64,000 nt of DNA from Bacilli bacterium (GCA_017445245.1 JAFSUM010000012.1:10067-74066); one strand, 5' to 3'; positions 1 through 64,000 are shown, counted from the stretch's first letter. Made by a program: numbers and translations. Notes: a model not told the origin generated them from the sequence alone.

Positions 1-1
1 G

Positions 2-373
2 ATGGCGATCGTCATCGGCTTCATGATCGTCTTCAACATGATGATGACGAACCTGAAAGAGCAAAAGAGGACCTTCGCGACCATGCGCACCCTCGGCTTC
101 CAGCGCCGCTCCATCTCCATGGCCAACCTCGTCATGAGCCTCGTCCAGTTCCTCGTCGCGATGGCACTAGCCATTCCTAGTGGCATGGGCATCACGAACA
201 TCCTTCTCAAATCGATCTCCATCCCCGACCAGACCTACCCCTTCCCGCGCAGCTGGACGATGTATGTCTTCTCCACTCTTATCGTATTAGCCTTCCTCCT
301 CGTCTCTCATTTCCTCGTCATGAGGACGATGAAAAAATGGAACCTGCCCGAATCGGTAAAGGAAAGAGAATAA
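2..373 (+). CDS. ABC transporter permease, FtsX/MacB-like, C-terminal part (5' end outside window)
   Basis: ORF is open at the window edge. EQKRTFATMRTLGFQRRSI followed by three hydrophobic helices matches the FtsX-type permease C-terminal domain. Confidence 0.6.
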   Translation: MAIVIGFMIVFNMMMTNLKEQKRTFATMRTLGFQRRSISMANLVMSLVQFLVAMALAIPSGMGITNILLKSISIPDQTYPFPRSWTMYVFSTLIVLAFLLVSHFLVMRTMKKWNLPESVKERE

Positions 374-377
374 AGGC

Positions 378-2042
378 TTAGCGCTTTTTCTTATTCGACT
401 CCGCCATCAGCTTGCGGGTCTTTTTGGCCAAGACCTCGTCATCGAGGAATTTGGCGATCTTCATCATGCAGACTTCGCGTAGCACCGCTTCGTCTAGCTT
501 CCCATTCGCCGCGCGAGGGAAGCGCTTCATATAGACGATATGGGAAGGGATCTTGATGCTAGGAAGGGTCTTGCGCATTTCGTTTAGGTATTTCTTCTCC
601 GAGAAATGGGGCGGCTTTTTCTTCAACTCGACGCAAGCGATGATATATTCGCCTTCGTCAACGGAAGGGAAACCGAGAACCCTTGTCGCCCCAAATTCGG
701 GGAATTTGCGCAGTTCTTCCTCGATTTCTTTCGGAGAGATGTTCTCGCCTTTGCGGATGATGACGTCTTTGATCCTGCCGCTTAAGACGAGATAGCCATC
801 TTCGTCTAGGTACCCTAGATCCCCTGTATGGAGATAGCCGTCTTTATCGATCGGCTGATCTTCCGGAGCGGTTTTGTAATAGCCGTTAAAGACGTTATAG
901 CCGCGTACTAGGATCTCGCCTTTTTGGCCCTTGGGCAGGAGCTCTTTGGTCGCAGGATCCATGAAGGCGAGTTCGATGCCTTTCATGGGGATGCCGACGG
1001 TCGTCATCTGCTTAGACCGCGGCGAGTCGGGGTAGACGAGGGATATTAGCGGCGAGCATTCGGTCTGGCCATAGCCGTTAAGGAATTTGCCCTTGCCGTA
1101 TTTCCGCTCGAGGAACTTGAATTCCTGGGGCGAGGTAAACCCGCCGCCGACGATGCAATGCTTGACGAACCGGCCGCGATGAAGCCACCAAAAAGGAGCC
1201 TTGCAGAGGTTATCGAAGACGATGCTAACCGAGGCGTAGTCCCCGCATCGGTATTTCAGGAACTCCTTATAGATCTTGACCTTGTCCATCAAGGTGTTCA
1301 GATAGACGGTGCGCGAATAGGCGAGAAAGGAATTGACGACGAGTAGCCCGAAGCAATGGAACAAGGGCAATAGGCACATGAATTTCTGCGGCAGGAAAGC
1401 GTCGAGCCGTTGCAGATCCAACTTGATGATATTCATCATGCCATATTGGCTTAGCATCGCCGGCTTAGGCTTGGAGGTCGTCCCGGTCGTAAAGACGATG
1501 TAGGCGGTCCGCTTGCTATCCTCTTCTCTAGATAGGGGCGAGACGAAAGGCTCGATTGGACCATAACCGAGGATCTCTTTGAAATCGAGCTTCTCGTGTT
1601 GGATGCAAAACGTCATTTCCATCGGGATGCCCGTCGCGGCGAGAAGGTTTTCGAATTCGTAATCCTGCTTGATCAAGGCCGTATATTTGCCATAGCAAAG
1701 GAATTTGCAATCCGTATCGCGTATGAGGTCTGCGAGGGTATTATGCCTTGCCATGTAGTTAAGCAATACCGCGACCGCCCCGACGCGGATAATCGCGTAG
1801 AAAGCAATCAGCCAGTTATAGCTATTGACACCTAAAAGACCTACATGGTCGCCTGTTTTGACGCCGTGCTGCGATAAGAAGTGGGCATAATAATCGACGC
1901 TCTTCTCGATTTCGTCATAGGTGTACTTGACTCCTTCGAACCACACGCCGATAACGTTTTTCTTCTCGGGGGCAACCTTATAGATGTCTTCGAAAAGATA
2001 GTTTCCGAACTCAAATGGCTTCGTTTCTACTTTGTGGTTCAT
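378..2042 (-). CDS. AMP-dependent synthetase/ligase (acyl-CoA synthetase-like)
   Basis: 554 aa. AMP-binding motifs FTTGTTSKPKPAM, NGYGQTE, TGDLGYLDEDGYL and GRIKD are present. Confidence 0.85.
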   Translation of the reverse strand: MNHKVETKPFEFGNYLFEDIYKVAPEKKNVIGVWFEGVKYTYDEIEKSVDYYAHFLSQHGVKTGDHVGLLGVNSYNWLIAFYAIIRVGAVAVLLNYMARHNTLADLIRDTDCKFLCYGKYTALIKQDYEFENLLAATGIPMEMTFCIQHEKLDFKEILGYGPIEPFVSPLSREEDSKRTAYIVFTTGTTSKPKPAMLSQYGMMNIIKLDLQRLDAFLPQKFMCLLPLFHCFGLLVVNSFLAYSRTVYLNTLMDKVKIYKEFLKYRCGDYASVSIVFDNLCKAPFWWLHRGRFVKHCIVGGGFTSPQEFKFLERKYGKGKFLNGYGQTECSPLISLVYPDSPRSKQMTTVGIPMKGIELAFMDPATKELLPKGQKGEILVRGYNVFNGYYKTAPEDQPIDKDGYLHTGDLGYLDEDGYLVLSGRIKDVIIRKGENISPKEIEEELRKFPEFGATRVLGFPSVDEGEYIIACVELKKKPPHFSEKKYLNEMRKTLPSIKIPSHIVYMKRFPRAANGKLDEAVLREVCMMKIAKFLDDEVLAKKTRKLMAESNKKKR

Positions 2043-2045
2043 CGC

Positions 2046-3206
2046 TTAGTTCGCTTCATTACGCTTTTTGTTCTTGACGCTTTTGACGATGAGGTCGATT
2101 AAGAAGAAGACCAAACACATCATCGCCAAGACGACGGCGAGATAGAAGAACGCCTGCCCCCTTCCCCAGGGGATGTTCTTTTGGAAAATGCAAATCGCGG
2201 CCAGATCGAGGAAAATCGGATGGAAGAGATAGAAGAGGGAAGAATGCCTCCCCATCCATTGGAAACCACTGCAAACAAAAGGAATCAGGGCGATACCTCG
2301 AGCCATCGTATGAACGAAATAGACGCCTAATATGCCAAAGCCAAAACAGGCGAATACATCAAACCCTAGGATTGCAGGGTCGAATTTGCTCCCCGGCATC
2401 GAGCCGACGGTCATCGTCCCAAAGGCGTAATGGAGGGCCAAGCTAATCCCGGCGACCAGCGCTTCGGCGATAAGGGCATTAGCAACAAGAAGCGCGATGC
2501 CCTTCTTTCCGGATACGGGGCGATCCAGGAAATTGGACTTCCGCAAATATGCCCCGACCAGCATGATGGACAGAACGACTGGATACGATTGCACTTGGAA
2601 GGGCAAATAGTTGCCATAGGGCACGAATTGGACGACGCAGAACGAAATCGATAGCAAGAGGATCACGACCGAAACCAAGGTTGTCAGCCTCTTGTTGGTG
2701 TATTTGACTAGCCAATAGAAGAACAGCGAGCAGAAGAACAAGGTATAGAGGAACCAAAGCAAGCACAACGAGAGCATCAGCTCGAAGATGATGCCACCAG
2801 AGCGCGGGAATCCGACGATTAGAGCCGTCGGTTCAGACATCAGGAAATAGAGGATGCTATTGCCGATCGATTGGAATGTGGCCCCGGGATTATCGAAATG
2901 GGAGGCCAGCTCCATCGAAGAGATCAATACGGTCGAGATAATAAAGGCGAACAATAACGGGATGAGCAATTGCTTCGCCCTTCTAGCGATATGCTGCTTA
3001 TAGGTGCGGGTATCGGGTTTGTAGTTATACCCGGCATAGAAGAAGAACGTGCTTAGGATGAACGGAAAGCAAGCGACCAGGGGGTTAAATGTCGACAAAG
3101 CATCGGCAGGAGAAGAGAAGACTTCGAGATAGCAATGAAAAAAGACGACCCCGATGATCATCATACCCTTGGCGATATCCTGGGCGTTCGATCTACGTTT
3201 TTCCAT
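2046..3206 (-). CDS. Acyltransferase family 3 (OafA/NolL-like) integral membrane protein
   Basis: 386 aa with about 10 hydrophobic helices. N-terminal GMMIIGVVFFH motif. Starts 3 nt upstream of the ligase gene. Confidence 0.7.
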   Translation of the reverse strand: MEKRRSNAQDIAKGMMIIGVVFFHCYLEVFSSPADALSTFNPLVACFPFILSTFFFYAGYNYKPDTRTYKQHIARRAKQLLIPLLFAFIISTVLISSMELASHFDNPGATFQSIGNSILYFLMSEPTALIVGFPRSGGIIFELMLSLCLLWFLYTLFFCSLFFYWLVKYTNKRLTTLVSVVILLLSISFCVVQFVPYGNYLPFQVQSYPVVLSIMLVGAYLRKSNFLDRPVSGKKGIALLVANALIAEALVAGISLALHYAFGTMTVGSMPGSKFDPAILGFDVFACFGFGILGVYFVHTMARGIALIPFVCSGFQWMGRHSSLFYLFHPIFLDLAAICIFQKNIPWGRGQAFFYLAVVLAMMCLVFFLIDLIVKSVKNKKRNEAN

Positions 3207-3350
3207 ATTTCATAGTATATCCCTACCAACTAGGCATATGTAGATAGATTTCCCCAATATAGTGGGCTTGACCACCAAAGCATAAAGAGTCAGCGCCAAT
3301 CCGCTTTATAAGGTGAGAAAAAGGTATCTTTGAAACGTATGAAGGAAGGG

Positions 3351-3743
3351 CTAATCCAAGAAGCTTCGGATGAATTCCTTGGCTTTTGGGATTCTGTTTT
3401 GAATGTTGAGCATGTGGGCGTAGAAGTAGCGTTTCTCTACTTCGATCCCCTTTCGTTCGAGGATCCTGCGCAGGCTCATGACCGTTCTACGCGACCAATT
3501 CGAGGTCGTGAAGAGGACGATCTTCGAGACCATGCTAGGATCTATCGCCTCGGCATAAGCACGAAGCTTCTTATCCATCACGTTCGCATAGGGCGCGCCG
3601 CCTAGGAAGAGGATATCCGCCTTTTTTTGCAAAGAAGATTCGTCGGCGATCGAGACGGCCGTAACGCCGGCCTCCTCCGCCATCGCCTGAGCGATATCTT
3701 TGGTATGGCCTAACTTTGAATAATACCGAATTGCAATCTCCAT
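3351..3743 (-). CDS. Flavodoxin-like protein
   Basis: 130 aa. IAIRYYSKLGHTKDIAQ then ADILFLGGAPY fits a short flavodoxin fold. AGGAG lies upstream of the ATG. Confidence 0.55.
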   Translation of the reverse strand: MEIAIRYYSKLGHTKDIAQAMAEEAGVTAVSIADESSLQKKADILFLGGAPYANVMDKKLRAYAEAIDPSMVSKIVLFTTSNWSRRTVMSLRRILERKGIEVEKRYFYAHMLNIQNRIPKAKEFIRSFLD

Positions 3744-3848
3744 CGTTTTCTCCTGTCCTCATCATTCCAGCAAAGGGCCCTTTCAGCAATCGATATGTTT
3801 GTTTTTCCTGAAGGACATTGACCTTTTAAATAGGCATCTAGGAAATTT

Positions 3849-3884
3849 AAAAAACGACACCCTCTTTTGGGAGAGAATGTCGTC
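3849..3884 (-). terminator. Rho-independent terminator downstream of GNAT gene 3964..4413
   Basis: Minus strand reads GACGACATTCTCTCCCAAAAGAGGGTGTCGTTTTTT: a GC-containing hairpin followed by T6. Confidence 0.55.
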
Positions 3885-3963
3885 ATTATCCGAGTAGCGC
3901 AGACTTCGATCTTTTTGGTCCACACCCATCCAGCCAAGAACATTCGTGTTTCAAACCGTCGGC

Positions 3964-4413
3964 CTACTGTTTTCTTTTCTGGTAAAAGTTGAACCCATTC
4001 TCGGTCTTTATGACGCGATAACCCAATCTTTCGTAAAAGGCATTTGTCCGCTTGTTCCAGCATGGAGTATCCAGATTAAACTCGATAGCCCATGGGAAAA
4101 TCTTTTCTATGCATTCCATTAGGCGGGTTCCGTAGCCTTTCCGATGATATTGGCTATCGATGAAAATCCTGCCAACGTATACGCTTTGTGATTTTTCATC
4201 CGGGAATATAATGGCGGCCCCCACCAAATCATCCCCGATCATCGCCGCATAGAGATGCCCCTCCTGGGCCATTTGCTCATGCCACTCTACCGAATCGAAT
4301 CCAGGCGGGCAATCGCCTTTTGCTCCGCCGACATTCACATCCGTTTCAAAAGCCCTGATAGACATATCTACGATTTTCGTTACCTGCTTTTCTTCCGCTT
4401 TGACAATGCGCAT
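3964..4413 (-). CDS. GNAT family N-acetyltransferase
   Basis: 149 aa. Acetyl-CoA-binding pattern IFIDSQYHRKGYGTRLM and C-terminal NAFYERLGY. GAGGAG SD upstream. Confidence 0.8.
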   Translation of the reverse strand: MRIVKAEEKQVTKIVDMSIRAFETDVNVGGAKGDCPPGFDSVEWHEQMAQEGHLYAAMIGDDLVGAAIIFPDEKSQSVYVGRIFIDSQYHRKGYGTRLMECIEKIFPWAIEFNLDTPCWNKRTNAFYERLGYRVIKTENGFNFYQKRKQ

Positions 4414-4452
4414 ACCACTTCTCCTCGTTATCTTTCAAATGCCGATTTATTG

Positions 4453-4485
4453 AAAAAACGTCCCTGACTATTGTATCAAGAACGT
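4453..4485 (-). terminator. Rho-independent terminator (copy 1 of a paralogous terminator repeat)
   Basis: Minus strand reads ACGTTCTTGATACAATAGTCAGGGACGTTTTTT. The stem ACGTTCTTGA/TCAGGGACGT tolerates G-U pairs and is followed by T6. Confidence 0.55.
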
Positions 4486-4627
4486 ATTGGTCATTTGGTT
4501 AAAGAAGATGTTTTTAATACAGCTTTCTTCCTCTTGCATATAGCAAGGCGAAAACCGATGCATATAGCCGATGTTATCGAAGGTTTTCAGCTTTTTCCTA
4601 TAAACAAACAGTTATGAGCTGCTCGGT

Positions 4628-5518
4628 TTATTTGAGCCCGCTGAGTTCCGCAAAGAAACCGCTCGGATCATTCATGTCCATTATCGCAAGCAGTTTGGCA
4701 ACGCCGTCTACGATAAAACCATTGTTTTCGAGCCATTCCATGGTCTTGTCAACGTCGTCGATTGCCGTTTTGTCTATGGTCAAGTAGCGTTCTTCCTCCT
4801 TGCCAGACACGGACAGCTTAACAACTACATAAGATTCCGATGGACCTAGGAGATAGAGCTCCTCATAAAGGGAGAACAAACCAAGGAAGAGGGAGAGGTC
4901 CTCCTTCTCAATCTCCATCGGAGCGAACTTGAATTCCCTTTCCTTCCCCGTTGTAAAGTTCTTGTAAGTCGATACCGCGTTTTTCGCCTTGCGCTTCCGT
5001 TCTTGATAGAAGTTATCAATGACGTGCGTCCCCTTAACGACTCTCAGCTCAATGGTCACTAAATTGTTGATTCGCTTCTCCTCGCGGAAAAAGGCGGTCG
5101 ACGATTCCTTAAGAGGATATTCGAAAAAGGAGACAACCCTGCCGTCCACCTCGCCCGTTATCCTAAGGCCCTTCAAATGATAGGCGTCGCCTCCTTGACG
5201 CGTCCTTACCACCTTAGCTCTCGGATTCTTGACGGAAATAGTTACGGTTTCATTTTGATACAATTTCGTCTTCAATTTGATGGTCAAGATGGAGCGAATG
5301 ATGACCGGGACGGCAAAAGCGCACGGAAACACGATTTTGGACCATAGTGGCCCAGGCGCAAATGCAAAGAAAATGGTCACGAAGCAGACGACCCCGCAGA
5401 TCAGGGCCACCACATCGTACGTGAAATACCAACTCAAAATAAGATCGATTTGCTTTTTGGATCTTCCTTCGATCGGATTCTTGCTGCCCATTTTCTTTCT
5501 CTGACCTAATTGCTTCAA
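4628..5518 (-). CDS. Hypothetical membrane-anchored protein (two N-terminal TM helices plus soluble C-terminal domain)
   Basis: 296-aa ORF. Hydrophobic segments VVALICGVVCFVTIFFAF and IVFPCAFAVPVIIRSIL. I recognise no family. Confidence 0.55.
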   Translation of the reverse strand: MKQLGQRKKMGSKNPIEGRSKKQIDLILSWYFTYDVVALICGVVCFVTIFFAFAPGPLWSKIVFPCAFAVPVIIRSILTIKLKTKLYQNETVTISVKNPRAKVVRTRQGGDAYHLKGLRITGEVDGRVVSFFEYPLKESSTAFFREEKRINNLVTIELRVVKGTHVIDNFYQERKRKAKNAVSTYKNFTTGKEREFKFAPMEIEKEDLSLFLGLFSLYEELYLLGPSESYVVVKLSVSGKEEERYLTIDKTAIDDVDKTMEWLENNGFIVDGVAKLLAIMDMNDPSGFFAELSGLK

Positions 5519-5795
5519 AGCGTCAGCAGCCGTTGCCGGAGCGAACGCATTCCCTGCGTGGTACCGACTCTTTTCAACGCCGATAATTATAGTTTTTTAG
5601 ATGCCGTTTGTCTTGTTGGCCAGCCGCAATCTCTGCCGCCGTGCGCGAATGGAGACCCTTACGTGCGTTCATAGAGATATTCCGTGTGTGAATTTAAACC
5701 GTAATTTGCGGACTCTTGCATTCGATTTCGTCAATGGCAGAACCTTCGTTTTTGACGAGAAGAGAAAAAACTCGCATGCCATCGGCATTATCAAG

Positions 5796-5828
5796 AAAAA
5801 ATGTTCCTGACACATCCGTATCAAGAAC
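5796..5828 (-). terminator. Rho-independent terminator (copy 2 of the paralogous terminator repeat)
   Basis: Minus strand reads GTTCTTGATACGGATGTGTCAGGAACATTTTTT. Stem GTTCTTGA/TCAGGAAC followed by a T-run. Both stem arms are near-identical to the 4453..4485 element. Confidence 0.55.
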
Positions 5829-5867
5829 ATATTTAACATGTGGCATTGGCAACCAACTTTAATACAA

Positions 5868-5950
5868 TGCAACACTCCTTTTGGCAAAAGGGGCGATTTT
5901 GCAACGCTCATTTGCCGAAAAAGGTCGGTTTTGCAACACTTTTGCTGCAA
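5868..5950. repeat. Tandem repeat, 32-nt period, about 2.6 copies
   Basis: TGCAAC(A/G)CT recurs at 5868, 5900 and 5932, exactly 32 nt apart. Units 1 and 2 match at 23 of 32 positions by my alignment. Confidence 0.6.
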
Positions 5951-6646
5951 TCAGAGCAATTGAAGCGCCTTAATGGGCTTGATTAAATCCTTTTTTATTT
6001 TCCGCGCAAGGCCGAAGAACGCAATGTCGCTGTGGGAGAGGTGCCCCTCCTCAATCTTGTATTGCAGCAATTCGACGTTGCAAAGCATGTCCGCGACCTG
6101 CAGCAAGGTGCACTCCTCCTGCTTTTTCTTGGATATCCGGATGGCAAAACCGTTCGCCGCGAAGCTGGAAGAAATGGCCCGCACCAGATTCGGCTGGCCG
6201 TAATCGTAGAGTAGTTCGATTTCGTCAAAGGAGGAAAGGTATTCGAAATGGCGTGATATCCATTTCCCAAGTTCAAGGGAAATGCGGATGGAGAGTTCGA
6301 TGCCATCATTGGAGTCAATGCCGCCCTTCCTCACTCGGAAGCGAGCGCAGTTGAGGCCACTACGCAAGTAAAAGAACAGTAATGCCCCGAAAAGATCCGC
6401 CCTCGATTCCCGAAGAAGACCTTGGTATGGCTCTTCGGCGCGGACAAGGTTCCCAACATGAACGAAATGGTCCCCGCCGGTAAGACGGGATATCCTTCGT
6501 TGGTATTTTTCTTCTTCCTGCAGGTAGTCAGATTCGGGCGTGACGAAAACGAAGGAAAAGCAATACGCCGGCGAATGATCCGAATATGGCCCAAAGTCGC
6601 CGGACTCGTCCAAGTAACAGATAAGTCTTCTCTTTTCGTTTTGCAT
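5951..6646 (-). CDS. DUF3800-like protein
   Basis: The N-terminus MQNEKRRLICYLDESGDFG matches the DUF3800 start motif (..DESG). The ORF track extends to 6709, but that extension contains a terminator-like hairpin plus T6, so I prefer the ATG at 6646. Confidence 0.55.
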   Translation of the reverse strand: MQNEKRRLICYLDESGDFGPYSDHSPAYCFSFVFVTPESDYLQEEEKYQRRISRLTGGDHFVHVGNLVRAEEPYQGLLRESRADLFGALLFFYLRSGLNCARFRVRKGGIDSNDGIELSIRISLELGKWISRHFEYLSSFDEIELLYDYGQPNLVRAISSSFAANGFAIRISKKKQEECTLLQVADMLCNVELLQYKIEEGHLSHSDIAFFGLARKIKKDLIKPIKALQLL

Positions 6647-6650
6647 GTTT

Positions 6651-6674
6651 GAAAAAAGCGGGACTTTTTCCCGC
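6651..6674 (-). terminator. Terminator-like hairpin downstream of tRNA-Trp
   Basis: Minus strand reads GCGGGAAAAAGTCCCGCTTTTTT: a perfect 6-bp GC stem followed by T6. It ends 5 nt before the ATG at 6646. Confidence 0.5.
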
Positions 6675-6844
6675 ACTTCGATGGACCCCAGGGTTTCCCC
6701 TTCGCCCATCTATATTATATATAAACCTTGCCAAGAAACAATACCTTCGACAAGGCTAGGTCGGTTCCGCACCAACGCTTTTATCACAACCAAAAAAAGG
6801 ATTCAAACCTTGCAATTCGGTTTGAATCCTTTTGCTAACTCACG

Positions 6845-6918
6845 TGGCAGGGGTGGAAGGAATCGAACCCTCATCAAAGGTTTTGGAGACCTCTGTTCTG
6901 CCATTGAACCACACCCCT
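6845..6918 (-). tRNA. trnW: tRNA-Trp (anticodon CCA)
   Basis: Reverse complement is AGGGGTGTGGTTCAATGGCAGAAC..CTCCAAA..GGTTCGATTCC..CACCCCTGCCA. It folds as a cloverleaf, the anticodon loop is CTCCAAA, and CCA is encoded. Confidence 0.9.
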
Positions 6919-6977
6919 ATGGGCTCTTTGGAGCGAGGAAATATTACCCTTCGCCCCAAAAGAACGCAAGGGCTTGC

Positions 6978-7391
6978 TTATCCGCGCGCGATTTTGGAAA
7001 CCAGACCCATGTCGACCTGTCCGGCATAATTGGCCTTGAAATGGCGCATGACCGAAGGAATCGATTTATCTTCCAAAGAATCAATAACCGCACGGATTTC
7101 CTCTTCGGACATCATCTTGGGAAGGAACTTGGCGATCGCCTCGATCTGACGAGCGGTCGACGTTGCGCTTTCTTCGCGTCCGGCGGCGATATACCCCTGC
7201 TTCTCTTCTTCGAGTTCTTTCGAGAACTTCATAAGCATCGCAAGGACATCCGCGTCCGTGGGGGTCGTTCCCTTGCCGGAAGTCAAGGCCGTCTGGTAAC
7301 GGCTGATAATCATCGAATAGGCGGCGCGATAATCGCCGTCATGGGCCTTCATGGCCTCGATATTTGCTTTTTTGATTTCATCGATAAGCAT
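6978..7391 (-). CDS. yqeY: GatB/YqeY domain protein
   Basis: 137 aa. IKKANIEAMKAHD...ISRYQT...EEIRAVIDS matches the YqeY family pattern. Confidence 0.75.
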   Translation of the reverse strand: MLIDEIKKANIEAMKAHDGDYRAAYSMIISRYQTALTSGKGTTPTDADVLAMLMKFSKELEEEKQGYIAAGREESATSTARQIEAIAKFLPKMMSEEEIRAVIDSLEDKSIPSVMRHFKANYAGQVDMGLVSKIARG

Positions 7392-7394
7392 AGC

Positions 7395-9113
7395 TTATTC
7401 TCCTTTCATGAATTCTTTCATCGCTTCCCAACGGGCATGGCGACGTTGAACGTGGAAATGATGGGCTTCCTCGCCGATATTGGCTACCGCATAGGCGGCG
7501 GGGAGAATTTCAAGTCGGCCTAAGAACATGCCGATGGTATAAACCCAGACCACGACCAGGGCCGCCCCCGAAGCGTTCTCGGCCACAAAATCCGGACCGA
7601 TGACCGCGCTAAGGCCGGTATTGGAAATCGCGCTGGCGACGTCAAAGGCCGCGCTTTGCAAATCATACTGGGGTCCGCCGGCAATCAAAACGACGATCAT
7701 CGAAATGCCGAAGAGGCCCAGGAAGAGCGTCATGTATTGATACGCGTCTTTGGCCATGTTCTCGTCGATTTCCTGCACATCGCCATAACGGGTGATGAGT
7801 TTCGGGTAGCGTTGGTGGACCGAGGCGAAGCGATAACGAAGCGAATAGTAGATGCTGCGGAAAATGGCGACCAGACGGAACTGTTTGATACCACCAGCCG
7901 TAGAGCCCGAAGCGCCACCGGCGAGCATCATAAACGTGCAGACGAGGATAACGATGTGACCCATGTATATGGTTCCGCCCGGAACGTTAATCAGATGGAA
8001 CATGAAGTGGGTGCCATCGGATGTCGTCGTGGCGAAACCGGATGTCGTCACAGAGCCCACCGTATAGAAGAGGACCTGACGGAAGATTTCCCCTGCCCCG
8101 TCGAAATAGGATTCACGAGCATTCGCGGTATAGGAAAGGGCGCCGAAGAAGGCGATGAGGACGCCGAACAAGACGAAGCCCGCGAAGAAGCGGATTTCGC
8201 TGTCGTTGAAGGCCCGCTTGAATTTGAAGCGAAGGAGGAAGGTGTGCATGACGAAGGAGAGGGCGCCCAAGATGACGAGGACGAGGATGATGATTTCAAT
8301 CGCCATCGAATTGACGGGGCGAATCCACCCATCAAGGAATTCGCCATCATGGATGCGGTAATAACCGACATTGGCGTCCCTGCAGGAGAAACCACCGCCT
8401 GAAATCGCGGACATCGAATGCGTGACCGCGTCAAATACAGGCATGCCAGCAACGATCAGGGCGACAAAGCCTAGGACCGCATAAAAGAGATAGATACCAA
8501 AGATGAGTTTGGCCGATTTGGCGATATTGGGGAGGAGTTTGTCGCTATGGCCTTCGGATACGTAAAGCGAAACGCCACCACCCGAGGAACCAAGCACGGA
8601 AGCAAGGATCAAAACCAAGCCCATGCCACCGACGAAGTTAAGCCAGGCGCGATGGAAGGTGAGAACATGGGGGCAAAAAGCGCCCTCGACGCCCACGTAA
8701 TCGCGGAAGAGGGTCAAACCGGTCGTCGTGTAGCCGGAAGTCGATTCGAATACCGATGCGGAAAAGCCCATATCGGAGAGGGTTCGCCCCATCAGGTGGA
8801 AGATGAAAAACGGAGCCGCACCAGAAAGGATGGCCAAAAGCCATGACAAGACGAGCAGCATCGACTCTTCGTGACGGACGAAGCGCATGCGCGGTTTTCG
8901 CCAAATGAAGACGAAATAGAGCACAAGGCCAACGATGACGTCGAAAGCGGTAACGCAGGCGTAGATCGGTAAGGCATGCCATTCCTCGTGATAGAAGGCG
9001 GGAATGATCATCGGGATGCCCGTAAGTAAGCCGACCAAGACCATGAAAACGCCAAAATACCCGAGAACCAGGCGGAAACCGGTGACTTTTTGTTTTTCGG
9101 CTAGTCCCTTCAT
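7395..9113 (-). CDS. trkH: TrkH/KtrB-family potassium uptake membrane subunit
   Basis: 572 aa and polytopic. It has repeated selectivity-filter-like segments TSGYTTTGL, ISGGGFS, TTSGFAT and SNTGLS. It overlaps the trkA-like gene by 4 nt. Confidence 0.85.
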   Translation of the reverse strand: MKGLAEKQKVTGFRLVLGYFGVFMVLVGLLTGIPMIIPAFYHEEWHALPIYACVTAFDVIVGLVLYFVFIWRKPRMRFVRHEESMLLVLSWLLAILSGAAPFFIFHLMGRTLSDMGFSASVFESTSGYTTTGLTLFRDYVGVEGAFCPHVLTFHRAWLNFVGGMGLVLILASVLGSSGGGVSLYVSEGHSDKLLPNIAKSAKLIFGIYLFYAVLGFVALIVAGMPVFDAVTHSMSAISGGGFSCRDANVGYYRIHDGEFLDGWIRPVNSMAIEIIILVLVILGALSFVMHTFLLRFKFKRAFNDSEIRFFAGFVLFGVLIAFFGALSYTANARESYFDGAGEIFRQVLFYTVGSVTTSGFATTTSDGTHFMFHLINVPGGTIYMGHIVILVCTFMMLAGGASGSTAGGIKQFRLVAIFRSIYYSLRYRFASVHQRYPKLITRYGDVQEIDENMAKDAYQYMTLFLGLFGISMIVVLIAGGPQYDLQSAAFDVASAISNTGLSAVIGPDFVAENASGAALVVVWVYTIGMFLGRLEILPAAYAVANIGEEAHHFHVQRRHARWEAMKEFMKGE

Positions 9114-9898
9114 TCTCCTGCCTTATCCGCCTTCTTTTGGGCTACGGATCTCCGGGTAGCACGTCTAGTAGGCACTTCTCCCGCATCTTCCCTGGCCGCG
9201 GCTTCCGCGAGTTTCTTGCGGACGGAAAGCGGCTCGGAAGATTCGGCTTGGATGTATTTGAGGAGTCTCTCCGCGTTGCCGGAAGCGGTGACCATCATAA
9301 GGGTGTCTTTCGGCCTTAGGGTAACCAAGCCGTTCGGGATGATGATGGCGTCGTTACGGTAAATAGCGGCAATCGAAGCGTACTTCGGGAAACGGATATC
9401 CTTGATGCTTTTGAAACAGACCGCATGGTTGGAAAAGACGACCGATTCGACGACCTGGATCTTGTTGTCGTCAAGAGTAAGAGTCTTCGTGAGGCTTTGC
9501 ATCGCCGATTCATTGGAAATGGACTGGGCCAAAAGGTAGGTTGAGGAAATGACGACGTCGAGGCCGAGTTTCTTATACAAATCAACGTTGCGGGGGTCAT
9601 CGACGACGCAGATGACCTTGCGAGCATTGAAAACGTTCTTTGCCATAAGGCAAGACGCATAGTTATCGGTGTCACGAGCGCATAACGCAAGGAAGATATC
9701 CGCATCAAAAGCGTCTGCGTCCTCTAGGACGGTACGGCGCCAGGGGTCGCCTTCGTAGACTTTGATCTTGCAACGGGAGACGATGCGCTGGGCAACGGTT
9801 CGGTTGGGGTTGATGACGATGAGCTGGTTCTTCTTGTCCTTGAACATCGAGATGATGAACTCAGCGTTGGAATTACCGCCCGCGATGACGATCTTCAT
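9110..9898 (-). CDS. TrkA-like regulatory subunit (degenerate TrkA-N plus TrkA-C) with basic C-terminal tail
   Basis: 262 aa. Rossmann-like N-terminus reads IAGGNSNAEF instead of GxGxxG. TrkA-C-like IAAIYRNDAIIIPNGLVTLRPKDTLMMV is present. Confidence 0.7.
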   Translation of the reverse strand: MKIVIAGGNSNAEFIISMFKDKKNQLIVINPNRTVAQRIVSRCKIKVYEGDPWRRTVLEDADAFDADIFLALCARDTDNYASCLMAKNVFNARKVICVVDDPRNVDLYKKLGLDVVISSTYLLAQSISNESAMQSLTKTLTLDDNKIQVVESVVFSNHAVCFKSIKDIRFPKYASIAAIYRNDAIIIPNGLVTLRPKDTLMMVTASGNAERLLKYIQAESSEPLSVRKKLAEAAAREDAGEVPTRRATRRSVAQKKADKAGE

Positions 9899-10311
9899 TA
9901 TTCTTCGACCCCCGACTTAAGCAGATTGAAACGGTCACGCGAGAGCTGGAACGGATAGATGGCCTTGATGTTCATCCCTTGGATGAGAAGGCCCATCGCA
10001 GGCTCGTCGAAGCGGACGTAAACGTAAGGAACTTCGTAGATTTTGGCACATAGATGAGCGAGAAAAAGCGAGATGTTGTCATCGCCCGTCGTGATGATGA
10101 CCTCGTTGGCGTTCAAAATACCCGCGTCGAGCAAGGCGTTCGGGTCGGTCGCGTCCGCTACTTTGGCGATGCCGGAAAAGTTGTCATCCAATTGGCTAAA
10201 GACGGCTTGGTTCGCGTCGACGACGATGACGTCGAGGCCACGGCGGGAAGAGTCGTTGGCGATGCTCGCACCAAGTTTTCCGCATCCGATGATGAACGTT
10301 TGGTTTCTCAT
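9898..10311 (-). CDS. trkA: TrkA-N (NAD-binding) domain protein
   Basis: 137 aa. IIGCGKLGASIA is a GxGxxG motif. 1-nt overlap with the next gene. Confidence 0.8.
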   Translation of the reverse strand: MRNQTFIIGCGKLGASIANDSSRRGLDVIVVDANQAVFSQLDDNFSGIAKVADATDPNALLDAGILNANEVIITTGDDNISLFLAHLCAKIYEVPYVYVRFDEPAMGLLIQGMNIKAIYPFQLSRDRFNLLKSGVEE

Positions 10312-10357
10312 GGTCGCTTGTCCTCCGATTCGCTAAAGACGGCGGGATTATATACCC

Positions 10358-10960
10358 CTATTTGCCTTCAGGCAACGTCTCCGGGCTAGGGTTCAGTTGG
10401 CTGATTATGGCGTTTGTCCCAAGCTTTGCTTCCAATTCGGCATAGACTTTTCGGGTCTTCTTCTTCTTTAGTCCCGCAAAGCCATTCTCGGCAAAAGACT
10501 TCAGGCAATAACGAACGTATTCCCTCGTCAAGGGAGCCAGATAATAACGCCCCTGCCGCTGCTCGAAATATTCATACGTCGTTGCCCCGTTGAAGCCTTT
10601 GGGGTCATAGCAAAAGGAAGCCGATAGCATGTCGCAGACATATTCGGTCGCATATTTCCAAGGCATCGCCTTCACGACGATGTTGCCGCGGAAGAAATCG
10701 GTCCAATATTCCCAGTGGTGCTTGTTCCGTTTGGTGTGATGCTGACAGATCTTGGAGAAGTAAGGATCCTTGAGTCTCTCGGCGTAGACGGGCGAATACT
10801 TGCCCGTGTAGTTTTTGACAGAACGGAAGAATTCGGTCGGATGGAATTTGGAGAGATCGTGGAAAAGGCAATGGAAACCAATCCCGCAATGGCAGCCATT
10901 TATAAAAACGTGCCAGCGGTGACGCGTAATAAGAAACAAATGTTTGAAAAACCTGCTCAT
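10358..10960 (-). CDS. DUF5662-like His-rich (HD-like) protein
   Basis: The ATG at 10960 forms an ATGA overlap with the Sir2 stop. CLFHDLSKFHPTEF and HHTKRNKHHWEYW motifs are present. The family assignment is from memory only. Confidence 0.5.
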   Translation of the reverse strand: MSRFFKHLFLITRHRWHVFINGCHCGIGFHCLFHDLSKFHPTEFFRSVKNYTGKYSPVYAERLKDPYFSKICQHHTKRNKHHWEYWTDFFRGNIVVKAMPWKYATEYVCDMLSASFCYDPKGFNGATTYEYFEQRQGRYYLAPLTREYVRYCLKSFAENGFAGLKKKKTRKVYAELEAKLGTNAIISQLNPSPETLPEGK

Positions 10961-11688
10961 TCGCCCAAAATCTCCGGCAAAACCCGCGTGCAATCCTCGT
11001 GGAGCACGATATCGAATTCGCGATCTAAAGGCGTCGGCTCCGCATTGATTAAGACACTTAGTTTGCCCCGAAAAAGACTAGGAATCGAGGCAAACGGATA
11101 GACGCGTAACGAGGTACCCGCCACGATCATAACGTCGCTAGAAGCAACTGCTTCCATACCCAGTTCGAACGCTACTTGGGGCAACGCCTCGCCATAGAGG
11201 ACGACATCGGGTTTGATGAGGCCACCGCACTCGGGGCAAACGGGGACGCCTTGCATCCTCAAATCGGAAAGCGCATAGGGGCGATGGCATTTAAGGCAAT
11301 GGTAACGAAGGACCGAACCATGGAGCTCGTAAACCTTTTTAGAACCCGCGAGGGTATGGAGTCCATCGATGTTCTGGGTCAGAATCGAGAGGTCATGGTT
11401 CTCTTCGAATTCAGCCAGGGCGAGATGGGCGGGATTAGGCTTGGCCTTAGGGGCCACCATCTCTTCCCAATAGAAGGCATAAAAACCTTTGGGGTCCGAA
11501 TAGAAATAGTCGCTAGAGAGCAGATCCTCGTAACGCATGCCGTCCGCCCGGATTTTGTTATAAAGGCCGTTCGGGGAACGGAAATCAGGGATGCCCGAAG
11601 CGACGGAAACCCCCGCGCCGCCCAAAAAGACGACCTTGCGGGCGGACGTAATCGCGTCGCGGATGCGCGTTCTTTGCACGTCGTTCAT
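10957..11688 (-). CDS. NAD-dependent protein deacylase, Sir2 family
   Basis: 243 aa. GAGVSVASGIPDFRSPNGLY, TQNIDGLH, and a zinc ribbon CLKC...CPECGG. Confidence 0.9.
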   Translation of the reverse strand: MNDVQRTRIRDAITSARKVVFLGGAGVSVASGIPDFRSPNGLYNKIRADGMRYEDLLSSDYFYSDPKGFYAFYWEEMVAPKAKPNPAHLALAEFEENHDLSILTQNIDGLHTLAGSKKVYELHGSVLRYHCLKCHRPYALSDLRMQGVPVCPECGGLIKPDVVLYGEALPQVAFELGMEAVASSDVMIVAGTSLRVYPFASIPSLFRGKLSVLINAEPTPLDREFDIVLHEDCTRVLPEILGE

Positions 11689-11766
11689 GGGGGTATTATC
11701 GCACGCGAGAGAAAAGCGGGCGAAAAAAGTTCCGCCAAGAGAAGAAAAACCGAGTACCCTTATTGC

Positions 11767-12540
11767 ATGACCGAGCGTCTAAAAGCCCTCTTCAGAAGTT
11801 TCGAATCCGGCGTGTGTCACCGCGGCTTTCATGACTTAAGCCGCCCTGAGAATTCCCTTCCCGCTTTTGCCCATGCGATCGAGAACGGATTCCCTTTCGA
11901 ATTCGACGTGCATCTTAGTCAGGACGACAAACTCGTCATCGGACACGATTCCGATTTGCTTCGCGTCACGGGCAAAGAAGGGATCATCGAGGAACTGACT
12001 GGGGACTATATCCAGGAAAACTATTCTTTTTTCGATGGTTCGCATCCCGCCTTCTTCGAAGAAGTCGTCGGATTAAACCGCGGTAAAGTGCCGATGGTCA
12101 TCGAATTAAAACCCTATCCCGGCATCGCTAGCCGCTTCGCCGACGTCGTTCTCCCCTACCTTGAAACCCTGCCACGCAAAGAGACGATCGTCGTCATCTC
12201 CTTTGACCGCGAGATCCTTAGGGAACTACGGAAACGGGGATGTAGCCTTCCTTTAGGATGGCTTCATAGCATCCAGACCATCAAAGGCATCACCATCGAA
12301 GACCTCGAAGAATTCGATTTCCTCGACGTCGAATCGCGTTCCCTCTTTCTTCATCCCCTATTCCGCAAATATGCAAGGCGTGGTAATCCCATCCTTTCTT
12401 GGACCATCCACGACCGCCTCACCTATTTCTGCGCCCATCGCCTCGCCCATGGCCTAACCTGGGAAATCGTCGACTCGCGGAAGCCCCCGAAGAAAATCAA
12501 CCGCTTCATCCAGCGGAAATACTGTCCGAAAACAAAATGA
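11767..12540 (+). CDS. Glycerophosphodiester phosphodiesterase
   Basis: The ATG at 11767 gives MTERL..CHRGFHD..ENSLPAF..GFPFEFDVHL..HD, the GDPD catalytic signature. The longer track ORF from 11176 is antisense to the Sir2 gene. Confidence 0.8.
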   Translation: MTERLKALFRSFESGVCHRGFHDLSRPENSLPAFAHAIENGFPFEFDVHLSQDDKLVIGHDSDLLRVTGKEGIIEELTGDYIQENYSFFDGSHPAFFEEVVGLNRGKVPMVIELKPYPGIASRFADVVLPYLETLPRKETIVVISFDREILRELRKRGCSLPLGWLHSIQTIKGITIEDLEEFDFLDVESRSLFLHPLFRKYARRGNPILSWTIHDRLTYFCAHRLAHGLTWEIVDSRKPPKKINRFIQRKYCPKTK

Positions 12541-12572
12541 GAAACATCGCATCAAAATGAGCGACGCTTTTT

Positions 12573-13745
12573 CTAGAACGCTAACGTATCAAGTTTTTTG
12601 GCTAAGCGGCGGATCTCGTTGATGCAGAGGTCCTTACGCGCCTTGTTTTCTGGTTCGTAGTGATGGACCCGCCAAAGCAGCAGCAGGAATCCGAGGAATT
12701 GGACCTTATCGATAATTTCTTTTTTCTCGGCTTCGCTCTTATTCGGATAAAGCCCATCAAACGTCGAATAGAAGAGTTTTTCCGAGAGACTAAAGGGAAT
12801 GCCTAGGAAGGCTTCCGAATTGCCAGGCTGCGTCATCTCATAGGCCAAATAGGTCAGAAAGATGGGGGAGAGATCGAAAATGCGATGCCCCTTCGACAAG
12901 GTATCCATGTCGATGAGGACGGGGTCATCCCCAACGAAGAAAATGTTTTTGATATGGCAATCGCCATGAACCATATATGGCACATCCGGAATCGAATCGA
13001 CGAGAGCTTTGATCTTGGCGTTGGTCGCTTTGTCGAAATCCTGCGCATCTTCCTCGATCCAGGTATAAGCCGCATCGAGAGAACGGGGCAAGTCATCCCC
13101 TTTCACCTCCGTCGAAGCGATGGTGTCGAGCAAATGGCAGTACGCCTTGATGTCTTTATCAAGGTTCTCCGGATGTTCGAGGATCCTCTTTTTGAAAGAA
13201 TCCGCGTCAATCAATTCGAAAACAGACCCATAACCGCCTTCCTTGATGCGGACAACGTCATAGGAAATCGCGGTGGGTATTCCAAGGACGAACGCCTTTT
13301 GGGCGAGTCGACGTTCCCTTTCGATATCGGAAACAGGATTGCCGCGGAAATATGTTTTGACGATGGTGTCGGGATTCAAGCGATACACCTTGCCATAGAA
13401 CCCCTCGCCGATAATCGGACAGCCTTCGATGGAAACGACGCGCATCGCCTTGCGGACGTCCATGATTTCGGTGAAGCCCGTCATCTGAAGAACGTCATAG
13501 ACATCGACGGAGGCGTTATCGATACGGAAAGATTCATGACCCTGCTTCATCTTGAGGAAGATGCGAAGGCCGACGCTAGAAACATAAGCCGTATCCAAAA
13601 GGTCAAGGACGAGGGTGCCGGGTTCGGGATTTGCCGCTAAGACGTTTTCTATCGCTGTGGAAACTTCAGTCGCGTTGCTCGTATCGACGCGGTTAGGAAG
13701 AAAAATGCGAAGCTCGCCGTTATCAAAGGTGTTCTTTAGTTCCAT
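12573..13745 (-). CDS. STAS domain fused to APH/choline-kinase-like phosphotransferase
   Basis: 390 aa. N-terminal SpoIIAA-like STAS (LVLDLLDTAYVSSVGL). C-terminal kinase catalytic loop HGDCHIKNIF and IDMD. AAGGAG SD upstream. Confidence 0.75.
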   Translation of the reverse strand: MELKNTFDNGELRIFLPNRVDTSNATEVSTAIENVLAANPEPGTLVLDLLDTAYVSSVGLRIFLKMKQGHESFRIDNASVDVYDVLQMTGFTEIMDVRKAMRVVSIEGCPIIGEGFYGKVYRLNPDTIVKTYFRGNPVSDIERERRLAQKAFVLGIPTAISYDVVRIKEGGYGSVFELIDADSFKKRILEHPENLDKDIKAYCHLLDTIASTEVKGDDLPRSLDAAYTWIEEDAQDFDKATNAKIKALVDSIPDVPYMVHGDCHIKNIFFVGDDPVLIDMDTLSKGHRIFDLSPIFLTYLAYEMTQPGNSEAFLGIPFSLSEKLFYSTFDGLYPNKSEAEKKEIIDKVQFLGFLLLLWRVHHYEPENKARKDLCINEIRRLAKKLDTLAF

Positions 13746-13754
13746 GGTAATTCT

Positions 13755-13789
13755 CCTTGAGGACTACTTTAGTAAATTGTCCTTCAAGG
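13755..13789 (-). promoter_or_regulatory. Hairpin whose 3' arm contains the SD of the STAS-kinase gene
   Basis: Minus strand reads CCTTGAAGGAC-N14-GTCCTCAAGG, directly continuing into AGAATTACCATG. The SD AAGGAG overlaps the 3' arm. Confidence 0.35.
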
Positions 13790-13811
13790 GTAGAAAAATA
13801 TAAAGAAAAAA

Positions 13812-15035
13812 CTAGCGGGAAAGATTGGCCAACATCAACTTCAAGCGGTTTTCCTGGTTGACGGAGGTGGACGAAGCATCGAAATCAAGAGGAACGATGT
13901 TCGCATTCGGGCAAAGCGCCTTGACGGGACGAACCATGCCCTTGCCGACGATATGGTTCGGCAAGCAGCCAAACGGCTGGACGACGACGATATTCGGGAC
14001 ATCGTTAGAAGCGAAACAGACCATCTCTGCCGGAATGAGCCAACCTTCGCCCATCTTCACGCCGATATCAATGACCTTTTTCCCGCAGGAAATAACCTCT
14101 TCGAAATCGTCATAAGGCAAAAACGCGGTACGCATGAGGGCCTTGTTCATCGATCTGGTGATGTGAAGTAGGTATCGATAGGCCAGTTTTAGAAGCGGAT
14201 AGCTCTTCTTGTTACGACCATAGTAATCGTGGTCGACGAGCCAGTTATAAAGGCAATACAAGACAAATTCATTTAGCGAGGGGAAAACGGGTTCGACATC
14301 CGAACGCAGCAAGAATTCGCAAAGCTCGTTATTGGCATAGGGGGAATACTTGACGTAGATCTCGCCGACAACGCCAACGCGAGGCTTACGCTTTCCGGTA
14401 GGCTGGAGTTTCGCAAAGCGGGATAGGAAGAATTTATAATTCTTTTGTCTGCGGTAGAACGAAGCTTTTCCAAGCTTTGCCTTGATATAAACCAGGCATT
14501 CTTCAAGGGCTGCATCGACCTCTTCTTTGGGATAATAAGCGCGGGCTTGATTGACGAGATTGGTCAGGAAATCGCCATAGAGGACACCATGGTAAAGTTC
14601 GAGCCCACTGCCCAGGGAAATGGGCAACGAAGTCTCTTTTTCCAAACCGGAGAAATTGAAAGAAAGAACGGGAACCTGCGGGAATTCCTTGGCAAAAGCT
14701 TTACGGAACAAAGCTAAATAGTTCGACGCGCGGCAACCACCACCCGTCTGAGAAATGATGACGGCGGTGTGGTCGAGATCATAATTCCCGGAACGCAGTT
14801 CGTGGATGAATGCGCCAGCGATGATGACGACAGGATAACAGGCATCGTTTTGAATCGCGGTCAATCCGTCATCTTTGGCCTCGCGACCATGCGGGGTGAC
14901 GATGACCATGTTGTAACCACGCCTGCGCATCCCCTCGGCGATGATGTTGAAATGAATCGGACACATGTCTGGGACGAGGATGGTGTATTTCTCTTTTCGG
15001 AGTTTGGCGAAAAGTTCTTTCCTTGCGTCAGCCAT
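13812..15035 (-). CDS. 2-hydroxyacyl-CoA dehydratase-like / activase-associated protein
   Basis: 407 aa with conserved Cys-containing segments (DACYP, GGGCRASNY, QPFGCLPNH). AAGGAGG SD. 8-nt overlap with the activase gene. Confidence 0.6.
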   Translation of the reverse strand: MADARKELFAKLRKEKYTILVPDMCPIHFNIIAEGMRRRGYNMVIVTPHGREAKDDGLTAIQNDACYPVVIIAGAFIHELRSGNYDLDHTAVIISQTGGGCRASNYLALFRKAFAKEFPQVPVLSFNFSGLEKETSLPISLGSGLELYHGVLYGDFLTNLVNQARAYYPKEEVDAALEECLVYIKAKLGKASFYRRQKNYKFFLSRFAKLQPTGKRKPRVGVVGEIYVKYSPYANNELCEFLLRSDVEPVFPSLNEFVLYCLYNWLVDHDYYGRNKKSYPLLKLAYRYLLHITRSMNKALMRTAFLPYDDFEEVISCGKKVIDIGVKMGEGWLIPAEMVCFASNDVPNIVVVQPFGCLPNHIVGKGMVRPVKALCPNANIVPLDFDASSTSVNQENRLKLMLANLSR

Positions 15036-17970
15036 TCTTCGCCCTCCTTTCCCTTTCTTCGGCGGCGGAAAGTAAGGATCTTAAACGAATGCGGACCGCG
15101 CCAAGGTTGTTGATTTCGTCGATTTTAATCGCGGTATAAAGACGGCCTTTCTCTTCGAGGATGCGGCGCGTTTCATCCGATGTGATCGCATCCACGCCAC
15201 ATCCGAAAGAGATGAGCTGAACAAGTTCCATGTCCGGGTTCTTTGAAACGAGCCTTGCGGCTTCGTATAGACGGGCATGGTAGGTCCATTGATTTAAGAC
15301 CTTCGTGTGGAGGCGAGGTTCGTCGTAATCAAAACCATCTTCCGAAACGACCGCCACGCCAAGAGAATCCAGTAGTTTATCGATACCGTGGTTGATTTCC
15401 GGATCGACGTGATAGGGGCGCCCCGCGAGAACGATAATGCGTTTTCCTTGCTTTCTAGCTTCGGAAACGATGTCACGTGTCTTCTCTTTTACGGAATCGC
15501 GGTACTTCTTTTCAGCTTCCAAACCTTCGCGCAACGCTTCCGCAACGCCTTTCTTCGTCACGCCAAAACGTTTCAGCGAAAGATAAAGCGATTTGACCGC
15601 AAGGGAGAAAGAATCGAGTTCGAGGAAGGGGTCGAGGAAATTGGAATCATTAAGACGTGCATCGTTTTTCTTAAGCAATTCGCCGTAATATGCGACGACC
15701 GGGCAATTGAAATGATTGTCGCCCCTGCCCTCTTCGAAGTTATAGGACTGGGAAGGATAGAAGATGAAATCGACGTCTTTCTTTAATAGATAGTCGATAT
15801 GGCCGTGCATGATCTTCGCGGGGTAGCAGGCCGTGTCGCTAGGAATTGTCTTTTGGCCGTGACGGTACATATCGCGCGTCGAGAACGGAGATACTTCGAC
15901 GCCAAAGCCAAGTTTCCCAAAGAAGGTCTTCCATAGTGGAAGCTGCTCGTACATGACGAGGTTCAATGGAAGCCCAACGCAATACTTTCCAAGATTCTTG
16001 ACGTTAGATACTTTTTCCAAATAGTCGCGTTTATAGGCATAGAGGTCGAGAGAAGAGTCCCCACCTTTCTTGCCTTCCGGCTTATCGCACTTATTACCCG
16101 AGATAAACGTTCTTCCGCCAGGGAAGCGAAGGATGGAGAGGGCACAGTGCGCGGTGCAGGCATGGCAGGTGGTATGCGTTTGGGTGTAGGCGAATTGTTC
16201 AAGTTGTTCTTGTGAGATAAGCCCACCTTTACCCCCGAGTTCTTTGCAATGCAAGGCGGCGCCAAAAGCGCCCATAAGCCCGGCGATGGAGGGACGGATG
16301 ACCTGTTTGCCGATTTCTTGTTCGAACGCGCGAAGCACGGCATTGTTTAAGAACGTTCCGCCCTGGACGACGATTTTCGATCCGAGTTCGTCAGAAGAAT
16401 GGACGCGGATGACTTTATACAAAGCGTTTTTGACAACGGAACGGGAAAGACCAGCGGAAATATCGGAGACGCTCGCGCCTTCGCGCTGGGCCTGTTTGAC
16501 CGAAGAGTTCATGAAGACCGTGCAACGGCTTCCAAGCTCCACCGGGTTTTTCGCGTAGTATCCAGTTTTGGCAAAGCCTTCTGCATCGTAGCCTAAAGAG
16601 GCAGCGAAAGTCTGAAGGAATGAACCACAACCGGAAGAGCAAGCTTCGTTAAGCATGATGGAGTCAATCGCCCCGCCGCGGATACGGAAACATTTGATAT
16701 CCTGCCCGCCGATATCGATGATGAATTCGACGTCCGGGCAGAAGAATTGGGCTGCCTTTAGATGGGCAACCGTTTCGACGAGGCCATAGTCCACGCCAAG
16801 GGCGCTCTTGATGAGATCTTCGCCATAGCCCGTAACGGCACTGGAGACGATTTCGCAGGAGGGATTCTTCATCTGATAGATGAGTTTGAGTTGGGTCGCG
16901 ATGTTATCGATCGGGAGACCATTATTGGAAGCGTAATGCGAATAAAGGATTTCGTTATCTTCCGAAAGTAAGACGAGTTTCGTCGTGGTCGAGCCGGCGT
17001 CTACGCCGAGATATGCCTTTCCCTTATAGGAGGCAAAATCCCTGCGTTTTACGTCAAAATCCTCGTGATTTGCAATGAAAGTGCCGAAAGCGGCTTCGTT
17101 TTCAAATAAGCGTTCGCCCGAAAGGATCGAACCGAGCATATCGGCTCTCTCGATCTTCGAGATGATTTCGGCAAGAGAGATTTCCTCTCCAACTTTGGCC
17201 GCATGAATGGCCGCGCCTTTGGCCATGAAGGTCGAGGCATCATCTGGGAAGATGGCATTCGCTTCGGCGAGTTTGAGCCGTTTCATGAAGGCAAGGCGAA
17301 GACCCTTCAAGAAATAAAGCGGACCGCCGAGGAAAAGGACGTTCCCACCGATTTCCCTGCCTTGGGCAAGGCCGGCGATCGTCTGATCGGCGACCGCATA
17401 GAAAATCGAAAGGGCCACATCTTCTTTCGATGCGCCCTGATTTAGCAAAGACTGAATATCGCTTTTAGCGAAGACACCGCAGCGTGAAGCGATGGGATAA
17501 GCCTTCTCCGCTTTGAGGGAAAGCTCGTCCATTTCGGAGAGGGAGAGGTTCAGCAAAGTGGCCATTTGGTCGATGAAGGCACCCGTTCCGCCCGCGCATT
17601 GCCCGTTCATGCGTTCTTCGACGCCGCCGGTGATGAAGATGATCTTCGCGTCCTCGCCGCCGAGTTCGATTGCCGAATCGGCTTCAGGATAGATTTCGCG
17701 GATCGCCGTGAAGGCGCTTTGAACTTCTTGGACGAAAGGCAAACCGCTTCTTTCGCTCAAACCCAGGCCCGCTGAGCCCGTAAGGCAGACGCGCATCTTG
17801 GTATCTTTGTCTAGCGACTTTGCGATTTTGCTTAGTTCTTCTAAAGCCGTTTCCTTGACCTTGGAGGCATGGCGAAGATAATCGGCAAAAAGAACTTTGC
17901 CCGAAGCGTCCAAAACAACCGCTTTTACGGTCGTCGATCCAACGTCAATGCCAAGGGAATAACTATTCAC
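15028..17970 (-). CDS. BadF/BadG/BcrA/BcrD-type ATPase (double activase module) with C-terminal extension
   Basis: 980 aa with a GTG start. Two ASKHA-type ATPase modules (GIDVGSTTVKAVV and GVDAGSTTTKLVL) are followed by a Cys-rich domain (CHACTAHC). Confidence 0.8.
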   Translation of the reverse strand: MNSYSLGIDVGSTTVKAVVLDASGKVLFADYLRHASKVKETALEELSKIAKSLDKDTKMRVCLTGSAGLGLSERSGLPFVQEVQSAFTAIREIYPEADSAIELGGEDAKIIFITGGVEERMNGQCAGGTGAFIDQMATLLNLSLSEMDELSLKAEKAYPIASRCGVFAKSDIQSLLNQGASKEDVALSIFYAVADQTIAGLAQGREIGGNVLFLGGPLYFLKGLRLAFMKRLKLAEANAIFPDDASTFMAKGAAIHAAKVGEEISLAEIISKIERADMLGSILSGERLFENEAAFGTFIANHEDFDVKRRDFASYKGKAYLGVDAGSTTTKLVLLSEDNEILYSHYASNNGLPIDNIATQLKLIYQMKNPSCEIVSSAVTGYGEDLIKSALGVDYGLVETVAHLKAAQFFCPDVEFIIDIGGQDIKCFRIRGGAIDSIMLNEACSSGCGSFLQTFAASLGYDAEGFAKTGYYAKNPVELGSRCTVFMNSSVKQAQREGASVSDISAGLSRSVVKNALYKVIRVHSSDELGSKIVVQGGTFLNNAVLRAFEQEIGKQVIRPSIAGLMGAFGAALHCKELGGKGGLISQEQLEQFAYTQTHTTCHACTAHCALSILRFPGGRTFISGNKCDKPEGKKGGDSSLDLYAYKRDYLEKVSNVKNLGKYCVGLPLNLVMYEQLPLWKTFFGKLGFGVEVSPFSTRDMYRHGQKTIPSDTACYPAKIMHGHIDYLLKKDVDFIFYPSQSYNFEEGRGDNHFNCPVVAYYGELLKKNDARLNDSNFLDPFLELDSFSLAVKSLYLSLKRFGVTKKGVAEALREGLEAEKKYRDSVKEKTRDIVSEARKQGKRIIVLAGRPYHVDPEINHGIDKLLDSLGVAVVSEDGFDYDEPRLHTKVLNQWTYHARLYEAARLVSKNPDMELVQLISFGCGVDAITSDETRRILEEKGRLYTAIKIDEINNLGAVRIRLRSLLSAAEERERRAKNG

Positions 17971-18037
17971 GCGGGTAATAATAGAGAAAAATGACGAAAA
18001 GGGGAAATCATTTGCGTCAACGAACGTGTGAAATCGC

Positions 18038-18541
18038 TTACTCTTTGCGGAAGGCTTTTATGATTTTGCCGCAGTAGATGGTATGGACCCCGTCTTTGCG
18101 ATACCAATCCAAAATCGGTTTGGGTTTGATTTTATCGATATCGAAATCCGTTTGTCCCATCTTCTCGCAGAAGACGACGAGTTCGGCTTCTTCAAAGAGG
18201 AAATAACCGTCTTCTTCTTTGAGAGTCAGTCTGCTTTTCAAGACTTTGTCTTCATTTCTTCCCGATGCCGAGCCGAAATAAGAGAGCTGTGAGGCATGTT
18301 CTTTCCCGAAAAAGCAAACGGCAAAGCGATCAGCCTGATCGAAAAGTTGTTTGGAGTAACGCGTCTTGTGAACGTAAACGCTCAGGCAAGGAACGCGCCA
18401 TAAAACGCCCAAGGACCCCCAAGCAATGGTCATCGGGTTGGCGGTTTCGCCTTTTCGTACCATCGTGACCGCGCCTTGGCCAAAGAGATCGACGGCGTTT
18501 TTATAGTTGGTGATTTCGGTTGGTTTGATTTCTTTGAACAT
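18038..18541 (-). CDS. Flavin reductase-like (FMN-binding split barrel) protein
   Basis: The ATG at 18541 gives MFKEIKPTEI...NPMTIAWGSLGVLW. The track start at 18586 is a TTG. Confidence 0.65.
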   Translation of the reverse strand: MFKEIKPTEITNYKNAVDLFGQGAVTMVRKGETANPMTIAWGSLGVLWRVPCLSVYVHKTRYSKQLFDQADRFAVCFFGKEHASQLSYFGSASGRNEDKVLKSRLTLKEEDGYFLFEEAELVVFCEKMGQTDFDIDKIKPKPILDWYRKDGVHTIYCGKIIKAFRKE

Positions 18542-18625
18542 GGTTTTCGTTTGGATTATAACCGACGGCTCTTTTCCTTCCAGCAAAAAACAATCCTTTC
18601 GAGAAAGTCCTGTTTTTTGAACATT

Positions 18626-19651
18626 CTAGAGTTTCTTGCAAACAATGCCGTCAACGGTGTAAAAGCCTTCGCCAAATGCGACTTTGGCAGCGCCATCTCT
18701 TCGGCCAAACACATTCTCGCCAATCGGATAGAACTTGAATTTGAAATTGCGGCTCACTTCATTGGAAGCTAGACCATAGAGGTCTCCGTCCTTCATCCAC
18801 ACTTCTTTTAACTTAAAATCCTTACAGTTCGTTTCGTATTTGCCGCAGTAAGATTCCCACTTGCTCTTATCAGGGTTCTTAACGGTCTTGAAGAAGATTG
18901 GGCTAATCCAATAACAATGGTATTTATGGTCGAACGTGTAGCCTAGCTTTTCCGAAAGGTGAACCGATTTCACGTTCGCGGCATCCCAGGTTGGTTTCCA
19001 TCCCCTGTCCAAACAATCGAGAATCAGCTTCGCGGAAGCGGCGCTGGCCAGTCCTTTTCGCCGATGCCTCTTATCGACGTCAACTTCAATATCGATCGCC
19101 TTAGGAAAGCGATACGCAGCAGAAGCGCCTCCCACTACTTTGCCATCCTTAACAACGGCATACCCTATTCCATGTTCTAAGAACTGTTTTTTGCTATCAA
19201 ACCAACCGATTAAGTCTTCGAGTTCTTCGTCCTCTACCTTCTTGCACAAATCATAGGTTTTAGAATCGATGAACTTAAGTTCATACCCTTCCGGCAGGGC
19301 GTCTACCATCGCCTGAAGTTTATCCCTATCGAAGTTCGCGTCATGCTTAAGGGCAAAGCGAGTATCTTTTCCCGCTTCGGGAAAGCATTGTTTGATGAGT
19401 CGTTCCCATTCTTTGTTTTGGGGGAAGAGACCAAACCATTCCTTTTGCTTTCTAATGATTAATGCCTTGTTTGGTTTCCCGGCGCAATAATACCAGCCCC
19501 CAAGGCAGCCGATCGCAGACTTTGGAGAAACGGGGTCATCGACATATATTCTGATTTTTTGGTTCAGACACAAAGGCCAATAAGGGAAAGGCCAATCGCC
19601 AAATAGTTTTTCGACTTTCCAGTATTCTTCTTTTTTCAATGAATGGACCAT
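18626..19651 (-). CDS. GNAT acetyltransferase (ZmaR-like two-domain type) with extra C-terminal domain
   Basis: ATG at 19651 (the track start at 19669 is GTG). GNAT core IEVDVDKRHRRKGLASAASAKLI and EKLGY. Confidence 0.7.
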   Translation of the reverse strand: MVHSLKKEEYWKVEKLFGDWPFPYWPLCLNQKIRIYVDDPVSPKSAIGCLGGWYYCAGKPNKALIIRKQKEWFGLFPQNKEWERLIKQCFPEAGKDTRFALKHDANFDRDKLQAMVDALPEGYELKFIDSKTYDLCKKVEDEELEDLIGWFDSKKQFLEHGIGYAVVKDGKVVGGASAAYRFPKAIDIEVDVDKRHRRKGLASAASAKLILDCLDRGWKPTWDAANVKSVHLSEKLGYTFDHKYHCYWISPIFFKTVKNPDKSKWESYCGKYETNCKDFKLKEVWMKDGDLYGLASNEVSRNFKFKFYPIGENVFGRRDGAAKVAFGEGFYTVDGIVCKKL

Positions 19652-19671
19652 AATCGAACTTCGAACCACCG

Positions 19672-20745
19672 TCAGTTCTTTCTAAGGCCGGATTCTTGAT
19701 AATGTCTGTTCTTTTCCCGGTACATCATCTCATCCGATTCTTTCAGCAAGTCGCTGATTAGTCGATTACCGTCGAGATTGAAACTATAGCCGATGGCACA
19801 GCTATACTCCGTCCCGGAAATATATTTTTGAATGTGCTCAACGATGCCTAGTACTTCTTCTTTTGGAGTTTTGCGGCAAACGACAATGAATTCGTCGCCC
19901 CCGATCCGATAACCGGATTGTTTGCTTTTCAAAGCGCGCATGATGCATAAAGAAATGGAAACCAGCGCTTCGTCTCCCGCAGCATGGCCGATCGTGTCAT
20001 TGATGGTTTTGAGTCCATTCATATCGATCGAGATGATCGCAGTAATGGCCTTTGGGTCATTGTTCACATCCGCATAGTAGGCATGGCGATTTAGTAAACC
20101 CGTCAAAGAATCCTTTTTAACGATTTGGAGCAACGTGAATTCGAAATAGGAGAATAAGGCGATGGCGATGATTAAACAGAAGATGCTAGCAAAGTCGCCC
20201 TGCAAAACGAAAGGTAAAACCAAACCAGAACCAAGCGCGAACGCCAGGAAAGCAATATAAACGATCTCCGTTGGCTTTTTGTTGCTGCGTTTGACCAAAA
20301 GGAAAATAAGGAGAGCGCTGTATAGACCTACCATGATGAAGGGCAGGTATCCCAATGGGCCGCGCACCAACTCGTTGTTCTCGTTAATTTTGAAAACGAT
20401 GCCCGTAAAAATGGAGATGAAGTTCACGATTACCAAAGCGAAAGCGGGAATGAAAATAAACCAGCGGAGCCGCTTTACCAAAGCGAATATCAAAAGGGCG
20501 ATGATTAACGGGGTCGCGCTATATCGAATTGCCATTAGGACGGTACGTAAGTCCCTGAGCTCTGGCTTCTTGGCAATATAGAACTCAGCGAAGACGACAA
20601 CGGAAAGCAAGAAGACCGCCGCCAAAAGAACATACATACGGATCTTTGTTTTCTTATCCAAAAACACCGTTGTAATAAGCGAAATGACAAACGCGAGCAG
20701 GACTAGAATCAGTGGCCAATTTTGAAGTAAGTATTCTTTAATCAT
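19672..20745 (-). CDS. Membrane-bound diguanylate cyclase (GGDEF domain)
   Basis: The ATG at 20745 gives MIKEYLL (the track start at 20799 is TTG). About 6 TM helices, then LTGLLNRH, DMNGLKTINDTIGH and RIGGDEF. Confidence 0.85.
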   Translation of the reverse strand: MIKEYLLQNWPLILVLLAFVISLITTVFLDKKTKIRMYVLLAAVFLLSVVVFAEFYIAKKPELRDLRTVLMAIRYSATPLIIALLIFALVKRLRWFIFIPAFALVIVNFISIFTGIVFKINENNELVRGPLGYLPFIMVGLYSALLIFLLVKRSNKKPTEIVYIAFLAFALGSGLVLPFVLQGDFASIFCLIIAIALFSYFEFTLLQIVKKDSLTGLLNRHAYYADVNNDPKAITAIISIDMNGLKTINDTIGHAAGDEALVSISLCIMRALKSKQSGYRIGGDEFIVVCRKTPKEEVLGIVEHIQKYISGTEYSCAIGYSFNLDGNRLISDLLKESDEMMYREKNRHYQESGLRKN

Positions 20746-20838
20746 CAAGTTACCTAACGTCCAAGATTTTACTACATTTGGCAAAAACGGTTCGCTCAAT
20801 TATCCCCGCCTTAAAAACATCGCATCCATTTTTTAGCA

Positions 20839-21680
20839 TTACGATAGATTTTTCTCCGCAAATCTTTGGGTAAATACCTCTTTATATCCTAATGATTCGT
20901 ATATGTGTCTAGCGTTTTCGTTGCCTTCGACGCACCATAAAACGGGTTCGTCTATGGCTTTATCAATAAGGCGGTTGGTAAGATACTTCACGAATTGTTT
21001 TCCCAAACCTTTTCCTTGATGGGAAATCTTAACGGAAACGGAACTTAGTTCTTCTTCGTCGAGATTGGCATACCCAACGATTTCCCCATCCATCTCGATA
21101 ACGTATTTCTCTTTTGCCCAACGCAGCCATCTTTCCCTCGTGTCTTTTCTTGGAGCGGCCACGACCGAATCGGGAAAACAACCAGTCCCCACTCTCATTC
21201 TATGAAAAGCTTCCGCACTCAAACGGAAGGCCTCGTCGAAATCCTCGTCCCGATACTGCCGAACAGGAAGGTCGGGTTCTTCGAATTTGTCGCCATCGTA
21301 TTTCATCAACGTTGACGCCCAGGTTAACTGATAACCGTTTTTGAGCACGAAACGCTTTGCGTTATCGTTGTTGAAGGCATAGATAGCGGTAATCTTTTTC
21401 ATGGACGAAGCCAGATAATTCCGCTCGATTTGCTTTAACGCTGCCGTACCATAGCCTTTGTTTCGGTATTCCTTGAAAACGTAAAAGACATATGCGGTTC
21501 GTCATCGTTCTCAATGTAAGCTATGCCAATGACGGTATCGCCAAGCATCAAAGCAAATATCTCTTCGCTTTCTTCTTCGATTTCCGCAACGAACTCTTCT
21601 CCGGTTTCTTCAAGATCGATAAGCGGAAGAAACTCGGTCAAGTTCTCTCCTTTATTTATTCTTATTTCGGCGGTATTCAT
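20839..21680 (-). pseudogene. Tandem GNAT-GNAT acetyltransferase interrupted by a frameshift near 21490-21500
   Basis: Track ORFs 21435..21680 and 20839..21402 lie in different frames. Reading the second frame upstream of its ATG gives AYVFYVFKEYRNKGYGTAALKQIE, which completes the first GNAT core begun by ..VIGIAYIENDDEP. Confidence 0.7.
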
Positions 21681-21758
21681 AACGGATGGCCCTCGTTTTC
21701 ATGATTCTAATACAAGAAAAAAGGACTGACACATCGTACCAATCCTATCTTCTTAAGT

Positions 21759-21835
21759 TGGTGACCCGTACGGGATTCGAACCCATGAATGTATCCTTGA
21801 AAGGGATATGAGTTAAGCCACTTCTCCAACGGGCC
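21759..21835 (-). tRNA. trnE: tRNA-Glu (anticodon UUC)
   Basis: Reverse complement is GGCCCGTTGGAG..TATCCCTTTCAAGGATA..GGTTCGAATCCCGTACGGGTCACCA. Anticodon loop is CTTTCAA. Confidence 0.85.
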
Positions 21836-21838
21836 ACA

Positions 21839-21913
21839 TGGCGCTCAGCATAGGATTCGAACCTACAACCGATCGGTTAACAGCCGATTGCTCTACCGTT
21901 GAGCTAGCTGAGC
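21839..21913 (-). tRNA. trnN: tRNA-Asn (anticodon GUU)
   Basis: Reverse complement is GCTCAGCTAGCTCAACGGTAGAGCAATCGGCTGTTAACCGAT..GGTTCGAATCCTATGCTGAGCGCCA. Confidence 0.9.
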
Positions 21914-22002
21914 GTCTGCCTTTTCAGGCACGGACAATAATAGACGCGCTCAAAGCGGTTTGCAATCACTTTTGAAACGTTTCGCGCCAAGGAAACGGGA
22001 GA

Positions 22003-22236
22003 TTATTCCCCGAGCTTCTTTTTCACCGCGCCATAGAGGTCGGCGACGGTCTTGAAAGCGGTGAGTTCTTCGGTCTGGAAGGAGATGCCAAAGCGATCCT
22101 CCAAATCCAAGCACATTTCGACGATATCAAGGGAATCGAGGCCGAGGTCCTTAAGGGATTTCGTCTCATCGACCTTCTTGACGCCAAGGCGTTCCGCAAA
22201 CATCGCGCGGAACTGTTCAAACTTCGTTTCTGCCAT
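22003..22236 (-). CDS. acpP: Acyl carrier protein
   Basis: 77 aa. The phosphopantetheine attachment motif LGLDSLDIVE is present. Confidence 0.9.
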   Translation of the reverse strand: MAETKFEQFRAMFAERLGVKKVDETKSLKDLGLDSLDIVEMCLDLEDRFGISFQTEELTAFKTVADLYGAVKKKLGE

Positions 22237-22270
22237 AATGAATTCCTTTTCTCGCGGTAATTATAATGAC

Positions 22271-22311
22271 GAATCCCAAAGAATGGAAAGCCCCGAAGCA
22301 ACGCCTCGGGG
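22271..22311 (-). terminator. Rho-independent terminator downstream of the pilin gene
   Basis: Minus strand reads GCCCCGAGGCGTTGCTTCGGGGC followed by TTTCCATTCTTT. Confidence 0.55.
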
Positions 22312-22424
22312 CAATCAGCCTCCCTTCTGGATAAGGGAAGTTTGCTAGGATACCTAGCCATAACGACCTGCGCTATCCCGGTCTAACGCCGTTTGGTCGT
22401 AACCTTTAATCCCGGGATAACGTC

Positions 22425-22577
22425 TTATCGGGACGAGACGAAGGACGTCTCTTGATCGACGCGCCGCGAAACGGTATCCGTCGAACGATTGAAGACCCCG
22501 ACCATGGCTCCCGCCACGGCGGCGAACAAGGCCAAGACCAGAATCATGCCGAGCAATTGTCCTTTGATTTCTGACAT
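22425..22577 (-). CDS. Small Flp/archaeal-type pilin-like protein (50 aa; not in ORF track)
   Basis: The ATG at 22577 is preceded by AGGAGG with a 6-nt spacer. The product is MSEIKGQLLGMILVLALFAAVAGAMVGVFNRSTDTVSRRVDQETSFVSSR. It is the last gene of the Tad-like operon. Confidence 0.65.
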   Translation of the reverse strand: MSEIKGQLLGMILVLALFAAVAGAMVGVFNRSTDTVSRRVDQETSFVSSR

Positions 22578-22593
22578 CGCTTTCCTCCTTTCA

Positions 22594-22941
22594 TCAATCT
22601 TTGTAATAACCGACGACCGCGCTTCGCTTGACGCCTATATGCATCGTTTCCTTCTTTAGAAGGAACGGGTCGTAGTCTTTGCTAAGGTAATAAATGACGG
22701 TGTCGCCGATGCGAAAACTGGTCGCACTACCGCCTTCCACGGTCAACGTCGCTTTATAGGATGAGACAAGTTTCCGCGTATATTCGCTGATGCGCCCATC
22801 TCTAGAAATGCGGTAACTGACCGTCGTCGCTAGGGAATCGAGCGAGTTCTTGACGATGTTTACGTTCAAAAGGTCACCCGAGAGTAAGAGGATGGACATC
22901 AAGAAAGCCAAGGATAATAAGAGGCCGAGTTTATAAGACAT
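22594..22941 (-). CDS. Pseudopilin-like / TadE- or DUF4320-like protein with one N-terminal hydrophobic segment
   Basis: 115 aa. N-terminus reads MSYKLGLLLSLAFLMSILLLSG. Operon position is next to the pilin. The family name is tentative. Confidence 0.45.
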   Translation of the reverse strand: MSYKLGLLLSLAFLMSILLLSGDLLNVNIVKNSLDSLATTVSYRISRDGRISEYTRKLVSSYKATLTVEGGSATSFRIGDTVIYYLSKDYDPFLLKKETMHIGVKRSAVVGYYKD

Positions 22942-23599
22942 CGAGCATTTCCTCCATAATGGAAAGAATCGATAACGTTAAGGTAAGCATCGTTAAACCC
23001 GAACCGCATAAAGGCAAAAAGGAAAGCGTATCTAGGCGTTCTAGACGCGTCGATTTGCTGATGGAACGTTTCGTATCCGCCAAGCGGGCGAACAAGCGTT
23101 TGAACTGGGCAAGATAAAGACCCCCTTCGCCCTCGTCGATCATCTGGTAGACGGCCACCATAACCTCGCGGATGCTGATCTGCTCGAAAATAGAAGCAAA
23201 CGCAACGAAGGGGGCGACGCTTTTATCCTCGTCGATATCGTGGAGAAGTTTCTTTAATAGGCCATTCAGCTCCTCGCCAGCGAAATCCAGTAGTTTCTCC
23301 AAAGCGTTATAAACGGTAAAGCCATCCGTGATATAGATTCCGAAGAAAGTAAATAACGTGATGAACTCATCGCATAACGCTTCGAGTTTCTTGCGTTTTA
23401 GGGCGTCGTAACGGGTCAAAAAGACGAAGGCATAGACAACGAAACCCAGCGCGGGAAATAGGAGCAGGAAGTTCAACCCAATATACCAATACATGGCCAC
23501 TCCGATTCCCAAAAACGCTAGGACCGATAACCCAAAGAAAAGGAACTCCTTTTTGGGATCGCGACCGAGATATTTCATGTCCGCGAGCAACTTAGACAT
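22931..23599 (-). CDS. Type II secretion system F-family membrane protein (TadC-like)
   Basis: 222 aa with TM helices flanking a cytoplasmic helical domain. Sits in tandem with a second similar protein and the ATPase. Confidence 0.6.
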   Translation of the reverse strand: MSKLLADMKYLGRDPKKEFLFFGLSVLAFLGIGVAMYWYIGLNFLLLFPALGFVVYAFVFLTRYDALKRKKLEALCDEFITLFTFFGIYITDGFTVYNALEKLLDFAGEELNGLLKKLLHDIDEDKSVAPFVAFASIFEQISIREVMVAVYQMIDEGEGGLYLAQFKRLFARLADTKRSISKSTRLERLDTLSFLPLCGSGLTMLTLTLSILSIMEEMLDVL

Positions 23600-24302
23600 G
23601 GCGCTTCCTCCAAGAAAACGCCCTCTGTCCCGTATAGTGACGGAGGAAAAGATACAAAGAGAAAAGCAAGAAGGCGAAGAATACGCTGACTGACCCCAGA
23701 TAAATCCACGAATTACTTAAAGACTGAAAGAAAGAAGATAAGCCAAAGCGCAGGAACGTCAGAATGCCCAAGGAAACAAGCCAAAGGAAACAATAGGAAA
23801 CCAGTTTCCTTTTGGCCTCCTTCTCGTAACTCTGTTCCGTTTCTTCTTCATTACTTGCTTCTGCCATCAATTCACCGGAAATCTTCAGCACGTCACCACC
23901 TCTATCAAGGTAGAGGCGAAGAAGTGAAAGGAACATCTTGTACGTATCACTTTGGAAATAGCCAGCGAGATACTCGGTCTTCGCCCGAGGTGACATCGTC
24001 TCCATGCTGCCATTGAGGGTTTTGAATTCCTCCCCAAAACCTTCGCTTGCCGTTTCATAGGCTTTCTCCAGGGAGGTTGTCACCGATAAGGTGATGAGAT
24101 AACGGTGCAAGAACAAGTAGCATTCGTGACGTAGCCTCGACTTCCTCGACGCGGCGATAAGCATCGGGCGATAAAGGATCGTCCCACATGCCAAGGCGGC
24201 GACCCCTACCCCAGCCCCGAGAAACCATTTATCGCTGCATAAATAGGCTAGACCACCTAGCAAAACGGCGCACAAAAAGACATATAGCATTCCGTTTTTC
24301 AT
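23592..24302 (-). CDS. Type II secretion system F-family membrane protein (TadB-like)
   Basis: 236 aa with the same architecture. 4-nt overlap with the ATPase gene. Confidence 0.6.
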   Translation of the reverse strand: MKNGMLYVFLCAVLLGGLAYLCSDKWFLGAGVGVAALACGTILYRPMLIAASRKSRLRHECYLFLHRYLITLSVTTSLEKAYETASEGFGEEFKTLNGSMETMSPRAKTEYLAGYFQSDTYKMFLSLLRLYLDRGGDVLKISGELMAEASNEEETEQSYEKEAKRKLVSYCFLWLVSLGILTFLRFGLSSFFQSLSNSWIYLGSVSVFFAFLLFSLYLFLRHYTGQRAFSWRKRHV

Positions 24303-25273
24303 GGCAAATCCGACTCCTTTTTCTCAAAAAGAACCTCGATTTGCCGGTTTTTCTCGTCTAGCCTTCCGATGGATTGAACGTAACGAAGAACCTGCCCGTT
24401 CCGCATTTCCTTTTTCAGATAAACAATCAACGAGAAATGATGATAGATATCGGCAAGCACGTCTTCGTAGCCCGCTTTTCCCGCGACACCTTGAGCCAAA
24501 CGAGCCATGCGGAAAGGAACAGCCGCGAGGTCTTTCGCGTGTAACGTGGTAATAAGGGGATGCCCCGACATGGCCGCGTGAAGGGCTTCGACCATTTCCC
24601 CTCCACGAGCTTCGGCAAGAATCAAATAATCCGGGTTGTTGCGAAGAGCGTTGCGGATCAAAACGGCAAACGTCGCCTCTTTGTTTTTGTCGTCTGCCTG
24701 CCAAAACGTCAAATCAATCATCCCTTCGCCACGGCAGAGCTCCAATTCCCCAAGGTTGTCGATAACGATGACGCGCGTCGCGTCCTTCAACCGGAGCAAA
24801 AGGTATTTCTGCAATTCTGTTTTGCCCGATCCCGTTTCGCCGGCAATGATAATCGATTCGTGATTTTCTAAACCTTTAAGCAAGATTTCCAAAGTGCCCG
24901 GCGGAAAGAAGTCGCGGCTTGTGGATACCGCCGACCCTTCGCTGCCGATACGCAAGGCGAACGAATAGGCCTTCGCTTCATAGACCCGGCAAATCGAAAA
25001 GAATGTCGCGTTTAACCGATATCGCCCAAAATGGATATCGAGGTTTGGACTCATGTAAGAGAACTGTTTCTCGGCGAAGTTCGCGATTTGACGTAGGAAT
25101 TCCCCCACCGTTTGGTTATCGACGCGAATCGAAGATTGCCTACGGCCGCGGAAACGGTCTTCGTAAAAGATCGATTCCCCGTTAAACGATACGTCCGTGA
25201 CGTCTTTCCGTTTCAATAGGGGCTCCAAAAAAGAGTTTTCTACATATTCGACGATGCGCGTGGAGTCGTTCAT
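24299..25273 (-). CDS. Type II/IV secretion ATPase, CpaF/TadA-VirB11 family
   Basis: 324 aa. Walker A IIAGETGSGKT, Asp/Walker B box PDYLILAEARGGE and His box SGHPLITTLHA. Confidence 0.85.
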   Translation of the reverse strand: MNDSTRIVEYVENSFLEPLLKRKDVTDVSFNGESIFYEDRFRGRRQSSIRVDNQTVGEFLRQIANFAEKQFSYMSPNLDIHFGRYRLNATFFSICRVYEAKAYSFALRIGSEGSAVSTSRDFFPPGTLEILLKGLENHESIIIAGETGSGKTELQKYLLLRLKDATRVIVIDNLGELELCRGEGMIDLTFWQADDKNKEATFAVLIRNALRNNPDYLILAEARGGEMVEALHAAMSGHPLITTLHAKDLAAVPFRMARLAQGVAGKAGYEDVLADIYHHFSLIVYLKKEMRNGQVLRYVQSIGRLDEKNRQIEVLFEKKESDLP

Positions 25274-25653
25274 AAATCTCCCCTTTCGATACTAAATATG
25301 GCTACTTTCCGTTTCCGATCGATGTCATTGATCTTCGCGGTAAAAGCGACGACGACCCGGTCGCCATAATCCGTGGAATCCGTCCCGCTCACGGTGACCG
25401 TATGCGTATAGGAACGGCAATATGGCGTCAGGTTTACCTTTAGGTAATCGTTAACGAGAAAACGAATCTTTGGGACGTAAAATTTCGGTTTGGGCAGGTA
25501 ATCCCCGTTTTCGTCCACCACCGCCACCGTCTCGTCAAAGAGACCTTTGTACAAACCGAGATAAACCTGATCGATGCCATGGATGCAATAGACCTTGTTG
25601 AACCCAGTAAGGACGAGAACCAGCGTGACCGCGGATAAAAGAAGGTAGGCCAT
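25270..25653 (-). CDS. Hypothetical N-terminally anchored protein (filament operon)
   Basis: 127 aa. N-terminal helix MAYLLLSAVTLVLVLTGF. ATGA-type overlap with the ATPase gene. Confidence 0.5.
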   Translation of the reverse strand: MAYLLLSAVTLVLVLTGFNKVYCIHGIDQVYLGLYKGLFDETVAVVDENGDYLPKPKFYVPKIRFLVNDYLKVNLTPYCRSYTHTVTVSGTDSTDYGDRVVVAFTAKINDIDRKRKVAIFSIERGDL

Positions 25654-26685
25654 TTACCGTCCTCCCCCGACAACGCAGTATTCCGAAGCCAAACAATTCC
25701 CGAAAAACGATTTCGACGACATCACGAAATTGTCCATGATGATCTGGTCGGAAAAGGCGCCGGCATTCTCCAAAGCGATTTGGAAATGATACATCACGTC
25801 GTCATGGCCTTCCCGTAACGGGAGGAAGAGCGCATTTGCCTGAAACGTCGGCTCATCGGGAGGAACCTTGTCCCGATATGCTTTTAGGTCAATTCGGGAA
25901 TAGTAATAGGCTTCCGCCAGAGAGAACGAGTATTCGTAATCCCCTCCTCCCCGGTCCGCAATGGAAGCAATCAAGGGAATCGTCGCGTATGCGCCAACCT
26001 TCTTTGCTATCCCTTCGAAATCGCTAATATGATCGAGCAAGCGTAGCTCCGCCTTGCAGTTTTTCTTCGGCTTGGCCCCAAACCCAAAATAGGACAGATG
26101 AATCTGCGTTATCGGAACCATACGATTCGCCAAGTTCGAGCCATGAAGAAGGCCTTTGACGGAATAGGAATCATGATCGATGCCTAATTCGCTAGGCTTT
26201 TCCTCGTCGGCGTGATAAATCGCGTTTTGCGTCTCGAACAGTCCATCCTTGTCCACACGGAAGACCTTCTGTCCTTTTTGGATAGAGAAGGATTCGTTGC
26301 AACTAAAGCGTTTGTTCGACCAATCGATACCGCGGTAATACTTGGCTTGGCAAAGACCTAGCTCAATCGAAATGGGAACGCCGGCCTTGAAGTATTCCCC
26401 AGGAACCTTCGCCTCAAAAGTCGCAAAACCATCATCATCTACCGTCAAATTCTTCAGTTGTTTCTGCGCAAACCCTTCGGATAAAGATGGAAAGCCATAG
26501 CCGTATATGTCGAAGTACGCCCAATAATCCGCACTGTACTTCCGTTTATAAAACGAAAAGCGCACTTCAAGATCCTCGCCTTCTAGCATGGGGCCGATAA
26601 TGATGATGCGGTCCTTTTCCACACTATGGGCCGAGAGGCATAAGCACGCTAAAGGCGCTAGTAGAAGAGCCGCCTTACGTTTCAT
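25654..26685 (-). CDS. Hypothetical secreted protein (filament operon)
   Basis: The ATG at 26685 (ATGA overlap with the upstream stop) gives MKRKAALLLAPLACLCLSAHS, a signal peptide. I recognise no family. Confidence 0.5.
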   Translation of the reverse strand: MKRKAALLLAPLACLCLSAHSVEKDRIIIIGPMLEGEDLEVRFSFYKRKYSADYWAYFDIYGYGFPSLSEGFAQKQLKNLTVDDDGFATFEAKVPGEYFKAGVPISIELGLCQAKYYRGIDWSNKRFSCNESFSIQKGQKVFRVDKDGLFETQNAIYHADEEKPSELGIDHDSYSVKGLLHGSNLANRMVPITQIHLSYFGFGAKPKKNCKAELRLLDHISDFEGIAKKVGAYATIPLIASIADRGGGDYEYSFSLAEAYYYSRIDLKAYRDKVPPDEPTFQANALFLPLREGHDDVMYHFQIALENAGAFSDQIIMDNFVMSSKSFFGNCLASEYCVVGGGR

Positions 26686-27041
26686 CGTTCCAGACATGTC
26701 GGTACCTCCGAAACGATTGTCTGAAGCCTTTTTTCGTATTGACGCCGGGTATAGACGTCAAGATACCAGAAAGGATAATGCCGCCCCACTTCCAGTATTT
26801 CCATCACGAAGAAGCGCTGGTCCTCTTCCTTTAGATTCAAAAAGTAATGCCGCAAGTTCGTCAAAAAGCGCTTTGCCTTGCTATCTTTTAGGTTGTCCAA
26901 AAACTCGGGAGAGATATCAAAAATATGGTAATCGGGGGACTTGCCGACGCTAAGCAAGGCCTGGCGATACTTGACTCGGATCTTCTTCATCCGCTCCGCG
27001 TTTGGTAATTTCACTGGGGTTGTGGTTTCGTGCTGACTCAT
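26682..27041 (-). CDS. Hypothetical small cytoplasmic protein, first gene of filament operon (possible regulator)
   Basis: 119 aa. GGAG lies upstream of the ATG. A basic or aromatic C-terminal segment (FWYLDVYTRRQYEKRL) may be DNA-binding, but this is speculative. Confidence 0.4.
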   Translation of the reverse strand: MSQHETTTPVKLPNAERMKKIRVKYRQALLSVGKSPDYHIFDISPEFLDNLKDSKAKRFLTNLRHYFLNLKEEDQRFFVMEILEVGRHYPFWYLDVYTRRQYEKRLQTIVSEVPTCLER

Positions 27042-27152
27042 AAATGCTCCTTCACCCCTTCTATAGTTCGTTTTTCGACAACTCGAAGAAAAAAGATGAC
27101 GAATTTGGTTTTACGGTGGATAAATAATCCGAAATAAGTAAGAATTATCGGG

Positions 27153-27686
27153 ATGATTATCCTTGTTGGCGCTTCTGCCTCCGGAAAGACCGAAATCGCG
27201 AAAAAACTCTTTTCCAACCACGGGATGAAGAAAGCCGTTACCCATACGACGCGCCTCATCCGCCCTAGCGAGACCCCCGATGTCGATTATCACTTTGTCG
27301 ATGAGGCCCAGTTTCTCGTCATGAAAGAAAAAGATCTCTTCGTAGAGACCACGCTTTATAACGGAAACCACTACGGCTGTTCCAAGGCCGAGGTGGGTGA
27401 TGAAAAGTGCATCATTCTCGATCCTAACGGGGTCGCGGCCTTTCTCGCTCTAAACGACCCTCATATCATTACGTTCTATTTGCGCGCAAGCGAAGAAACT
27501 AGGCGAAAGAGAATGAACATACGCGGGGATGAACCGGAGGCTATCGAAAAGCGTATTCGTAACGACCGCAGCGCCTTCGCAGACGACAAAATCCCTCACG
27601 TCGACTTCGTCATCGATTGCGATACGCGCAGCATCGAAGACCTCGCCGAAGAGATCTACAAATCCTATCGGGCCAAAATCGCCTAA
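27153..27686 (+). CDS. gmk: Guanylate kinase
   Basis: 177 aa. P-loop GASASGKT, then TTR..R..E..G.DYHFV. Confidence 0.85.
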   Translation: MIILVGASASGKTEIAKKLFSNHGMKKAVTHTTRLIRPSETPDVDYHFVDEAQFLVMKEKDLFVETTLYNGNHYGCSKAEVGDEKCIILDPNGVAAFLALNDPHIITFYLRASEETRRKRMNIRGDEPEAIEKRIRNDRSAFADDKIPHVDFVIDCDTRSIEDLAEEIYKSYRAKIA

Positions 27687-27698
27687 CCGAGGCAAAGC

Positions 27699-27728
27699 AA
27701 AAGGCGACCCGTGAAGGTCGCCTTTTTC
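27699..27728. terminator. Bidirectional terminator between convergent gmk and the 737-aa gene
   Basis: AAAAGGCGACC-CGTGAA-GGTCGCCTTTTT is a perfect hairpin with A and T runs on both sides. Confidence 0.65.
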
Positions 27729-27737
27729 GATTGTGGA

Positions 27738-29951
27738 TTAATCCTCGTCGGAATCCGAGCCAGCAGGCTTGTAATCCTTGAGTTCGGCCGCCCAATCGTG
27801 CGGTTCGATCTTGCCCTGTTCGAGGCCGTTCTTTTCCATGACGTCGGCGATGAGCTGTTTCGCGCGGCGGAGGGAGAGGTCGGACTTGACCTTGAAGACG
27901 AGCGGGATGTCGCGATAGACGCCCTTGTGACCAGCATCCTGAACCGGGAGGGTACTATTTTCATAGTCCTTCGGATCGAGGGCATAGTAGAGCTTGAGGC
28001 CCTTGCCGGCGATGGTGATCTTAACGAAGGTCACCTTGTGGAGGCGGAAGATATCGCCCGAATTGGAGACGCGGGATTTGGCTCCATAGGAGAGAATCTC
28101 AGCCTTCAGTTCGTTGTAGTTGTCCTTCAATTCCTTTTCGGCGTCCATCATGCGGACGGGGAAGGGAATGCGGATGATCTTGTCATGGGGCGGGAGATCG
28201 GGATTGATCTCACCGACGGCACGAACGACAACTTCGGGCTCGGGGGCGGGAGCGGGCTCAGGAACGGGTTCCGGTTCGGGTTCGGGTTCCGGCTCGGGCT
28301 CGGGGACGGGTTCGGGTGCGGGAGCGGGTTTGGGTTCAGCCGGCTTCACGATGATATTGACGGTCGGGAGAACGGATTCTTCCTTGGGTTCCGGTTTGGG
28401 TTCGGGGCGGACGATATCGGACTCCTTCACGACAACGGTGACAGGGGGAACCTTTTCTTCCTTGACGGGAGCGACTTCACGGAGTTCTTCGCGGATGATG
28501 TCGCGAAGGGCATCGATGGAGAGGTCATCCTTCTTGGGTTCGGGTTCCTCTTTCTTGGCGAGTTCGGCGGCGATGATGGCACGGATGTCTTCGGCGGTCA
28601 GGGGCTTGGGTTGTTCTTCAACTTCCTTCTTGGCAGCTTCAGCAGCTTCCTTACGGGCTTTCTCGAGTTCTTCCTGACGGGCCTTTTCCGCGGCTTCTTC
28701 CGCTTCTTTGGCCTTGGCGGCTTCTTCGAGTTTGGCGGCGTGGGCAGCGAGTTCTTCGCGGACGACGTCACGAACGTCGGCAGGCTTTTCTTCTTCCTTG
28801 GCCGGAACGTTCTTCGAGAGTTCGGCGGCGATGATGGCGCGGATATCATCGGCGGAGAGAGCCGGGGCGGCATCTTCTTCGACGAGGATTTCGCTTTCGT
28901 CGGCGGCACCGTCGTCGGGGTTATCCTCGGTCAGGTAACGGCCGAGTTCTTCCGAGAAGATGGAACGAACGTCTTCGGCGGTTAGACCCTTTTCTTCTTT
29001 CGGGGTCGCGGGAACGTTGACGATGACGGGCTGATCTTTGCCAGCACCGAATTCTTCTTTGATGATCTTGCGGATGTCGTCGGCGCTTAGCGGCTTCTCG
29101 CCAGTGACGGCAGCCTGGATTTCAGAAACGGGGACGGCATTAGGTTTGCGTTCCGGTTCACGAGCGGGTTCAGTGACCGCGGGCTGAGCCGGGGCATAGG
29201 TGTTGATGTATTGGATGAGCAAGGGTCCTTGGATGCCAGGAGCTTGGGGCATCGGGGGGAGCGGAGCGGCGTTATGACGCTCGTTGAAGCCACCTTCCTT
29301 GAGAGCGGCTTCCGCTTCTTCGGCGGCTTCGCTGGAGTCGAGGTCTTCGTCATGGACGACGACGATTTCGTCATCGGCAGCGGCTTTCTGCTTGGGCGAT
29401 TCTTTCTCGGCAGCGAGATGGAAATCAACAAGGAGACCGATGAAGAGAAGAAGGAAGCCAATAACGATGAGGGCCGGCCCAACGATGAAGAGAAGGGCGA
29501 TCCACTGATTGGCGGAAAGGGCGAGGGCAATCGGGTTGTAGAAACCGAAGTAGTAACCAACGACAGGCCCGTAAACACCGCCGATGACCCCTTCGGTGAG
29601 GCCAGGGACGAAGAAGATGGTCATTCCGAAGTACAACGCGGCGATGCCGATGAGGCCGAAGATCGTCACGAAGATACCGGCGTGATGGCGCTTGACGGAA
29701 TAATAGATGATGTGGGCGATGTAGACGAGCAGCATGACTCCGCACACACCAAGCGTGATGTACTCCATCAAATCCCAGGGCTGACGGAATTGGGCGGCCA
29801 AGACCGTACCGAGGTTGTTGAAGATTTGGGCGCTGGTATAGAGGTGCTGTCCCTGAACGGGGACGAAATCACCAAGCCATATCAGGCCCGCTAAGCCGAC
29901 AAGCATCAAAACGAGGCCGACGACCGAAGTGATAATCACTTTCTTTTTCAT
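27738..29951 (-). CDS. Large membrane protein: about 5 TM helices, six-fold amphipathic repeat, (PE)n linker, C-terminal globular domain
   Basis: The ATG at 29951 is preceded by GGAGG and gives MKKKVIITSVV (the track ORF starts at 30011). The repeat is L(S/T)A(D/E)DIRxII..EL. I recognise no family. Confidence 0.7.
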   Translation of the reverse strand: MKKKVIITSVVGLVLMLVGLAGLIWLGDFVPVQGQHLYTSAQIFNNLGTVLAAQFRQPWDLMEYITLGVCGVMLLVYIAHIIYYSVKRHHAGIFVTIFGLIGIAALYFGMTIFFVPGLTEGVIGGVYGPVVGYYFGFYNPIALALSANQWIALLFIVGPALIVIGFLLLFIGLLVDFHLAAEKESPKQKAAADDEIVVVHDEDLDSSEAAEEAEAALKEGGFNERHNAAPLPPMPQAPGIQGPLLIQYINTYAPAQPAVTEPAREPERKPNAVPVSEIQAAVTGEKPLSADDIRKIIKEEFGAGKDQPVIVNVPATPKEEKGLTAEDVRSIFSEELGRYLTEDNPDDGAADESEILVEEDAAPALSADDIRAIIAAELSKNVPAKEEEKPADVRDVVREELAAHAAKLEEAAKAKEAEEAAEKARQEELEKARKEAAEAAKKEVEEQPKPLTAEDIRAIIAAELAKKEEPEPKKDDLSIDALRDIIREELREVAPVKEEKVPPVTVVVKESDIVRPEPKPEPKEESVLPTVNIIVKPAEPKPAPAPEPVPEPEPEPEPEPEPVPEPAPAPEPEVVVRAVGEINPDLPPHDKIIRIPFPVRMMDAEKELKDNYNELKAEILSYGAKSRVSNSGDIFRLHKVTFVKITIAGKGLKLYYALDPKDYENSTLPVQDAGHKGVYRDIPLVFKVKSDLSLRRAKQLIADVMEKNGLEQGKIEPHDWAAELKDYKPAGSDSDED
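28232..28337. repeat. Imperfect hexanucleotide-type repeat (GGTTCG/GGCTCG)n encoding the PEPEPE/PAPAPE tract
   Basis: The run cgggctcgggggcgggagcgggctcaggaacgggttccggttcgggttcgggttccggctcgggctcgg... lies in frame within CDS 27738..29951. Confidence 0.8.
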
Positions 29952-30035
29952 TTTGCTTTCCTCCGCAAAAACTAGTTGCCTTATATTACCGCCCTCGTGA
30001 CACGTACGCAATACGGAAAAAACGAGGGCGAAGGC

Positions 30036-30920
30036 TTATTGTTTGGGTTCTGCATATTTTTTCGCGCAAAAAATGCGCATATTCGACTCAACTGCATCAA
30101 TATGGATCGACCCTTCCATCGCGGCCTCCCCGTCCAAATCCCATGGTAAGGGGTAGTCGATCTGGATGTCGAAAGACGCGGCCCGCAGTTTAATCGTGCG
30201 CGTTTTAAAAAATAAATAATGAAGAAGGCCGTTGAAGAGACCGGGTTTGGTCAAATAAAGCTCGAAAACGCCATCATGTATCCGAGAGGAGGACGTATTG
30301 ACGCGGAATCCCCCGACGTTTTTCCCGTTCAAACAAAGCAAAAACGGCACTTTGAGATCATAAACGTGTCCGTCCGCTTCGATGTGCACGGGTATCGCCT
30401 TTAGACGGAAGGCATCCCCTATCGCCTTGAAATAATAGGCGATTCTTCCAAGGCGTTTTTTATGGATACGTTTCGTGACATAAGGGATATCTGCATAAGC
30501 CCCGATCGCGGCGACATAAGCGAAGTACGTATCACCTATTTTTCCCAAATCGAAGCCACACGTGTATCCTTCTTTGATAATTCGAAGCGATCTTTTCAAA
30601 TTACGGTTTATGCCGAAATTCGGGCCAATATCGCCAATTGTTCCTCCGTTAAGATAACCGAGGGTCGGAATGTTCGTATGTCCCGCCAAAGCGTTGATGA
30701 TGTGATGGAACGTTCCATCTCCGCCCGAAAAGATGAGGGCGTCATAAACCCCGCAAGCTTTTTGGGCCATTTCCATCCCCTCCTCCATCGAGACGGTCTT
30801 ATGGACGTCGAGGGTCGAAAAGACATCGCGCAAGCTTGCAAGAACATAATCAAGTTTCTTGTTGACCTGTCCTCGGCCCGTCGCGTCGCTATAGAGGAAG
30901 AGGGCTTTCTTCTCGGCCAT
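30036..30920 (-). CDS. Diacylglycerol/lipid kinase family protein (YegS/DagK-like)
   Basis: 294 aa. The LIFSGGDGTFHHIINAL motif is present. Confidence 0.8.
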   Translation of the reverse strand: MAEKKALFLYSDATGRGQVNKKLDYVLASLRDVFSTLDVHKTVSMEEGMEMAQKACGVYDALIFSGGDGTFHHIINALAGHTNIPTLGYLNGGTIGDIGPNFGINRNLKRSLRIIKEGYTCGFDLGKIGDTYFAYVAAIGAYADIPYVTKRIHKKRLGRIAYYFKAIGDAFRLKAIPVHIEADGHVYDLKVPFLLCLNGKNVGGFRVNTSSSRIHDGVFELYLTKPGLFNGLLHYLFFKTRTIKLRAASFDIQIDYPLPWDLDGEAAMEGSIHIDAVESNMRIFCAKKYAEPKQ

Positions 30921-30922
30921 GG

Positions 30923-31423
30923 TTACGCGCGTTCGGGTTCGACCGCGGTTTCGCCGACGAGTTCAGCTTTTTCGATGACGACATTCGTCAAGGGACGATC
31001 GTTACGGTTCTTGTTCACCTTGGCGATTTTGTCGACCACTTCCATGCCGGCGATAACTTTACCGAAGGCGGCGTAATTGCCATCGAGGAATTCGTCGTCA
31101 GCATCGCAGATGAAGAACTGACTGCCCGCCGAGTTCGGATCCCCTGCCCTGGCCATCGAGATAACACCGCGCTTATGGGAGAGAGGGTTCGCGAATCCGT
31201 TCGCGCGGAATTCGCCGCGGATCGAATAGCCCGGGCCGCCCATACCGGTTCCGGTGGGATCGCCGCCCTGAATCATGAATCCGCGGATAACGCGGTGGAA
31301 GATAAGGCCATTATAAAAGCCTTTCGAAACGAGATAGGCGAAGTTCCGCGCCGAATTGGGGGCCGCTTCATAATCCAATTCGATTTGGATGTCCCCGTAG
31401 TCTTTGATATGAAGAATAACCAT
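30923..31423 (-). CDS. ppiB: Peptidyl-prolyl cis-trans isomerase, cyclophilin type
   Basis: 166 aa. FHRVIRGFMIQGGDP and SMARAGDPNSAGSQFFI. Confidence 0.9.
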   Translation of the reverse strand: MVILHIKDYGDIQIELDYEAAPNSARNFAYLVSKGFYNGLIFHRVIRGFMIQGGDPTGTGMGGPGYSIRGEFRANGFANPLSHKRGVISMARAGDPNSAGSQFFICDADDEFLDGNYAAFGKVIAGMEVVDKIAKVNKNRNDRPLTNVVIEKAELVGETAVEPERA

Positions 31424-31452
31424 ACATATGTCCTTTCTTTTTCCGTAATAGT

Positions 31453-32457
31453 TTAGCGAAGATAATCGATGATGAGGTTGCCTTTTTCAAGTTTCGCACT
31501 CCCTTCAACACCATTTAGGAAAGGCATGGAGGGCGCAAGGTGGCCGAGGTCAACGTCAAACAAGATCGGTTTTCCTAACGAACCGAGGATGTCGATTGCC
31601 GCATTGAACCGATCCGCCCCGAGGAATTCTTCGCGCGCAGAAAGCATACGGCCGAGGAGAAAACCCTTCGCGTTATCAAACCACCCCGCTTCGCGAAGTT
31701 CGAAGAAAGCGCGCCGTAACGACAACGCGTTCAGGTCGCACGCCTCCAAGTACCAGATGATTCCTTCTGGGTGCTTGGCAGTAAATTCTCTGACGTTATC
31801 GTATTTCGTTCCACATAGATTAATTAAACAATCCAGGCATCCGCCCAAGAATAACCCATGCATGGGTCCCTTGTATTGGTAAGGCGTAATGATTTTGGGC
31901 TGGCTAAGTCGATACCCCCACAATGGATGGTTTTCATCACGCTTAGAGATCGACCATTTGGGATAACCTTCGAAATGGTTCTCCCCGCATAGCATTCGAT
32001 AAGCATCCTCTTCGGAAAGACGCCACTTCTTTTGGAAGAAGCTCGGGGCACAAGGGCCATAAATGGTCACGAGGTCGCAAAGAGTGGTTAAAGGGAACGT
32101 CAGATTGGTATTATCCGAGAAGCCCATAAACCATTTGGGAGGCAGTTTCTTCAATTTTTCAAAATCGAGATAGGGAAGCATTTCGCACATCGTCTCCCCG
32201 CCACCGACCGAAAGAATCAACTTGGCATCCGAAGCATAGGCCCCCATGAATTCTTCCGCCCGTTCTTTTCCAGGCGCGGAGCATGCGACCCCATCCGCGC
32301 GCCTTACGTTTTTCCCTTCGACGACGGGGTGACCGCGTTTACGCCACATCGCCGCGCTGACGTCAAGACGAGTCAGGTATGGTTCAGTCGTGCAACCGAA
32401 AGAAGGGGCGACCAAGGCTATGACATCGCCTGGAAGAAGATTCGCTGGGATTCTCAT
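31453..32457 (-). CDS. LD-carboxypeptidase (peptidase S66)
   Basis: 334 aa. GDVIALVAPSFG, nucleophile motif GFSDNT, and C-terminal DLGHL. Confidence 0.75.
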   Translation of the reverse strand: MRIPANLLPGDVIALVAPSFGCTTEPYLTRLDVSAAMWRKRGHPVVEGKNVRRADGVACSAPGKERAEEFMGAYASDAKLILSVGGGETMCEMLPYLDFEKLKKLPPKWFMGFSDNTNLTFPLTTLCDLVTIYGPCAPSFFQKKWRLSEEDAYRMLCGENHFEGYPKWSISKRDENHPLWGYRLSQPKIITPYQYKGPMHGLFLGGCLDCLINLCGTKYDNVREFTAKHPEGIIWYLEACDLNALSLRRAFFELREAGWFDNAKGFLLGRMLSAREEFLGADRFNAAIDILGSLGKPILFDVDLGHLAPSMPFLNGVEGSAKLEKGNLIIDYLR

Positions 32458-32532
32458 GCGAGAACGTTAGCACGAACCAAACGCTTTTCCTAGATGAGAA
32501 AACCCGCCACGTGGGCGGGTCCAGTCACCATT

Positions 32533-32607
32533 TGGTGACCCCAACTGGAGTCGAACCAGTCATTGAACCTTGAGAGGGTTCCGTCTTAACCGATTGACCA
32601 TGGGGCC
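32533..32607 (-). tRNA. trnE: tRNA-Glu (anticodon CUC)
   Basis: Reverse complement is GGCCCCATGGTCAATCGGTTAAGACGGAACCCTCTCAAGGTTC..GGTTCGACTCCAGTTGGGGTCACCA. Confidence 0.85.
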
Positions 32608-32746
32608 GTTTCGGCAAGGGTAATTAAATCACGCACGCCCGAAGTGCGCAACCAGATTTTTGCGAGGCTCATTTTCTAAGGCCAAGATAGGGAAATCGAA
32701 TCAATCTTCACGCCCTCCCGCGCATAGCGTACAATAGACGCGAATC

Positions 32747-35700
32747 ATGGCTAGAAAAGCTTCTGTCACTTCCAAGCGTTTTGCCGATTTTGACAAGTTC
32801 AAAGAAGCTGTTTTTATCATCGATGCCGCTACATTGGATCCTCTATATTTCAACGCGGCTTTTGAGCGGCTCCACGCCGACATGAAAGACCGCCTGCCGG
32901 ACTTCGATGATCGTTTTTTGGATGCAAAGACGCATGCCGAAGTCATCGAGGGCAAAGAATGCATCGTTCAGACTTTCGAACGGATCCCTCCTTTTCACGA
33001 GCAAATCGACACCCATGACGTTCGTGTCGCGGTCGCTGACGTAGAAGAAATCCTCTTGACCAAAGTACGCGATGATTCGATTAGCCCCTCCCGTCTTTTG
33101 AGCTCTTTTGACCCCGTAGTCAACCTTATCGTCTACCGCGCGGTGGAATTCTTCGGGTGCAGCGCAGCCTTTTTGATTCTTCCCCCGAAAGATAAAAGCG
33201 GCGAATCCGAAATCTACCGCTATAGCCGTGGAAAAAAGACCGAGCCCACCGCCTCTCGTTTCGTGTTGAGCAGTTTCATCCGCGAATATCACGACTTGTT
33301 GTTCACCCACGGGTATTCCATCCTCACCGATCACGTCGAGGAGGTACGAACTGCCGATCCGCGCTTCGATGGTTTCCTTCGGGAGACGAAAGCCCATTCC
33401 ATGGTCACCGTTCCCTTTTTCGCGGGCGGCAAACTCGTCGGTTACCTCTCCTTAATCAACTATGCGAAAAAAGATGGCAAAAAAGACCTTTTCTTCGCCG
33501 ACTATGTCGCTAACTCTATCGGTTCGATATTTTATCGAAGCGGGCTCTATCGAAAGATTTTTCTAGACGAGACCACCAATCTCCCATGGGTCTCCTCCAT
33601 CGCGCAAGCCTATCCCTCTTTCATTGCCAAAAATGCCGAAATGCCGATTTCGATCATCGAATTCGATTATCTACATTTCCGCATGATTGCCCGTGCCTAT
33701 GGGTCCGAAACTGCTGAAGCCATTCTCAGCAAAACCGCCGATGTCTTGCGTTCAATCTATCCCGAATCCCTTCTAGCCCGTAAAAACGGGACCGATGTCT
33801 TTCTTGTCGTAACGCCAGGCATCGCCGACGCCGTGACGATGGAAGTTGGCCATATCGGGGAGGAAATACAAAAAGAATTCGCAGGAATCATGGTGACCCT
33901 CTGCTTTGGCGTCTACCAAGTCAAAGACACGAAAGAAGAATTCGATTCCGCGATTTTGAAGGCTGCCCTCGCGCATCGGCGCGCCAAAGGGGATCCCTTC
34001 CACCGCATCCGCATTTTCGATGAGGAAATGGACCGGAAAGAAGCACTATCCGTTTATTATGCGAACCGTTTCCGCCAATCTGTGGAAGAAGACGATTTCC
34101 ATATCTTCATCCAGCCAAAGTACAATCTTGAAAAAGAAGCGTTCTTCGGCGGCGAAGTTCTCGTCCGTTGGAAACTCAATGGCCAATTCGTCCCACCGAA
34201 TGAGTTTATCCCCCAGTTTGAAGCCAATGGTCTCACCCACGACCTTGATCTTCACGTTTTGGAAAAGACATGTGCCATTCTTGCCGGGTGGCTGAAGGAA
34301 ACACCCGAGAAAGCGGTCCCGCTCTCCGTGAATTTCTCACGCGTCGATTTCGCGGACCCCCACCTGTTCGAATCCATTTTGGCCATTATCGAAAAAGCCG
34401 ATATCCCTCACGAATACATCGAAATCGAAATCACCGAATCCGCCTACGTAGAATACGAAGAGCAGATCATCTCCTTCATCCAAAAATGCCACGCGACCAA
34501 CATCAAAGTCCTCATGGACGATTTCGGTTCGGGCATTTCTTCCTTCAACTCGCTGAAGAATCTCGACATCGACTGCATCAAGCTCGACTACAAGTTCCTT
34601 TCCAAAGGCGGCGACAATCGCAAAAAACGCAAAATCATCGAAGGCATCGTTTCCATCGCCCGCTCGATCAGTCTTCCCGTCGTCATCGAAGGCGTCGAAA
34701 CCGCGACGGAGGCGGCATTCTTCCGCGCGATGGGCGTGCGCTATGTTCAGGGCTATCTCTTCGGGAAACCGATGCCCGTCGAAGAATTCGAAGGCCTGAC
34801 AAACCGTTCGATCGGTAGTTCCTTCGAAAACGGCGACGATTCGCGCTTATTGCTTAACGAGTTCCTCGACGCGAACTCCAACCTCAATTTCTTCTTTGCC
34901 CACGTCGATACGCTAGCCGCCATTTATCGCTTCGACGGACAAGGCCTTTATCCCGTCCTCATCAACCGCAAATTAGAACAGACCATCGCCATCTACGGTG
35001 CCGTTTCGAATTTCCTTCGGCAGGACCTCCTCTCCTTCTTCGATAAAGAAAAGGCGGACGAAATCCGTGCCTGCTTGACCGCGCCCCACCGCAACTACGT
35101 CTTCTCTGAAAAGAACATTTACATGTTCCATTACGGGACCCATGTGATCCCCTTCTACATGCAAGGATTGCTCATTCAGTCCGAGACCGACGGCAACCGC
35201 TACTACCTTTTCACCGCAAGCCAAGTCCAGCAGGACGAAAAACCCTTATTGCAGGAAGGGACCGAATCCCTCGAATGGCTTCTTACATCAACGATTCAAG
35301 GATGCGCCATCATCGACAAAAACGGCAATATCCTCACCCACAACCAGTTCCTTAAAAAGTATTACCCCTCCATCGCGGTCGGCGAAAACGCGGAAGATCT
35401 TTTCCGGCATCGCTTCGATAACGAGGTCAATCTCCACCGCGTTTATCTTCCCGAACAAGAAATGGTTTTTGACGTGGCGGTCCGCCGTCTCGATTACCAT
35501 GGCCAGAAAGCGTCCCTTCTCATTTTCTCCGAACTCGGTAATCCCGGCTCCTATATCTCGGAAATCGGGGGAGATGGTTTCAAATTCTACGACCGTCTCG
35601 TCTCCACCATGAATACGGTCGCGGTCTGTTATGTCGAAATCGACCTCGACACCGATTCTTTCTTCCAAATCAACTTCAAAGATCACGAGAATTTTGTCTA

Positions 35701-36439
35701 TCACGACGCGATTAACCGCGGTTCGTATACCGGGAATCTCTATCAGCGCTTCCTCTCTTCCGTGACCGAAGCCGAATTGCCCGAGGTGCGTGAGCGGATG
35801 CGCCTAGACAATCTCATCGAAGCCTGTAAGGCAATGTCCCCCTTCACCATCGGATATAAATTGAACTATGGCGGGCTCTATCATCGCCTCACCACGAAAT
35901 TCTATTTCGACAAAGGCCATCACTATGCCTGTTTCTTCCTCGAAGATACAACAGGCGAGCGCCTTCGTGACTTCGATACTTTGACCGCATGTTTGACCAG
36001 GCGCGCCGGCATCGATTTGATGGAACGCCACATCAACGAGCACCCACTCAATCAGATGGCTTTCTTTATTCTCGACCTCGATTCGTTCAAGAAACTGAAT
36101 GACACCTACGGCCACCCACTAGGCGACCGCGTCCTCTCAAAAATTCACGAGGCCTTCGAGCGCTTGCCCTCTACCTATATTTATCCGACCCGTATGGGCG
36201 GCGACGAATTCTGCCTTCTCCTAGAAGACCGTGGCGAGCATTTCAAAACGGACGATGCACGTCTTCTCATTGACGACGCCCTGCGCAACATCGGCCACGA
36301 AGTCGGCCTTAACAAGGAAATACACGCTTCGATCGGATGTGCCCTCATCCCCGAGGACGGCACGACCATCCAAACCGTCTATCCCAAAGCCGATACCGAC
36401 CTCTATAACCAGAAGAAAAAACGAAAGGCCAAACGGTAA
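32747..36439 (+). CDS. Multidomain c-di-GMP signalling protein: sensor (PAS/GAF-like), degenerate GGDEF, EAL, PAS-like region, GGDEF
   Basis: 1230 aa. EAL signatures EIEITES, DDFGSGISS, VVIEGVET and QGYLFGKP. Central GGDEF is degenerate (RKNGTDVF). C-terminal GGDEF is intact (RMGGDEFCLL). Confidence 0.85.
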   Translation: MARKASVTSKRFADFDKFKEAVFIIDAATLDPLYFNAAFERLHADMKDRLPDFDDRFLDAKTHAEVIEGKECIVQTFERIPPFHEQIDTHDVRVAVADVEEILLTKVRDDSISPSRLLSSFDPVVNLIVYRAVEFFGCSAAFLILPPKDKSGESEIYRYSRGKKTEPTASRFVLSSFIREYHDLLFTHGYSILTDHVEEVRTADPRFDGFLRETKAHSMVTVPFFAGGKLVGYLSLINYAKKDGKKDLFFADYVANSIGSIFYRSGLYRKIFLDETTNLPWVSSIAQAYPSFIAKNAEMPISIIEFDYLHFRMIARAYGSETAEAILSKTADVLRSIYPESLLARKNGTDVFLVVTPGIADAVTMEVGHIGEEIQKEFAGIMVTLCFGVYQVKDTKEEFDSAILKAALAHRRAKGDPFHRIRIFDEEMDRKEALSVYYANRFRQSVEEDDFHIFIQPKYNLEKEAFFGGEVLVRWKLNGQFVPPNEFIPQFEANGLTHDLDLHVLEKTCAILAGWLKETPEKAVPLSVNFSRVDFADPHLFESILAIIEKADIPHEYIEIEITESAYVEYEEQIISFIQKCHATNIKVLMDDFGSGISSFNSLKNLDIDCIKLDYKFLSKGGDNRKKRKIIEGIVSIARSISLPVVIEGVETATEAAFFRAMGVRYVQGYLFGKPMPVEEFEGLTNRSIGSSFENGDDSRLLLNEFLDANSNLNFFFAHVDTLAAIYRFDGQGLYPVLINRKLEQTIAIYGAVSNFLRQDLLSFFDKEKADEIRACLTAPHRNYVFSEKNIYMFHYGTHVIPFYMQGLLIQSETDGNRYYLFTASQVQQDEKPLLQEGTESLEWLLTSTIQGCAIIDKNGNILTHNQFLKKYYPSIAVGENAEDLFRHRFDNEVNLHRVYLPEQEMVFDVAVRRLDYHGQKASLLIFSELGNPGSYISEIGGDGFKFYDRLVSTMNTVAVCYVEIDLDTDSFFQINFKDHENFVYHDAINRGSYTGNLYQRFLSSVTEAELPEVRERMRLDNLIEACKAMSPFTIGYKLNYGGLYHRLTTKFYFDKGHHYACFFLEDTTGERLRDFDTLTACLTRRAGIDLMERHINEHPLNQMAFFILDLDSFKKLNDTYGHPLGDRVLSKIHEAFERLPSTYIYPTRMGGDEFCLLLEDRGEHFKTDDARLLIDDALRNIGHEVGLNKEIHASIGCALIPEDGTTIQTVYPKADTDLYNQKKKRKAKR

Positions 36440-36441
36440 AA

Positions 36442-36475
36442 GAAAAGATCGCCCAATCATGGACGATCTCTTTTC
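36442..36475. terminator. Hairpin between convergent genes (likely bidirectional terminator)
   Basis: GAAAAGATCG-N12-CGATCTCTTTTC, with T-rich tracts on both strands. Confidence 0.45.
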
Positions 36476-38131
36476 TTATAGTCTAGCGGCGACCGCGTCG
36501 AGGCGAGCGCAGGTCTTTTCCTTGCCAAGAATTCCTAGGATCTCGTAGAGGTTCGGAGACTGGTTCGTTCCGACGATCGCGACGCGAAGGGCTTCGGCAC
36601 AGTCAGAGACAGAACCGACGTAAGCTTCCGGATTCGCCTTGTAGTCCTTATTGGAGGTGGCATAGCCGTGCTTCGCACCAATTTCCTTTAAGGCCTCGAA
36701 CCACTGCTGCTCATCCGTGCCAAACGGCAGGTTCTTGCAGTCGAGGAGCAAGGAAGCGAGTGCCTTCTTATCCCCTTCCTTAAAGGGAAGGCCGGCTTCG
36801 AGAATCTTTGCGTATTCCTCATCGAAGAAGAAACGGATTAACGGATAGATATCCGCGAATTTCGCGTAGTCTTTGCGCGGATTTTTGCGGTCTTTTTCGA
36901 TATTGAGGATCTTTTTGACGTATTCGGGATCCCGCTCGATTTGGGCATTGAGGGCCTCGTCATGTCCCTTGGCGTATTCCTTGACCAACTCGAATTCTTC
37001 TTCAAGAGGCATCCTGGCGATGATTTCCTTGGAGAAATAGTTGAGCTTATCCTGGTCGAAGAGGGCACCTTCGAGAGCGATCTTCTTGATGGAGAACGGG
37101 AAGGCCGAAAGATCGAACGACTTGTGGGCGATGGTCCACTCCTCGAAGTTGGAGTTGGCAATCGACATGAGATAGACCAAGAGAGCCTGGGTCGGATATC
37201 CCTGTTCCAAGAAATAGGAGACAGCGGCTTCGGGGTCTTTGCGCTTGGAAAGTTTCCTCTTGTTGCCGTGATCGAGCTTCATGATGGAAGGGATGTGCGC
37301 ATATTTGGGGGCTTTCCAACCAAGAGCGCGGAACATATCCAAATGAATCGGGGTCGAAGGAATCCATTCTTCGCCGCGGGTAATCATCGTCGTGCGCATG
37401 AAATGGTCATCGACGACGTGGGCAAAGTGATAGGTCGGAAGTCCATCCGACTTCAAAATGACGACATCGGTGTCGTTGTCCTGAAGTTCGATTTCGCCGC
37501 GAATCGCATCGACGAATTTCGTCTTGCGTTCATGGTCGCCTTCAGAACGGAAACGGATAACCCAAGGGGTGCCGGCATTAATACGCGCGACGCGTTCTTC
37601 GTTAGAAAGATTACGGTCGCGGGCATAGACGCCATAGTAGCCGGGAAGAACCTTGCTCTCTTCCTGCGCTTTGCGGATGGCATCGAGGTCTTCGGGGGTG
37701 CAGAAGTCAGGATAGGCCCTGCCCTTGCGGATGAGTTCCTTGATAACGGCCTTGTAGATGCTAGCGCGAGCACTTTGACGATAGGGACCATATTCGCCCT
37801 TATCGCCTTCGGGATAGAATCCTTCATCGGCATTGATGCCGAAATGAGCGAGCTGATCGATAAGGTCGCGTTCGCTGCCTTCGATCGTGCGCTTGGTATC
37901 CGTATCTTCAAGACGGAAGAAATAGACACCACCACTCTTTTTCGCGGTCATATAGGAAATCATCGAGGTGAATAAGGACCCCGTATGGAGGAAGCCCGTC
38001 GGCGAAGGGGCGAAACGGGTCACCTGCGCGCCCTCGGGGAGGGAACGCGGTGGATATTTCGCTTCGAGTTCGTCGATGCTCGTCTTGATTTCAGGGAATA
38101 ACAATTCCGCGAGTTCTTCATTCGTAACCAT
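36476..38131 (-). CDS. gltX: Glutamate--tRNA ligase
   Basis: 551 aa. Class I motifs PSPTGFLHTGSL (HIGH-type) and KLSKRK (KMSKS-type). Confidence 0.85.
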   Translation of the reverse strand: MVTNEELAELLFPEIKTSIDELEAKYPPRSLPEGAQVTRFAPSPTGFLHTGSLFTSMISYMTAKKSGGVYFFRLEDTDTKRTIEGSERDLIDQLAHFGINADEGFYPEGDKGEYGPYRQSARASIYKAVIKELIRKGRAYPDFCTPEDLDAIRKAQEESKVLPGYYGVYARDRNLSNEERVARINAGTPWVIRFRSEGDHERKTKFVDAIRGEIELQDNDTDVVILKSDGLPTYHFAHVVDDHFMRTTMITRGEEWIPSTPIHLDMFRALGWKAPKYAHIPSIMKLDHGNKRKLSKRKDPEAAVSYFLEQGYPTQALLVYLMSIANSNFEEWTIAHKSFDLSAFPFSIKKIALEGALFDQDKLNYFSKEIIARMPLEEEFELVKEYAKGHDEALNAQIERDPEYVKKILNIEKDRKNPRKDYAKFADIYPLIRFFFDEEYAKILEAGLPFKEGDKKALASLLLDCKNLPFGTDEQQWFEALKEIGAKHGYATSNKDYKANPEAYVGSVSDCAEALRVAIVGTNQSPNLYEILGILGKEKTCARLDAVAARL

Positions 38132-38193
38132 AATTTTTTGGCCTTCTTTCTTCGCGCGAGGTGATTATAGCTATCGAGAAGTAAAACTTCTAC

Positions 38194-38223
38194 TTGAAAC
38201 GCAGAAAATGCTCGTCCTATAAT
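38194..38223 (+). promoter_or_regulatory. Sigma70-type promoter for tRNA-Gly(GCC)
   Basis: TTGAAA (38194-38199), an 18-nt spacer, then TATAAT (38218-38223). It lies 28 nt upstream of the tRNA 5' end. Confidence 0.5.
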
Positions 38224-38251
38224 ATGCCCGTTCCCCTTCCGGGGCACACAT

Positions 38252-38325
38252 GCAGGTGTAGTTCAATGGTAGAACATTACCTTGCCAAGGTAAATACGCG
38301 GGTCCGATTCCCGTCACTTGCTCCA
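38252..38325 (+). tRNA. trnG: tRNA-Gly (anticodon GCC)
   Basis: GCAGGTGTAGTTCAATGGTAGAACATTACCTTGCCAAGGTAA..GGGTCCGATTCCCGTCACTTGCTCCA. Confidence 0.9.
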
Positions 38326-38336
38326 ACTGCTCAAAT

Positions 38337-38364
38337 ACCGGCCTAGCGCCGGTTTTCGTTTCTT
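38337..38364 (+). terminator. Rho-independent terminator after tRNA-Gly(GCC)
   Basis: ACCGGC-CTAGC-GCCGGT followed by TTTCGTTTCTT. Confidence 0.55.
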
Positions 38365-38395
38365 ATGCGCGTGCGTAAATAAATATAAAGAACGG

Positions 38396-39394
38396 CTATT
38401 TCTTTTCGTCCTCGTCCAGAGGCGGTTTCATCTTATCCAGCTCTTCGCGCATCCTCGCGAGTTCGTCTTCTCCCACGCGACCCGTGCTGGCAAAACTCGC
38501 GTAGATTTTCTTCGATCCCTCATAGAAGGCCACCGAAATGGCTTTCTGATGATCGAAAGCAAAAGCGACATGAAGGTAGATGATTAACGGAAGGTAAAGG
38601 GAAAGAAGAAACGAGAAGGCGAGGAGTCCAAAGAAAAGGCTAAAACGAATCGGAACGCCCATCCCAAAGCAGATACCGCTCGTCGTGGCCCCAAGAAGAA
38701 TGGAGACTAAAGGCAACGGCAAAAACGGAGCGCGCGTCATCGCCCATTCTTTCGAAACGGCCCTTCGGTAGTAGCCATAGTAGAAATTGGCCAGACGCGG
38801 ATGGTCCAAATGGAAAGCGTTCCTAAGGATACCATTTTGTACATATCGGCCCATGAATAGCCAAAAGAAGAAGACGATGCTAAACCCGAGGACGATTTCC
38901 GAAACGTCGTACATGGTCTGAAATAAGGGTGTCTGGGCCATCGTCGCCGAAGCGCCTTCATAATCACCCCCACTGATGGCAGCGGAGATGCTTTCGGCAG
39001 CAGAAGCGAAGGTGGGATCAACGGAAAGGGCGATCATATAGAAAGCGATGATGAAGAAAAAGACGGTACCAGCACTAGCCAAAAACGCGAAGAACCCATT
39101 CATCAAAAAGCGATATACGCCAAGGCAAGGAATCCTAAAATACGCCGCAAATCCACGGGTAATTATGCGCGTATCCGCCTCTTTTCCCGTTAAGGAAGAA
39201 CCGAGATACTGGGTCGATGCGAATAGGGTTGGCAAGAAGAACAACGCGATTCCCGCCAGAATCCCTAGAGGCTCTAAAAGAGAAAGGGCGGCTGAGCAGG
39301 CACAGACGATAAAGAGCACGAGCGAAACCGGCACCCATTCACCGGGGCGGGTCGAATATGCCTCGAAGGCCTTTTTCCTAGCAGGATTAGCCAT
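38396..39394 (-). CDS. Hypothetical polytopic membrane protein
   Basis: About 332 aa from the ATG at 39394, with about 6 TM helices and an acidic C-terminal tail. 8-nt overlap with the upstream gene. Confidence 0.55.
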   Translation of the reverse strand: MANPARKKAFEAYSTRPGEWVPVSLVLFIVCACSAALSLLEPLGILAGIALFFLPTLFASTQYLGSSLTGKEADTRIITRGFAAYFRIPCLGVYRFLMNGFFAFLASAGTVFFFIIAFYMIALSVDPTFASAAESISAAISGGDYEGASATMAQTPLFQTMYDVSEIVLGFSIVFFFWLFMGRYVQNGILRNAFHLDHPRLANFYYGYYRRAVSKEWAMTRAPFLPLPLVSILLGATTSGICFGMGVPIRFSLFFGLLAFSFLLSLYLPLIIYLHVAFAFDHQKAISVAFYEGSKKIYASFASTGRVGEDELARMREELDKMKPPLDEDEKK

Positions 39395-40007
39395 CGCTTT
39401 CATTGAGGGCCGCGAAGTCGCGGGCAGCTACGGCGACAGAACGTTCGTCGAGAGGATCGACATCACGCGCCTCGAGCTGGTCGATTAGTTTTGGAAAATC
39501 GCGCAACGAGACCAAAAAGGAATCGTCCGATGTTCCCTTAAGTGGAGTCAAAAGGCAGTCGTCGTTAATCAAGACAATGGAAATGAAGAATTTCTCTTCG
39601 ATTCCGGACATCAGGGACAAACGCTGCAAACGTAGTTTGTTGACCATCATCGGATTCTTGATGTATTCGGTCTTTTTCTTATGGAAGAAAATCCAACTTT
39701 CATCTTCTTCTTTCGCCGCCAAGGCACCGTCATAATAACGGTCGCGGATACAGTAAAAATACTTATTCCCAAAAAGGATGTGGTCGATATGGAATTCTTC
39801 GAGGTCGGCGGTGCGGTTGGCAAATTTGTTCACCAAAAAGAAATCGCGTTCCAAAGCAACCCGGTAGACTTTGTGATAATAGGAACGAACCGTGTGATAT
39901 TTATAGAAAAACCGCTTGATCGGAGCGTAGAGGAACCACGTAAGGAATAGCAAGAAAACGGCAGAGGCACAGACGACAAAAAGGACGAACTCGACCTCTT
40001 TGGGCAT
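39387..40007 (-). CDS. NERD-like domain protein with N-terminal TM anchor
   Basis: 206 aa. FHIDHILFGNKYFYCIRDRYYDG resembles the NERD core. 1-nt overlap with the deoD stop. Confidence 0.5.
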   Translation of the reverse strand: MPKEVEFVLFVVCASAVFLLFLTWFLYAPIKRFFYKYHTVRSYYHKVYRVALERDFFLVNKFANRTADLEEFHIDHILFGNKYFYCIRDRYYDGALAAKEEDESWIFFHKKKTEYIKNPMMVNKLRLQRLSLMSGIEEKFFISIVLINDDCLLTPLKGTSDDSFLVSLRDFPKLIDQLEARDVDPLDERSVAVAARDFAALNESDG

Positions 40008-40726
40008 TAGCAGAACCTTTCGGCGGCTCCGATTGCGATTTCAATCATCTCGGAGAGGCCGGTCTGGCGCTGCTCGGGAGTGAGGATCCCGTCTTCGACG
40101 AAAGAGTCGGACATCGTGAGAATGGCAAGGGCACGCTTGCCGCAGAGGGCGGCGTTGATATAGAGGGTATAGGCTTCCATTTCGACGCAGGAGATGCCAA
40201 GCTGCGCCCAGCGCTTCCACACTTCTTTGTCGTAGTTATAGAAGATGTCGGAAGAGAGGACGTTTCCGCAGATGGCGCGGGAGCCACGCTCTTTCGCGAC
40301 GCGATAAGCTTCGCTTAACAACTCATAGTCGGCGATAGCGCTAAGGGTGCCGCCATGGAGATCGAACTGGGCGGGCCAATTCGAATCGGTGCAGGCACCT
40401 TGGGCGAGGACGATATCGTTGAGATGGACTTTGCCGGTATAGGAGCCGGCGGTGCCGATGCGGATGATCGCATCGACGTCATAGTGGTTGAAGAGTTCGC
40501 GGGAATAGATACCGATGGAGGGTTGACCCATACCGGAGGCCATGACGGAAATGCGCTTCCCGTTTTTGGTATAACCGGTATAGCCGTTGATGCCGCGGAC
40601 GGTATTGACGAGAACCGCATCCTTGAGGAAGGTTTCCGCAATCCATTTGGCGCGCATGGGATCGCCAGGCATCAAGACGACTTTGGCGAAGGCGCCGACG
40701 GGGGCATTATTGTGAGGTGTTGGCAT
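40007..40726 (-). CDS. deoD: Purine nucleoside phosphorylase, DeoD type
   Basis: 239 aa. VLMPGDPMRAKWIAE, SVMASGMGQPSIGIYSREL and CVEMEAY. Confidence 0.9.
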   Translation of the reverse strand: MPTPHNNAPVGAFAKVVLMPGDPMRAKWIAETFLKDAVLVNTVRGINGYTGYTKNGKRISVMASGMGQPSIGIYSRELFNHYDVDAIIRIGTAGSYTGKVHLNDIVLAQGACTDSNWPAQFDLHGGTLSAIADYELLSEAYRVAKERGSRAICGNVLSSDIFYNYDKEVWKRWAQLGISCVEMEAYTLYINAALCGKRALAILTMSDSFVEDGILTPEQRQTGLSEMIEIAIGAAERFC

Positions 40727-40744
40727 GTTTTTTCTCCTTTTGGT

Positions 40745-42520
40745 TTATTCGACGGTAACAGATTTGGCGAGATTGCGGGGTTTATCGATCGGCAGCCCTT
40801 TGGCCAAAGCGACATAATAGGCGAAATACTGCATCGCGACGACCAAGACGTTCGGGGCCAAATAAGGCTTTACGTCATTGGCGACGAACGCATCGTTTTC
40901 GTTGGCGACGGCCGCGGTCGAGAAGATGACGAGGCGTCCTTTGCGGGCACGAAGTTCTTCGAAGTTGTTGCGGATAGAACTGGAAACTTCGGGGTCGGAG
41001 ACCAAACCGACAACCAGCGTCCCCGGTTCGATTAAGGCGATTGGCCCGTGTTTTAGCTCGCCACCTGGATAGGCTTCGGCGTGGACATAGGACACTTCCT
41101 TAAGCTTCAACGCGCCTTCCATCGAGGCGAGGTAATCATAGCCGCGGCCCACAAAGAAGGCGTCGCGAACTTCCTTGCAGTCCTCCGCCAAGGCTTCGAT
41201 TTCGCCTTTTCTGGAGATGATGTTACGGATGGAATCGACGACGCGGTCGATATCGAGGACAACGCCGATTTCGTTTTCAAGCGCGGCGAATAGAAGCGCG
41301 AGGAAGCAGACTTGAGCAACGTAGGATTTCGTCGAGGCCACCGCTACTTCAAGTCCAGCGTAAAGCAAGCAGGAATACGTTGCTTTGCGTTCGATGGTCG
41401 ATCCTTTGGTATTGGTAACCGCAATCGAGATGCCATCGCGGTCATTGATGATTTTCTGGCAGCGAATGAGGTCGGCCGTCTCGCCCGATTGGGAAACGAG
41501 GACAAAGACTGTATCGCCCGTAATGTCATAGGGGTCATACGCCCATTCGGAAGCGATGGAGACCAAAACCTCTTTGCCCAAAGGACGGAAGTATTTGGCG
41601 CCCATTTTGGATGCATAATAACTAGTTCCACAGGCGAGGAAATGAATCTTCTTCGTATGGCGAAGCGTTTCGATCATCGATTCGTTGAAGGTGAAATGCT
41701 CGCCATCGAAATAATTGTCGATAAGGCGAACGACAACGCCGGGAATCTCTTCGATTTCCTTGATCATGTAATGGGGATAATCGCCGAGGTCGCTGCGGAA
41801 GGAATCGACGTTACGATGGACAAAACGAGGTTCGATTTCCACACGGCCGTTAAAAATCTTCACCTGAGTGGGCGTGAGATAGCCATAATCGCCGTCATCG
41901 ACGTCGATAAAGCGGTCGGTATAATCAACCATGGGTACGGGATCGCTGGCTAAAAGCATGCAGCCATCGCTCATGCCGATAAGTAAAGGCGAAGCCTTCT
42001 TCATGAAATAGAGGCGTTCGGGTTCGTCTTTGAACATAATCGCACAGGCATAGGAACCTTCGAGGGCTTCCATTGTCTGGGCAATCGATTCGATGACCGA
42101 GCCAGAGCGGAGATAGAAGCGTTCCAGCATATCCGCGATGACTTCGGTATCGGTTTCGGAATTAAACGAATAGCCGCGGGCTTTCAATTGGTGGGCGAGA
42201 GGGCGGAAATTCTCGATAACGCCATTATGGACGATCGAGAAAATCTTGCGCTGGGATTGGTGCGGGTGGGCGTTTTGGGCGTTAGGCTGCCCATGGGTTG
42301 CCCAACGCGTATGGGCGATACCAACCGTCGGGTGAATGTTTTCGGGCACGATTTCTTCCAACGAAGCAACGCGACCAGCGACCTTGCTAAGAATCGTCTT
42401 ACCCGATTCTGTGTAGCAGATGCCCGCAGAGTCATAGCCGCGGTATTCGAGTTTCTTAAGCCCGGAGAGCAAATAGGTTCTGAGGTCGAGCTTTCCGACC
42501 CCTCCGACAATTCCACACAT
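40745..42520 (-). CDS. glmS: Glutamine--fructose-6-phosphate aminotransferase
   Basis: 591 aa. N-terminal nucleophile MCGIVG, two SIS domains, and C-terminal NLAKSVTVE. Confidence 0.95.
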   Translation of the reverse strand: MCGIVGGVGKLDLRTYLLSGLKKLEYRGYDSAGICYTESGKTILSKVAGRVASLEEIVPENIHPTVGIAHTRWATHGQPNAQNAHPHQSQRKIFSIVHNGVIENFRPLAHQLKARGYSFNSETDTEVIADMLERFYLRSGSVIESIAQTMEALEGSYACAIMFKDEPERLYFMKKASPLLIGMSDGCMLLASDPVPMVDYTDRFIDVDDGDYGYLTPTQVKIFNGRVEIEPRFVHRNVDSFRSDLGDYPHYMIKEIEEIPGVVVRLIDNYFDGEHFTFNESMIETLRHTKKIHFLACGTSYYASKMGAKYFRPLGKEVLVSIASEWAYDPYDITGDTVFVLVSQSGETADLIRCQKIINDRDGISIAVTNTKGSTIERKATYSCLLYAGLEVAVASTKSYVAQVCFLALLFAALENEIGVVLDIDRVVDSIRNIISRKGEIEALAEDCKEVRDAFFVGRGYDYLASMEGALKLKEVSYVHAEAYPGGELKHGPIALIEPGTLVVGLVSDPEVSSSIRNNFEELRARKGRLVIFSTAAVANENDAFVANDVKPYLAPNVLVVAMQYFAYYVALAKGLPIDKPRNLAKSVTVE

Positions 42521-42538
42521 AATTCGCGACCTCCGAAA

Positions 42539-43363
42539 TCAGTCCTCGTTCTCCATATCGCGAGACGGACTCATATAATCGGCGAGGCGGTCCGAGAAAT
42601 CGCGAGGGCTGATATGTTCGATATTGCCTTGGTGCGTGATGGAAATGCGACCCGTTTCTTCCGAAACCACAATCGTTACGCAATCATAGTGTTCCGAAAT
42701 GCCGATGGCGGCGCGGTGACGAAGACCATATTTGCCATCCATCGGACGGATCGTCGGCTGGAAGGCGACCGCCGCGGCTACGATAGTGCCGTTGCGGATA
42801 ATGACCGCACCATCGTGGAGACGAGTGCCCTTATAGAAAATGGTCTGAAGCAATTCGGTACTGACCGGAGCGTTTAGGATCGTGCCGTTATGGCATACGT
42901 CGGTCAAATCGTTCTTCTTTTCCATCGTGATGATGGCACCGATCTTTTGTTCGGACATCCAAAGAACGGCCGCGGTGATTTTCGCGTTGACCTCTTCGCG
43001 GTCAAACAAGACCTCGGGAACGATTTTCTTGCGGCGGAAGACGGATCTAGAAGCCGCACGTCCCACCATGTTATTGGCCACCAGCTCACGGGAATCGTTG
43101 CGATTGGCGATAAAGAAGAAGACGATAGCGGACAGCGTGCAAATGCCAAGGGCAATCAAGGGCAACGTAAGCCCGAAGAGCCAGCACATGACCATGCCCA
43201 CTTCGAGCAGGATCAGGAATAGGCGCGGCAAGACGCGGCGGAAAACGGTAAAGAGGAAAACGTCGAACAAGGCGAGAATGATGAGGGCGACGAGCAAGCC
43301 AGCCCAGTTCTCGGCTAAGTCGAGATGGAACGCGGGGGAACCTTTGAAATCTAAAATAAGCAT
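42539..43363 (-). CDS. cdaA: Diadenylate cyclase CdaA
   Basis: 274 aa. Three N-terminal TM helices, then DAC domain motifs GAIITME, LHDGAVII and RHRAAIGISE. Confidence 0.9.
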   Translation of the reverse strand: MLILDFKGSPAFHLDLAENWAGLLVALIILALFDVFLFTVFRRVLPRLFLILLEVGMVMCWLFGLTLPLIALGICTLSAIVFFFIANRNDSRELVANNMVGRAASRSVFRRKKIVPEVLFDREEVNAKITAAVLWMSEQKIGAIITMEKKNDLTDVCHNGTILNAPVSTELLQTIFYKGTRLHDGAVIIRNGTIVAAAVAFQPTIRPMDGKYGLRHRAAIGISEHYDCVTIVVSEETGRISITHQGNIEHISPRDFSDRLADYMSPSRDMENED

Positions 43364-43616
43364 AAAACCTTCCTTGAAGTCCCTAATATGATAGACACCT
43401 ATATTTGCTAAAGCAAAGGAAGATTGGCTATAGACGGCAAAATCTTTGATTTTTTCCTTTCTCCAAAAAGGCGCGAAAACGAATGGCTCCAGAGAAAGAA
43501 AGAATCTCTATTCTCCTAAAAAGAACGCAAAAACAAACTATTTCCATGCAAAACCCGTATTCTTTTATTCTCGTGACCACAATACAGCTGCCCTTCAAAC
43601 CGTTCATCCAAACTAG

Positions 43617-43649
43617 AAATAAAAAGACACCCCACGTTAGCGGGATGTC
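43617..43649 (-). terminator. Rho-independent terminator after tRNA-Gly(CCC)
   Basis: Minus strand reads GACATCCC-GCTAACGT-GGGGTGTC followed by TTTTTATTT. Confidence 0.55.
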
Positions 43650-43660
43650 ATTATTCCGTT

Positions 43661-43734
43661 TGGAGCGCCCTGCGGGAATCGAACCCGTATAACCAGCTTG
43701 GGAAGCTGGTGTTCTACCACTGAACTAAGGACGC
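43661..43734 (-). tRNA. trnG: tRNA-Gly (anticodon CCC)
   Basis: Reverse complement is GCGTCCTTAGTTCAGTGGTAGAACACCAGCTTCCCAAGCTGG..GGGTTCGATTCCCGCAGGGCGCTCCA. There is one A-C mismatch at the top of the T stem. Confidence 0.8.
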
Positions 43735-43781
43735 GCGGAGACAGGCCATACTTTAGCCTGTCGCATCTTTGGTGTCTAGCC

Positions 43782-44585
43782 TTAACTGCGTTTGACGCGA
43801 ACGGTCGCATGCTTACGGGCCGCGAGGCCTTTTGCATAGGCGAGAGCCTCTTCACGCGTGTCGAAGATCTTCACAGCCGTATCGGAGCCAGGGATACGAA
43901 CCCTCCATTTACGGATCTCGTCACGGTCGGCGACATGGTAGACGGAAGCGATTTCGCTGCGCGGATCGTCCTTAGCGATTTCTTCGGGCGGGAGCTCGGT
44001 GACGTGCTCGTAAGGAAGGGGTTCTTCTTTGGGCTCTTCGGCCACGGGTTCTTCCGGTTTGGCTTCGGAAGCTTCCTCAACCACTGCCGCTTCGGCGGGC
44101 GCGGTTTCAGGAAGAGCGGCGGGCTCTCCGCCTTCCTTGGCAGGGAGAATTTCAGCCTTGGTTTCTTCCTTCGAGGCCAGATCGATTTCGGCGTTAATCG
44201 CCTTCTCGGTCTTATTCAACGTATGGAAGAACTTGCATAGGGCGACAATCGGGCAGACGATCGTCCAGCAGAGGAAGAAGAACATCCAGAAGAAGAACGC
44301 ACCGCTGACATGGGGATGGAACACTTTGTGTTCGACGGCGGCTCTTCCAATCTTTCCAGCCACGCGGCACATCCAAACAATGGGGACGATGCCAAGCGTG
44401 ATAAAGCCTAGCAAAAAGGCTCCGAAGAAGAGCATCGAGCGGCGATACCCCTCTTTGCCTTCGTTCATCTGGTTGACTTCTTTGCCGACGTGGCAGAGAA
44501 CGACGATCGGGTAGATGCATAGGGTGAAAGGCGTCAAAAGCAAAAACAGAATGACGGAACGACGAGTATGACGAAATTTCTTCAT
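43782..44585 (-). CDS. Membrane protein with three repeated TM motifs (DUF4234-like) and C-terminal DUF2188-like domain
   Basis: ATG at 44585 with AGAGG upstream (the track start at 44615 is TTG). Repeats are LCIYPIVVLCH, LGIVPIVWMCR and IVCPIVALCK. The C-terminus reads YHV..W.V.I.G...A..IF.T.EEALAYAK. Confidence 0.55.
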   Translation of the reverse strand: MKKFRHTRRSVILFLLLTPFTLCIYPIVVLCHVGKEVNQMNEGKEGYRRSMLFFGAFLLGFITLGIVPIVWMCRVAGKIGRAAVEHKVFHPHVSGAFFFWMFFFLCWTIVCPIVALCKFFHTLNKTEKAINAEIDLASKEETKAEILPAKEGGEPAALPETAPAEAAVVEEASEAKPEEPVAEEPKEEPLPYEHVTELPPEEIAKDDPRSEIASVYHVADRDEIRKWRVRIPGSDTAVKIFDTREEALAYAKGLAARKHATVRVKRS

Positions 44586-44667
44586 AGAAAAACCTCTTGC
44601 AAACATTCTATCCAATCATAAGGAAAGGTAAAGAAAAAACCACCGCAGCGGTGGTTATTCTCAAGCA

Positions 44668-44743
44668 TGGTGGGTGCTACAGGGATCGAACCTGTGACCT
44701 CCTGTACGTCAAACAGGTGCTCTCCCAGCTGAGCTAAACACCC
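44668..44743 (-). tRNA. trnV: tRNA-Val (anticodon GAC)
   Basis: Reverse complement is GGGTGTTTAGCTCAGCTGGGAGAGCACCTGTTTGACGTACAGG..GGTTCGATCCCTGTAGCACCCACCA. Confidence 0.9.
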
Positions 44744-44861
44744 ATGCTTTGACGTTTTCCCTTTCGGGCTCGCCTATTATAGGCAGGACATTTTCTACAT
44801 TCAATAAGGAATTTTCGAATTTCGAGAAAGCAAAACCCCGGTCGCCCGGGGTAATTTGCAA

Positions 44862-44937
44862 CTGGTGCCGACTAAGGGACTCGGACCCCCGACCTCTCGC
44901 TTACGAAGCGACTGCTCTACCAGCTGAGCTAAGTCGG
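44862..44937 (-). tRNA. trnT: tRNA-Thr (anticodon CGU)
   Basis: Reverse complement is GCCGACTTAGCTCAGCTGGTAGAGCAGTCGCTTCGTAAGCGAG..GGGTCCGAGTCCCTTAGTCGGCACCA. Confidence 0.85.
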
Positions 44938-44986
44938 CGCGAGAAATAATATATACATCGGCGGGAAAGTCCGCAAGGAAATCCGC

Positions 44987-47719
44987 TTATTTCGCTTTTA
45001 CTTTCCTCTTAATAAAGAGGATGAAGACCGCGATTTCGTGCACGATCAACGGAGTGAGGGCAAGCAAGAACACCCAAAGGTAATCGATCGGATGGTCGGA
45101 GAGTTGGTGGACGGAGAAGACATCGCGCACCCCCGGAGTCTCGATAACGAAGAACTGGAGGCCAAAGCCGATGATAAGAGAAATCCATAAGAGCAGGTTC
45201 TTGTCGCCAAAGACACGGACGAACGAGCGCTTCACGTCGACCATGCCGAGCATATGGAAGAGTTCGGAGAAGGCGAGCACGCAGAAGGCCATCGATTGGG
45301 CCTCGGCGAGGACGCCTTTGTTCGCCTCGGCGTTCAAGAAGGTAATCAAATCACTTAAAGAGGCGCCAGGGCCAACCGCTTGAATCGGCACGATCAAGAA
45401 AGCGATAAGCGTTACCAAACCAATCAAAACGCCATAGCCGAACGTAACCGCGTATCCGCCGTGAGCGAAGAGAGATTCCTTGGGGTCGCGCGGCTGATCG
45501 TTCATGATGTCGCGCGGTTTGCGGTCCGCGCCCAAAGCGACGGCCGGAAGCGAGTCGGTAATAAGATTGACCCAGAGCAAGTGAATCGCGATCAACGGAG
45601 AAGGCAAGCCGATGACGGCGGCCAAAAGCATCGCGACCACTTCGCCGATATTGGAAGATAGGAGGAAGAGGATGGTCTTTTTGATGTTGGCGTAGATTCC
45701 CCTGCCCTCTTCGACCGCCTTTTCGATGGAGGCGAAGTTATCGTCGGCGAGGACCATGTCGGCCGCGCCTTTGGCGACGTCGGTGCCGGTGATACCCATG
45801 GCGATGCCGATGTCGGCGGCTTTTAGCGACGGCGCGTCGTTGACGCCATCGCCGGTCATCGCGGCGATGTGGCCGTTGGCCTTAATCGCCTTGACGATAG
45901 AGACTTTGTTTTGTGGCGAAACGCGGGCAAAAACGCGCACAACCTTGACCTTTTCTTGCAATTCCTCGTCGGAACAGGCGTCGATTTCATCACCTGACAT
46001 AACTTCGTTCAAAGAGGAAGCGATGCCGAGTTCCTTCGCGATTGCAAAGGCCGTATCGCGGTGATCGCCCGTAATCATGACGGTCGTGATCCCCGCCTTC
46101 TTAAGTGTGGCAACCGCGGGCTTAGCGGCGGGACGCGGCGGGTCGACCATGCCGACCAAACCGACAAAGGTCAGATTCTCTTCGACGATCTGATCTTGAT
46201 GGGAAACGGCGAGAGCGAGGACGCGGAGAGCGCGTTTGGCCATATCCGCGGCGACAGAGCGAATCGCATCGAGATCCTTTTCTTCGATCGGGCGCGCTTT
46301 GCCTCCATCGAGAATATGAGTGGCATGCTTTAAGATTTGGTCCATCGCGCCTTTGGTATAGACGATGCGTTTGCCGTTTTCCTCGTGGGCGGTCGACATC
46401 ATCTTGCGGACGGAATCAAAGGGCAATTCATCCACGCGAGGCGACGCAGCTTCGAGTTCGCCTTTTGGCATATCGAGGCGATTGGCGAATTCGACGAGCG
46501 CGACTTCGGTGGGATCGCCATAAGTCCCCCCATCGACTTTGGCATCGGAACATAGAGACATGCCTTTGGCCAAAAGAAGCAAACCATTCTTATCGAAAGC
46601 GTCTTTTTCGTAAGTTTTACCGTCGCAATAAGCAGAGACGACAGTCATCTTGTTTTGGGTTAAGGTACCGGTTTTATCCGAGCAGATATAGGAAACCGCA
46701 CCAAGTGTTTCGACCGAGGCCAGACGGCGAACGATCGTGTTGACCTTGACCATCTTCGTCATGCCCATCGCCAAGACGATGGTGACGACGGCAGTCAAGC
46801 CTTCGGGAATCGCCGCGACGGCCAAAGCGACCGAATCGAGCAACGCCTGGCTCCAAGCCGTGGCTATATTGGTTTGGACAAGAGCCCAAATGATCTTGAC
46901 CAAAAGCATCACAACGACGATGCCAATGGTCAGGAACCCAAGGAATTTGGATAGGCCCGCGAGTTTCTTTTGTAACGGGGTCAATTCTTCTTCTCCGCCC
47001 GAAAGCATCGAGGCGATCTTGCCGATTTCGGTATTCATGCCCGTCGCGATGACGACGCCTTCCCCGCGACCATAGACGATCGGGGTGGACATATAGACCT
47101 CGTTGATACGGTCGCCGACGCCCACTTCTTCAGTGAAAACCATCTCGGCATCTTTTTCGGCCGGGACGGATTCGCCCGTAAGAGAAGCTTCGTCCGCTTT
47201 CATCGCGACCGATTTGATCAAACGTAAATCCGCGGGGACCGTGCGTCCTTCTTCGAGGATGACGATATCGCCGACAACCAACTGTTCCGCTCGGATTTCG
47301 ACGATTTTCCCGTCGCGTCGTACCGTCGCGGTCGGAGCCGACATATCGCGTAATGCTTCCAAGGCTTTTTCGGCGCGCATCTCTTGAACGGTGCCGATGA
47401 TCGCGTTGAGAATGACGACGCCGAAGATGATGACGACATCGATCAACTCCTTCCATTCTTCGCCAGGAGTAACATGGCCTTGGGCAATATTGATGATGCC
47501 GAGGATCAGCGAAATAATCGCCGCCGCGGCCAGAATCGCCGTCATCGGGTCTTTGATATTGCCCCAAAAGATTTTGTACCAGGGATCGCGTCCCTTCTCC
47601 GCTAGTTTGTTCGGGCCGTCTTTGGCCAAACGCTCGTCGACTTGAGCTTGGCTTAGGCCGACTTCAGGTGAAACACCGAGGGAATCGAGAACTTCCCCTT
47701 TCGTTTTGTTTTCGTACAT
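44987..47719 (-). CDS. P-type cation-transporting ATPase (Ca2+-ATPase-like, P2 type)
   Basis: 910 aa. TGES, phosphorylation site CSDKTGTLT, MITGDH and TGDGVNDAPSLK. Confidence 0.9.
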   Translation of the reverse strand: MYENKTKGEVLDSLGVSPEVGLSQAQVDERLAKDGPNKLAEKGRDPWYKIFWGNIKDPMTAILAAAAIISLILGIINIAQGHVTPGEEWKELIDVVIIFGVVILNAIIGTVQEMRAEKALEALRDMSAPTATVRRDGKIVEIRAEQLVVGDIVILEEGRTVPADLRLIKSVAMKADEASLTGESVPAEKDAEMVFTEEVGVGDRINEVYMSTPIVYGRGEGVVIATGMNTEIGKIASMLSGGEEELTPLQKKLAGLSKFLGFLTIGIVVVMLLVKIIWALVQTNIATAWSQALLDSVALAVAAIPEGLTAVVTIVLAMGMTKMVKVNTIVRRLASVETLGAVSYICSDKTGTLTQNKMTVVSAYCDGKTYEKDAFDKNGLLLLAKGMSLCSDAKVDGGTYGDPTEVALVEFANRLDMPKGELEAASPRVDELPFDSVRKMMSTAHEENGKRIVYTKGAMDQILKHATHILDGGKARPIEEKDLDAIRSVAADMAKRALRVLALAVSHQDQIVEENLTFVGLVGMVDPPRPAAKPAVATLKKAGITTVMITGDHRDTAFAIAKELGIASSLNEVMSGDEIDACSDEELQEKVKVVRVFARVSPQNKVSIVKAIKANGHIAAMTGDGVNDAPSLKAADIGIAMGITGTDVAKGAADMVLADDNFASIEKAVEEGRGIYANIKKTILFLLSSNIGEVVAMLLAAVIGLPSPLIAIHLLWVNLITDSLPAVALGADRKPRDIMNDQPRDPKESLFAHGGYAVTFGYGVLIGLVTLIAFLIVPIQAVGPGASLSDLITFLNAEANKGVLAEAQSMAFCVLAFSELFHMLGMVDVKRSFVRVFGDKNLLLWISLIIGFGLQFFVIETPGVRDVFSVHQLSDHPIDYLWVFLLALTPLIVHEIAVFILFIKRKVKAK

Positions 47720-47765
47720 AGTGATATCCTTAAATGTGTCGGTATTTTAATCCATATGCACGCAA

Positions 47766-48233
47766 ATGAGTAGGTGCTTGCTGGCGGGCAAGGGTAAAAT
47801 AGGCACCGTGATCAAACCGGTATTCAGCCATGGGCCAAGCAAAGACGCCATCGCGATTCGCGAAGAGGTTTTTTGTCACGAGCAGGGCTATCAAAACGAA
47901 TTCGACGACCTCGACAAAGAATCGATTTCGCTCGTCCTCTATCTCGATGAATATCCCATCGCGACCGGGCGGCTGGTCAAACTCGATCCTGCCCGTTATC
48001 AGGCTGGACGATTGGCGGTCCGGAAGGAATACCGTGGTAGGCAGGTTGGTTCCTATCTTCTTCGTTTCCTTTGCAAAAAGGCAAAAGAACTGGGGGCCAC
48101 AACCGTCATCGTCCATTCGCAGCTAGAGAAACGCGGTTTCTACCTGAAACTCGGTTTTCGGATTCTCGGCGATGGCGAAATCGATTTCGACGAGGGACAT
48201 CCTCACGTCTACATGATTCGCGACGCCTATTGA
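47766..48233 (+). CDS. GNAT family N-acetyltransferase
   Basis: 155 aa. IREEVFCHEQG and LAVRKEYRGRQVGSYLL. The exact start is uncertain. Confidence 0.7.
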   Translation: MSRCLLAGKGKIGTVIKPVFSHGPSKDAIAIREEVFCHEQGYQNEFDDLDKESISLVLYLDEYPIATGRLVKLDPARYQAGRLAVRKEYRGRQVGSYLLRFLCKKAKELGATTVIVHSQLEKRGFYLKLGFRILGDGEIDFDEGHPHVYMIRDAY

Positions 48234-48279
48234 GATTTCGGGCTTTTCATAGAAAACGTAACCCGTATAATCGGTAACG

Positions 48280-48894
48280 ATGGAACAAACGGCAGTAGAT
48301 AAACGTAACGTAAAATTGTACGTCTGCTTCGGCGGATGCCTGGCTTTGACGGTACTTTCGATCGTCTTGTTTTTGGCTAGGGGTCTCGACTCCAACCGTT
48401 TCTTCGACGGGGTCACTTGGACGATTGCCTGCCTCCCCATTTCGATGGCCGTCCCCCTCTATGTTTTCTTCGACTTCATTGACCATTCCTCGGACCCGAA
48501 GAAAGCCCAAAACTACTTCCCCATCGCCGAAGACGAGCATGAAAAGGCTTGCCGTTACGGGTTCCTCTATTCCGCCGTTGCCGTCATCTTCACTCTCATC
48601 TGCTTCTTTGCCTTTAATGGCAGCAAGAACATCACCGAAGCGAAGACCTGCATGATTTTCCTTGTGCCTTCGGCCCCGGCTTTGGCCATCTATTTGATTC
48701 CCACCATCATCGCCTTAAACAAAAAAGACCAGGATGGCCTTTCGTTTTTGATGTCGTTCTGCCTATTGGCAGTCATTGCCGCGACGGGTTTGATTATCTA
48801 TGGGATGCTTCAGGAACAAATGACCTATCTCGTCGCCTATATCGTCTTCCCGATCGTCGTCTTTATCCTCTTGTTTTATAACCGCGAGGACTAA
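48280..48894 (+). CDS. Hypothetical polytopic membrane protein
   Basis: 204 aa with about 6 TM helices. TATAAT (48266-48271) lies 8 nt upstream of the ATG and there is no SD. Confidence 0.5.
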   Translation: MEQTAVDKRNVKLYVCFGGCLALTVLSIVLFLARGLDSNRFFDGVTWTIACLPISMAVPLYVFFDFIDHSSDPKKAQNYFPIAEDEHEKACRYGFLYSAVAVIFTLICFFAFNGSKNITEAKTCMIFLVPSAPALAIYLIPTIIALNKKDQDGLSFLMSFCLLAVIAATGLIIYGMLQEQMTYLVAYIVFPIVVFILLFYNRED

Positions 48895-49424
48895 TTCTTT
48901 TTCACCGCCACGGCGATGCTCGTCCAAATCCACCAGATGAAGAGGACGGCAGGAATCGCCATCGTCAAAAGCAGATTCAAATTCATAAACGCCAGGGCGC
49001 TATAGTCGTCGAAGATACGCTTTTGGCTCGCGTAATAGTCGATGGTGAAACGCTCGACATAATTGGCCAACAAAAAGGCCCCGGCGATATAGCCAACGCC
49101 CAAGAGGACGAAGAGAACCATAATGGTCGGAACCATGACCCTGCGGTAACGCAATACGGGGAAAAACGCGGCAAAAACCGCATAAATTCCAATCAAACCC
49201 ACGCTGATTAAAGCGAGAAAGAAGAAGATTTTCACGAAATCGCTCGAATAGAGATAAGCCTTAAACAAACCGACTTGTCCGGCGCTGATCGGTTTACCGC
49301 CTTCCACGGCGACGAGATCATATTCGCCATCCCGAAAGCCTGGAATGAACATGGCGATGACCGTCCATAAGGGAATCAGTAAGAAGAGCAACGGACGCCA
49401 CTCGAATTTCGTTTTCTTATCCAT
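48891..49424 (-). CDS. Hypothetical membrane protein (last gene of helicase/NUDIX operon)
   Basis: The ATG at 49424 gives MDKKTKFEWRPLLFLLIPLW. About 4 to 5 TM helices. 8-nt overlap with the NUDIX gene. Confidence 0.5.
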   Translation of the reverse strand: MDKKTKFEWRPLLFLLIPLWTVIAMFIPGFRDGEYDLVAVEGGKPISAGQVGLFKAYLYSSDFVKIFFFLALISVGLIGIYAVFAAFFPVLRYRRVMVPTIMVLFVLLGVGYIAGAFLLANYVERFTIDYYASQKRIFDDYSALAFMNLNLLLTMAIPAVLFIWWIWTSIAVAVKKN

Positions 49425-50010
49425 GATGTTTCTCCAATAGACGCTCGACGAGAAGGCGGACATTTAGGGCGACCATATGTCCGCATGTCCCAAAATAGTC
49501 CTTCACCTTAGACAATTTGACCAAACGGTAACTGATATCTTCGTAATCCTCAAGATGGCGGATGCTCTGGGCGTCGATTCTGCCTTCCACTACCGCGACG
49601 AGTTCGTCGCTAAGACCGCTGCTAGTAGGCGAAGGAGGACATAATAAACGCACATCCTTAAGAACAAAGCCGGTCTCCTCAAGCGTCTCTCGCACCGCGG
49701 TATCAAGCGGGGAAGCATCGCCCTCCGTTAGTCCAGCCGGAAACTCAACCACATAATCGTTTAAAGCAGGACGGAAGACCTCGATGAGTAATAAAGAGGG
49801 GTCTTCTTCCTCCGTAAGGGCGCAGACGATTACCCCATCCGCGAGACCTTTTTTGGTCAGGGCTTGTAGGTCATCCTTCTCTCTTCTAGAAGCAAGGAAA
49901 TAAGGATAATCGGTAACTTTGCCCTCTTTTTCGACCTCGTAATGAAAAACGAAGAAATTCAAAAAGCGGTGATCTGTTTCCTTTTCGATTCGTCTTAACG
50001 TCCAGTCCAT
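49417..50010 (-). CDS. NUDIX hydrolase (ADP-ribose pyrophosphatase-like)
   Basis: 197 aa. EFPAGLTEGDASPLDTAVRETLEETGF is a Nudix box of the NudF type. Confidence 0.75.
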   Translation of the reverse strand: MDWTLRRIEKETDHRFLNFFVFHYEVEKEGKVTDYPYFLASRREKDDLQALTKKGLADGVIVCALTEEEDPSLLLIEVFRPALNDYVVEFPAGLTEGDASPLDTAVRETLEETGFVLKDVRLLCPPSPTSSGLSDELVAVVEGRIDAQSIRHLEDYEDISYRLVKLSKVKDYFGTCGHMVALNVRLLVERLLEKHHG

Positions 50011-50630
50011 TAGTTTACCTTTTTCGCGAGGTCTGCTTTGCGGCTTTCCAGTGCGTCCGAAATGGAAGAAAGCTGCTTGCCTAAGGCTTCTTTGAATTCT
50101 TCGGGCGAGCCGTGGCTTGCTGCCAAGGATTCCCTTTGGGAATGGTAGGCCGTCTTCGTCTTTTCGTCCTCAAGGTTATAGCCGCGGTTTACGCCAGCTA
50201 CGACAAAACCAGAGAAGGTGAAAAGCGGGCCGAGGAACATCTCGGGTGGAAACTCGTCTTGTTTGGCGGCCAAGTTGAAAGCGGCGAGCATGATGGCCAA
50301 ATCGTAGATAGGAATTAGTTCAGGATGCTCAAGACTCTCCTTATCCCACTCAGGCCAAAGGACTTCCTTTGGCGTATAGGGAAGCAGGCGACGGACGCTG
50401 GCGACATCAAGAAAACTCGCCCAGGCCACGCGGAAAAATTCGCCACCGAGTTTGCGGTCGAGCAAAAACGTCGAAACGAAAATGCCTGGAACGGAAAGGT
50501 GATGCGGACGATCGAAAATATCTTTGTCCCAGTCGGAAAAAGCGCGCGTGAGCAGCCCCATCGCCGAGGCGAGGGTTTCCACCGCGGAGGGATCAATGTC
50601 GACAGTCTTCTTTTCGTCCATGGCGTCCAT
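50010..50630 (-). CDS. Hypothetical protein (helicase/NUDIX operon)
   Basis: 206-aa ORF with 1-nt overlaps at both ends. I recognise no family. Confidence 0.5.
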   Translation of the reverse strand: MDAMDEKKTVDIDPSAVETLASAMGLLTRAFSDWDKDIFDRPHHLSVPGIFVSTFLLDRKLGGEFFRVAWASFLDVASVRRLLPYTPKEVLWPEWDKESLEHPELIPIYDLAIMLAAFNLAAKQDEFPPEMFLGPLFTFSGFVVAGVNRGYNLEDEKTKTAYHSQRESLAASHGSPEEFKEALGKQLSSISDALESRKADLAKKVN

Positions 50631-51592
50631 TATATGCTTCTGCTCTTCTTTTTCGTTTTCTTTTTACGCTTCTTGGTTTTCTTCGGTGCATCGAAAAACG
50701 GCCCTTCGACGCTTTGAAGAAGGTCGCCATGGTAAAGGAGAGTAAACCTAAAAGGCTTCCCATTTGTTTCTAGATAAGGTAAGAAAGCCCGGTCGCCCTC
50801 CCACATGGGCAAATCGAGCATCTCTTCTTTTTTGACCCAGCGCAATTCGCCTTCGTCGCACTCTTTAAGATTTCCTTCAAAGGACTCTACGCGGTAAAGA
50901 TACATCCGCTCGGCCGGGCAAGCGTCGTTAAGGAAGTCACAGTATCCAAGGTAGCGGTGTTTTCTAACGTTCAGGCCCGTTTCCTCATAGACCTCGCGTT
51001 TCATGCAGGCTAGAGGTGATTCGCCGTTTTCGATATGACCCCCTACCCCAATCCATTTTCCTTCGTTTGGGTCATGCTGTTTTTTGGTGCGATGGAGGAG
51101 CAAATAGGAAGACCTGTCTTCGGATTCGACATAAACCAAAGTGGTACGACCTTCGATGAGAGAGCGCCTACGTTCCACTTCCTTCCGCTTTTCAATCGTC
51201 TCGAGAATCGACTTTTTTACGCCTTCGATATCCTTTTCGATTTGTTTGCCCCAAAAGCGCAACACCGTATAGCCCTGCTCTTGAAGTGTCTTGTTGACGA
51301 GTTCGTCCCTTGCGATGTTGCGGCGAATCTTCCCGATCCAAAAATCGCCATATTCGGCAAGGGAGGAAACGTTTTTCTCAAAGTGGTAGCCATGCCAGAA
51401 TTCGGAGTCGCAAAATATCGCGATTTTATAGGCGGGTAAACATAGATCAGGGTGCCCGAAAACATGGGGGCTATAAAGACGGTAACGAATCCCCTCCTCG
51501 GTGAGGGCCTTCCTCAGTTTTCTTTCGATGCCCGTATTCTTTCCGCGAATCGCGGACATGGTCTTGTGAATGAGTTCGGGCGAACGTTTCAT
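50630..51592 (-). CDS. Fusion protein: Vsr (very short patch repair) endonuclease domain plus MutT/8-oxo-dGTPase-like NUDIX domain, Lys-rich tail
   Basis: 320 aa. The N-terminus (MSAIRGKNTGIERKLR...GHPDL...IFCDSEFWHG...FW..KI..N..RD) matches E. coli Vsr motifs. The C-terminal Nudix box is GGHIENGESPLACMKREVYEETGL. The tail is KKTKKRKKKTKKKSRSI. Confidence 0.8.
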   Translation of the reverse strand: MKRSPELIHKTMSAIRGKNTGIERKLRKALTEEGIRYRLYSPHVFGHPDLCLPAYKIAIFCDSEFWHGYHFEKNVSSLAEYGDFWIGKIRRNIARDELVNKTLQEQGYTVLRFWGKQIEKDIEGVKKSILETIEKRKEVERRRSLIEGRTTLVYVESEDRSSYLLLHRTKKQHDPNEGKWIGVGGHIENGESPLACMKREVYEETGLNVRKHRYLGYCDFLNDACPAERMYLYRVESFEGNLKECDEGELRWVKKEEMLDLPMWEGDRAFLPYLETNGKPFRFTLLYHGDLLQSVEGPFFDAPKKTKKRKKKTKKKSRSI

Positions 51593-51990
51593 TTCTTGCC
51601 GCGACGGAGTTTGTCGTTACTCTCCTTGCTCCGCTTTTCGGCCGCAAGCAAAGCTTTTTCCGCTTTTTCGACCGCCTCGGTCGTCTCTTCTAGCGAAGTC
51701 TGAAGACCTTGGATATCGAGTTTTTCTAGACGATGCGAGGTCGCGTCGAGCGTGCCTTGGAGCTCGTCAAAACGGTGGATGGCATTATTGAGATCGGTGA
51801 TTAACGTCTCAAGAGCCCCAATCCGATTTTCAAGTTCCCGCACCAAGGTGAAAAGGTCGTCGATTTGGGAACCGAGGTTCTCGGCTTTCGCTCCAAGTTT
51901 TTCCTCGGCGTCGGCGATGATGCCAAGCTTCTCTTCCAACCCGCCTAGGGTCGAAAGGGTCTTTTCGAGATTTTCTACTGTCTTATCCAT
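51589..51990 (-). CDS. Coiled-coil protein (helicase/NUDIX operon)
   Basis: 133 aa with heptad-like Leu/Glu-rich sequence throughout. ATGA overlap downstream and 8-nt overlap upstream. Confidence 0.55.
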   Translation of the reverse strand: MDKTVENLEKTLSTLGGLEEKLGIIADAEEKLGAKAENLGSQIDDLFTLVRELENRIGALETLITDLNNAIHRFDELQGTLDATSHRLEKLDIQGLQTSLEETTEAVEKAEKALLAAEKRSKESNDKLRRGKK

Positions 51991-54900
51991 CTGCGAGCCT
52001 CCTTTTCAGTCGATCGATATCGTCGTCGATGGTGTGATTATATAACCCAATACACAAGTCGAGGAACATGACCCGCTCCTTATTGGAAAGCGCTTTTGGA
52101 AGGTGGCGATACGCCTCTAATGCGTCTTTAGCTTCGATACCATGGTTTAACAAAGCAAAGAGCAAGCGCTCGCAAAGGCCTTTGCCCCCGTCTTGATAAA
52201 GGCGAAGCATCGAAGCGTAATCCCCGTTTTCAAGATAGAGGGCAACCTGCTCTTTCTCCCCCATCTCGCCACGGCTCGCCTTCAAATAGGCGACAGCCTT
52301 TTCGCGAGCTTCTGCCGCCTCGGGGCGACTTGAACGGGAATAATAGAACGCCGCGCGGTCATAACGTCCCAAACGGAATTGTTCGTCGCCACGCTTCTTC
52401 CAGTCGCCGATACGCATCTTCCCTTCGAAATAGCGATGGAGTTCGGACATATCCGCAAGAGAAACAAGGCCAGACAAAAGATTGCGACGAATAAGTTCGG
52501 AAGGATCCGATTCATAGACGATGATGCGATTCTCGGCGCGTGTCAAAGCGACGTAGAAGCGATTGAAAAGCATACGGTGGATGGTCGAACGATGTCCGAG
52601 TCTTTCCTCTCCTAGCATCCCGTCGAAAAGCTTCCGCGAATTGGAAAAGAAGTCGACGAGGACGACCGAATCCCATTGCATGCCCTTCGCATCTTCAACG
52701 GAAAGGAAGCGGGTTTCAACGAGGTTTTTGGCCTTTTTGCCGAATTCTTCGTGGCATTTTTCTAATAGAGTTGCGCTTGGAAAGATGAAGACGACATCGC
52801 GGTCGGTCTCCGCACAAGCCTCAACAAGTTCTTTTAACCGTTCTTTTCCTTGAACGAGAATCGGTAACAAATCCGCATCGTCTTCGCGAACGGAAATCTC
52901 TTCGTCATCGCCATATCGTCTCGTCCCAATGGCCTCCCGCTTCACGCGGTTAATGTCGTTGATGTAATGGACGAGGGCGGGGCCCGAACGATAGGAACTC
53001 CCAATGAGTTGTCTTTCAAACACTACCCCTTGGCCAAAGACCATTCGAAGCATGCGGTTCGCGTCATCGAAATCGAATAACGTCGGGTTGATGGCTTGGT
53101 TCTCGTCGCCATAGATGAATAGTGGCAGCGGATCGGCGGGTTTGATTTGGTTTAGGATCGCGATGAACTGTAGTTCGGTAAGGTCTTGGAATTCGTCGAC
53201 GATAATCGCGTCATAGGGCGCGCCTTTGGAACCGAGGGCCATGATTTGGGACGCAAGTTGGTTATCGGTGAAGCCATCCTCGCGTTCCAGTACCGCCTGG
53301 TAGGCTTTGCCGACCTCGTAGATGGTTTCTTTTTCCGCGTTAGAATAACCGCGTTCATCCCGCGTAAGTTCAAAGAAGCGTTCTTTGCTCATCAGGGCGC
53401 GAACGTTCGTCTTTCCAGGTTCGTAAACGCCGTCGATGACCCCACGATAGAACGTATAGCAAACCCGGAATTGGTCTTCCAAAGCGTCGCCAAAAGCCCG
53501 AAGCGGCCGTTTCATCGCATAGGTATGCTTTGCATAATGAAGGAACCAATCGCGGAAATGACGTTTGGTCTTCATCTTGTCTTTTGCCTCGGGACCTAGA
53601 ATCGAGCCGACCAGTCCGCGGAAGGTCATCGTCTCGACGTTGTCCGCATCCAAGAGTTCAAACTGGTGGGTGACCATATCGCATAGACGTTGTTGGTAAG
53701 TGAGGTAAAGGACGCGCTTCCCTTGCTTTCCCATCTCTAAGCCATGTCGGACCGAGAGCAGTGTTTTTCCTGTTCCGGCAGAGCCAAGGAAGGCCATCGG
53801 CATGCGCACCGCCGCTTCTCCCAATAAGCCAAACTGGTCAGAAGACATATGAGGCACATGTTCCAGCCCACCGTCTTCGCCTTCGGGGAGAAACTGTTGG
53901 TAAACGAAATCGCGATGTTCGAGGAAACGACCGTAACGGTTTTCTGCGAACTCGTATTGGTCATCGTGTTCTTCGTGAGGCGAAATACCAAGGAGTAGCA
54001 AACCATCCCCACTGACCGTGCCGGGCAAATCGTAGCCATAGCAATAAAACAAACGCGCCCCGGCATATTGAGGACTCGTCCCAAAACGGAATTTATAAAC
54101 GGTTACGGGGCCGCGATCAAAGATCTTCTTGCCATCGTTTCGTTTTAGGTAATCCACCAGTTCTTCTTCCGTGGTGGAAAGAAGGACGGCCAACGTATGC
54201 CTTAGGTCTTCGTCAAATAAACCGAAATAAGAATCGTGGAACGCTTCGCAGTCGCGCTGGAAGGAAGAGGTTGAGAAAACCTTCCTTCGCTGGATGAGTT
54301 TTTCGCGATGTTCCTCTACCGGAGGTTCTTCCTTTTCGATAACGGGGATAACCTTGGGTTCTGCTTTCGGTTTGATAACGGTCGGCGTTTCTTTTTTCGG
54401 TTCGATAGGCTTTGGCTTAACCGGAGGGATCTGGTAACGCTTAACCAGGTCAAACGTCGTCAAAGGCGAACCAGCAAGAGAGGCACCCGAGGTGAGGAAG
54501 GCAAAGACAGAACGGCTCTTTTTAGAAAACCGAATGACGAGACAGAAACGCGGATCGTCTTTCAAAGCGATCAATACGGATTGGATTTCGTCCTCGGGGC
54601 CAAGGGTTAAGACGAGGGGGTTCCACTTCTTAATATCGAATGTCCGAATTTCGGGAAGAGCATCGACATCATAATCGGGAAAGTCCGGGGTGAAGACGCA
54701 GAACTCACCGATATAAAGCGAGGTAAGGTTTTCCAGGGACTTTGCCACCTCTTGAAAACGCTCGACCACCTCGATCTTATATGGGGTATAGAAGAGGTTA
54801 AAGCAACCCTCAGGCTGCATCAACGTAAAGGCGCTCTTCGCGGACCAATGACGCAGATCTTTGGGCCTGCCTTTAGCAACGGGAGGCCGGTACGCCTCGA

Positions 54901-55729
54901 GTTTTGGAATGTTAACGACTTCGGGTTCTTCTTCCTTTTTAGGTTCGATTTCCTTGGGTTTTTCTTTGGAAATCGCATCGAGATTGCGAGGTTTTTTGGA
55001 AGAAGTCGGCACAAAAGAAGGTGGAATGACGGGTTCGGAATCCTTTGCTTGTTTCTTAGGCGTTTCGGAAAGAGAAGGCGCAGAGACAGGTTTCTTGATG
55101 CGGTAGTCACCAAGGTTTTTCGGCTTCTTGCTGCCGCCGGCTACGAAAGAAGGGCGCTCGACTTCAATCGCCCCGTCGGGTTCTTCGATGTCTTTTTGAG
55201 AATGTGTATCAAGATTCTTCGGCTTCTTTTTCTGATAGGCCGCGAAGGAGGGATGGACATAGCTCGTTTGCTTGCCCGCGTCTTTATGGGCCAAAATGTC
55301 ATCGATGCCTGAATCCCAAGGATAATCCTGACTGGCATAAAGCAGAGTAGGCCCCGACCATACCTCCCAGTCTTGGTAAATCGCGGCGATGATGCGGCCT
55401 CGGTCCAAGGCCAAGACGAATGCCCGTTCTGGGTCGCGCTTATTGCAGATAAACGCGGTCTGATGGGTTCCATATTGGTCGATTTCCGCGGCGATGAGAG
55501 TCCATTCATCCATGTCGAAATGGAGTCGTTCTTCCCTTTCGAAATCGGTCTCATGATGAGTGATGGGGAAAATGCTATTCTGCGAATTATAGGAAAAATC
55601 CAAACGCGAATAGGATTCGAGAATCTCGAGGATGAAATCGTAGTCCGCATTCCCGGCTTGGCTATTCTCGGGGTCGAAGAAAAGGAGGGATAAACCCTTG
55701 TTTACGCGGTCATAATAAACATAGGCCAT
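51983..55729 (-). CDS. Large SF1 (UvrD/Rep-like) helicase with duplicated N-terminal domain, repeat linker, RelE/ParE-like insert and TPR-like C-terminus
   Basis: 1248 aa with an AGGGGGA SD. Walker A GSAGTGKT (aa 649-656), motif II IIVDEFQDL (aa 842-850), YGDENQAI, and motif VI YVALTRAENRIIV. Confidence 0.8.
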   Translation of the reverse strand: MAYVYYDRVNKGLSLLFFDPENSQAGNADYDFILEILESYSRLDFSYNSQNSIFPITHHETDFEREERLHFDMDEWTLIAAEIDQYGTHQTAFICNKRDPERAFVLALDRGRIIAAIYQDWEVWSGPTLLYASQDYPWDSGIDDILAHKDAGKQTSYVHPSFAAYQKKKPKNLDTHSQKDIEEPDGAIEVERPSFVAGGSKKPKNLGDYRIKKPVSAPSLSETPKKQAKDSEPVIPPSFVPTSSKKPRNLDAISKEKPKEIEPKKEEEPEVVNIPKLEAYRPPVAKGRPKDLRHWSAKSAFTLMQPEGCFNLFYTPYKIEVVERFQEVAKSLENLTSLYIGEFCVFTPDFPDYDVDALPEIRTFDIKKWNPLVLTLGPEDEIQSVLIALKDDPRFCLVIRFSKKSRSVFAFLTSGASLAGSPLTTFDLVKRYQIPPVKPKPIEPKKETPTVIKPKAEPKVIPVIEKEEPPVEEHREKLIQRRKVFSTSSFQRDCEAFHDSYFGLFDEDLRHTLAVLLSTTEEELVDYLKRNDGKKIFDRGPVTVYKFRFGTSPQYAGARLFYCYGYDLPGTVSGDGLLLLGISPHEEHDDQYEFAENRYGRFLEHRDFVYQQFLPEGEDGGLEHVPHMSSDQFGLLGEAAVRMPMAFLGSAGTGKTLLSVRHGLEMGKQGKRVLYLTYQQRLCDMVTHQFELLDADNVETMTFRGLVGSILGPEAKDKMKTKRHFRDWFLHYAKHTYAMKRPLRAFGDALEDQFRVCYTFYRGVIDGVYEPGKTNVRALMSKERFFELTRDERGYSNAEKETIYEVGKAYQAVLEREDGFTDNQLASQIMALGSKGAPYDAIIVDEFQDLTELQFIAILNQIKPADPLPLFIYGDENQAINPTLFDFDDANRMLRMVFGQGVVFERQLIGSSYRSGPALVHYINDINRVKREAIGTRRYGDDEEISVREDDADLLPILVQGKERLKELVEACAETDRDVVFIFPSATLLEKCHEEFGKKAKNLVETRFLSVEDAKGMQWDSVVLVDFFSNSRKLFDGMLGEERLGHRSTIHRMLFNRFYVALTRAENRIIVYESDPSELIRRNLLSGLVSLADMSELHRYFEGKMRIGDWKKRGDEQFRLGRYDRAAFYYSRSSRPEAAEAREKAVAYLKASRGEMGEKEQVALYLENGDYASMLRLYQDGGKGLCERLLFALLNHGIEAKDALEAYRHLPKALSNKERVMFLDLCIGLYNHTIDDDIDRLKRRLADG

Positions 55730-55800
55730 ACGTTATCCCCCTTTATTGGTTTACTATTGTAAACGATAAAAAACTCCCTCGATAGACCCCCGAACAAGAA

Positions 55801-56346
55801 ATGAATCCCCGCCCTCACACCATCGTCAAAGCCAAAAAGGAAGACCTGTCGGACCTGTTCCGTTTTTTCGCTTTGTTAGAAGGTGAAACTACGCCAAGCG
55901 AGGAAGAACTCCTAACTGAAATCGACCGCGGCGGTTTCTATCTCCTAAAAAGCGGAACGAAAATCCAAGGGGTTGCCTCCATCTCCCACGACGTTATCGA
56001 AGCCTTCTACCCCGATAGCCATAGCTACCGCAAATCCGATGATTTATTAGAACGAATCGGCTATCGAGGAGAACCCCTATGTGTTTTGACGCGTTTTGCC
56101 ATATCTCCTCTATGCCGCCGCAAAGGCTTTGGAAGCGAATTTCTTCAAAGTCTATTAGCCCGTTACAAAGGGTCTACGTGGTTAACTGAAATAAGGCAAA
56201 ACGCGTTACATGCCCTACCGTTTTTCCAAAAGAATAACTTTTCCATCCTTGGAATCTATCCACCCATCGAAGGGCGGGAAAACGAATCGATCATCGTCTA
56301 CAAAACCTATAAGAAAGACGGACTTTGTTCCGCCTCTTGGTGGTAG
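55801..56346 (+). CDS. GNAT family N-acetyltransferase
   Basis: 181 aa. FAISPLCRRKGFGSEFL, and a C-terminal F..NNF. Confidence 0.65.
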   Translation: MNPRPHTIVKAKKEDLSDLFRFFALLEGETTPSEEELLTEIDRGGFYLLKSGTKIQGVASISHDVIEAFYPDSHSYRKSDDLLERIGYRGEPLCVLTRFAISPLCRRKGFGSEFLQSLLARYKGSTWLTEIRQNALHALPFFQKNNFSILGIYPPIEGRENESIIVYKTYKKDGLCSASWW

Positions 56347-56347
56347 T

Positions 56348-58075
56348 TTAAGCGAATTGGGCTCGATATAGTTCCGCGAAGAACCCGTTCTTTTCCATCA
56401 GTGTTTCGAAGGAGCCCTGTTCCACCACTTTGCCTTGGTCCATGACAAGGATCGTGTCGGCGTTACGAATCGTCGAAAGGCGATGGGCGACGACGATGCT
56501 CGTCTTGCCCTTCATCAACTCGTCGAAGGCCGAAGAAAGCTCCATCTCCGTCCGCAAGTCGATGTTGCTGGTCGCTTCGTCTAGGAAGACGATTTCAGGT
56601 TGCATCAAGATAATGCGGGCGACACAAAGCAATTGCTTTTGACCCGTCGATAATCCGGACGAGGAGGATATCGGTGTCTCATATCCTAACGGCATGAGAC
56701 GGATAAAATCGTCCGCGTGTGCCTTTTTCGCGGCCAGAACGATTTCCTCGTCGCTCGCGCCAGGTTTGCCGTATCCGATGTTTTCTTTGATCGTGCCGTG
56801 TTTCAGCCACGTCTCCTGCAGGACCATCCCAATATGGGATCGCAGGCTTTTCTTAGGGATTGATACGCCTTCTCGCCCGTTAAAGAAGAAGCCACCTTGT
56901 TGAGGGTCATAGAAACGCATCAAGAGGTTGATCGTCGTCGTTTTGCCGCACCCCGTCGTGCCAACCAGAGCAACCTTCTGCCCCCGTTTGATATCCAGTT
57001 CGAAACCATCAAGGACATTTCGCTTGCCATCGTAAGAGAAGACGATACCCTTCCCTTGGATGCGATTCACTTCTTCGACGAGTTCTTCGCTTCCATTATC
57101 AATATCCTTCGGCGCTTCGAGGACTTCGCGAATTCGATCCCAGGAAGTAAGGGCATAGAAAACATCCGTCGAGGCATCGGCAATCTCGTTAAACGGGGTC
57201 ATGTATTGGTAAGAATATGTCAAGAACGAGGAGAGCATGCCAACGGTGAACGCCACGCCCGTAAAGGCGAAAGATGATGGGAAGACAATAAGGCAGATGC
57301 CGAAAGCAATAACACAGGCGTAAATCGTATTATTGACCAAACGCGTCATCGGATTAATCCAGCTCGCGGCGAAGAGGGCGCGGAATGAAGAGAAGCGATA
57401 CTTGCTGTTGAGATCTGCGAACTCTTCCTTCTTCTTTCCCATCAAAGAATATGAACGCACGGCATCGCCGTTTCTTAATGTCTCTAGGGTCAAGGAGGAG
57501 ATCTTTCCTAAATCCGCGTTCTGCGCCTTGAAGTATTTGGCGTTATACCGCGAGATAAAGCGCGACACGACCACCGAAATCGGAGTCAAGACGATGACGA
57601 GCAATCCGAGCAACCAATGGATATAAAGCATGAAGACGAGGGTCGTCAGAACCTGAACCACGCCTTCGAACAAAGCGCCCGCGCCCATGATCAAACCGTT
57701 TTGCACGTTATCAACGTCATTGACCAGACGAAGCAACAAATCGCCATGATCATGCTGATCGATATAGGAAACCGGAACTTCGAGAAGGGCCTTATAACAA
57801 TCATCGCGCAACGCTTTGACGACGCGTTGGGAAAGGATGGCGAGGAGATAATCGAAGAGGTAACGGAAAACCGACCCCCCGACGATGCAGCCGCCCATGA
57901 TTATCAAAAGGGCGCTGACATCGAGGTCGCCCCCGCGGATTTTATCGATAGCCAAACCGGTCAAAAAGGGTATGGCAAGTTTGCAAATTGCGGAAATAAC
58001 CGCGCAAATAGAGGCTAAAACCAAGAACTTGCGCTCTTTCTTAACGTAAGGAAGGAATAATCTAAGGCGCTTCAT
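56348..58075 (-). CDS. ABC exporter, fused permease/ATPase (heterodimer partner B)
   Basis: ATG at 58075 (ATGA overlap with the upstream stop). Six TM helices, Walker A GTTGCGKTT, signature LSTGQKQ, and Walker B IVFLDEATS. Confidence 0.9.
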   Translation of the reverse strand: MKRLRLFLPYVKKERKFLVLASICAVISAICKLAIPFLTGLAIDKIRGGDLDVSALLIIMGGCIVGGSVFRYLFDYLLAILSQRVVKALRDDCYKALLEVPVSYIDQHDHGDLLLRLVNDVDNVQNGLIMGAGALFEGVVQVLTTLVFMLYIHWLLGLLVIVLTPISVVVSRFISRYNAKYFKAQNADLGKISSLTLETLRNGDAVRSYSLMGKKKEEFADLNSKYRFSSFRALFAASWINPMTRLVNNTIYACVIAFGICLIVFPSSFAFTGVAFTVGMLSSFLTYSYQYMTPFNEIADASTDVFYALTSWDRIREVLEAPKDIDNGSEELVEEVNRIQGKGIVFSYDGKRNVLDGFELDIKRGQKVALVGTTGCGKTTTINLLMRFYDPQQGGFFFNGREGVSIPKKSLRSHIGMVLQETWLKHGTIKENIGYGKPGASDEEIVLAAKKAHADDFIRLMPLGYETPISSSSGLSTGQKQLLCVARIILMQPEIVFLDEATSNIDLRTEMELSSAFDELMKGKTSIVVAHRLSTIRNADTILVMDQGKVVEQGSFETLMEKNGFFAELYRAQFA

Positions 58076-59793
58076 CGTTGATTCACCTGCGCTTCGTAAA
58101 TCTCGCGGTAGATCGGGCAAGATGCGAGCAGTTCCTCGTGTTTGCCCACGCCGACCACCTTTCCTTGATCTAAGACGTAAATACGGTCGCAGCTCTTCAC
58201 GGAAGTCGCCCGTTGCGATACCAAAAGCATCGTGTTGCCGCGACGTTCGATATTTTGTCTCACCGCCAAATCGCTTTTGTAATCCAAAGCGGATGTAGCG
58301 TCGTCGAGAATCAAGACTTCACGCCCGCTTAGCAAGGCACGCGCAATAAGGAGGCGTTGCTTCTGGCCGCCACTGAAATTGGCACCGCCCTCATCGACTC
58401 TGCTTTCTAGCCCTGCTTCTTTGCCGCGAACGACACCATCGGCCAACGCGTCTTTTAACGCGGCATCGATTTCTCCTTCGGAACATTCCTTTCCTAACGT
58501 CAGATTCTCGCGGATCGTCCCTTGGAATAACTGGGGTTTCTGGGAGACGAAGGCGCAGACGGAACGGAGAGAATCCAAATCGTATTCTCTAATGGGGTGA
58601 CCTTCGAAAAACACTTCGCCACGCTGTGTATCCAAAAAGCGAAGCAGCAACGAAATAAGAGTCGATTTACCCGAACCCGTTCCACCGATAACTCCGACTT
58701 TTTCTCCTTTGTTTAGCTGGAAGTCGACTTGACTTAAGGCATCGTTTTCGCCACCGAAATTGACACATGCCCCACGCAATTCAAATAGACAATCTCCTTT
58801 CGCGGCGCTTTCAATAAGCCGATCGCCCCCGACGATATCAGGCTCGATGGCGAAGAAAGAATTGATTCGGGTATTGGCTTCATAGGCCTTTGAGAGGGAC
58901 GTGAGCAGCCTCGTAAATTGAATCAAAGCATTTAACGACTGGGTCAAGAAAGAAACCAAGGCCACGATCGAACCGACCGATATGCCTGTAGTCGCTTTGG
59001 CAAACGAGCCAAGGTAAATGACCAAGACGACTGCGAGGTTTACGAATCCAAATGTCAAAGGATTGACCAGGGCATTGATTCTAGCGACGCGGATCCCCTG
59101 TTTCTTGCAAGAGGAACTTCCTTCGGCAAAAAGCTCTTTGGATTCCTCTTCGCGGTTAAATGCGCGAACAACGCGCGAACCAAGAATCGCATCGTCTCCC
59201 ATCCTATTAAGAGAGTCGAGTTCGTCGGTCAACGCCTTGTAACGCTTTGGCGTGACTTTAGTCACGAAGAGAATGACCATCGCGCACAAAAAGAGCAGAC
59301 CCGCGACGGCCAAACCCGCATAGACGTTGACGATAAACGCAGCGATAACCGACCCGATGACGAGCATCGGAGCACGTACGAGCAGACGCATAAACATCTG
59401 CACGCCCGACTGCAAGGCAAAGGAAGACGAATTCACAAGGTTCATGACCTTGCTGGTTCCGTAATCCTCCAACTGCTTCTGACTAAGTTTGCCGATGTGG
59501 TCGAAAAGGTTTTGCTTCAGCTCATAGGAAAAGCGCGTTGTCGTAATTGAGGAAACGTATTGGGTAACCATCGTCGCGGCAAAGCCGAGCACGGATAATC
59601 CAAATACCGCAGCACATAGCCCGAAGATAAAACCGTTGTTCCCAAAATAGACTCCGCCTTGGGTAAGACCTTCATCGATTATGGCACGCACGATAAAAGG
59701 GATCGCCAACTCGCAAAGGCATTCCACCCCCTTTAGCATCGGGGCGAGAATGACCCGAAAGCGATATTTCTTTAGCGGGGTGAGGGCGCGCAT
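58072..59793 (-). CDS. ABC exporter, fused permease/ATPase (heterodimer partner A)
   Basis: 573 aa. Walker A GGTGSGKST, signature FSGGQKQ, and Walker B VLILDDATS. Confidence 0.9.
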   Translation of the reverse strand: MRALTPLKKYRFRVILAPMLKGVECLCELAIPFIVRAIIDEGLTQGGVYFGNNGFIFGLCAAVFGLSVLGFAATMVTQYVSSITTTRFSYELKQNLFDHIGKLSQKQLEDYGTSKVMNLVNSSSFALQSGVQMFMRLLVRAPMLVIGSVIAAFIVNVYAGLAVAGLLFLCAMVILFVTKVTPKRYKALTDELDSLNRMGDDAILGSRVVRAFNREEESKELFAEGSSSCKKQGIRVARINALVNPLTFGFVNLAVVLVIYLGSFAKATTGISVGSIVALVSFLTQSLNALIQFTRLLTSLSKAYEANTRINSFFAIEPDIVGGDRLIESAAKGDCLFELRGACVNFGGENDALSQVDFQLNKGEKVGVIGGTGSGKSTLISLLLRFLDTQRGEVFFEGHPIREYDLDSLRSVCAFVSQKPQLFQGTIRENLTLGKECSEGEIDAALKDALADGVVRGKEAGLESRVDEGGANFSGGQKQRLLIARALLSGREVLILDDATSALDYKSDLAVRQNIERRGNTMLLVSQRATSVKSCDRIYVLDQGKVVGVGKHEELLASCPIYREIYEAQVNQR

Positions 59794-59796
59794 CGT

Positions 59797-61140
59797 TTAT
59801 TTGTTTTCTACAGGTGGAAAGAAAACGGAGAGGACCACGCGTTCCCCATCGTTACTGTCATGGTGGATAAAACGAATCTCGTCGGCTCCGACAAAGCAGA
59901 TTTCCTCGAAACGAAGGTCATCGCACCCCTGCTCGTATTTGACGTTTTGAAAGGTCCAACTCATGTGATTGACGGCCGTGATCTTTCCATTTCCTTGGTC
60001 AATGACAATTAACGAAACATCCGAATCCAAATCGAAATAGAGATTCCCGTCTTCATAGACGATATTGGAAATCTCCTTTTTGGAAATGTCGTCGCATTGG
60101 TCCCAGAAAGAATCGATAAAGGTATCGGCATCGAAGACGATGTTTTTCGCTTTTTCCGGCGCATTGGCAGGCGAGAGCTCCTCTAGGTGATCCGCCACAT
60201 CCTTTTCAAAGAGAAAGGCCGGATCATCAGGATATTTCTGAGCCCTTGTTTCGCAACAAAGAATGGCAATCAGATAGTAACGAAGCGCGCGGTCCTTATC
60301 CTCTTTCGTGCCATACCCGGAATAGAAACAGGAGGCGAGGACGTAAGCCATCTTCCCGAATTCTTCCAAAGGAAAAGAATCGCGAATCGCCGTGGGATAG
60401 ACTTCGTCGAAGATTTGGAGGAGGCATTCGAAACCGAATTGCTCGTCACGCTTGACATAATCACCGAATAGATAGGCGAATGCGATGGCGATGGAGGCTT
60501 TGGTGGAACCCAAAGCAGCCGACTTCGAATAGGATTCAAAGGCAAGGCGCTTGTCCCCTTGTGCACCACGGGCGGCATAGCAATTGCCAAGTTCGTATAG
60601 AGCGTTCGAACTCGTACGCAGGGAGGGATGGCGGTAAAGAGTGATCGCCTGGGCCAAATCCGCGTCATGGAACTTGCCCGAACGTGCATAATGACGAGCC
60701 AAAGAGAGCGTCGCGAACGCATCGTTTTCGCTGCGACTCAAAATATCGAGATAGGTGACGTAATTGCATTCGGTATGCTCGTTGCGCGGCAAGGCCCCGT
60801 CTTGGAACAAAACGCAATAACGACGTCGGGACTCGGCGACATAATCTGGATAATCGATTAGAAAGCGATAAGCAAGGGACTTGAACTCTTTCGAGTGGAG
60901 GTCGATGCCTTCGTTATCACAGATAATCGCGCTGGACCCGCAATCTGGGCAGAGGGCGTGAAGGCCGTTATCGCCTTTGTCCCATTGGTTGATATCACGG
61001 GCAGAGTAAACCGATCCGCAGACAAGACATCCGCATTCTTTCGCGGAGAGTACGTCGAATTCGTCGACCCCATTACGGTGGGCGACTTTTTCTAGAAGGG
61101 CTTCATGTCGTTTGTTGGCCATCGCGGCTAATCTTACCAT
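59797..61140 (-). CDS. Sel1/TPR-like repeat protein with N-terminal Cys4 zinc-ribbon-like motif and unknown C-terminal domain
   Basis: The ATG at 61140 gives MVRLAAMANKRHE. CGCLVCGS...CPDCGS is present. Sel1-like repeats include LARHYARSGK..DLAQAITLY and YELGNCYAARG. The stop lies 3 nt from the ABC gene start. Confidence 0.6.
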   Translation of the reverse strand: MVRLAAMANKRHEALLEKVAHRNGVDEFDVLSAKECGCLVCGSVYSARDINQWDKGDNGLHALCPDCGSSAIICDNEGIDLHSKEFKSLAYRFLIDYPDYVAESRRRYCVLFQDGALPRNEHTECNYVTYLDILSRSENDAFATLSLARHYARSGKFHDADLAQAITLYRHPSLRTSSNALYELGNCYAARGAQGDKRLAFESYSKSAALGSTKASIAIAFAYLFGDYVKRDEQFGFECLLQIFDEVYPTAIRDSFPLEEFGKMAYVLASCFYSGYGTKEDKDRALRYYLIAILCCETRAQKYPDDPAFLFEKDVADHLEELSPANAPEKAKNIVFDADTFIDSFWDQCDDISKKEISNIVYEDGNLYFDLDSDVSLIVIDQGNGKITAVNHMSWTFQNVKYEQGCDDLRFEEICFVGADEIRFIHHDSNDGERVVLSVFFPPVENK

Positions 61141-61475
61141 AACTTCCGTATCCTCGCGCCCATTTTGCGCACCTGCGCATAGAAAAAGGGCCAAAATTCA
61201 GCGCAAAAAGACGCGAAAATGGCGCAAAACCTAGTTTAAATCGCGGAAGAAGACGGTGCGGCTTTCCTTGTGGGCGACAAGGCTAATTCCTAGAGGAGCA
61301 AAGGCCAAAGGCGCTACCGATTTAATGAGATGGAATGTGAGGATAATCGTCTGTTCCTCGGTATAGAATTCCATCGCGAATTGAATCGGAACAAGGACAA
61401 TCATCGCGCATAGGCCCGCAATGACAAACGCACGCTATAGACGCGGGTTACGCGAGAAAACGAGCGTGAAAAAAA

Positions 61476-61521
61476 GGAAATAAAGAAACGCCCCGAGGAA
61501 CGAACCTCGGAGCGTCTTTTT
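61476..61521. terminator. Hairpin with flanking A/T runs downstream of tRNA-Ser
   Basis: CCGAGG-AACGAA-CCTCGG, followed by T-rich tracts on both strands. Confidence 0.45.
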
Positions 61522-61526
61522 CTAAG

Positions 61527-61617
61527 TGGCGGAGACAGAGGGATTTGAACCCTCGCTGGCCTTGCGACCACTAACGGTTTAGCAAACCGTCCCCTTCGGC
61601 CTCTTGGGTATGTCTCC
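61527..61617 (-). tRNA. trnS: tRNA-Ser (anticodon GCU), long variable arm
   Basis: Reverse complement is GGAGACATACCCAAGAGGCCGAAGGGGACGGTTTGCTAAACCGT..variable arm..GGGTTCAAATCCCTCTGTCTCCGCCA. Length 91 nt. Confidence 0.9.
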
Positions 61618-61662
61618 AGCGCGCCTTAATATACTACAAAGGCGCTCGATAAACTACTACTT

Positions 61663-63102
61663 TTAGTAGGCTTTCGCAAAGTAGACCACCATGGTCGCGG
61701 GTTTACCGCAGACCGGGCAAAGCGTGCCTTCGGGCACTTCTTCCTTATAAATGGCCCTGGCAGTACCACCTTTGGTGATTTCCTTGATCTTGAGTTCGCA
61801 TTCCTCGCCACCGCAGAACGCCATGCGGGCATAACCGCCCTTTTCCAAAGCGGCGTTAAGGGTTTCGATGGAATCGACGTCCACGACGCTACGCTCGAGA
61901 TGAGCTTTCGCCTTCTGGTACATCTCTTCCTGAATGGCGTCGAGAACCTTCGGGAGGGAGGCTTCGGCTTCTTCGATCGGGAGGACGAGTTTCTCACCGT
62001 TATAACGCTTGCTGAGCATCAAGTGGCCTTCGGCCAAGTCGCGCGGACCGATTTCGATACGAAGAGGCACACCCTTCATTTCCCATTGGGCGAACTTCCA
62101 GCCCGGGGTATGGTCGGAATCGTCGATCTTGGCGCGGATCCCCTGCTTCTTCAAACAGTTGGCGATTTCCTGACACTTGGGGAGGATGCCTTCGGCTTCC
62201 TGACGGATCGGAACGATGATGACTTGAATCGGGGCGACCTTCGGCGGCAAAACAAGACCGTTGTCGTCGCCGTGCACCATGATAACCGCGCCGATAAGGC
62301 GGGTCGAAACGCCCCAAGAGGTCTGATGCGGTGTTTCCAAAGCGTTGTTCCTTCCGAGGAAGCGGATGCCAAAAGCTTCAGCAAACCCCTGACCAAAGTA
62401 ATGAGAAGTGCCAGCCTGTAGAGCTTTGCCATCGTGCATCAAGGCTTCGATGGTATAGGTCGCCACGGCCCCGGCGAACTTCTCGTGTTCGGTCTTTTTG
62501 CCCTTGACGAAGGGGATGCCCAAAACGTCACGGCCAACCTCATCATAGATGGAAAGCATCTTGAGAGTGTTCTCTTCAGCTTCCTTTTGGGTTTCGAAAA
62601 GGCAATGCCCTTCTTGCCAAAGGAATTCGGAGCCGCGGAGGAAAGGACGCGTCGTCTTTTCCCACCTTACGACCGAACACCACTGGTTGAAGCGCTTTGG
62701 GAGGTCACGATAAGAAGAAACAAGTTTCTTATAGAGATCTGAGAAGAGAACTTCCGAGGTCGGACGGATGATCAGAGGATCCGCGAGTTCTTCCCCGCCA
62801 CCGATCGTCGCGACCAACGTCTCGGGGGCAAAGCCGTCGATATGTTCCTTTTCCTTATTGAATAAGGAGGTCGGGATGACCATCGGCAAATAGACGTTCT
62901 CGGCACCGGCTTCTTTAAAGCGGATATCGAGTTCTTTTTGAATCTGTTCCCAGATGGCATAACCATACGGCAAATAGGTGATGAAGCCCTTCACCGAGGT
63001 GTAGTCCATTAGTTCCGCCTTGCGGCAGACGTCGGTATACCACTGCGCGAAGTCTTCGTCGCGCGGGGTAATCGCATCGTTTTTGTTTTTCACGTTGGCC
63101 AT
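61663..63102 (-). CDS. proS: Proline--tRNA ligase (archaeal/eukaryote-like type with C-terminal Zn-binding domain)
   Basis: 479 aa. There is no bacterial INS editing insertion. Class II motifs are present. The C-terminal Cys cluster is CGGEECE...CPVCGK, and the protein ends in AY. Confidence 0.85.
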   Translation of the reverse strand: MANVKNKNDAITPRDEDFAQWYTDVCRKAELMDYTSVKGFITYLPYGYAIWEQIQKELDIRFKEAGAENVYLPMVIPTSLFNKEKEHIDGFAPETLVATIGGGEELADPLIIRPTSEVLFSDLYKKLVSSYRDLPKRFNQWCSVVRWEKTTRPFLRGSEFLWQEGHCLFETQKEAEENTLKMLSIYDEVGRDVLGIPFVKGKKTEHEKFAGAVATYTIEALMHDGKALQAGTSHYFGQGFAEAFGIRFLGRNNALETPHQTSWGVSTRLIGAVIMVHGDDNGLVLPPKVAPIQVIIVPIRQEAEGILPKCQEIANCLKKQGIRAKIDDSDHTPGWKFAQWEMKGVPLRIEIGPRDLAEGHLMLSKRYNGEKLVLPIEEAEASLPKVLDAIQEEMYQKAKAHLERSVVDVDSIETLNAALEKGGYARMAFCGGEECELKIKEITKGGTARAIYKEEVPEGTLCPVCGKPATMVVYFAKAY

Positions 63103-63138
63103 AGAAGTACCTTCTTTCGTGCGTCAATAACTATACGC

Positions 63139-63960
63139 TTATTGTTTTTTCTTGTCTTTAATGCGTTTCGCATTATGGGGAGGAACGGGATTCATCATGA
63201 CGTCATAAGGCGCGATGACGTCACCCGAAACGAAACGCAACCCCGATTTGACCAATAGGTCAAGCGCCGGCCAGCCCATGACGTCAGAAGCGATGATGGG
63301 TTTATGGTATTTGAGCAGTTTTTCGACAAGGGAATGGAGCTGCGAACGGATACGGGCATCCATTTCGCGGTTAGTGCCGGCAAACGCGAAGGAACAGATG
63401 AAATAGTCGTAAACGGCATAGAGCTCGGTCGGTAGTTGCAGCTGCGCGGATTCGAGGAAGAGACCAATTTCATATCCCTTGGCCTTGATGGAACGCATTT
63501 CGTCGATGACCGCGTCCATGTCGATGTTCGGCAATTGTTCGTTGATGTCGTTTTCCTTGAACATGAGGACCATGGAAACCTGCTTCACCTTCTGAATGCG
63601 GGCAAAGGTCACGAGCATGTAACGGAGTTCGAGGTAACGGACGGGATAGAAAAGTTTCTTTTTCGCATCGGGAGACTGGGCGAGGAAGCGCGAAACCGTC
63701 TCCTTGGCCACCGTGGTAAAGAGGGCCCTGTCATCATCGGTACGGACCGCATAGTCCTTGAGGTCTTCCATTGAGGCAAAGGCGTTATTGAGCGCTTCAG
63801 GTTTGGTCAAATAGCCTACGACTTCGGCCTCAGGTGCGCTTAAGACGGGGCGGAACTTGTAGGTGAGCTTCTTTTCGTTGATGATGCGCTCGACCTCGGT
63901 ACGGTAGGAAGAATCGTCGAGGTAGGTACGGGTTTGACGGTCCTTCTCGTACCAGATCAT
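63139..63960 (-). CDS. Degenerate EAL-domain protein (possibly longer; reading frame stays open to window end)
   Basis: YKFRPVLSAPEAEVVGYLTKPEAL matches the EAL-domain start. Catalytic motifs are replaced: DDFG becomes FLES, EGVE becomes SDVM, QG becomes SG. There is no in-frame stop between 63961 and 64000. Confidence 0.6.
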   Translation of the reverse strand: MIWYEKDRQTRTYLDDSSYRTEVERIINEKKLTYKFRPVLSAPEAEVVGYLTKPEALNNAFASMEDLKDYAVRTDDDRALFTTVAKETVSRFLAQSPDAKKKLFYPVRYLELRYMLVTFARIQKVKQVSMVLMFKENDINEQLPNIDMDAVIDEMRSIKAKGYEIGLFLESAQLQLPTELYAVYDYFICSFAFAGTNREMDARIRSQLHSLVEKLLKYHKPIIASDVMGWPALDLLVKSGLRFVSGDVIAPYDVMMNPVPPHNAKRIKDKKKQ

Positions 63961-64000
63961 CGTCTCTTTGGTCGAGTAGGCCTCGGTGGCAAGGCGTCTC

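Follow-up and report, generated by a model that had tools for sequence, protein, structure and literature searches.

We interpret six overlapping minus-strand reading frames from an uncultured gut bacterium as a lineage-specific, vertically inherited mutation-avoidance operon, a tentative reading that we hold at a probability of about 0.45. The cluster lies in a 64,000-nucleotide stretch of DNA that was analysed as a whole (the window), and a preliminary description of that window had put an anti-phage system first and a dedicated mutation-avoidance or repair module second; we find that the second fits better. The conserved core is a Vsr-type domain fused to an MTH1/MutT-like Nudix domain (gene 3), together with gene 4. 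Gene 5, which encodes a NUDT5-like Nudix protein, often follows gene 4, and genes 5 and 6 are optional. The recognisable enzymes of the cluster all come from DNA or nucleotide hygiene families. Coordinates and lengths of the six frames were re-derived and agree with the preliminary description, whose domain calls also hold (UvrD helicase, coiled-coil gene 2, Vsr, and Nudix in genes 3 and 5):

55730..55800, minus strand: divergent intergenic region of 71 nt, with the gene 1 Shine-Dalgarno (SD) sequence AAAGGGGGA and a TACAAT-like -10 box, read from sequence
51983..55729, minus strand: gene 1, 1248 aa, multidomain UvrD-like SF1 helicase (PF00580, PF13245, phrog_1967, motifs)
51589..51990, minus strand: gene 2, 133 aa, coiled-coil protein, with an 8-nt overlap with gene 1 (ATGGATAA) and its own SD
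50630..51592, minus strand: gene 3, 320 aa, Vsr::Nudix fusion with a Lys-rich tail (TIGR00632, PF03852, PF00293)
50010..50630, minus strand: gene 4, 206 aa, clade-restricted protein of no family, all-helical in its AF2 model
49417..50010, minus strand: gene 5, 197 aa, Nudix hydrolase of the ADP-sugar pyrophosphatase/NUDT5 type (PF00293, PDB profile)
48891..49424, minus strand: gene 6, 177 aa, membrane protein with about four transmembrane segments by eye and an 8-nt overlap with gene 5 (ATGGATAA)

Homologues are conserved for all six frames, and we therefore regard them as real genes. The overlaps reported earlier are exact (8, 4, 1, 1 and 8 nt along genes 1 to 6), and all five same-strand junctions in the cluster overlap, as against one of eight elsewhere on the same contig, so that gene packing is tighter here than the local norm. 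Relatives keep the overlaps that join the helicase, coiled-coil and gene 3 frames and the one between genes 5 and 6, and their gene 3/gene 4 and gene 4/gene 5 junctions are gaps of 0-21 nt with no overlap. The claim that a strong SD stands solely before gene 1 proved wrong: gene 2 has a perfect one (AAAGGAGG), genes 5 and 6 have usable ones (AAGGT and GGAGA, respectively), and inspection upstream of all six genes found it missing just for genes 3 and 4. The operon promoter presumably lies in 55730..55800, where we infer it because a consensus scan called none there; the scan, run for promoters and terminators, found fewer promoter-like sites than in shuffled sequence and was uninformative. An internal promoter-like site at 51812-51784 was discounted as evidence. 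GC content is flat throughout and equals that of the flanks.

The layout could also reflect an operon of convenience, in which unrelated genes of a compact genome are packed behind a common promoter and form no six-protein system, a reading that is possible but that we doubt. Several genes having their own SD and the overlap of nearby genes such as the ABC pair speak for it, as does the lack of a clear tie between Vsr and either an ADPRase-type Nudix or a membrane protein; the conservation in relatives of the helicase/coiled coil/gene 3 overlaps and the hygiene theme (DNA, nucleotides) common to the recognisable enzymes speak against it. Its remaining points concern the relatives and are taken up with them below.

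Gene 3 is the part of the cluster that can be placed most closely among known families, and its two domains are as follows:

51185..51592, minus strand: Vsr domain, aa 1-136 (alignment with E. coli Vsr 1cw0, E 9e-15)
50768..51148, minus strand: MTH1/MutT-like Nudix domain, aa 149-275 (profile against PDB, Nudix box)

The Vsr domain scores above cutoff with TIGR00632 (111.5 bits; cutoff 97.85) and PF03852 (73.2 bits; cutoff 27), and 30 fusions show no variation at residues D49, F65, W66, H67, W85, N92 and D96. We take Asp51, His69 and Asp97 to be the catalytic residues of E. coli Vsr (1cw0) and Phe67, Trp68 and Trp86 to be its intercalating residues; D49, H67 and D96 and F65, W66 and W85 of gene 3 align with these. 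In profile score, in the Asp/His/Asp set and in the Phe-Trp...Trp set, aa 1-136 thus resemble the enzyme of very-short-patch repair, and by profile and residues the gene 3 nuclease is a genuine member of the Vsr subfamily, with the mismatch-intercalating positions retained. Unlike in E. coli Vsr, a Nudix domain and a Lys-rich tail are fused behind the endonuclease domain, and the zinc site is not kept: what we take to be the structural zinc ligands of the E. coli enzyme (Cys66, His71, Cys73 and Cys117) correspond to E64, Y69, F71 and K116. Vsr is usually partnered by an adjacent C5-methyltransferase, and a motif scan (PCQxFS plus ENV) of the 64-kb window and of 19 related loci found no such reading frame; an operon that includes a helicase and has no adjoining dcm-type methyltransferase is a further difference from E. 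coli Vsr. Both the missing methyltransferase and the unconserved zinc site count against a role in repair. Very-short-patch repair in E. coli uses Pol I and ligase and, to our knowledge, works without a helicase, which is another point against that role.

The Nudix domain of gene 3 (PF00293, 75.9 bits) has as its nearest kin in the structural database the MutT/MTH1 enzymes and Firmicute MutT/MutX 8-oxo-dGTPases (E 5e-19 to 1e-17), with profile matches to NUDT1/MTH1 (E 5e-19), B. halodurans MutT 3fk9 (E 1e-17) and NudG 2rrk (E 3e-8). Tested against the consensus GX5EX7REUXEEXGU, its Nudix box is complete (G185, E191, R199, E200, E203, E204 and G206) and invariant or nearly so, and a WxGD motif aligns, in our own reading of the loops, with the base-recognition loop of MTH1. 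Based on these residues the domain is predicted to be a catalytically intact, MTH1/MutT-like NTP pyrophosphohydrolase. It differs from MutT/MTH1 in being joined to a nuclease and in missing all NCBIfam equivalog cutoffs (34-46 bits against 148-245 in that comparison); among individual models it scored 34.3 bits against 148 for NF008044, 24.1 against 97.9 for TIGR00586 and 35.8 against 156 for NF007834 (NudG).

Gene 3 has 694 homologue clusters, the best 120 of which are all fusions, giving at least 120 and up to 694 Vsr::Nudix clusters at 90% identity. Uncultured Bacilli of gut and rumen commonly carry the fusion; full-text literature searches found no description of it, and databases label the proteins just 'Vsr'. 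If our reading is correct, it links mispair repair and nucleotide-pool sanitising in one polypeptide. The Nudix domain might instead read lesions in DNA rather than act on free nucleotides, and so retarget the Vsr nickase to oxidised-base mispairs. MutY joins a catalytic domain to a MutT-like C-terminal reader domain, and gene 3 would parallel it by analogy of architecture; the closeness to the 8-oxoguanine-handling enzymes MTH1 and MutT and the Lys-rich tail, which suggests nucleic-acid binding, point the same way. The MutY reader domain has lost the catalytic residues of the Nudix box, whereas the REx2EE of gene 3 is invariant, which argues for retained hydrolase activity, and, as stand-alone proteins, ordinary small Nudix enzymes about 50% identical to the domain occur widely among Clostridia. 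We regard lesion reading as very improbable.

Nearly every locus of the fusion clade has gene 4 after gene 3, and gene 4 co-occurs only with the fused form. It has no match in Pfam, NCBIfam, PADLOC or PHROG, and its AF2 model (pLDDT 91.7, eight helices) has none in PDB or BFVD (best E 0.46), which makes it an orphan with a confident model. An exhaustive profile search of 1.84 billion proteins returned 25 representative clusters, every one single-domain, and neither fusions nor distant families. Gene 5 (PF00293, 38.9 bits) is closest to the ADP-sugar pyrophosphatases (NUDT5, NudF/YffH, TIGR00052), with NUDT5 and ADPRases as its top PDB matches (E 8e-9). It keeps the REx2EE, R107, E108, E111, E112 and the box glycine being invariant; unlike those enzymes, it has the first Glu of the Nudix box replaced or shifted and stays below the family cutoffs (20.4 bits against 79.55 for TIGR00052, and 26.6 against 169 for NudE NF008736). 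The likeness to an ADP-sugar enzyme, with no obvious DNA role, also weighs against repair. Gene 6 matches no family in Pfam, NCBIfam, PADLOC or PHROG and is 28-60% identical in relatives; its longest reading frame begins at 49463, and public gene calls take the 177-aa form. A relationship to the convergent 204-aa membrane protein was rejected as not detectable.

The preliminary description called gene 1 a giant SF1 helicase. The SF1 core stands, but it makes up only about 450 of the 1248 residues, and the N-terminal 630 gave no family match. The protein divides as follows:

55325..55729, minus strand: domain A, aa 1-135, alpha/beta with no Pfam family, homologous to domain B
54845..55282, minus strand: linker, aa 150-295, predicted disordered and repeat-bearing (alignments, regex scan, pLDDT 24-32)
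54434..54844, minus strand: domain B, aa 296-432, duplicate of domain A (hhalign; pLDDT up to 79)
53900..54298, minus strand: middle domain, aa 478-610, tentatively of RelE/ParE-like fold (Foldseek, low-confidence model)
52475..53812, minus strand: SF1 helicase core, aa 640-1085 (PF00580/PF13245, PHROG, motifs)
51983..52432, minus strand: C-terminal helical TPR-like tail, aa 1100-1248 (weak TPR matches)

Assignment to the UvrD/Rep SF1 helicases rests on a PF00580 score above cutoff (31.5 bits; cutoff 23) and on motifs I, Ia, II, III, V and VI, with GSAGTGKT (Walker A), DEFQD, YGDENQAINP, KGMQWD and YVALTRAENR kept in seven orthologues; PF13245 (35 bits) and the DNA helicase family phrog_1967 (E 1.4e-16) agree. 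The UvrD-helicase and AAA_19 matches span just aa 640-880 and about 1008-1075. Intact SF1 motifs, in an operon with a putative mismatch-nicking endonuclease, recall UvrD/PcrA/Rep (SF1A) acting after MutH in methyl-directed mismatch repair; unlike those helicases, gene 1 has a core too divergent for any PDB match by sequence at E<=1, about 630 extra N-terminal residues, a TPR-like tail (E 0.02-0.05 to TPR and 0.007 to the RPAP3 TPR domain) and a coiled-coil partner. Domains A and B are homologous (hhalign probability 98.9%, E 1.8e-17), and the linker carries three to four copies of the motif P-[SA]-F-x4-5-[SG]-K-K-P-[KR]-N-L-[GD]. The AF2 model of aa 1-640 is poor (pLDDT 46.7) because its input was four sequences. 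Nothing credible matched the N-terminus in Pfam at E<=1, and a Tad3 match (E 0.18) was rejected as not credible. The RelE/ParE assignment of the middle domain, tentative and model-based, was first guessed from sequence and has weak structural and no profile support: Foldseek on a model of pLDDT 57-75 matched Cami1 (E 0.018, probability 0.99), archaeal RelE 1wmi (probability 0.98, target TM 0.60) and more than ten YoeB, YafQ and HP0894 structures (target TM 0.5-0.68), and Pfam gave no match in five or six orthologues. A word-index search gave at least four gene 1 homologue clusters among the matches listed, and a first scan of genome contigs with helicase patterns gave no match. Gene 2 is coiled-coil-like, its family matches all being sub-threshold coiled-coil ones.

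We found that the six-gene neighbourhood is conserved in related genomes as an operon-like unit, in line with the preliminary description, and that its distribution is not patchy. The flanking genes (Sel1-like, two ABC exporters, GNAT, membrane protein, GNAT, P-type ATPase) are conserved with the cluster across a deep clade, and the same set recurs in all relatives, with gene 3 identity ranging from 100% down to about 47%. No clade member that was examined lacks the Vsr-Nudix gene, and its rate of divergence is that of the housekeeping flanks: its identities are 62-65%, and those of the ABC and P-type ATPase proteins 64-76%. The cluster is inherited vertically, as a block of the chromosome of uncultured gut and rumen Bacilli, and is not a patchy island. 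Co-conservation is inseparable from synteny of the whole neighbourhood, and functional linkage is therefore not proven. In sister lineages a stand-alone Vsr occupies the same Sel1-ABC-ABC-(GNAT) slot amid ordinary genes, which in L034 include a Ham1-family NTP pyrophosphatase nearby.

The phyletic pattern was read on a neighbour-joining tree of the two ABC proteins (ABC1+ABC2), without support values, on which the fusion clade is monophyletic and gene 3 is never lost. Gene 1 occurs as the full helicase, as its N-terminal module alone, or not at all: three branches (L021, the window clade and L016) have the full-length helicase and the coiled coil, L010 and L013 have wholly lost both, and in L008 and L017-19 gene 1 is truncated, leaving the N-terminal module. 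Where the helicase is missing, this module still adjoins gene 3, a hint that it is the portion acting together with gene 3. Gene 2 is found only alongside the full-length helicase. In L016 gene 5 is found some 6 kb away, in L012 a His_Phos gene separates it from a gene-4-like frame, and gene 6 is absent in L006 and has no tblastn match in L012 or L016. Thus the six genes are not indivisible: genes 1 and 2 are lost jointly, and genes 5 and 6 are separable. Such separations favour an operon of convenience; the adjacency of gene 3 with gene 4, and of gene 1 or its N-terminal module with gene 3, is kept while identity drops to 17-30%, and the helicase and coiled-coil protein are invariably gained or lost jointly, both of which argue against it.

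The same data bear on a chromosomally fixed anti-phage or conflict system, in which the helicase would sense foreign DNA or translocate on it, Vsr would nick it, and Nudix activity would destroy nucleotides or signals, with phage-modified nucleotides or ADP-ribose-type signals as targets. A helicase with a nuclease is a common defence architecture, and the possible RelE-like domain of the modelled helicase and the absence of Dcm nearby would suit such a system. The N-terminus of gene 1, gene 2 and gene 6 evolve fast (17-38% identity against 54-67% for flanks) and vary in presence, the helicase having been lost repeatedly, and in two relatives the locus carries inserted patatin or Schlafen-AlbA_2 genes; both observations also count against repair, the first pattern being one that conflict genes show too. 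PADLOC adds weak partial matches to GajB, Nhi and AbiO helicase models, and Nudix domains are known as exchangeable defence effectors (PMC9226505). Set against this are the syntenic position over a deep clade with a universal Vsr-Nudix gene, the ancestral slot held by a plain vsr amid ordinary genes, the flat GC content, the absence of the fusion and the helicase from IMG/VR viral contigs, and a nuclease that by its residues belongs to the Vsr subfamily. We consider an anti-phage role unlikely, and the lead given in the preliminary description is not supported.

Its statement that no described repair or defence system corresponds to the cluster agrees with PADLOC, which gave generic or partial matches alone (GajB/UvrD, a plain Vsr match and the Nudix candidate PDC-S07); PHROGs returned just generic helicase, endonuclease and Nudix families, and literature searches for a Nudix-helicase defence system found nothing specific. 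Gabija (GajA, an OLD-family nuclease, and GajB, a UvrD-like helicase) likewise brings together a helicase of UvrD type and a DNA nuclease, and gene 1 matches GajB models at best with E 6.8e-10 over about 90 residues; unlike Gabija, the six proteins include no GajA/OLD ATPase-TOPRIM, the nuclease is Vsr, and the locus is syntenic and clade-universal. Hachiman differs too, there being no match to HamA (DUF1837) or SF2 HamB among products whose helicase is SF1. The translational coupling of the Nudix gene 5 to the small membrane protein gene 6 resembles the 2TM-Nudix effectors of CBASS and UG23 reverse-transcriptase systems (PMC9226505); here the two are separate proteins, cyclase, SMODS and RT are absent, and gene 6 is dispensable in relatives. 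Unlike a generic mobile defence system, the locus has conserved flanks wherever it was examined, with the caveat that helicase presence varies and two relatives carry the defence-type insertions. The cluster is a cautionary case in which an overlapping helicase, nuclease and Nudix resemble defence while phyletic and synteny evidence points to housekeeping.

As a mutation-avoidance operon, the cluster would have grown around an ancestral vsr gene. The Vsr domain would nick beside T:G (deamination-type) mispairs, and the fused Nudix domain, perhaps with gene 5, would clear (d)NTPs and (d)NDPs that are modified or oxidised, leaving a clean nucleotide pool for the repair patch and for replication. 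The helicase, tethered by its tandem-domain and repeat-motif N-terminus, would load at the nick and displace the damaged strand, by analogy with UvrD after MutH. For gene 4 we suggest an adaptor or regulatory role towards the fusion protein; genes 1 and 2 would be accessory, several lineages having dropped them, and gene 6 would be a passenger. A bolder version, which we rate as improbable, is an undescribed nick-directed excision pathway that, as a trait of this lineage, supplements or replaces canonical mismatch repair in these small-genome gut Bacilli; a bifunctional Vsr-Nudix enzyme would be physically coupled to a RelE-fold, UvrD-like helicase through the gene 1 N-terminus and gene 4, or the same machinery would be a chromosomally fixed defence against DNA with modified bases. 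The three states of gene 1 (full, N-terminal module, none) offer a natural experiment on how a nickase may recruit a helicase.

Six consecutive minus-strand open reading frames are present in the ORF list and in the minus-strand sequence, and the overlaps of 8, 4, 1, 1 and 8 nt that the preliminary description had placed at their junctions match exactly:

55729-51983, minus strand: gene 1, 1248-aa UvrD-like SF1 helicase
51990-51589, minus strand: gene 2, 133-aa coiled-coil protein
51592-50630, minus strand: gene 3, 320-aa Vsr-Nudix fusion
50630-50010, minus strand: gene 4, 206-aa helical protein
50010-49417, minus strand: gene 5, 197-aa second Nudix protein
49424-48891, minus strand: gene 6, 177-aa membrane protein

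The longest mechanical ORF for gene 6 begins at 49463, and public gene calls and relatives use the 177-aa form from 49424. All five same-strand junctions in the cluster overlap, compared with one of eight elsewhere in the 24 kb of contig with called genes, so the packing is locally unusual. The Shine-Dalgarno sequence had been assigned to gene 1 alone, which was incorrect: AAAGGGGGA precedes gene 1, AAAGGAGG lies seven bases ahead of the ATG of gene 2, and genes 5 and 6 carry AAGGT and GGAGA, respectively, leaving only genes 3 and 4 among the six without one. The two 8-nt overlaps (51983-51990 and 49417-49424) are one identical octamer, ATGGATAA, and MDK begins the products of both gene 2 and gene 6. 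Gene 2 contains a sigma-70-like site (TTGAGA-17-AATAAT, window 51784-51812, minus strand) some 190 nt ahead of gene 3, from which genes 3-6 could be transcribed separately; we consider it weak because the whole promoter scan fell below shuffle expectation.

The neighbourhood is conserved with its order kept: all six genes recur, arranged alike, on contigs that carry close homologues of gene 1 (60-71% identity). To judge from the names of records and samples, these sequences probably come from rumen and gut metagenomes; those relatives that are named are MAGs under the label Bacilli or Erysipelotrichaceae. When the six genes were run through PADLOC no system was matched. Lack of GajA sets the cluster apart from Gabija, and lack of HamA together with an SF1 helicase sets it apart from Hachiman. 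We conclude that the six genes are a real, conserved operon without a described counterpart. This part of the original interpretation stands, and the observation behind it was largely right; the evidence did not support its anti-phage reading, and we prefer its alternative, repair. Vsr, Nudix and UvrD-like proteins are all known kinds; in the variant seen here the helicase is unusual in architecture and one partner protein is an orphan. We favour a function in mutation avoidance because the recognizable enzymes all come from DNA or nucleotide hygiene families.

Profile searches upheld the domain calls for genes 1, 3 and 5, gave only coiled-coil noise for gene 2, and returned no family for genes 4 and 6. 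The Vsr domain of gene 3 scored 111.5 bits against TIGR00632 (cutoff 97.85) and can be aligned to E. coli Vsr. The catalytic Asp/His/Asp positions and the Phe-Trp...Trp residues are kept and are invariant across 30 fusions, and all four E. coli zinc-ligand positions are substituted. No C5-methyltransferase was found near the cluster in the window or in the related loci. Judged by score and catalytic residues, gene 3 is a member of the Vsr subfamily, atypical in having neither the zinc site nor an adjacent methyltransferase, and both features weaken the repair reading. It is weakened further because VSP (very-short-patch) repair in E. coli is not known to need a helicase. The NUDIX profile scored 75.9 bits in gene 3 and 38.9 bits in gene 5, which places both in the Nudix superfamily, but both fall short of the curated subfamily cutoffs. 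In the fusion alignment the Nudix box of gene 3 is complete and conserved, and its closest solved relatives are MTH1/NUDT1 and Firmicute MutT-like enzymes, with NudG further off; we assign it no substrate label because it falls below every NCBIfam equivalog cutoff. A Lys-rich tail is general across the gene 3 family. Gene 5 is closest to NUDT5 and ADP-ribose pyrophosphatases, with REx2EE invariant and the first Glu of the Nudix box not conserved.

By its motifs, gene 1 is a UvrD-like SF1 helicase of mosaic construction. UvrD-helicase and AAA_19 matches are limited to aa 640-880 and about 1008-1075, the SF1 core conserves all motifs and had no PDB match by sequence, and the tail is TPR-like. 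The remaining parts are as follows:

55325-55729, minus strand: domain A, N-terminal
54845-55282, minus strand: predicted disordered K/P/E-rich linker between A and B, aa 150-295
54434-54844, minus strand: domain B
53900-54298, minus strand: middle domain, aa 478-610, just ahead of the helicase core

The two N-terminal domains, A and B, are duplicates of each other within gene 1 (hhalign probability 98.9%, E 1.8e-17); neither has a Pfam family or a fold match. The linker holds 3-4 copies of the motif P-[SA]-F-x4-5-[SG]-K-K-P-[KR]-N-L-[GD], and both the copies and their sequence are conserved throughout the gene 1 homologues, with the helicase-less forms (L008 8479-10062; L017-L019 about 8470-9995) among them. 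On a low-confidence model the middle domain repeatedly matched RelE, YoeB, YafQ and Cami1 structures, and by sequence it resembles RelE/ParE, a likeness without profile support; an SF1 helicase would be an unusual fusion partner for a toxin-fold domain. Because the N-terminal module persists beside gene 3 where the helicase is absent, we suggest that it is the part contacting gene 3 or gene 4.

Gene 4 is an orphan restricted to the clade. Its model is confident (pLDDT 91.7) and all-helical; PDB and BFVD yielded no significant structural match, and among 1.84 billion proteins gene 4 has only 25 representative clusters, every one single-domain. In every fusion locus but L008 and L012 the gene 4 profile had a match following gene 3, a weak one in the case of L021 (E 2e-5); next to a stand-alone Vsr it had none. 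Beyond gene 6, a convergent gene (window 48280-48894, plus strand) overlaps its stop by 4 nt and encodes a 204-aa multi-pass membrane protein that is syntenic in all relatives, fast-evolving (22-38% identity), without a family, and unrelated to gene 6.

A check for patchy distribution showed none for gene 3, which is never lost within the fusion clade. The flanks are conserved too: on the upstream side these are a Sel1-like gene, a pair of ABC exporters and, on the opposite strand, a GNAT; on the downstream side the 204-aa membrane protein, also on the opposite strand, is accompanied by another GNAT and a P-type ATPase. The GNAT acetyltransferase genes (55801-56346 and 47766-48233, both plus strand) bracket the cluster at positions constant across the whole clade, stand-alone-Vsr lineages included. 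Synteny confounds co-conservation and weakens the repair reading. The points against that reading lead us to keep two rivals. One is that the cluster is an operon of convenience, which we consider unlikely. Relatives of gene 3 form 694 clusters, and the best 120 of these are all Vsr-NUDIX fusions (51-96% identity). Comparison of distant gene 3 members, together with a scan of one genome per GTDB species, placed differing contents in one chromosomal slot:

Variant A (window, L001-L006, L016, L021; L020 in part): helicase, coiled coil and Vsr-Nudix, with or without genes 4, 5 and 6
Variant B (L008, L014, L017-L019): ~500-aa homologue of the N-terminal third of gene 1 only, then Vsr-Nudix, usually gene 4
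Variant C (L010, L011, L013): Vsr-Nudix and genes 4, 5 and 6, without gene 1
Variant D (L012): Vsr-Nudix, a very divergent gene-4-like ORF, an inserted His_Phos gene, gene 5
Variant E (sister lineages L023, L025, L034, L038, L039, L045, L055, L058, L063): stand-alone Vsr after two ABC genes

Examples of MAGs with these variants are GCA_024695105.1 and those to which SVBF01000007, CAKUXV010000001, CAVJMG010000001 and JADINA010000033 belong. The stand-alone Vsr of variant E is 51-57% identical to aa 1-136 of gene 3 and has ordinary neighbours (transporters, YhhN, a Ham1-family NTPase); stand-alone Nudix proteins 45-57% identical to aa 150-295 are widespread in Clostridia. In L034 a Ham1/RdgB-family non-canonical NTP pyrophosphatase (12521-13138, minus strand), another house-cleaning enzyme near the slot, lies ~2 kb from vsr.

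On a neighbour-joining tree of concatenated ABC proteins, used as a species proxy without support values, the Vsr-alone lineages fall outside a single fusion clade, in which L012, lacking gene 1, branches first. Three branches, namely L021, L016 and the window clade together with L005 and L006, have the full-length helicase and its coiled coil; L010 and L013, without gene 1, nest next to L005, and the N-terminal-module-only forms (L008, L017-L019) are sister to L016. From this placement, the simplest reading is that genes 1 and 2 were gained once and afterwards lost outright once and truncated once. Gene 2 occurs only with the full-length helicase.

Identity to the window proteins in the related loci L005, L006 and L010
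P-type ATPase: 68-76%
ABC exporters: 64-67%
Gene 3: 62-65%
Gene 4: 57-68%
Gene 5: 51-55%
Helicase core: 54%
Gene 2 coiled-coil protein: 27-38%
Gene 6: 28%
Helicase N-terminal domains: 20-26%

The fast evolution of the helicase N-terminus, the coiled-coil protein and gene 6 weakens the repair reading, as do the patatin and Schlafen-AlbA_2 genes inserted at the locus in two relatives. The other rival, a defence or conflict function, is likewise unlikely. Nudix effectors do serve in defence, as in the 2TM-Nudix of CBASS and UG23 (PMC9226505), but their architecture and context differ from those of the Nudix genes here. IMG/VR viral contigs held neither the Vsr-Nudix fusion nor the helicase, only separate Vsr or Nudix genes. 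GC content is flat over the cluster; elsewhere it departs from the window mean (about 0.50-0.52) at 27000-30000 (0.55-0.57, with positive GC skew) and 18000-22000 (0.44). The site just after gene 3 takes opposite-strand insertions in four relatives:

L016 10939-12327, minus strand: Schlafen AlbA_2-domain protein, after gene 3
L008 10997-12208, minus strand: patatin, after gene 3
L014 3919-5289, minus strand: unannotated 456-aa ORF, after gene 3
L012 11616-12185, minus strand: His_Phos_1 phosphatase, after the gene-4-like ORF

Two of the four inserted domain types are common in defence islands.

These data fit an operon that was inherited vertically and built up by accretion, with an old vsr gene as its starting point. 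Our observations are of domain identities, residue conservation, gene order and phyletic pattern, and the substrates, interactions and order of events are what we infer. The vsr gene would first have fused with a MutT/MTH1-like Nudix and genes 4 and 5 been recruited; the large helicase and its coiled-coil partner would have been gained next, and later lost or truncated in several lineages. For mutation avoidance, Vsr would nick at deamination-type mispairs, Nudix would clean the (d)NTP and (d)NDP pool, and the helicase, where present, would displace the strand from the nick. The combination may be likened to MutH-UvrD in logic and to MutY in architecture; MutY pairs a catalytic domain with a MutT-fold domain. 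A bolder reading, in which the operon would serve nick-directed excision along a new pathway or else a fixed defence aimed at modified-base DNA, is improbable. The most depleted palindromic tetramers over the whole window are GATC (O/E 0.62, z -7.8) and CCGG (O/E 0.63, z -5.9). Restriction-modification, or 5-methylcytosine at CCGG, may have left this footprint; the latter, if present, would bear on the orphan Vsr.
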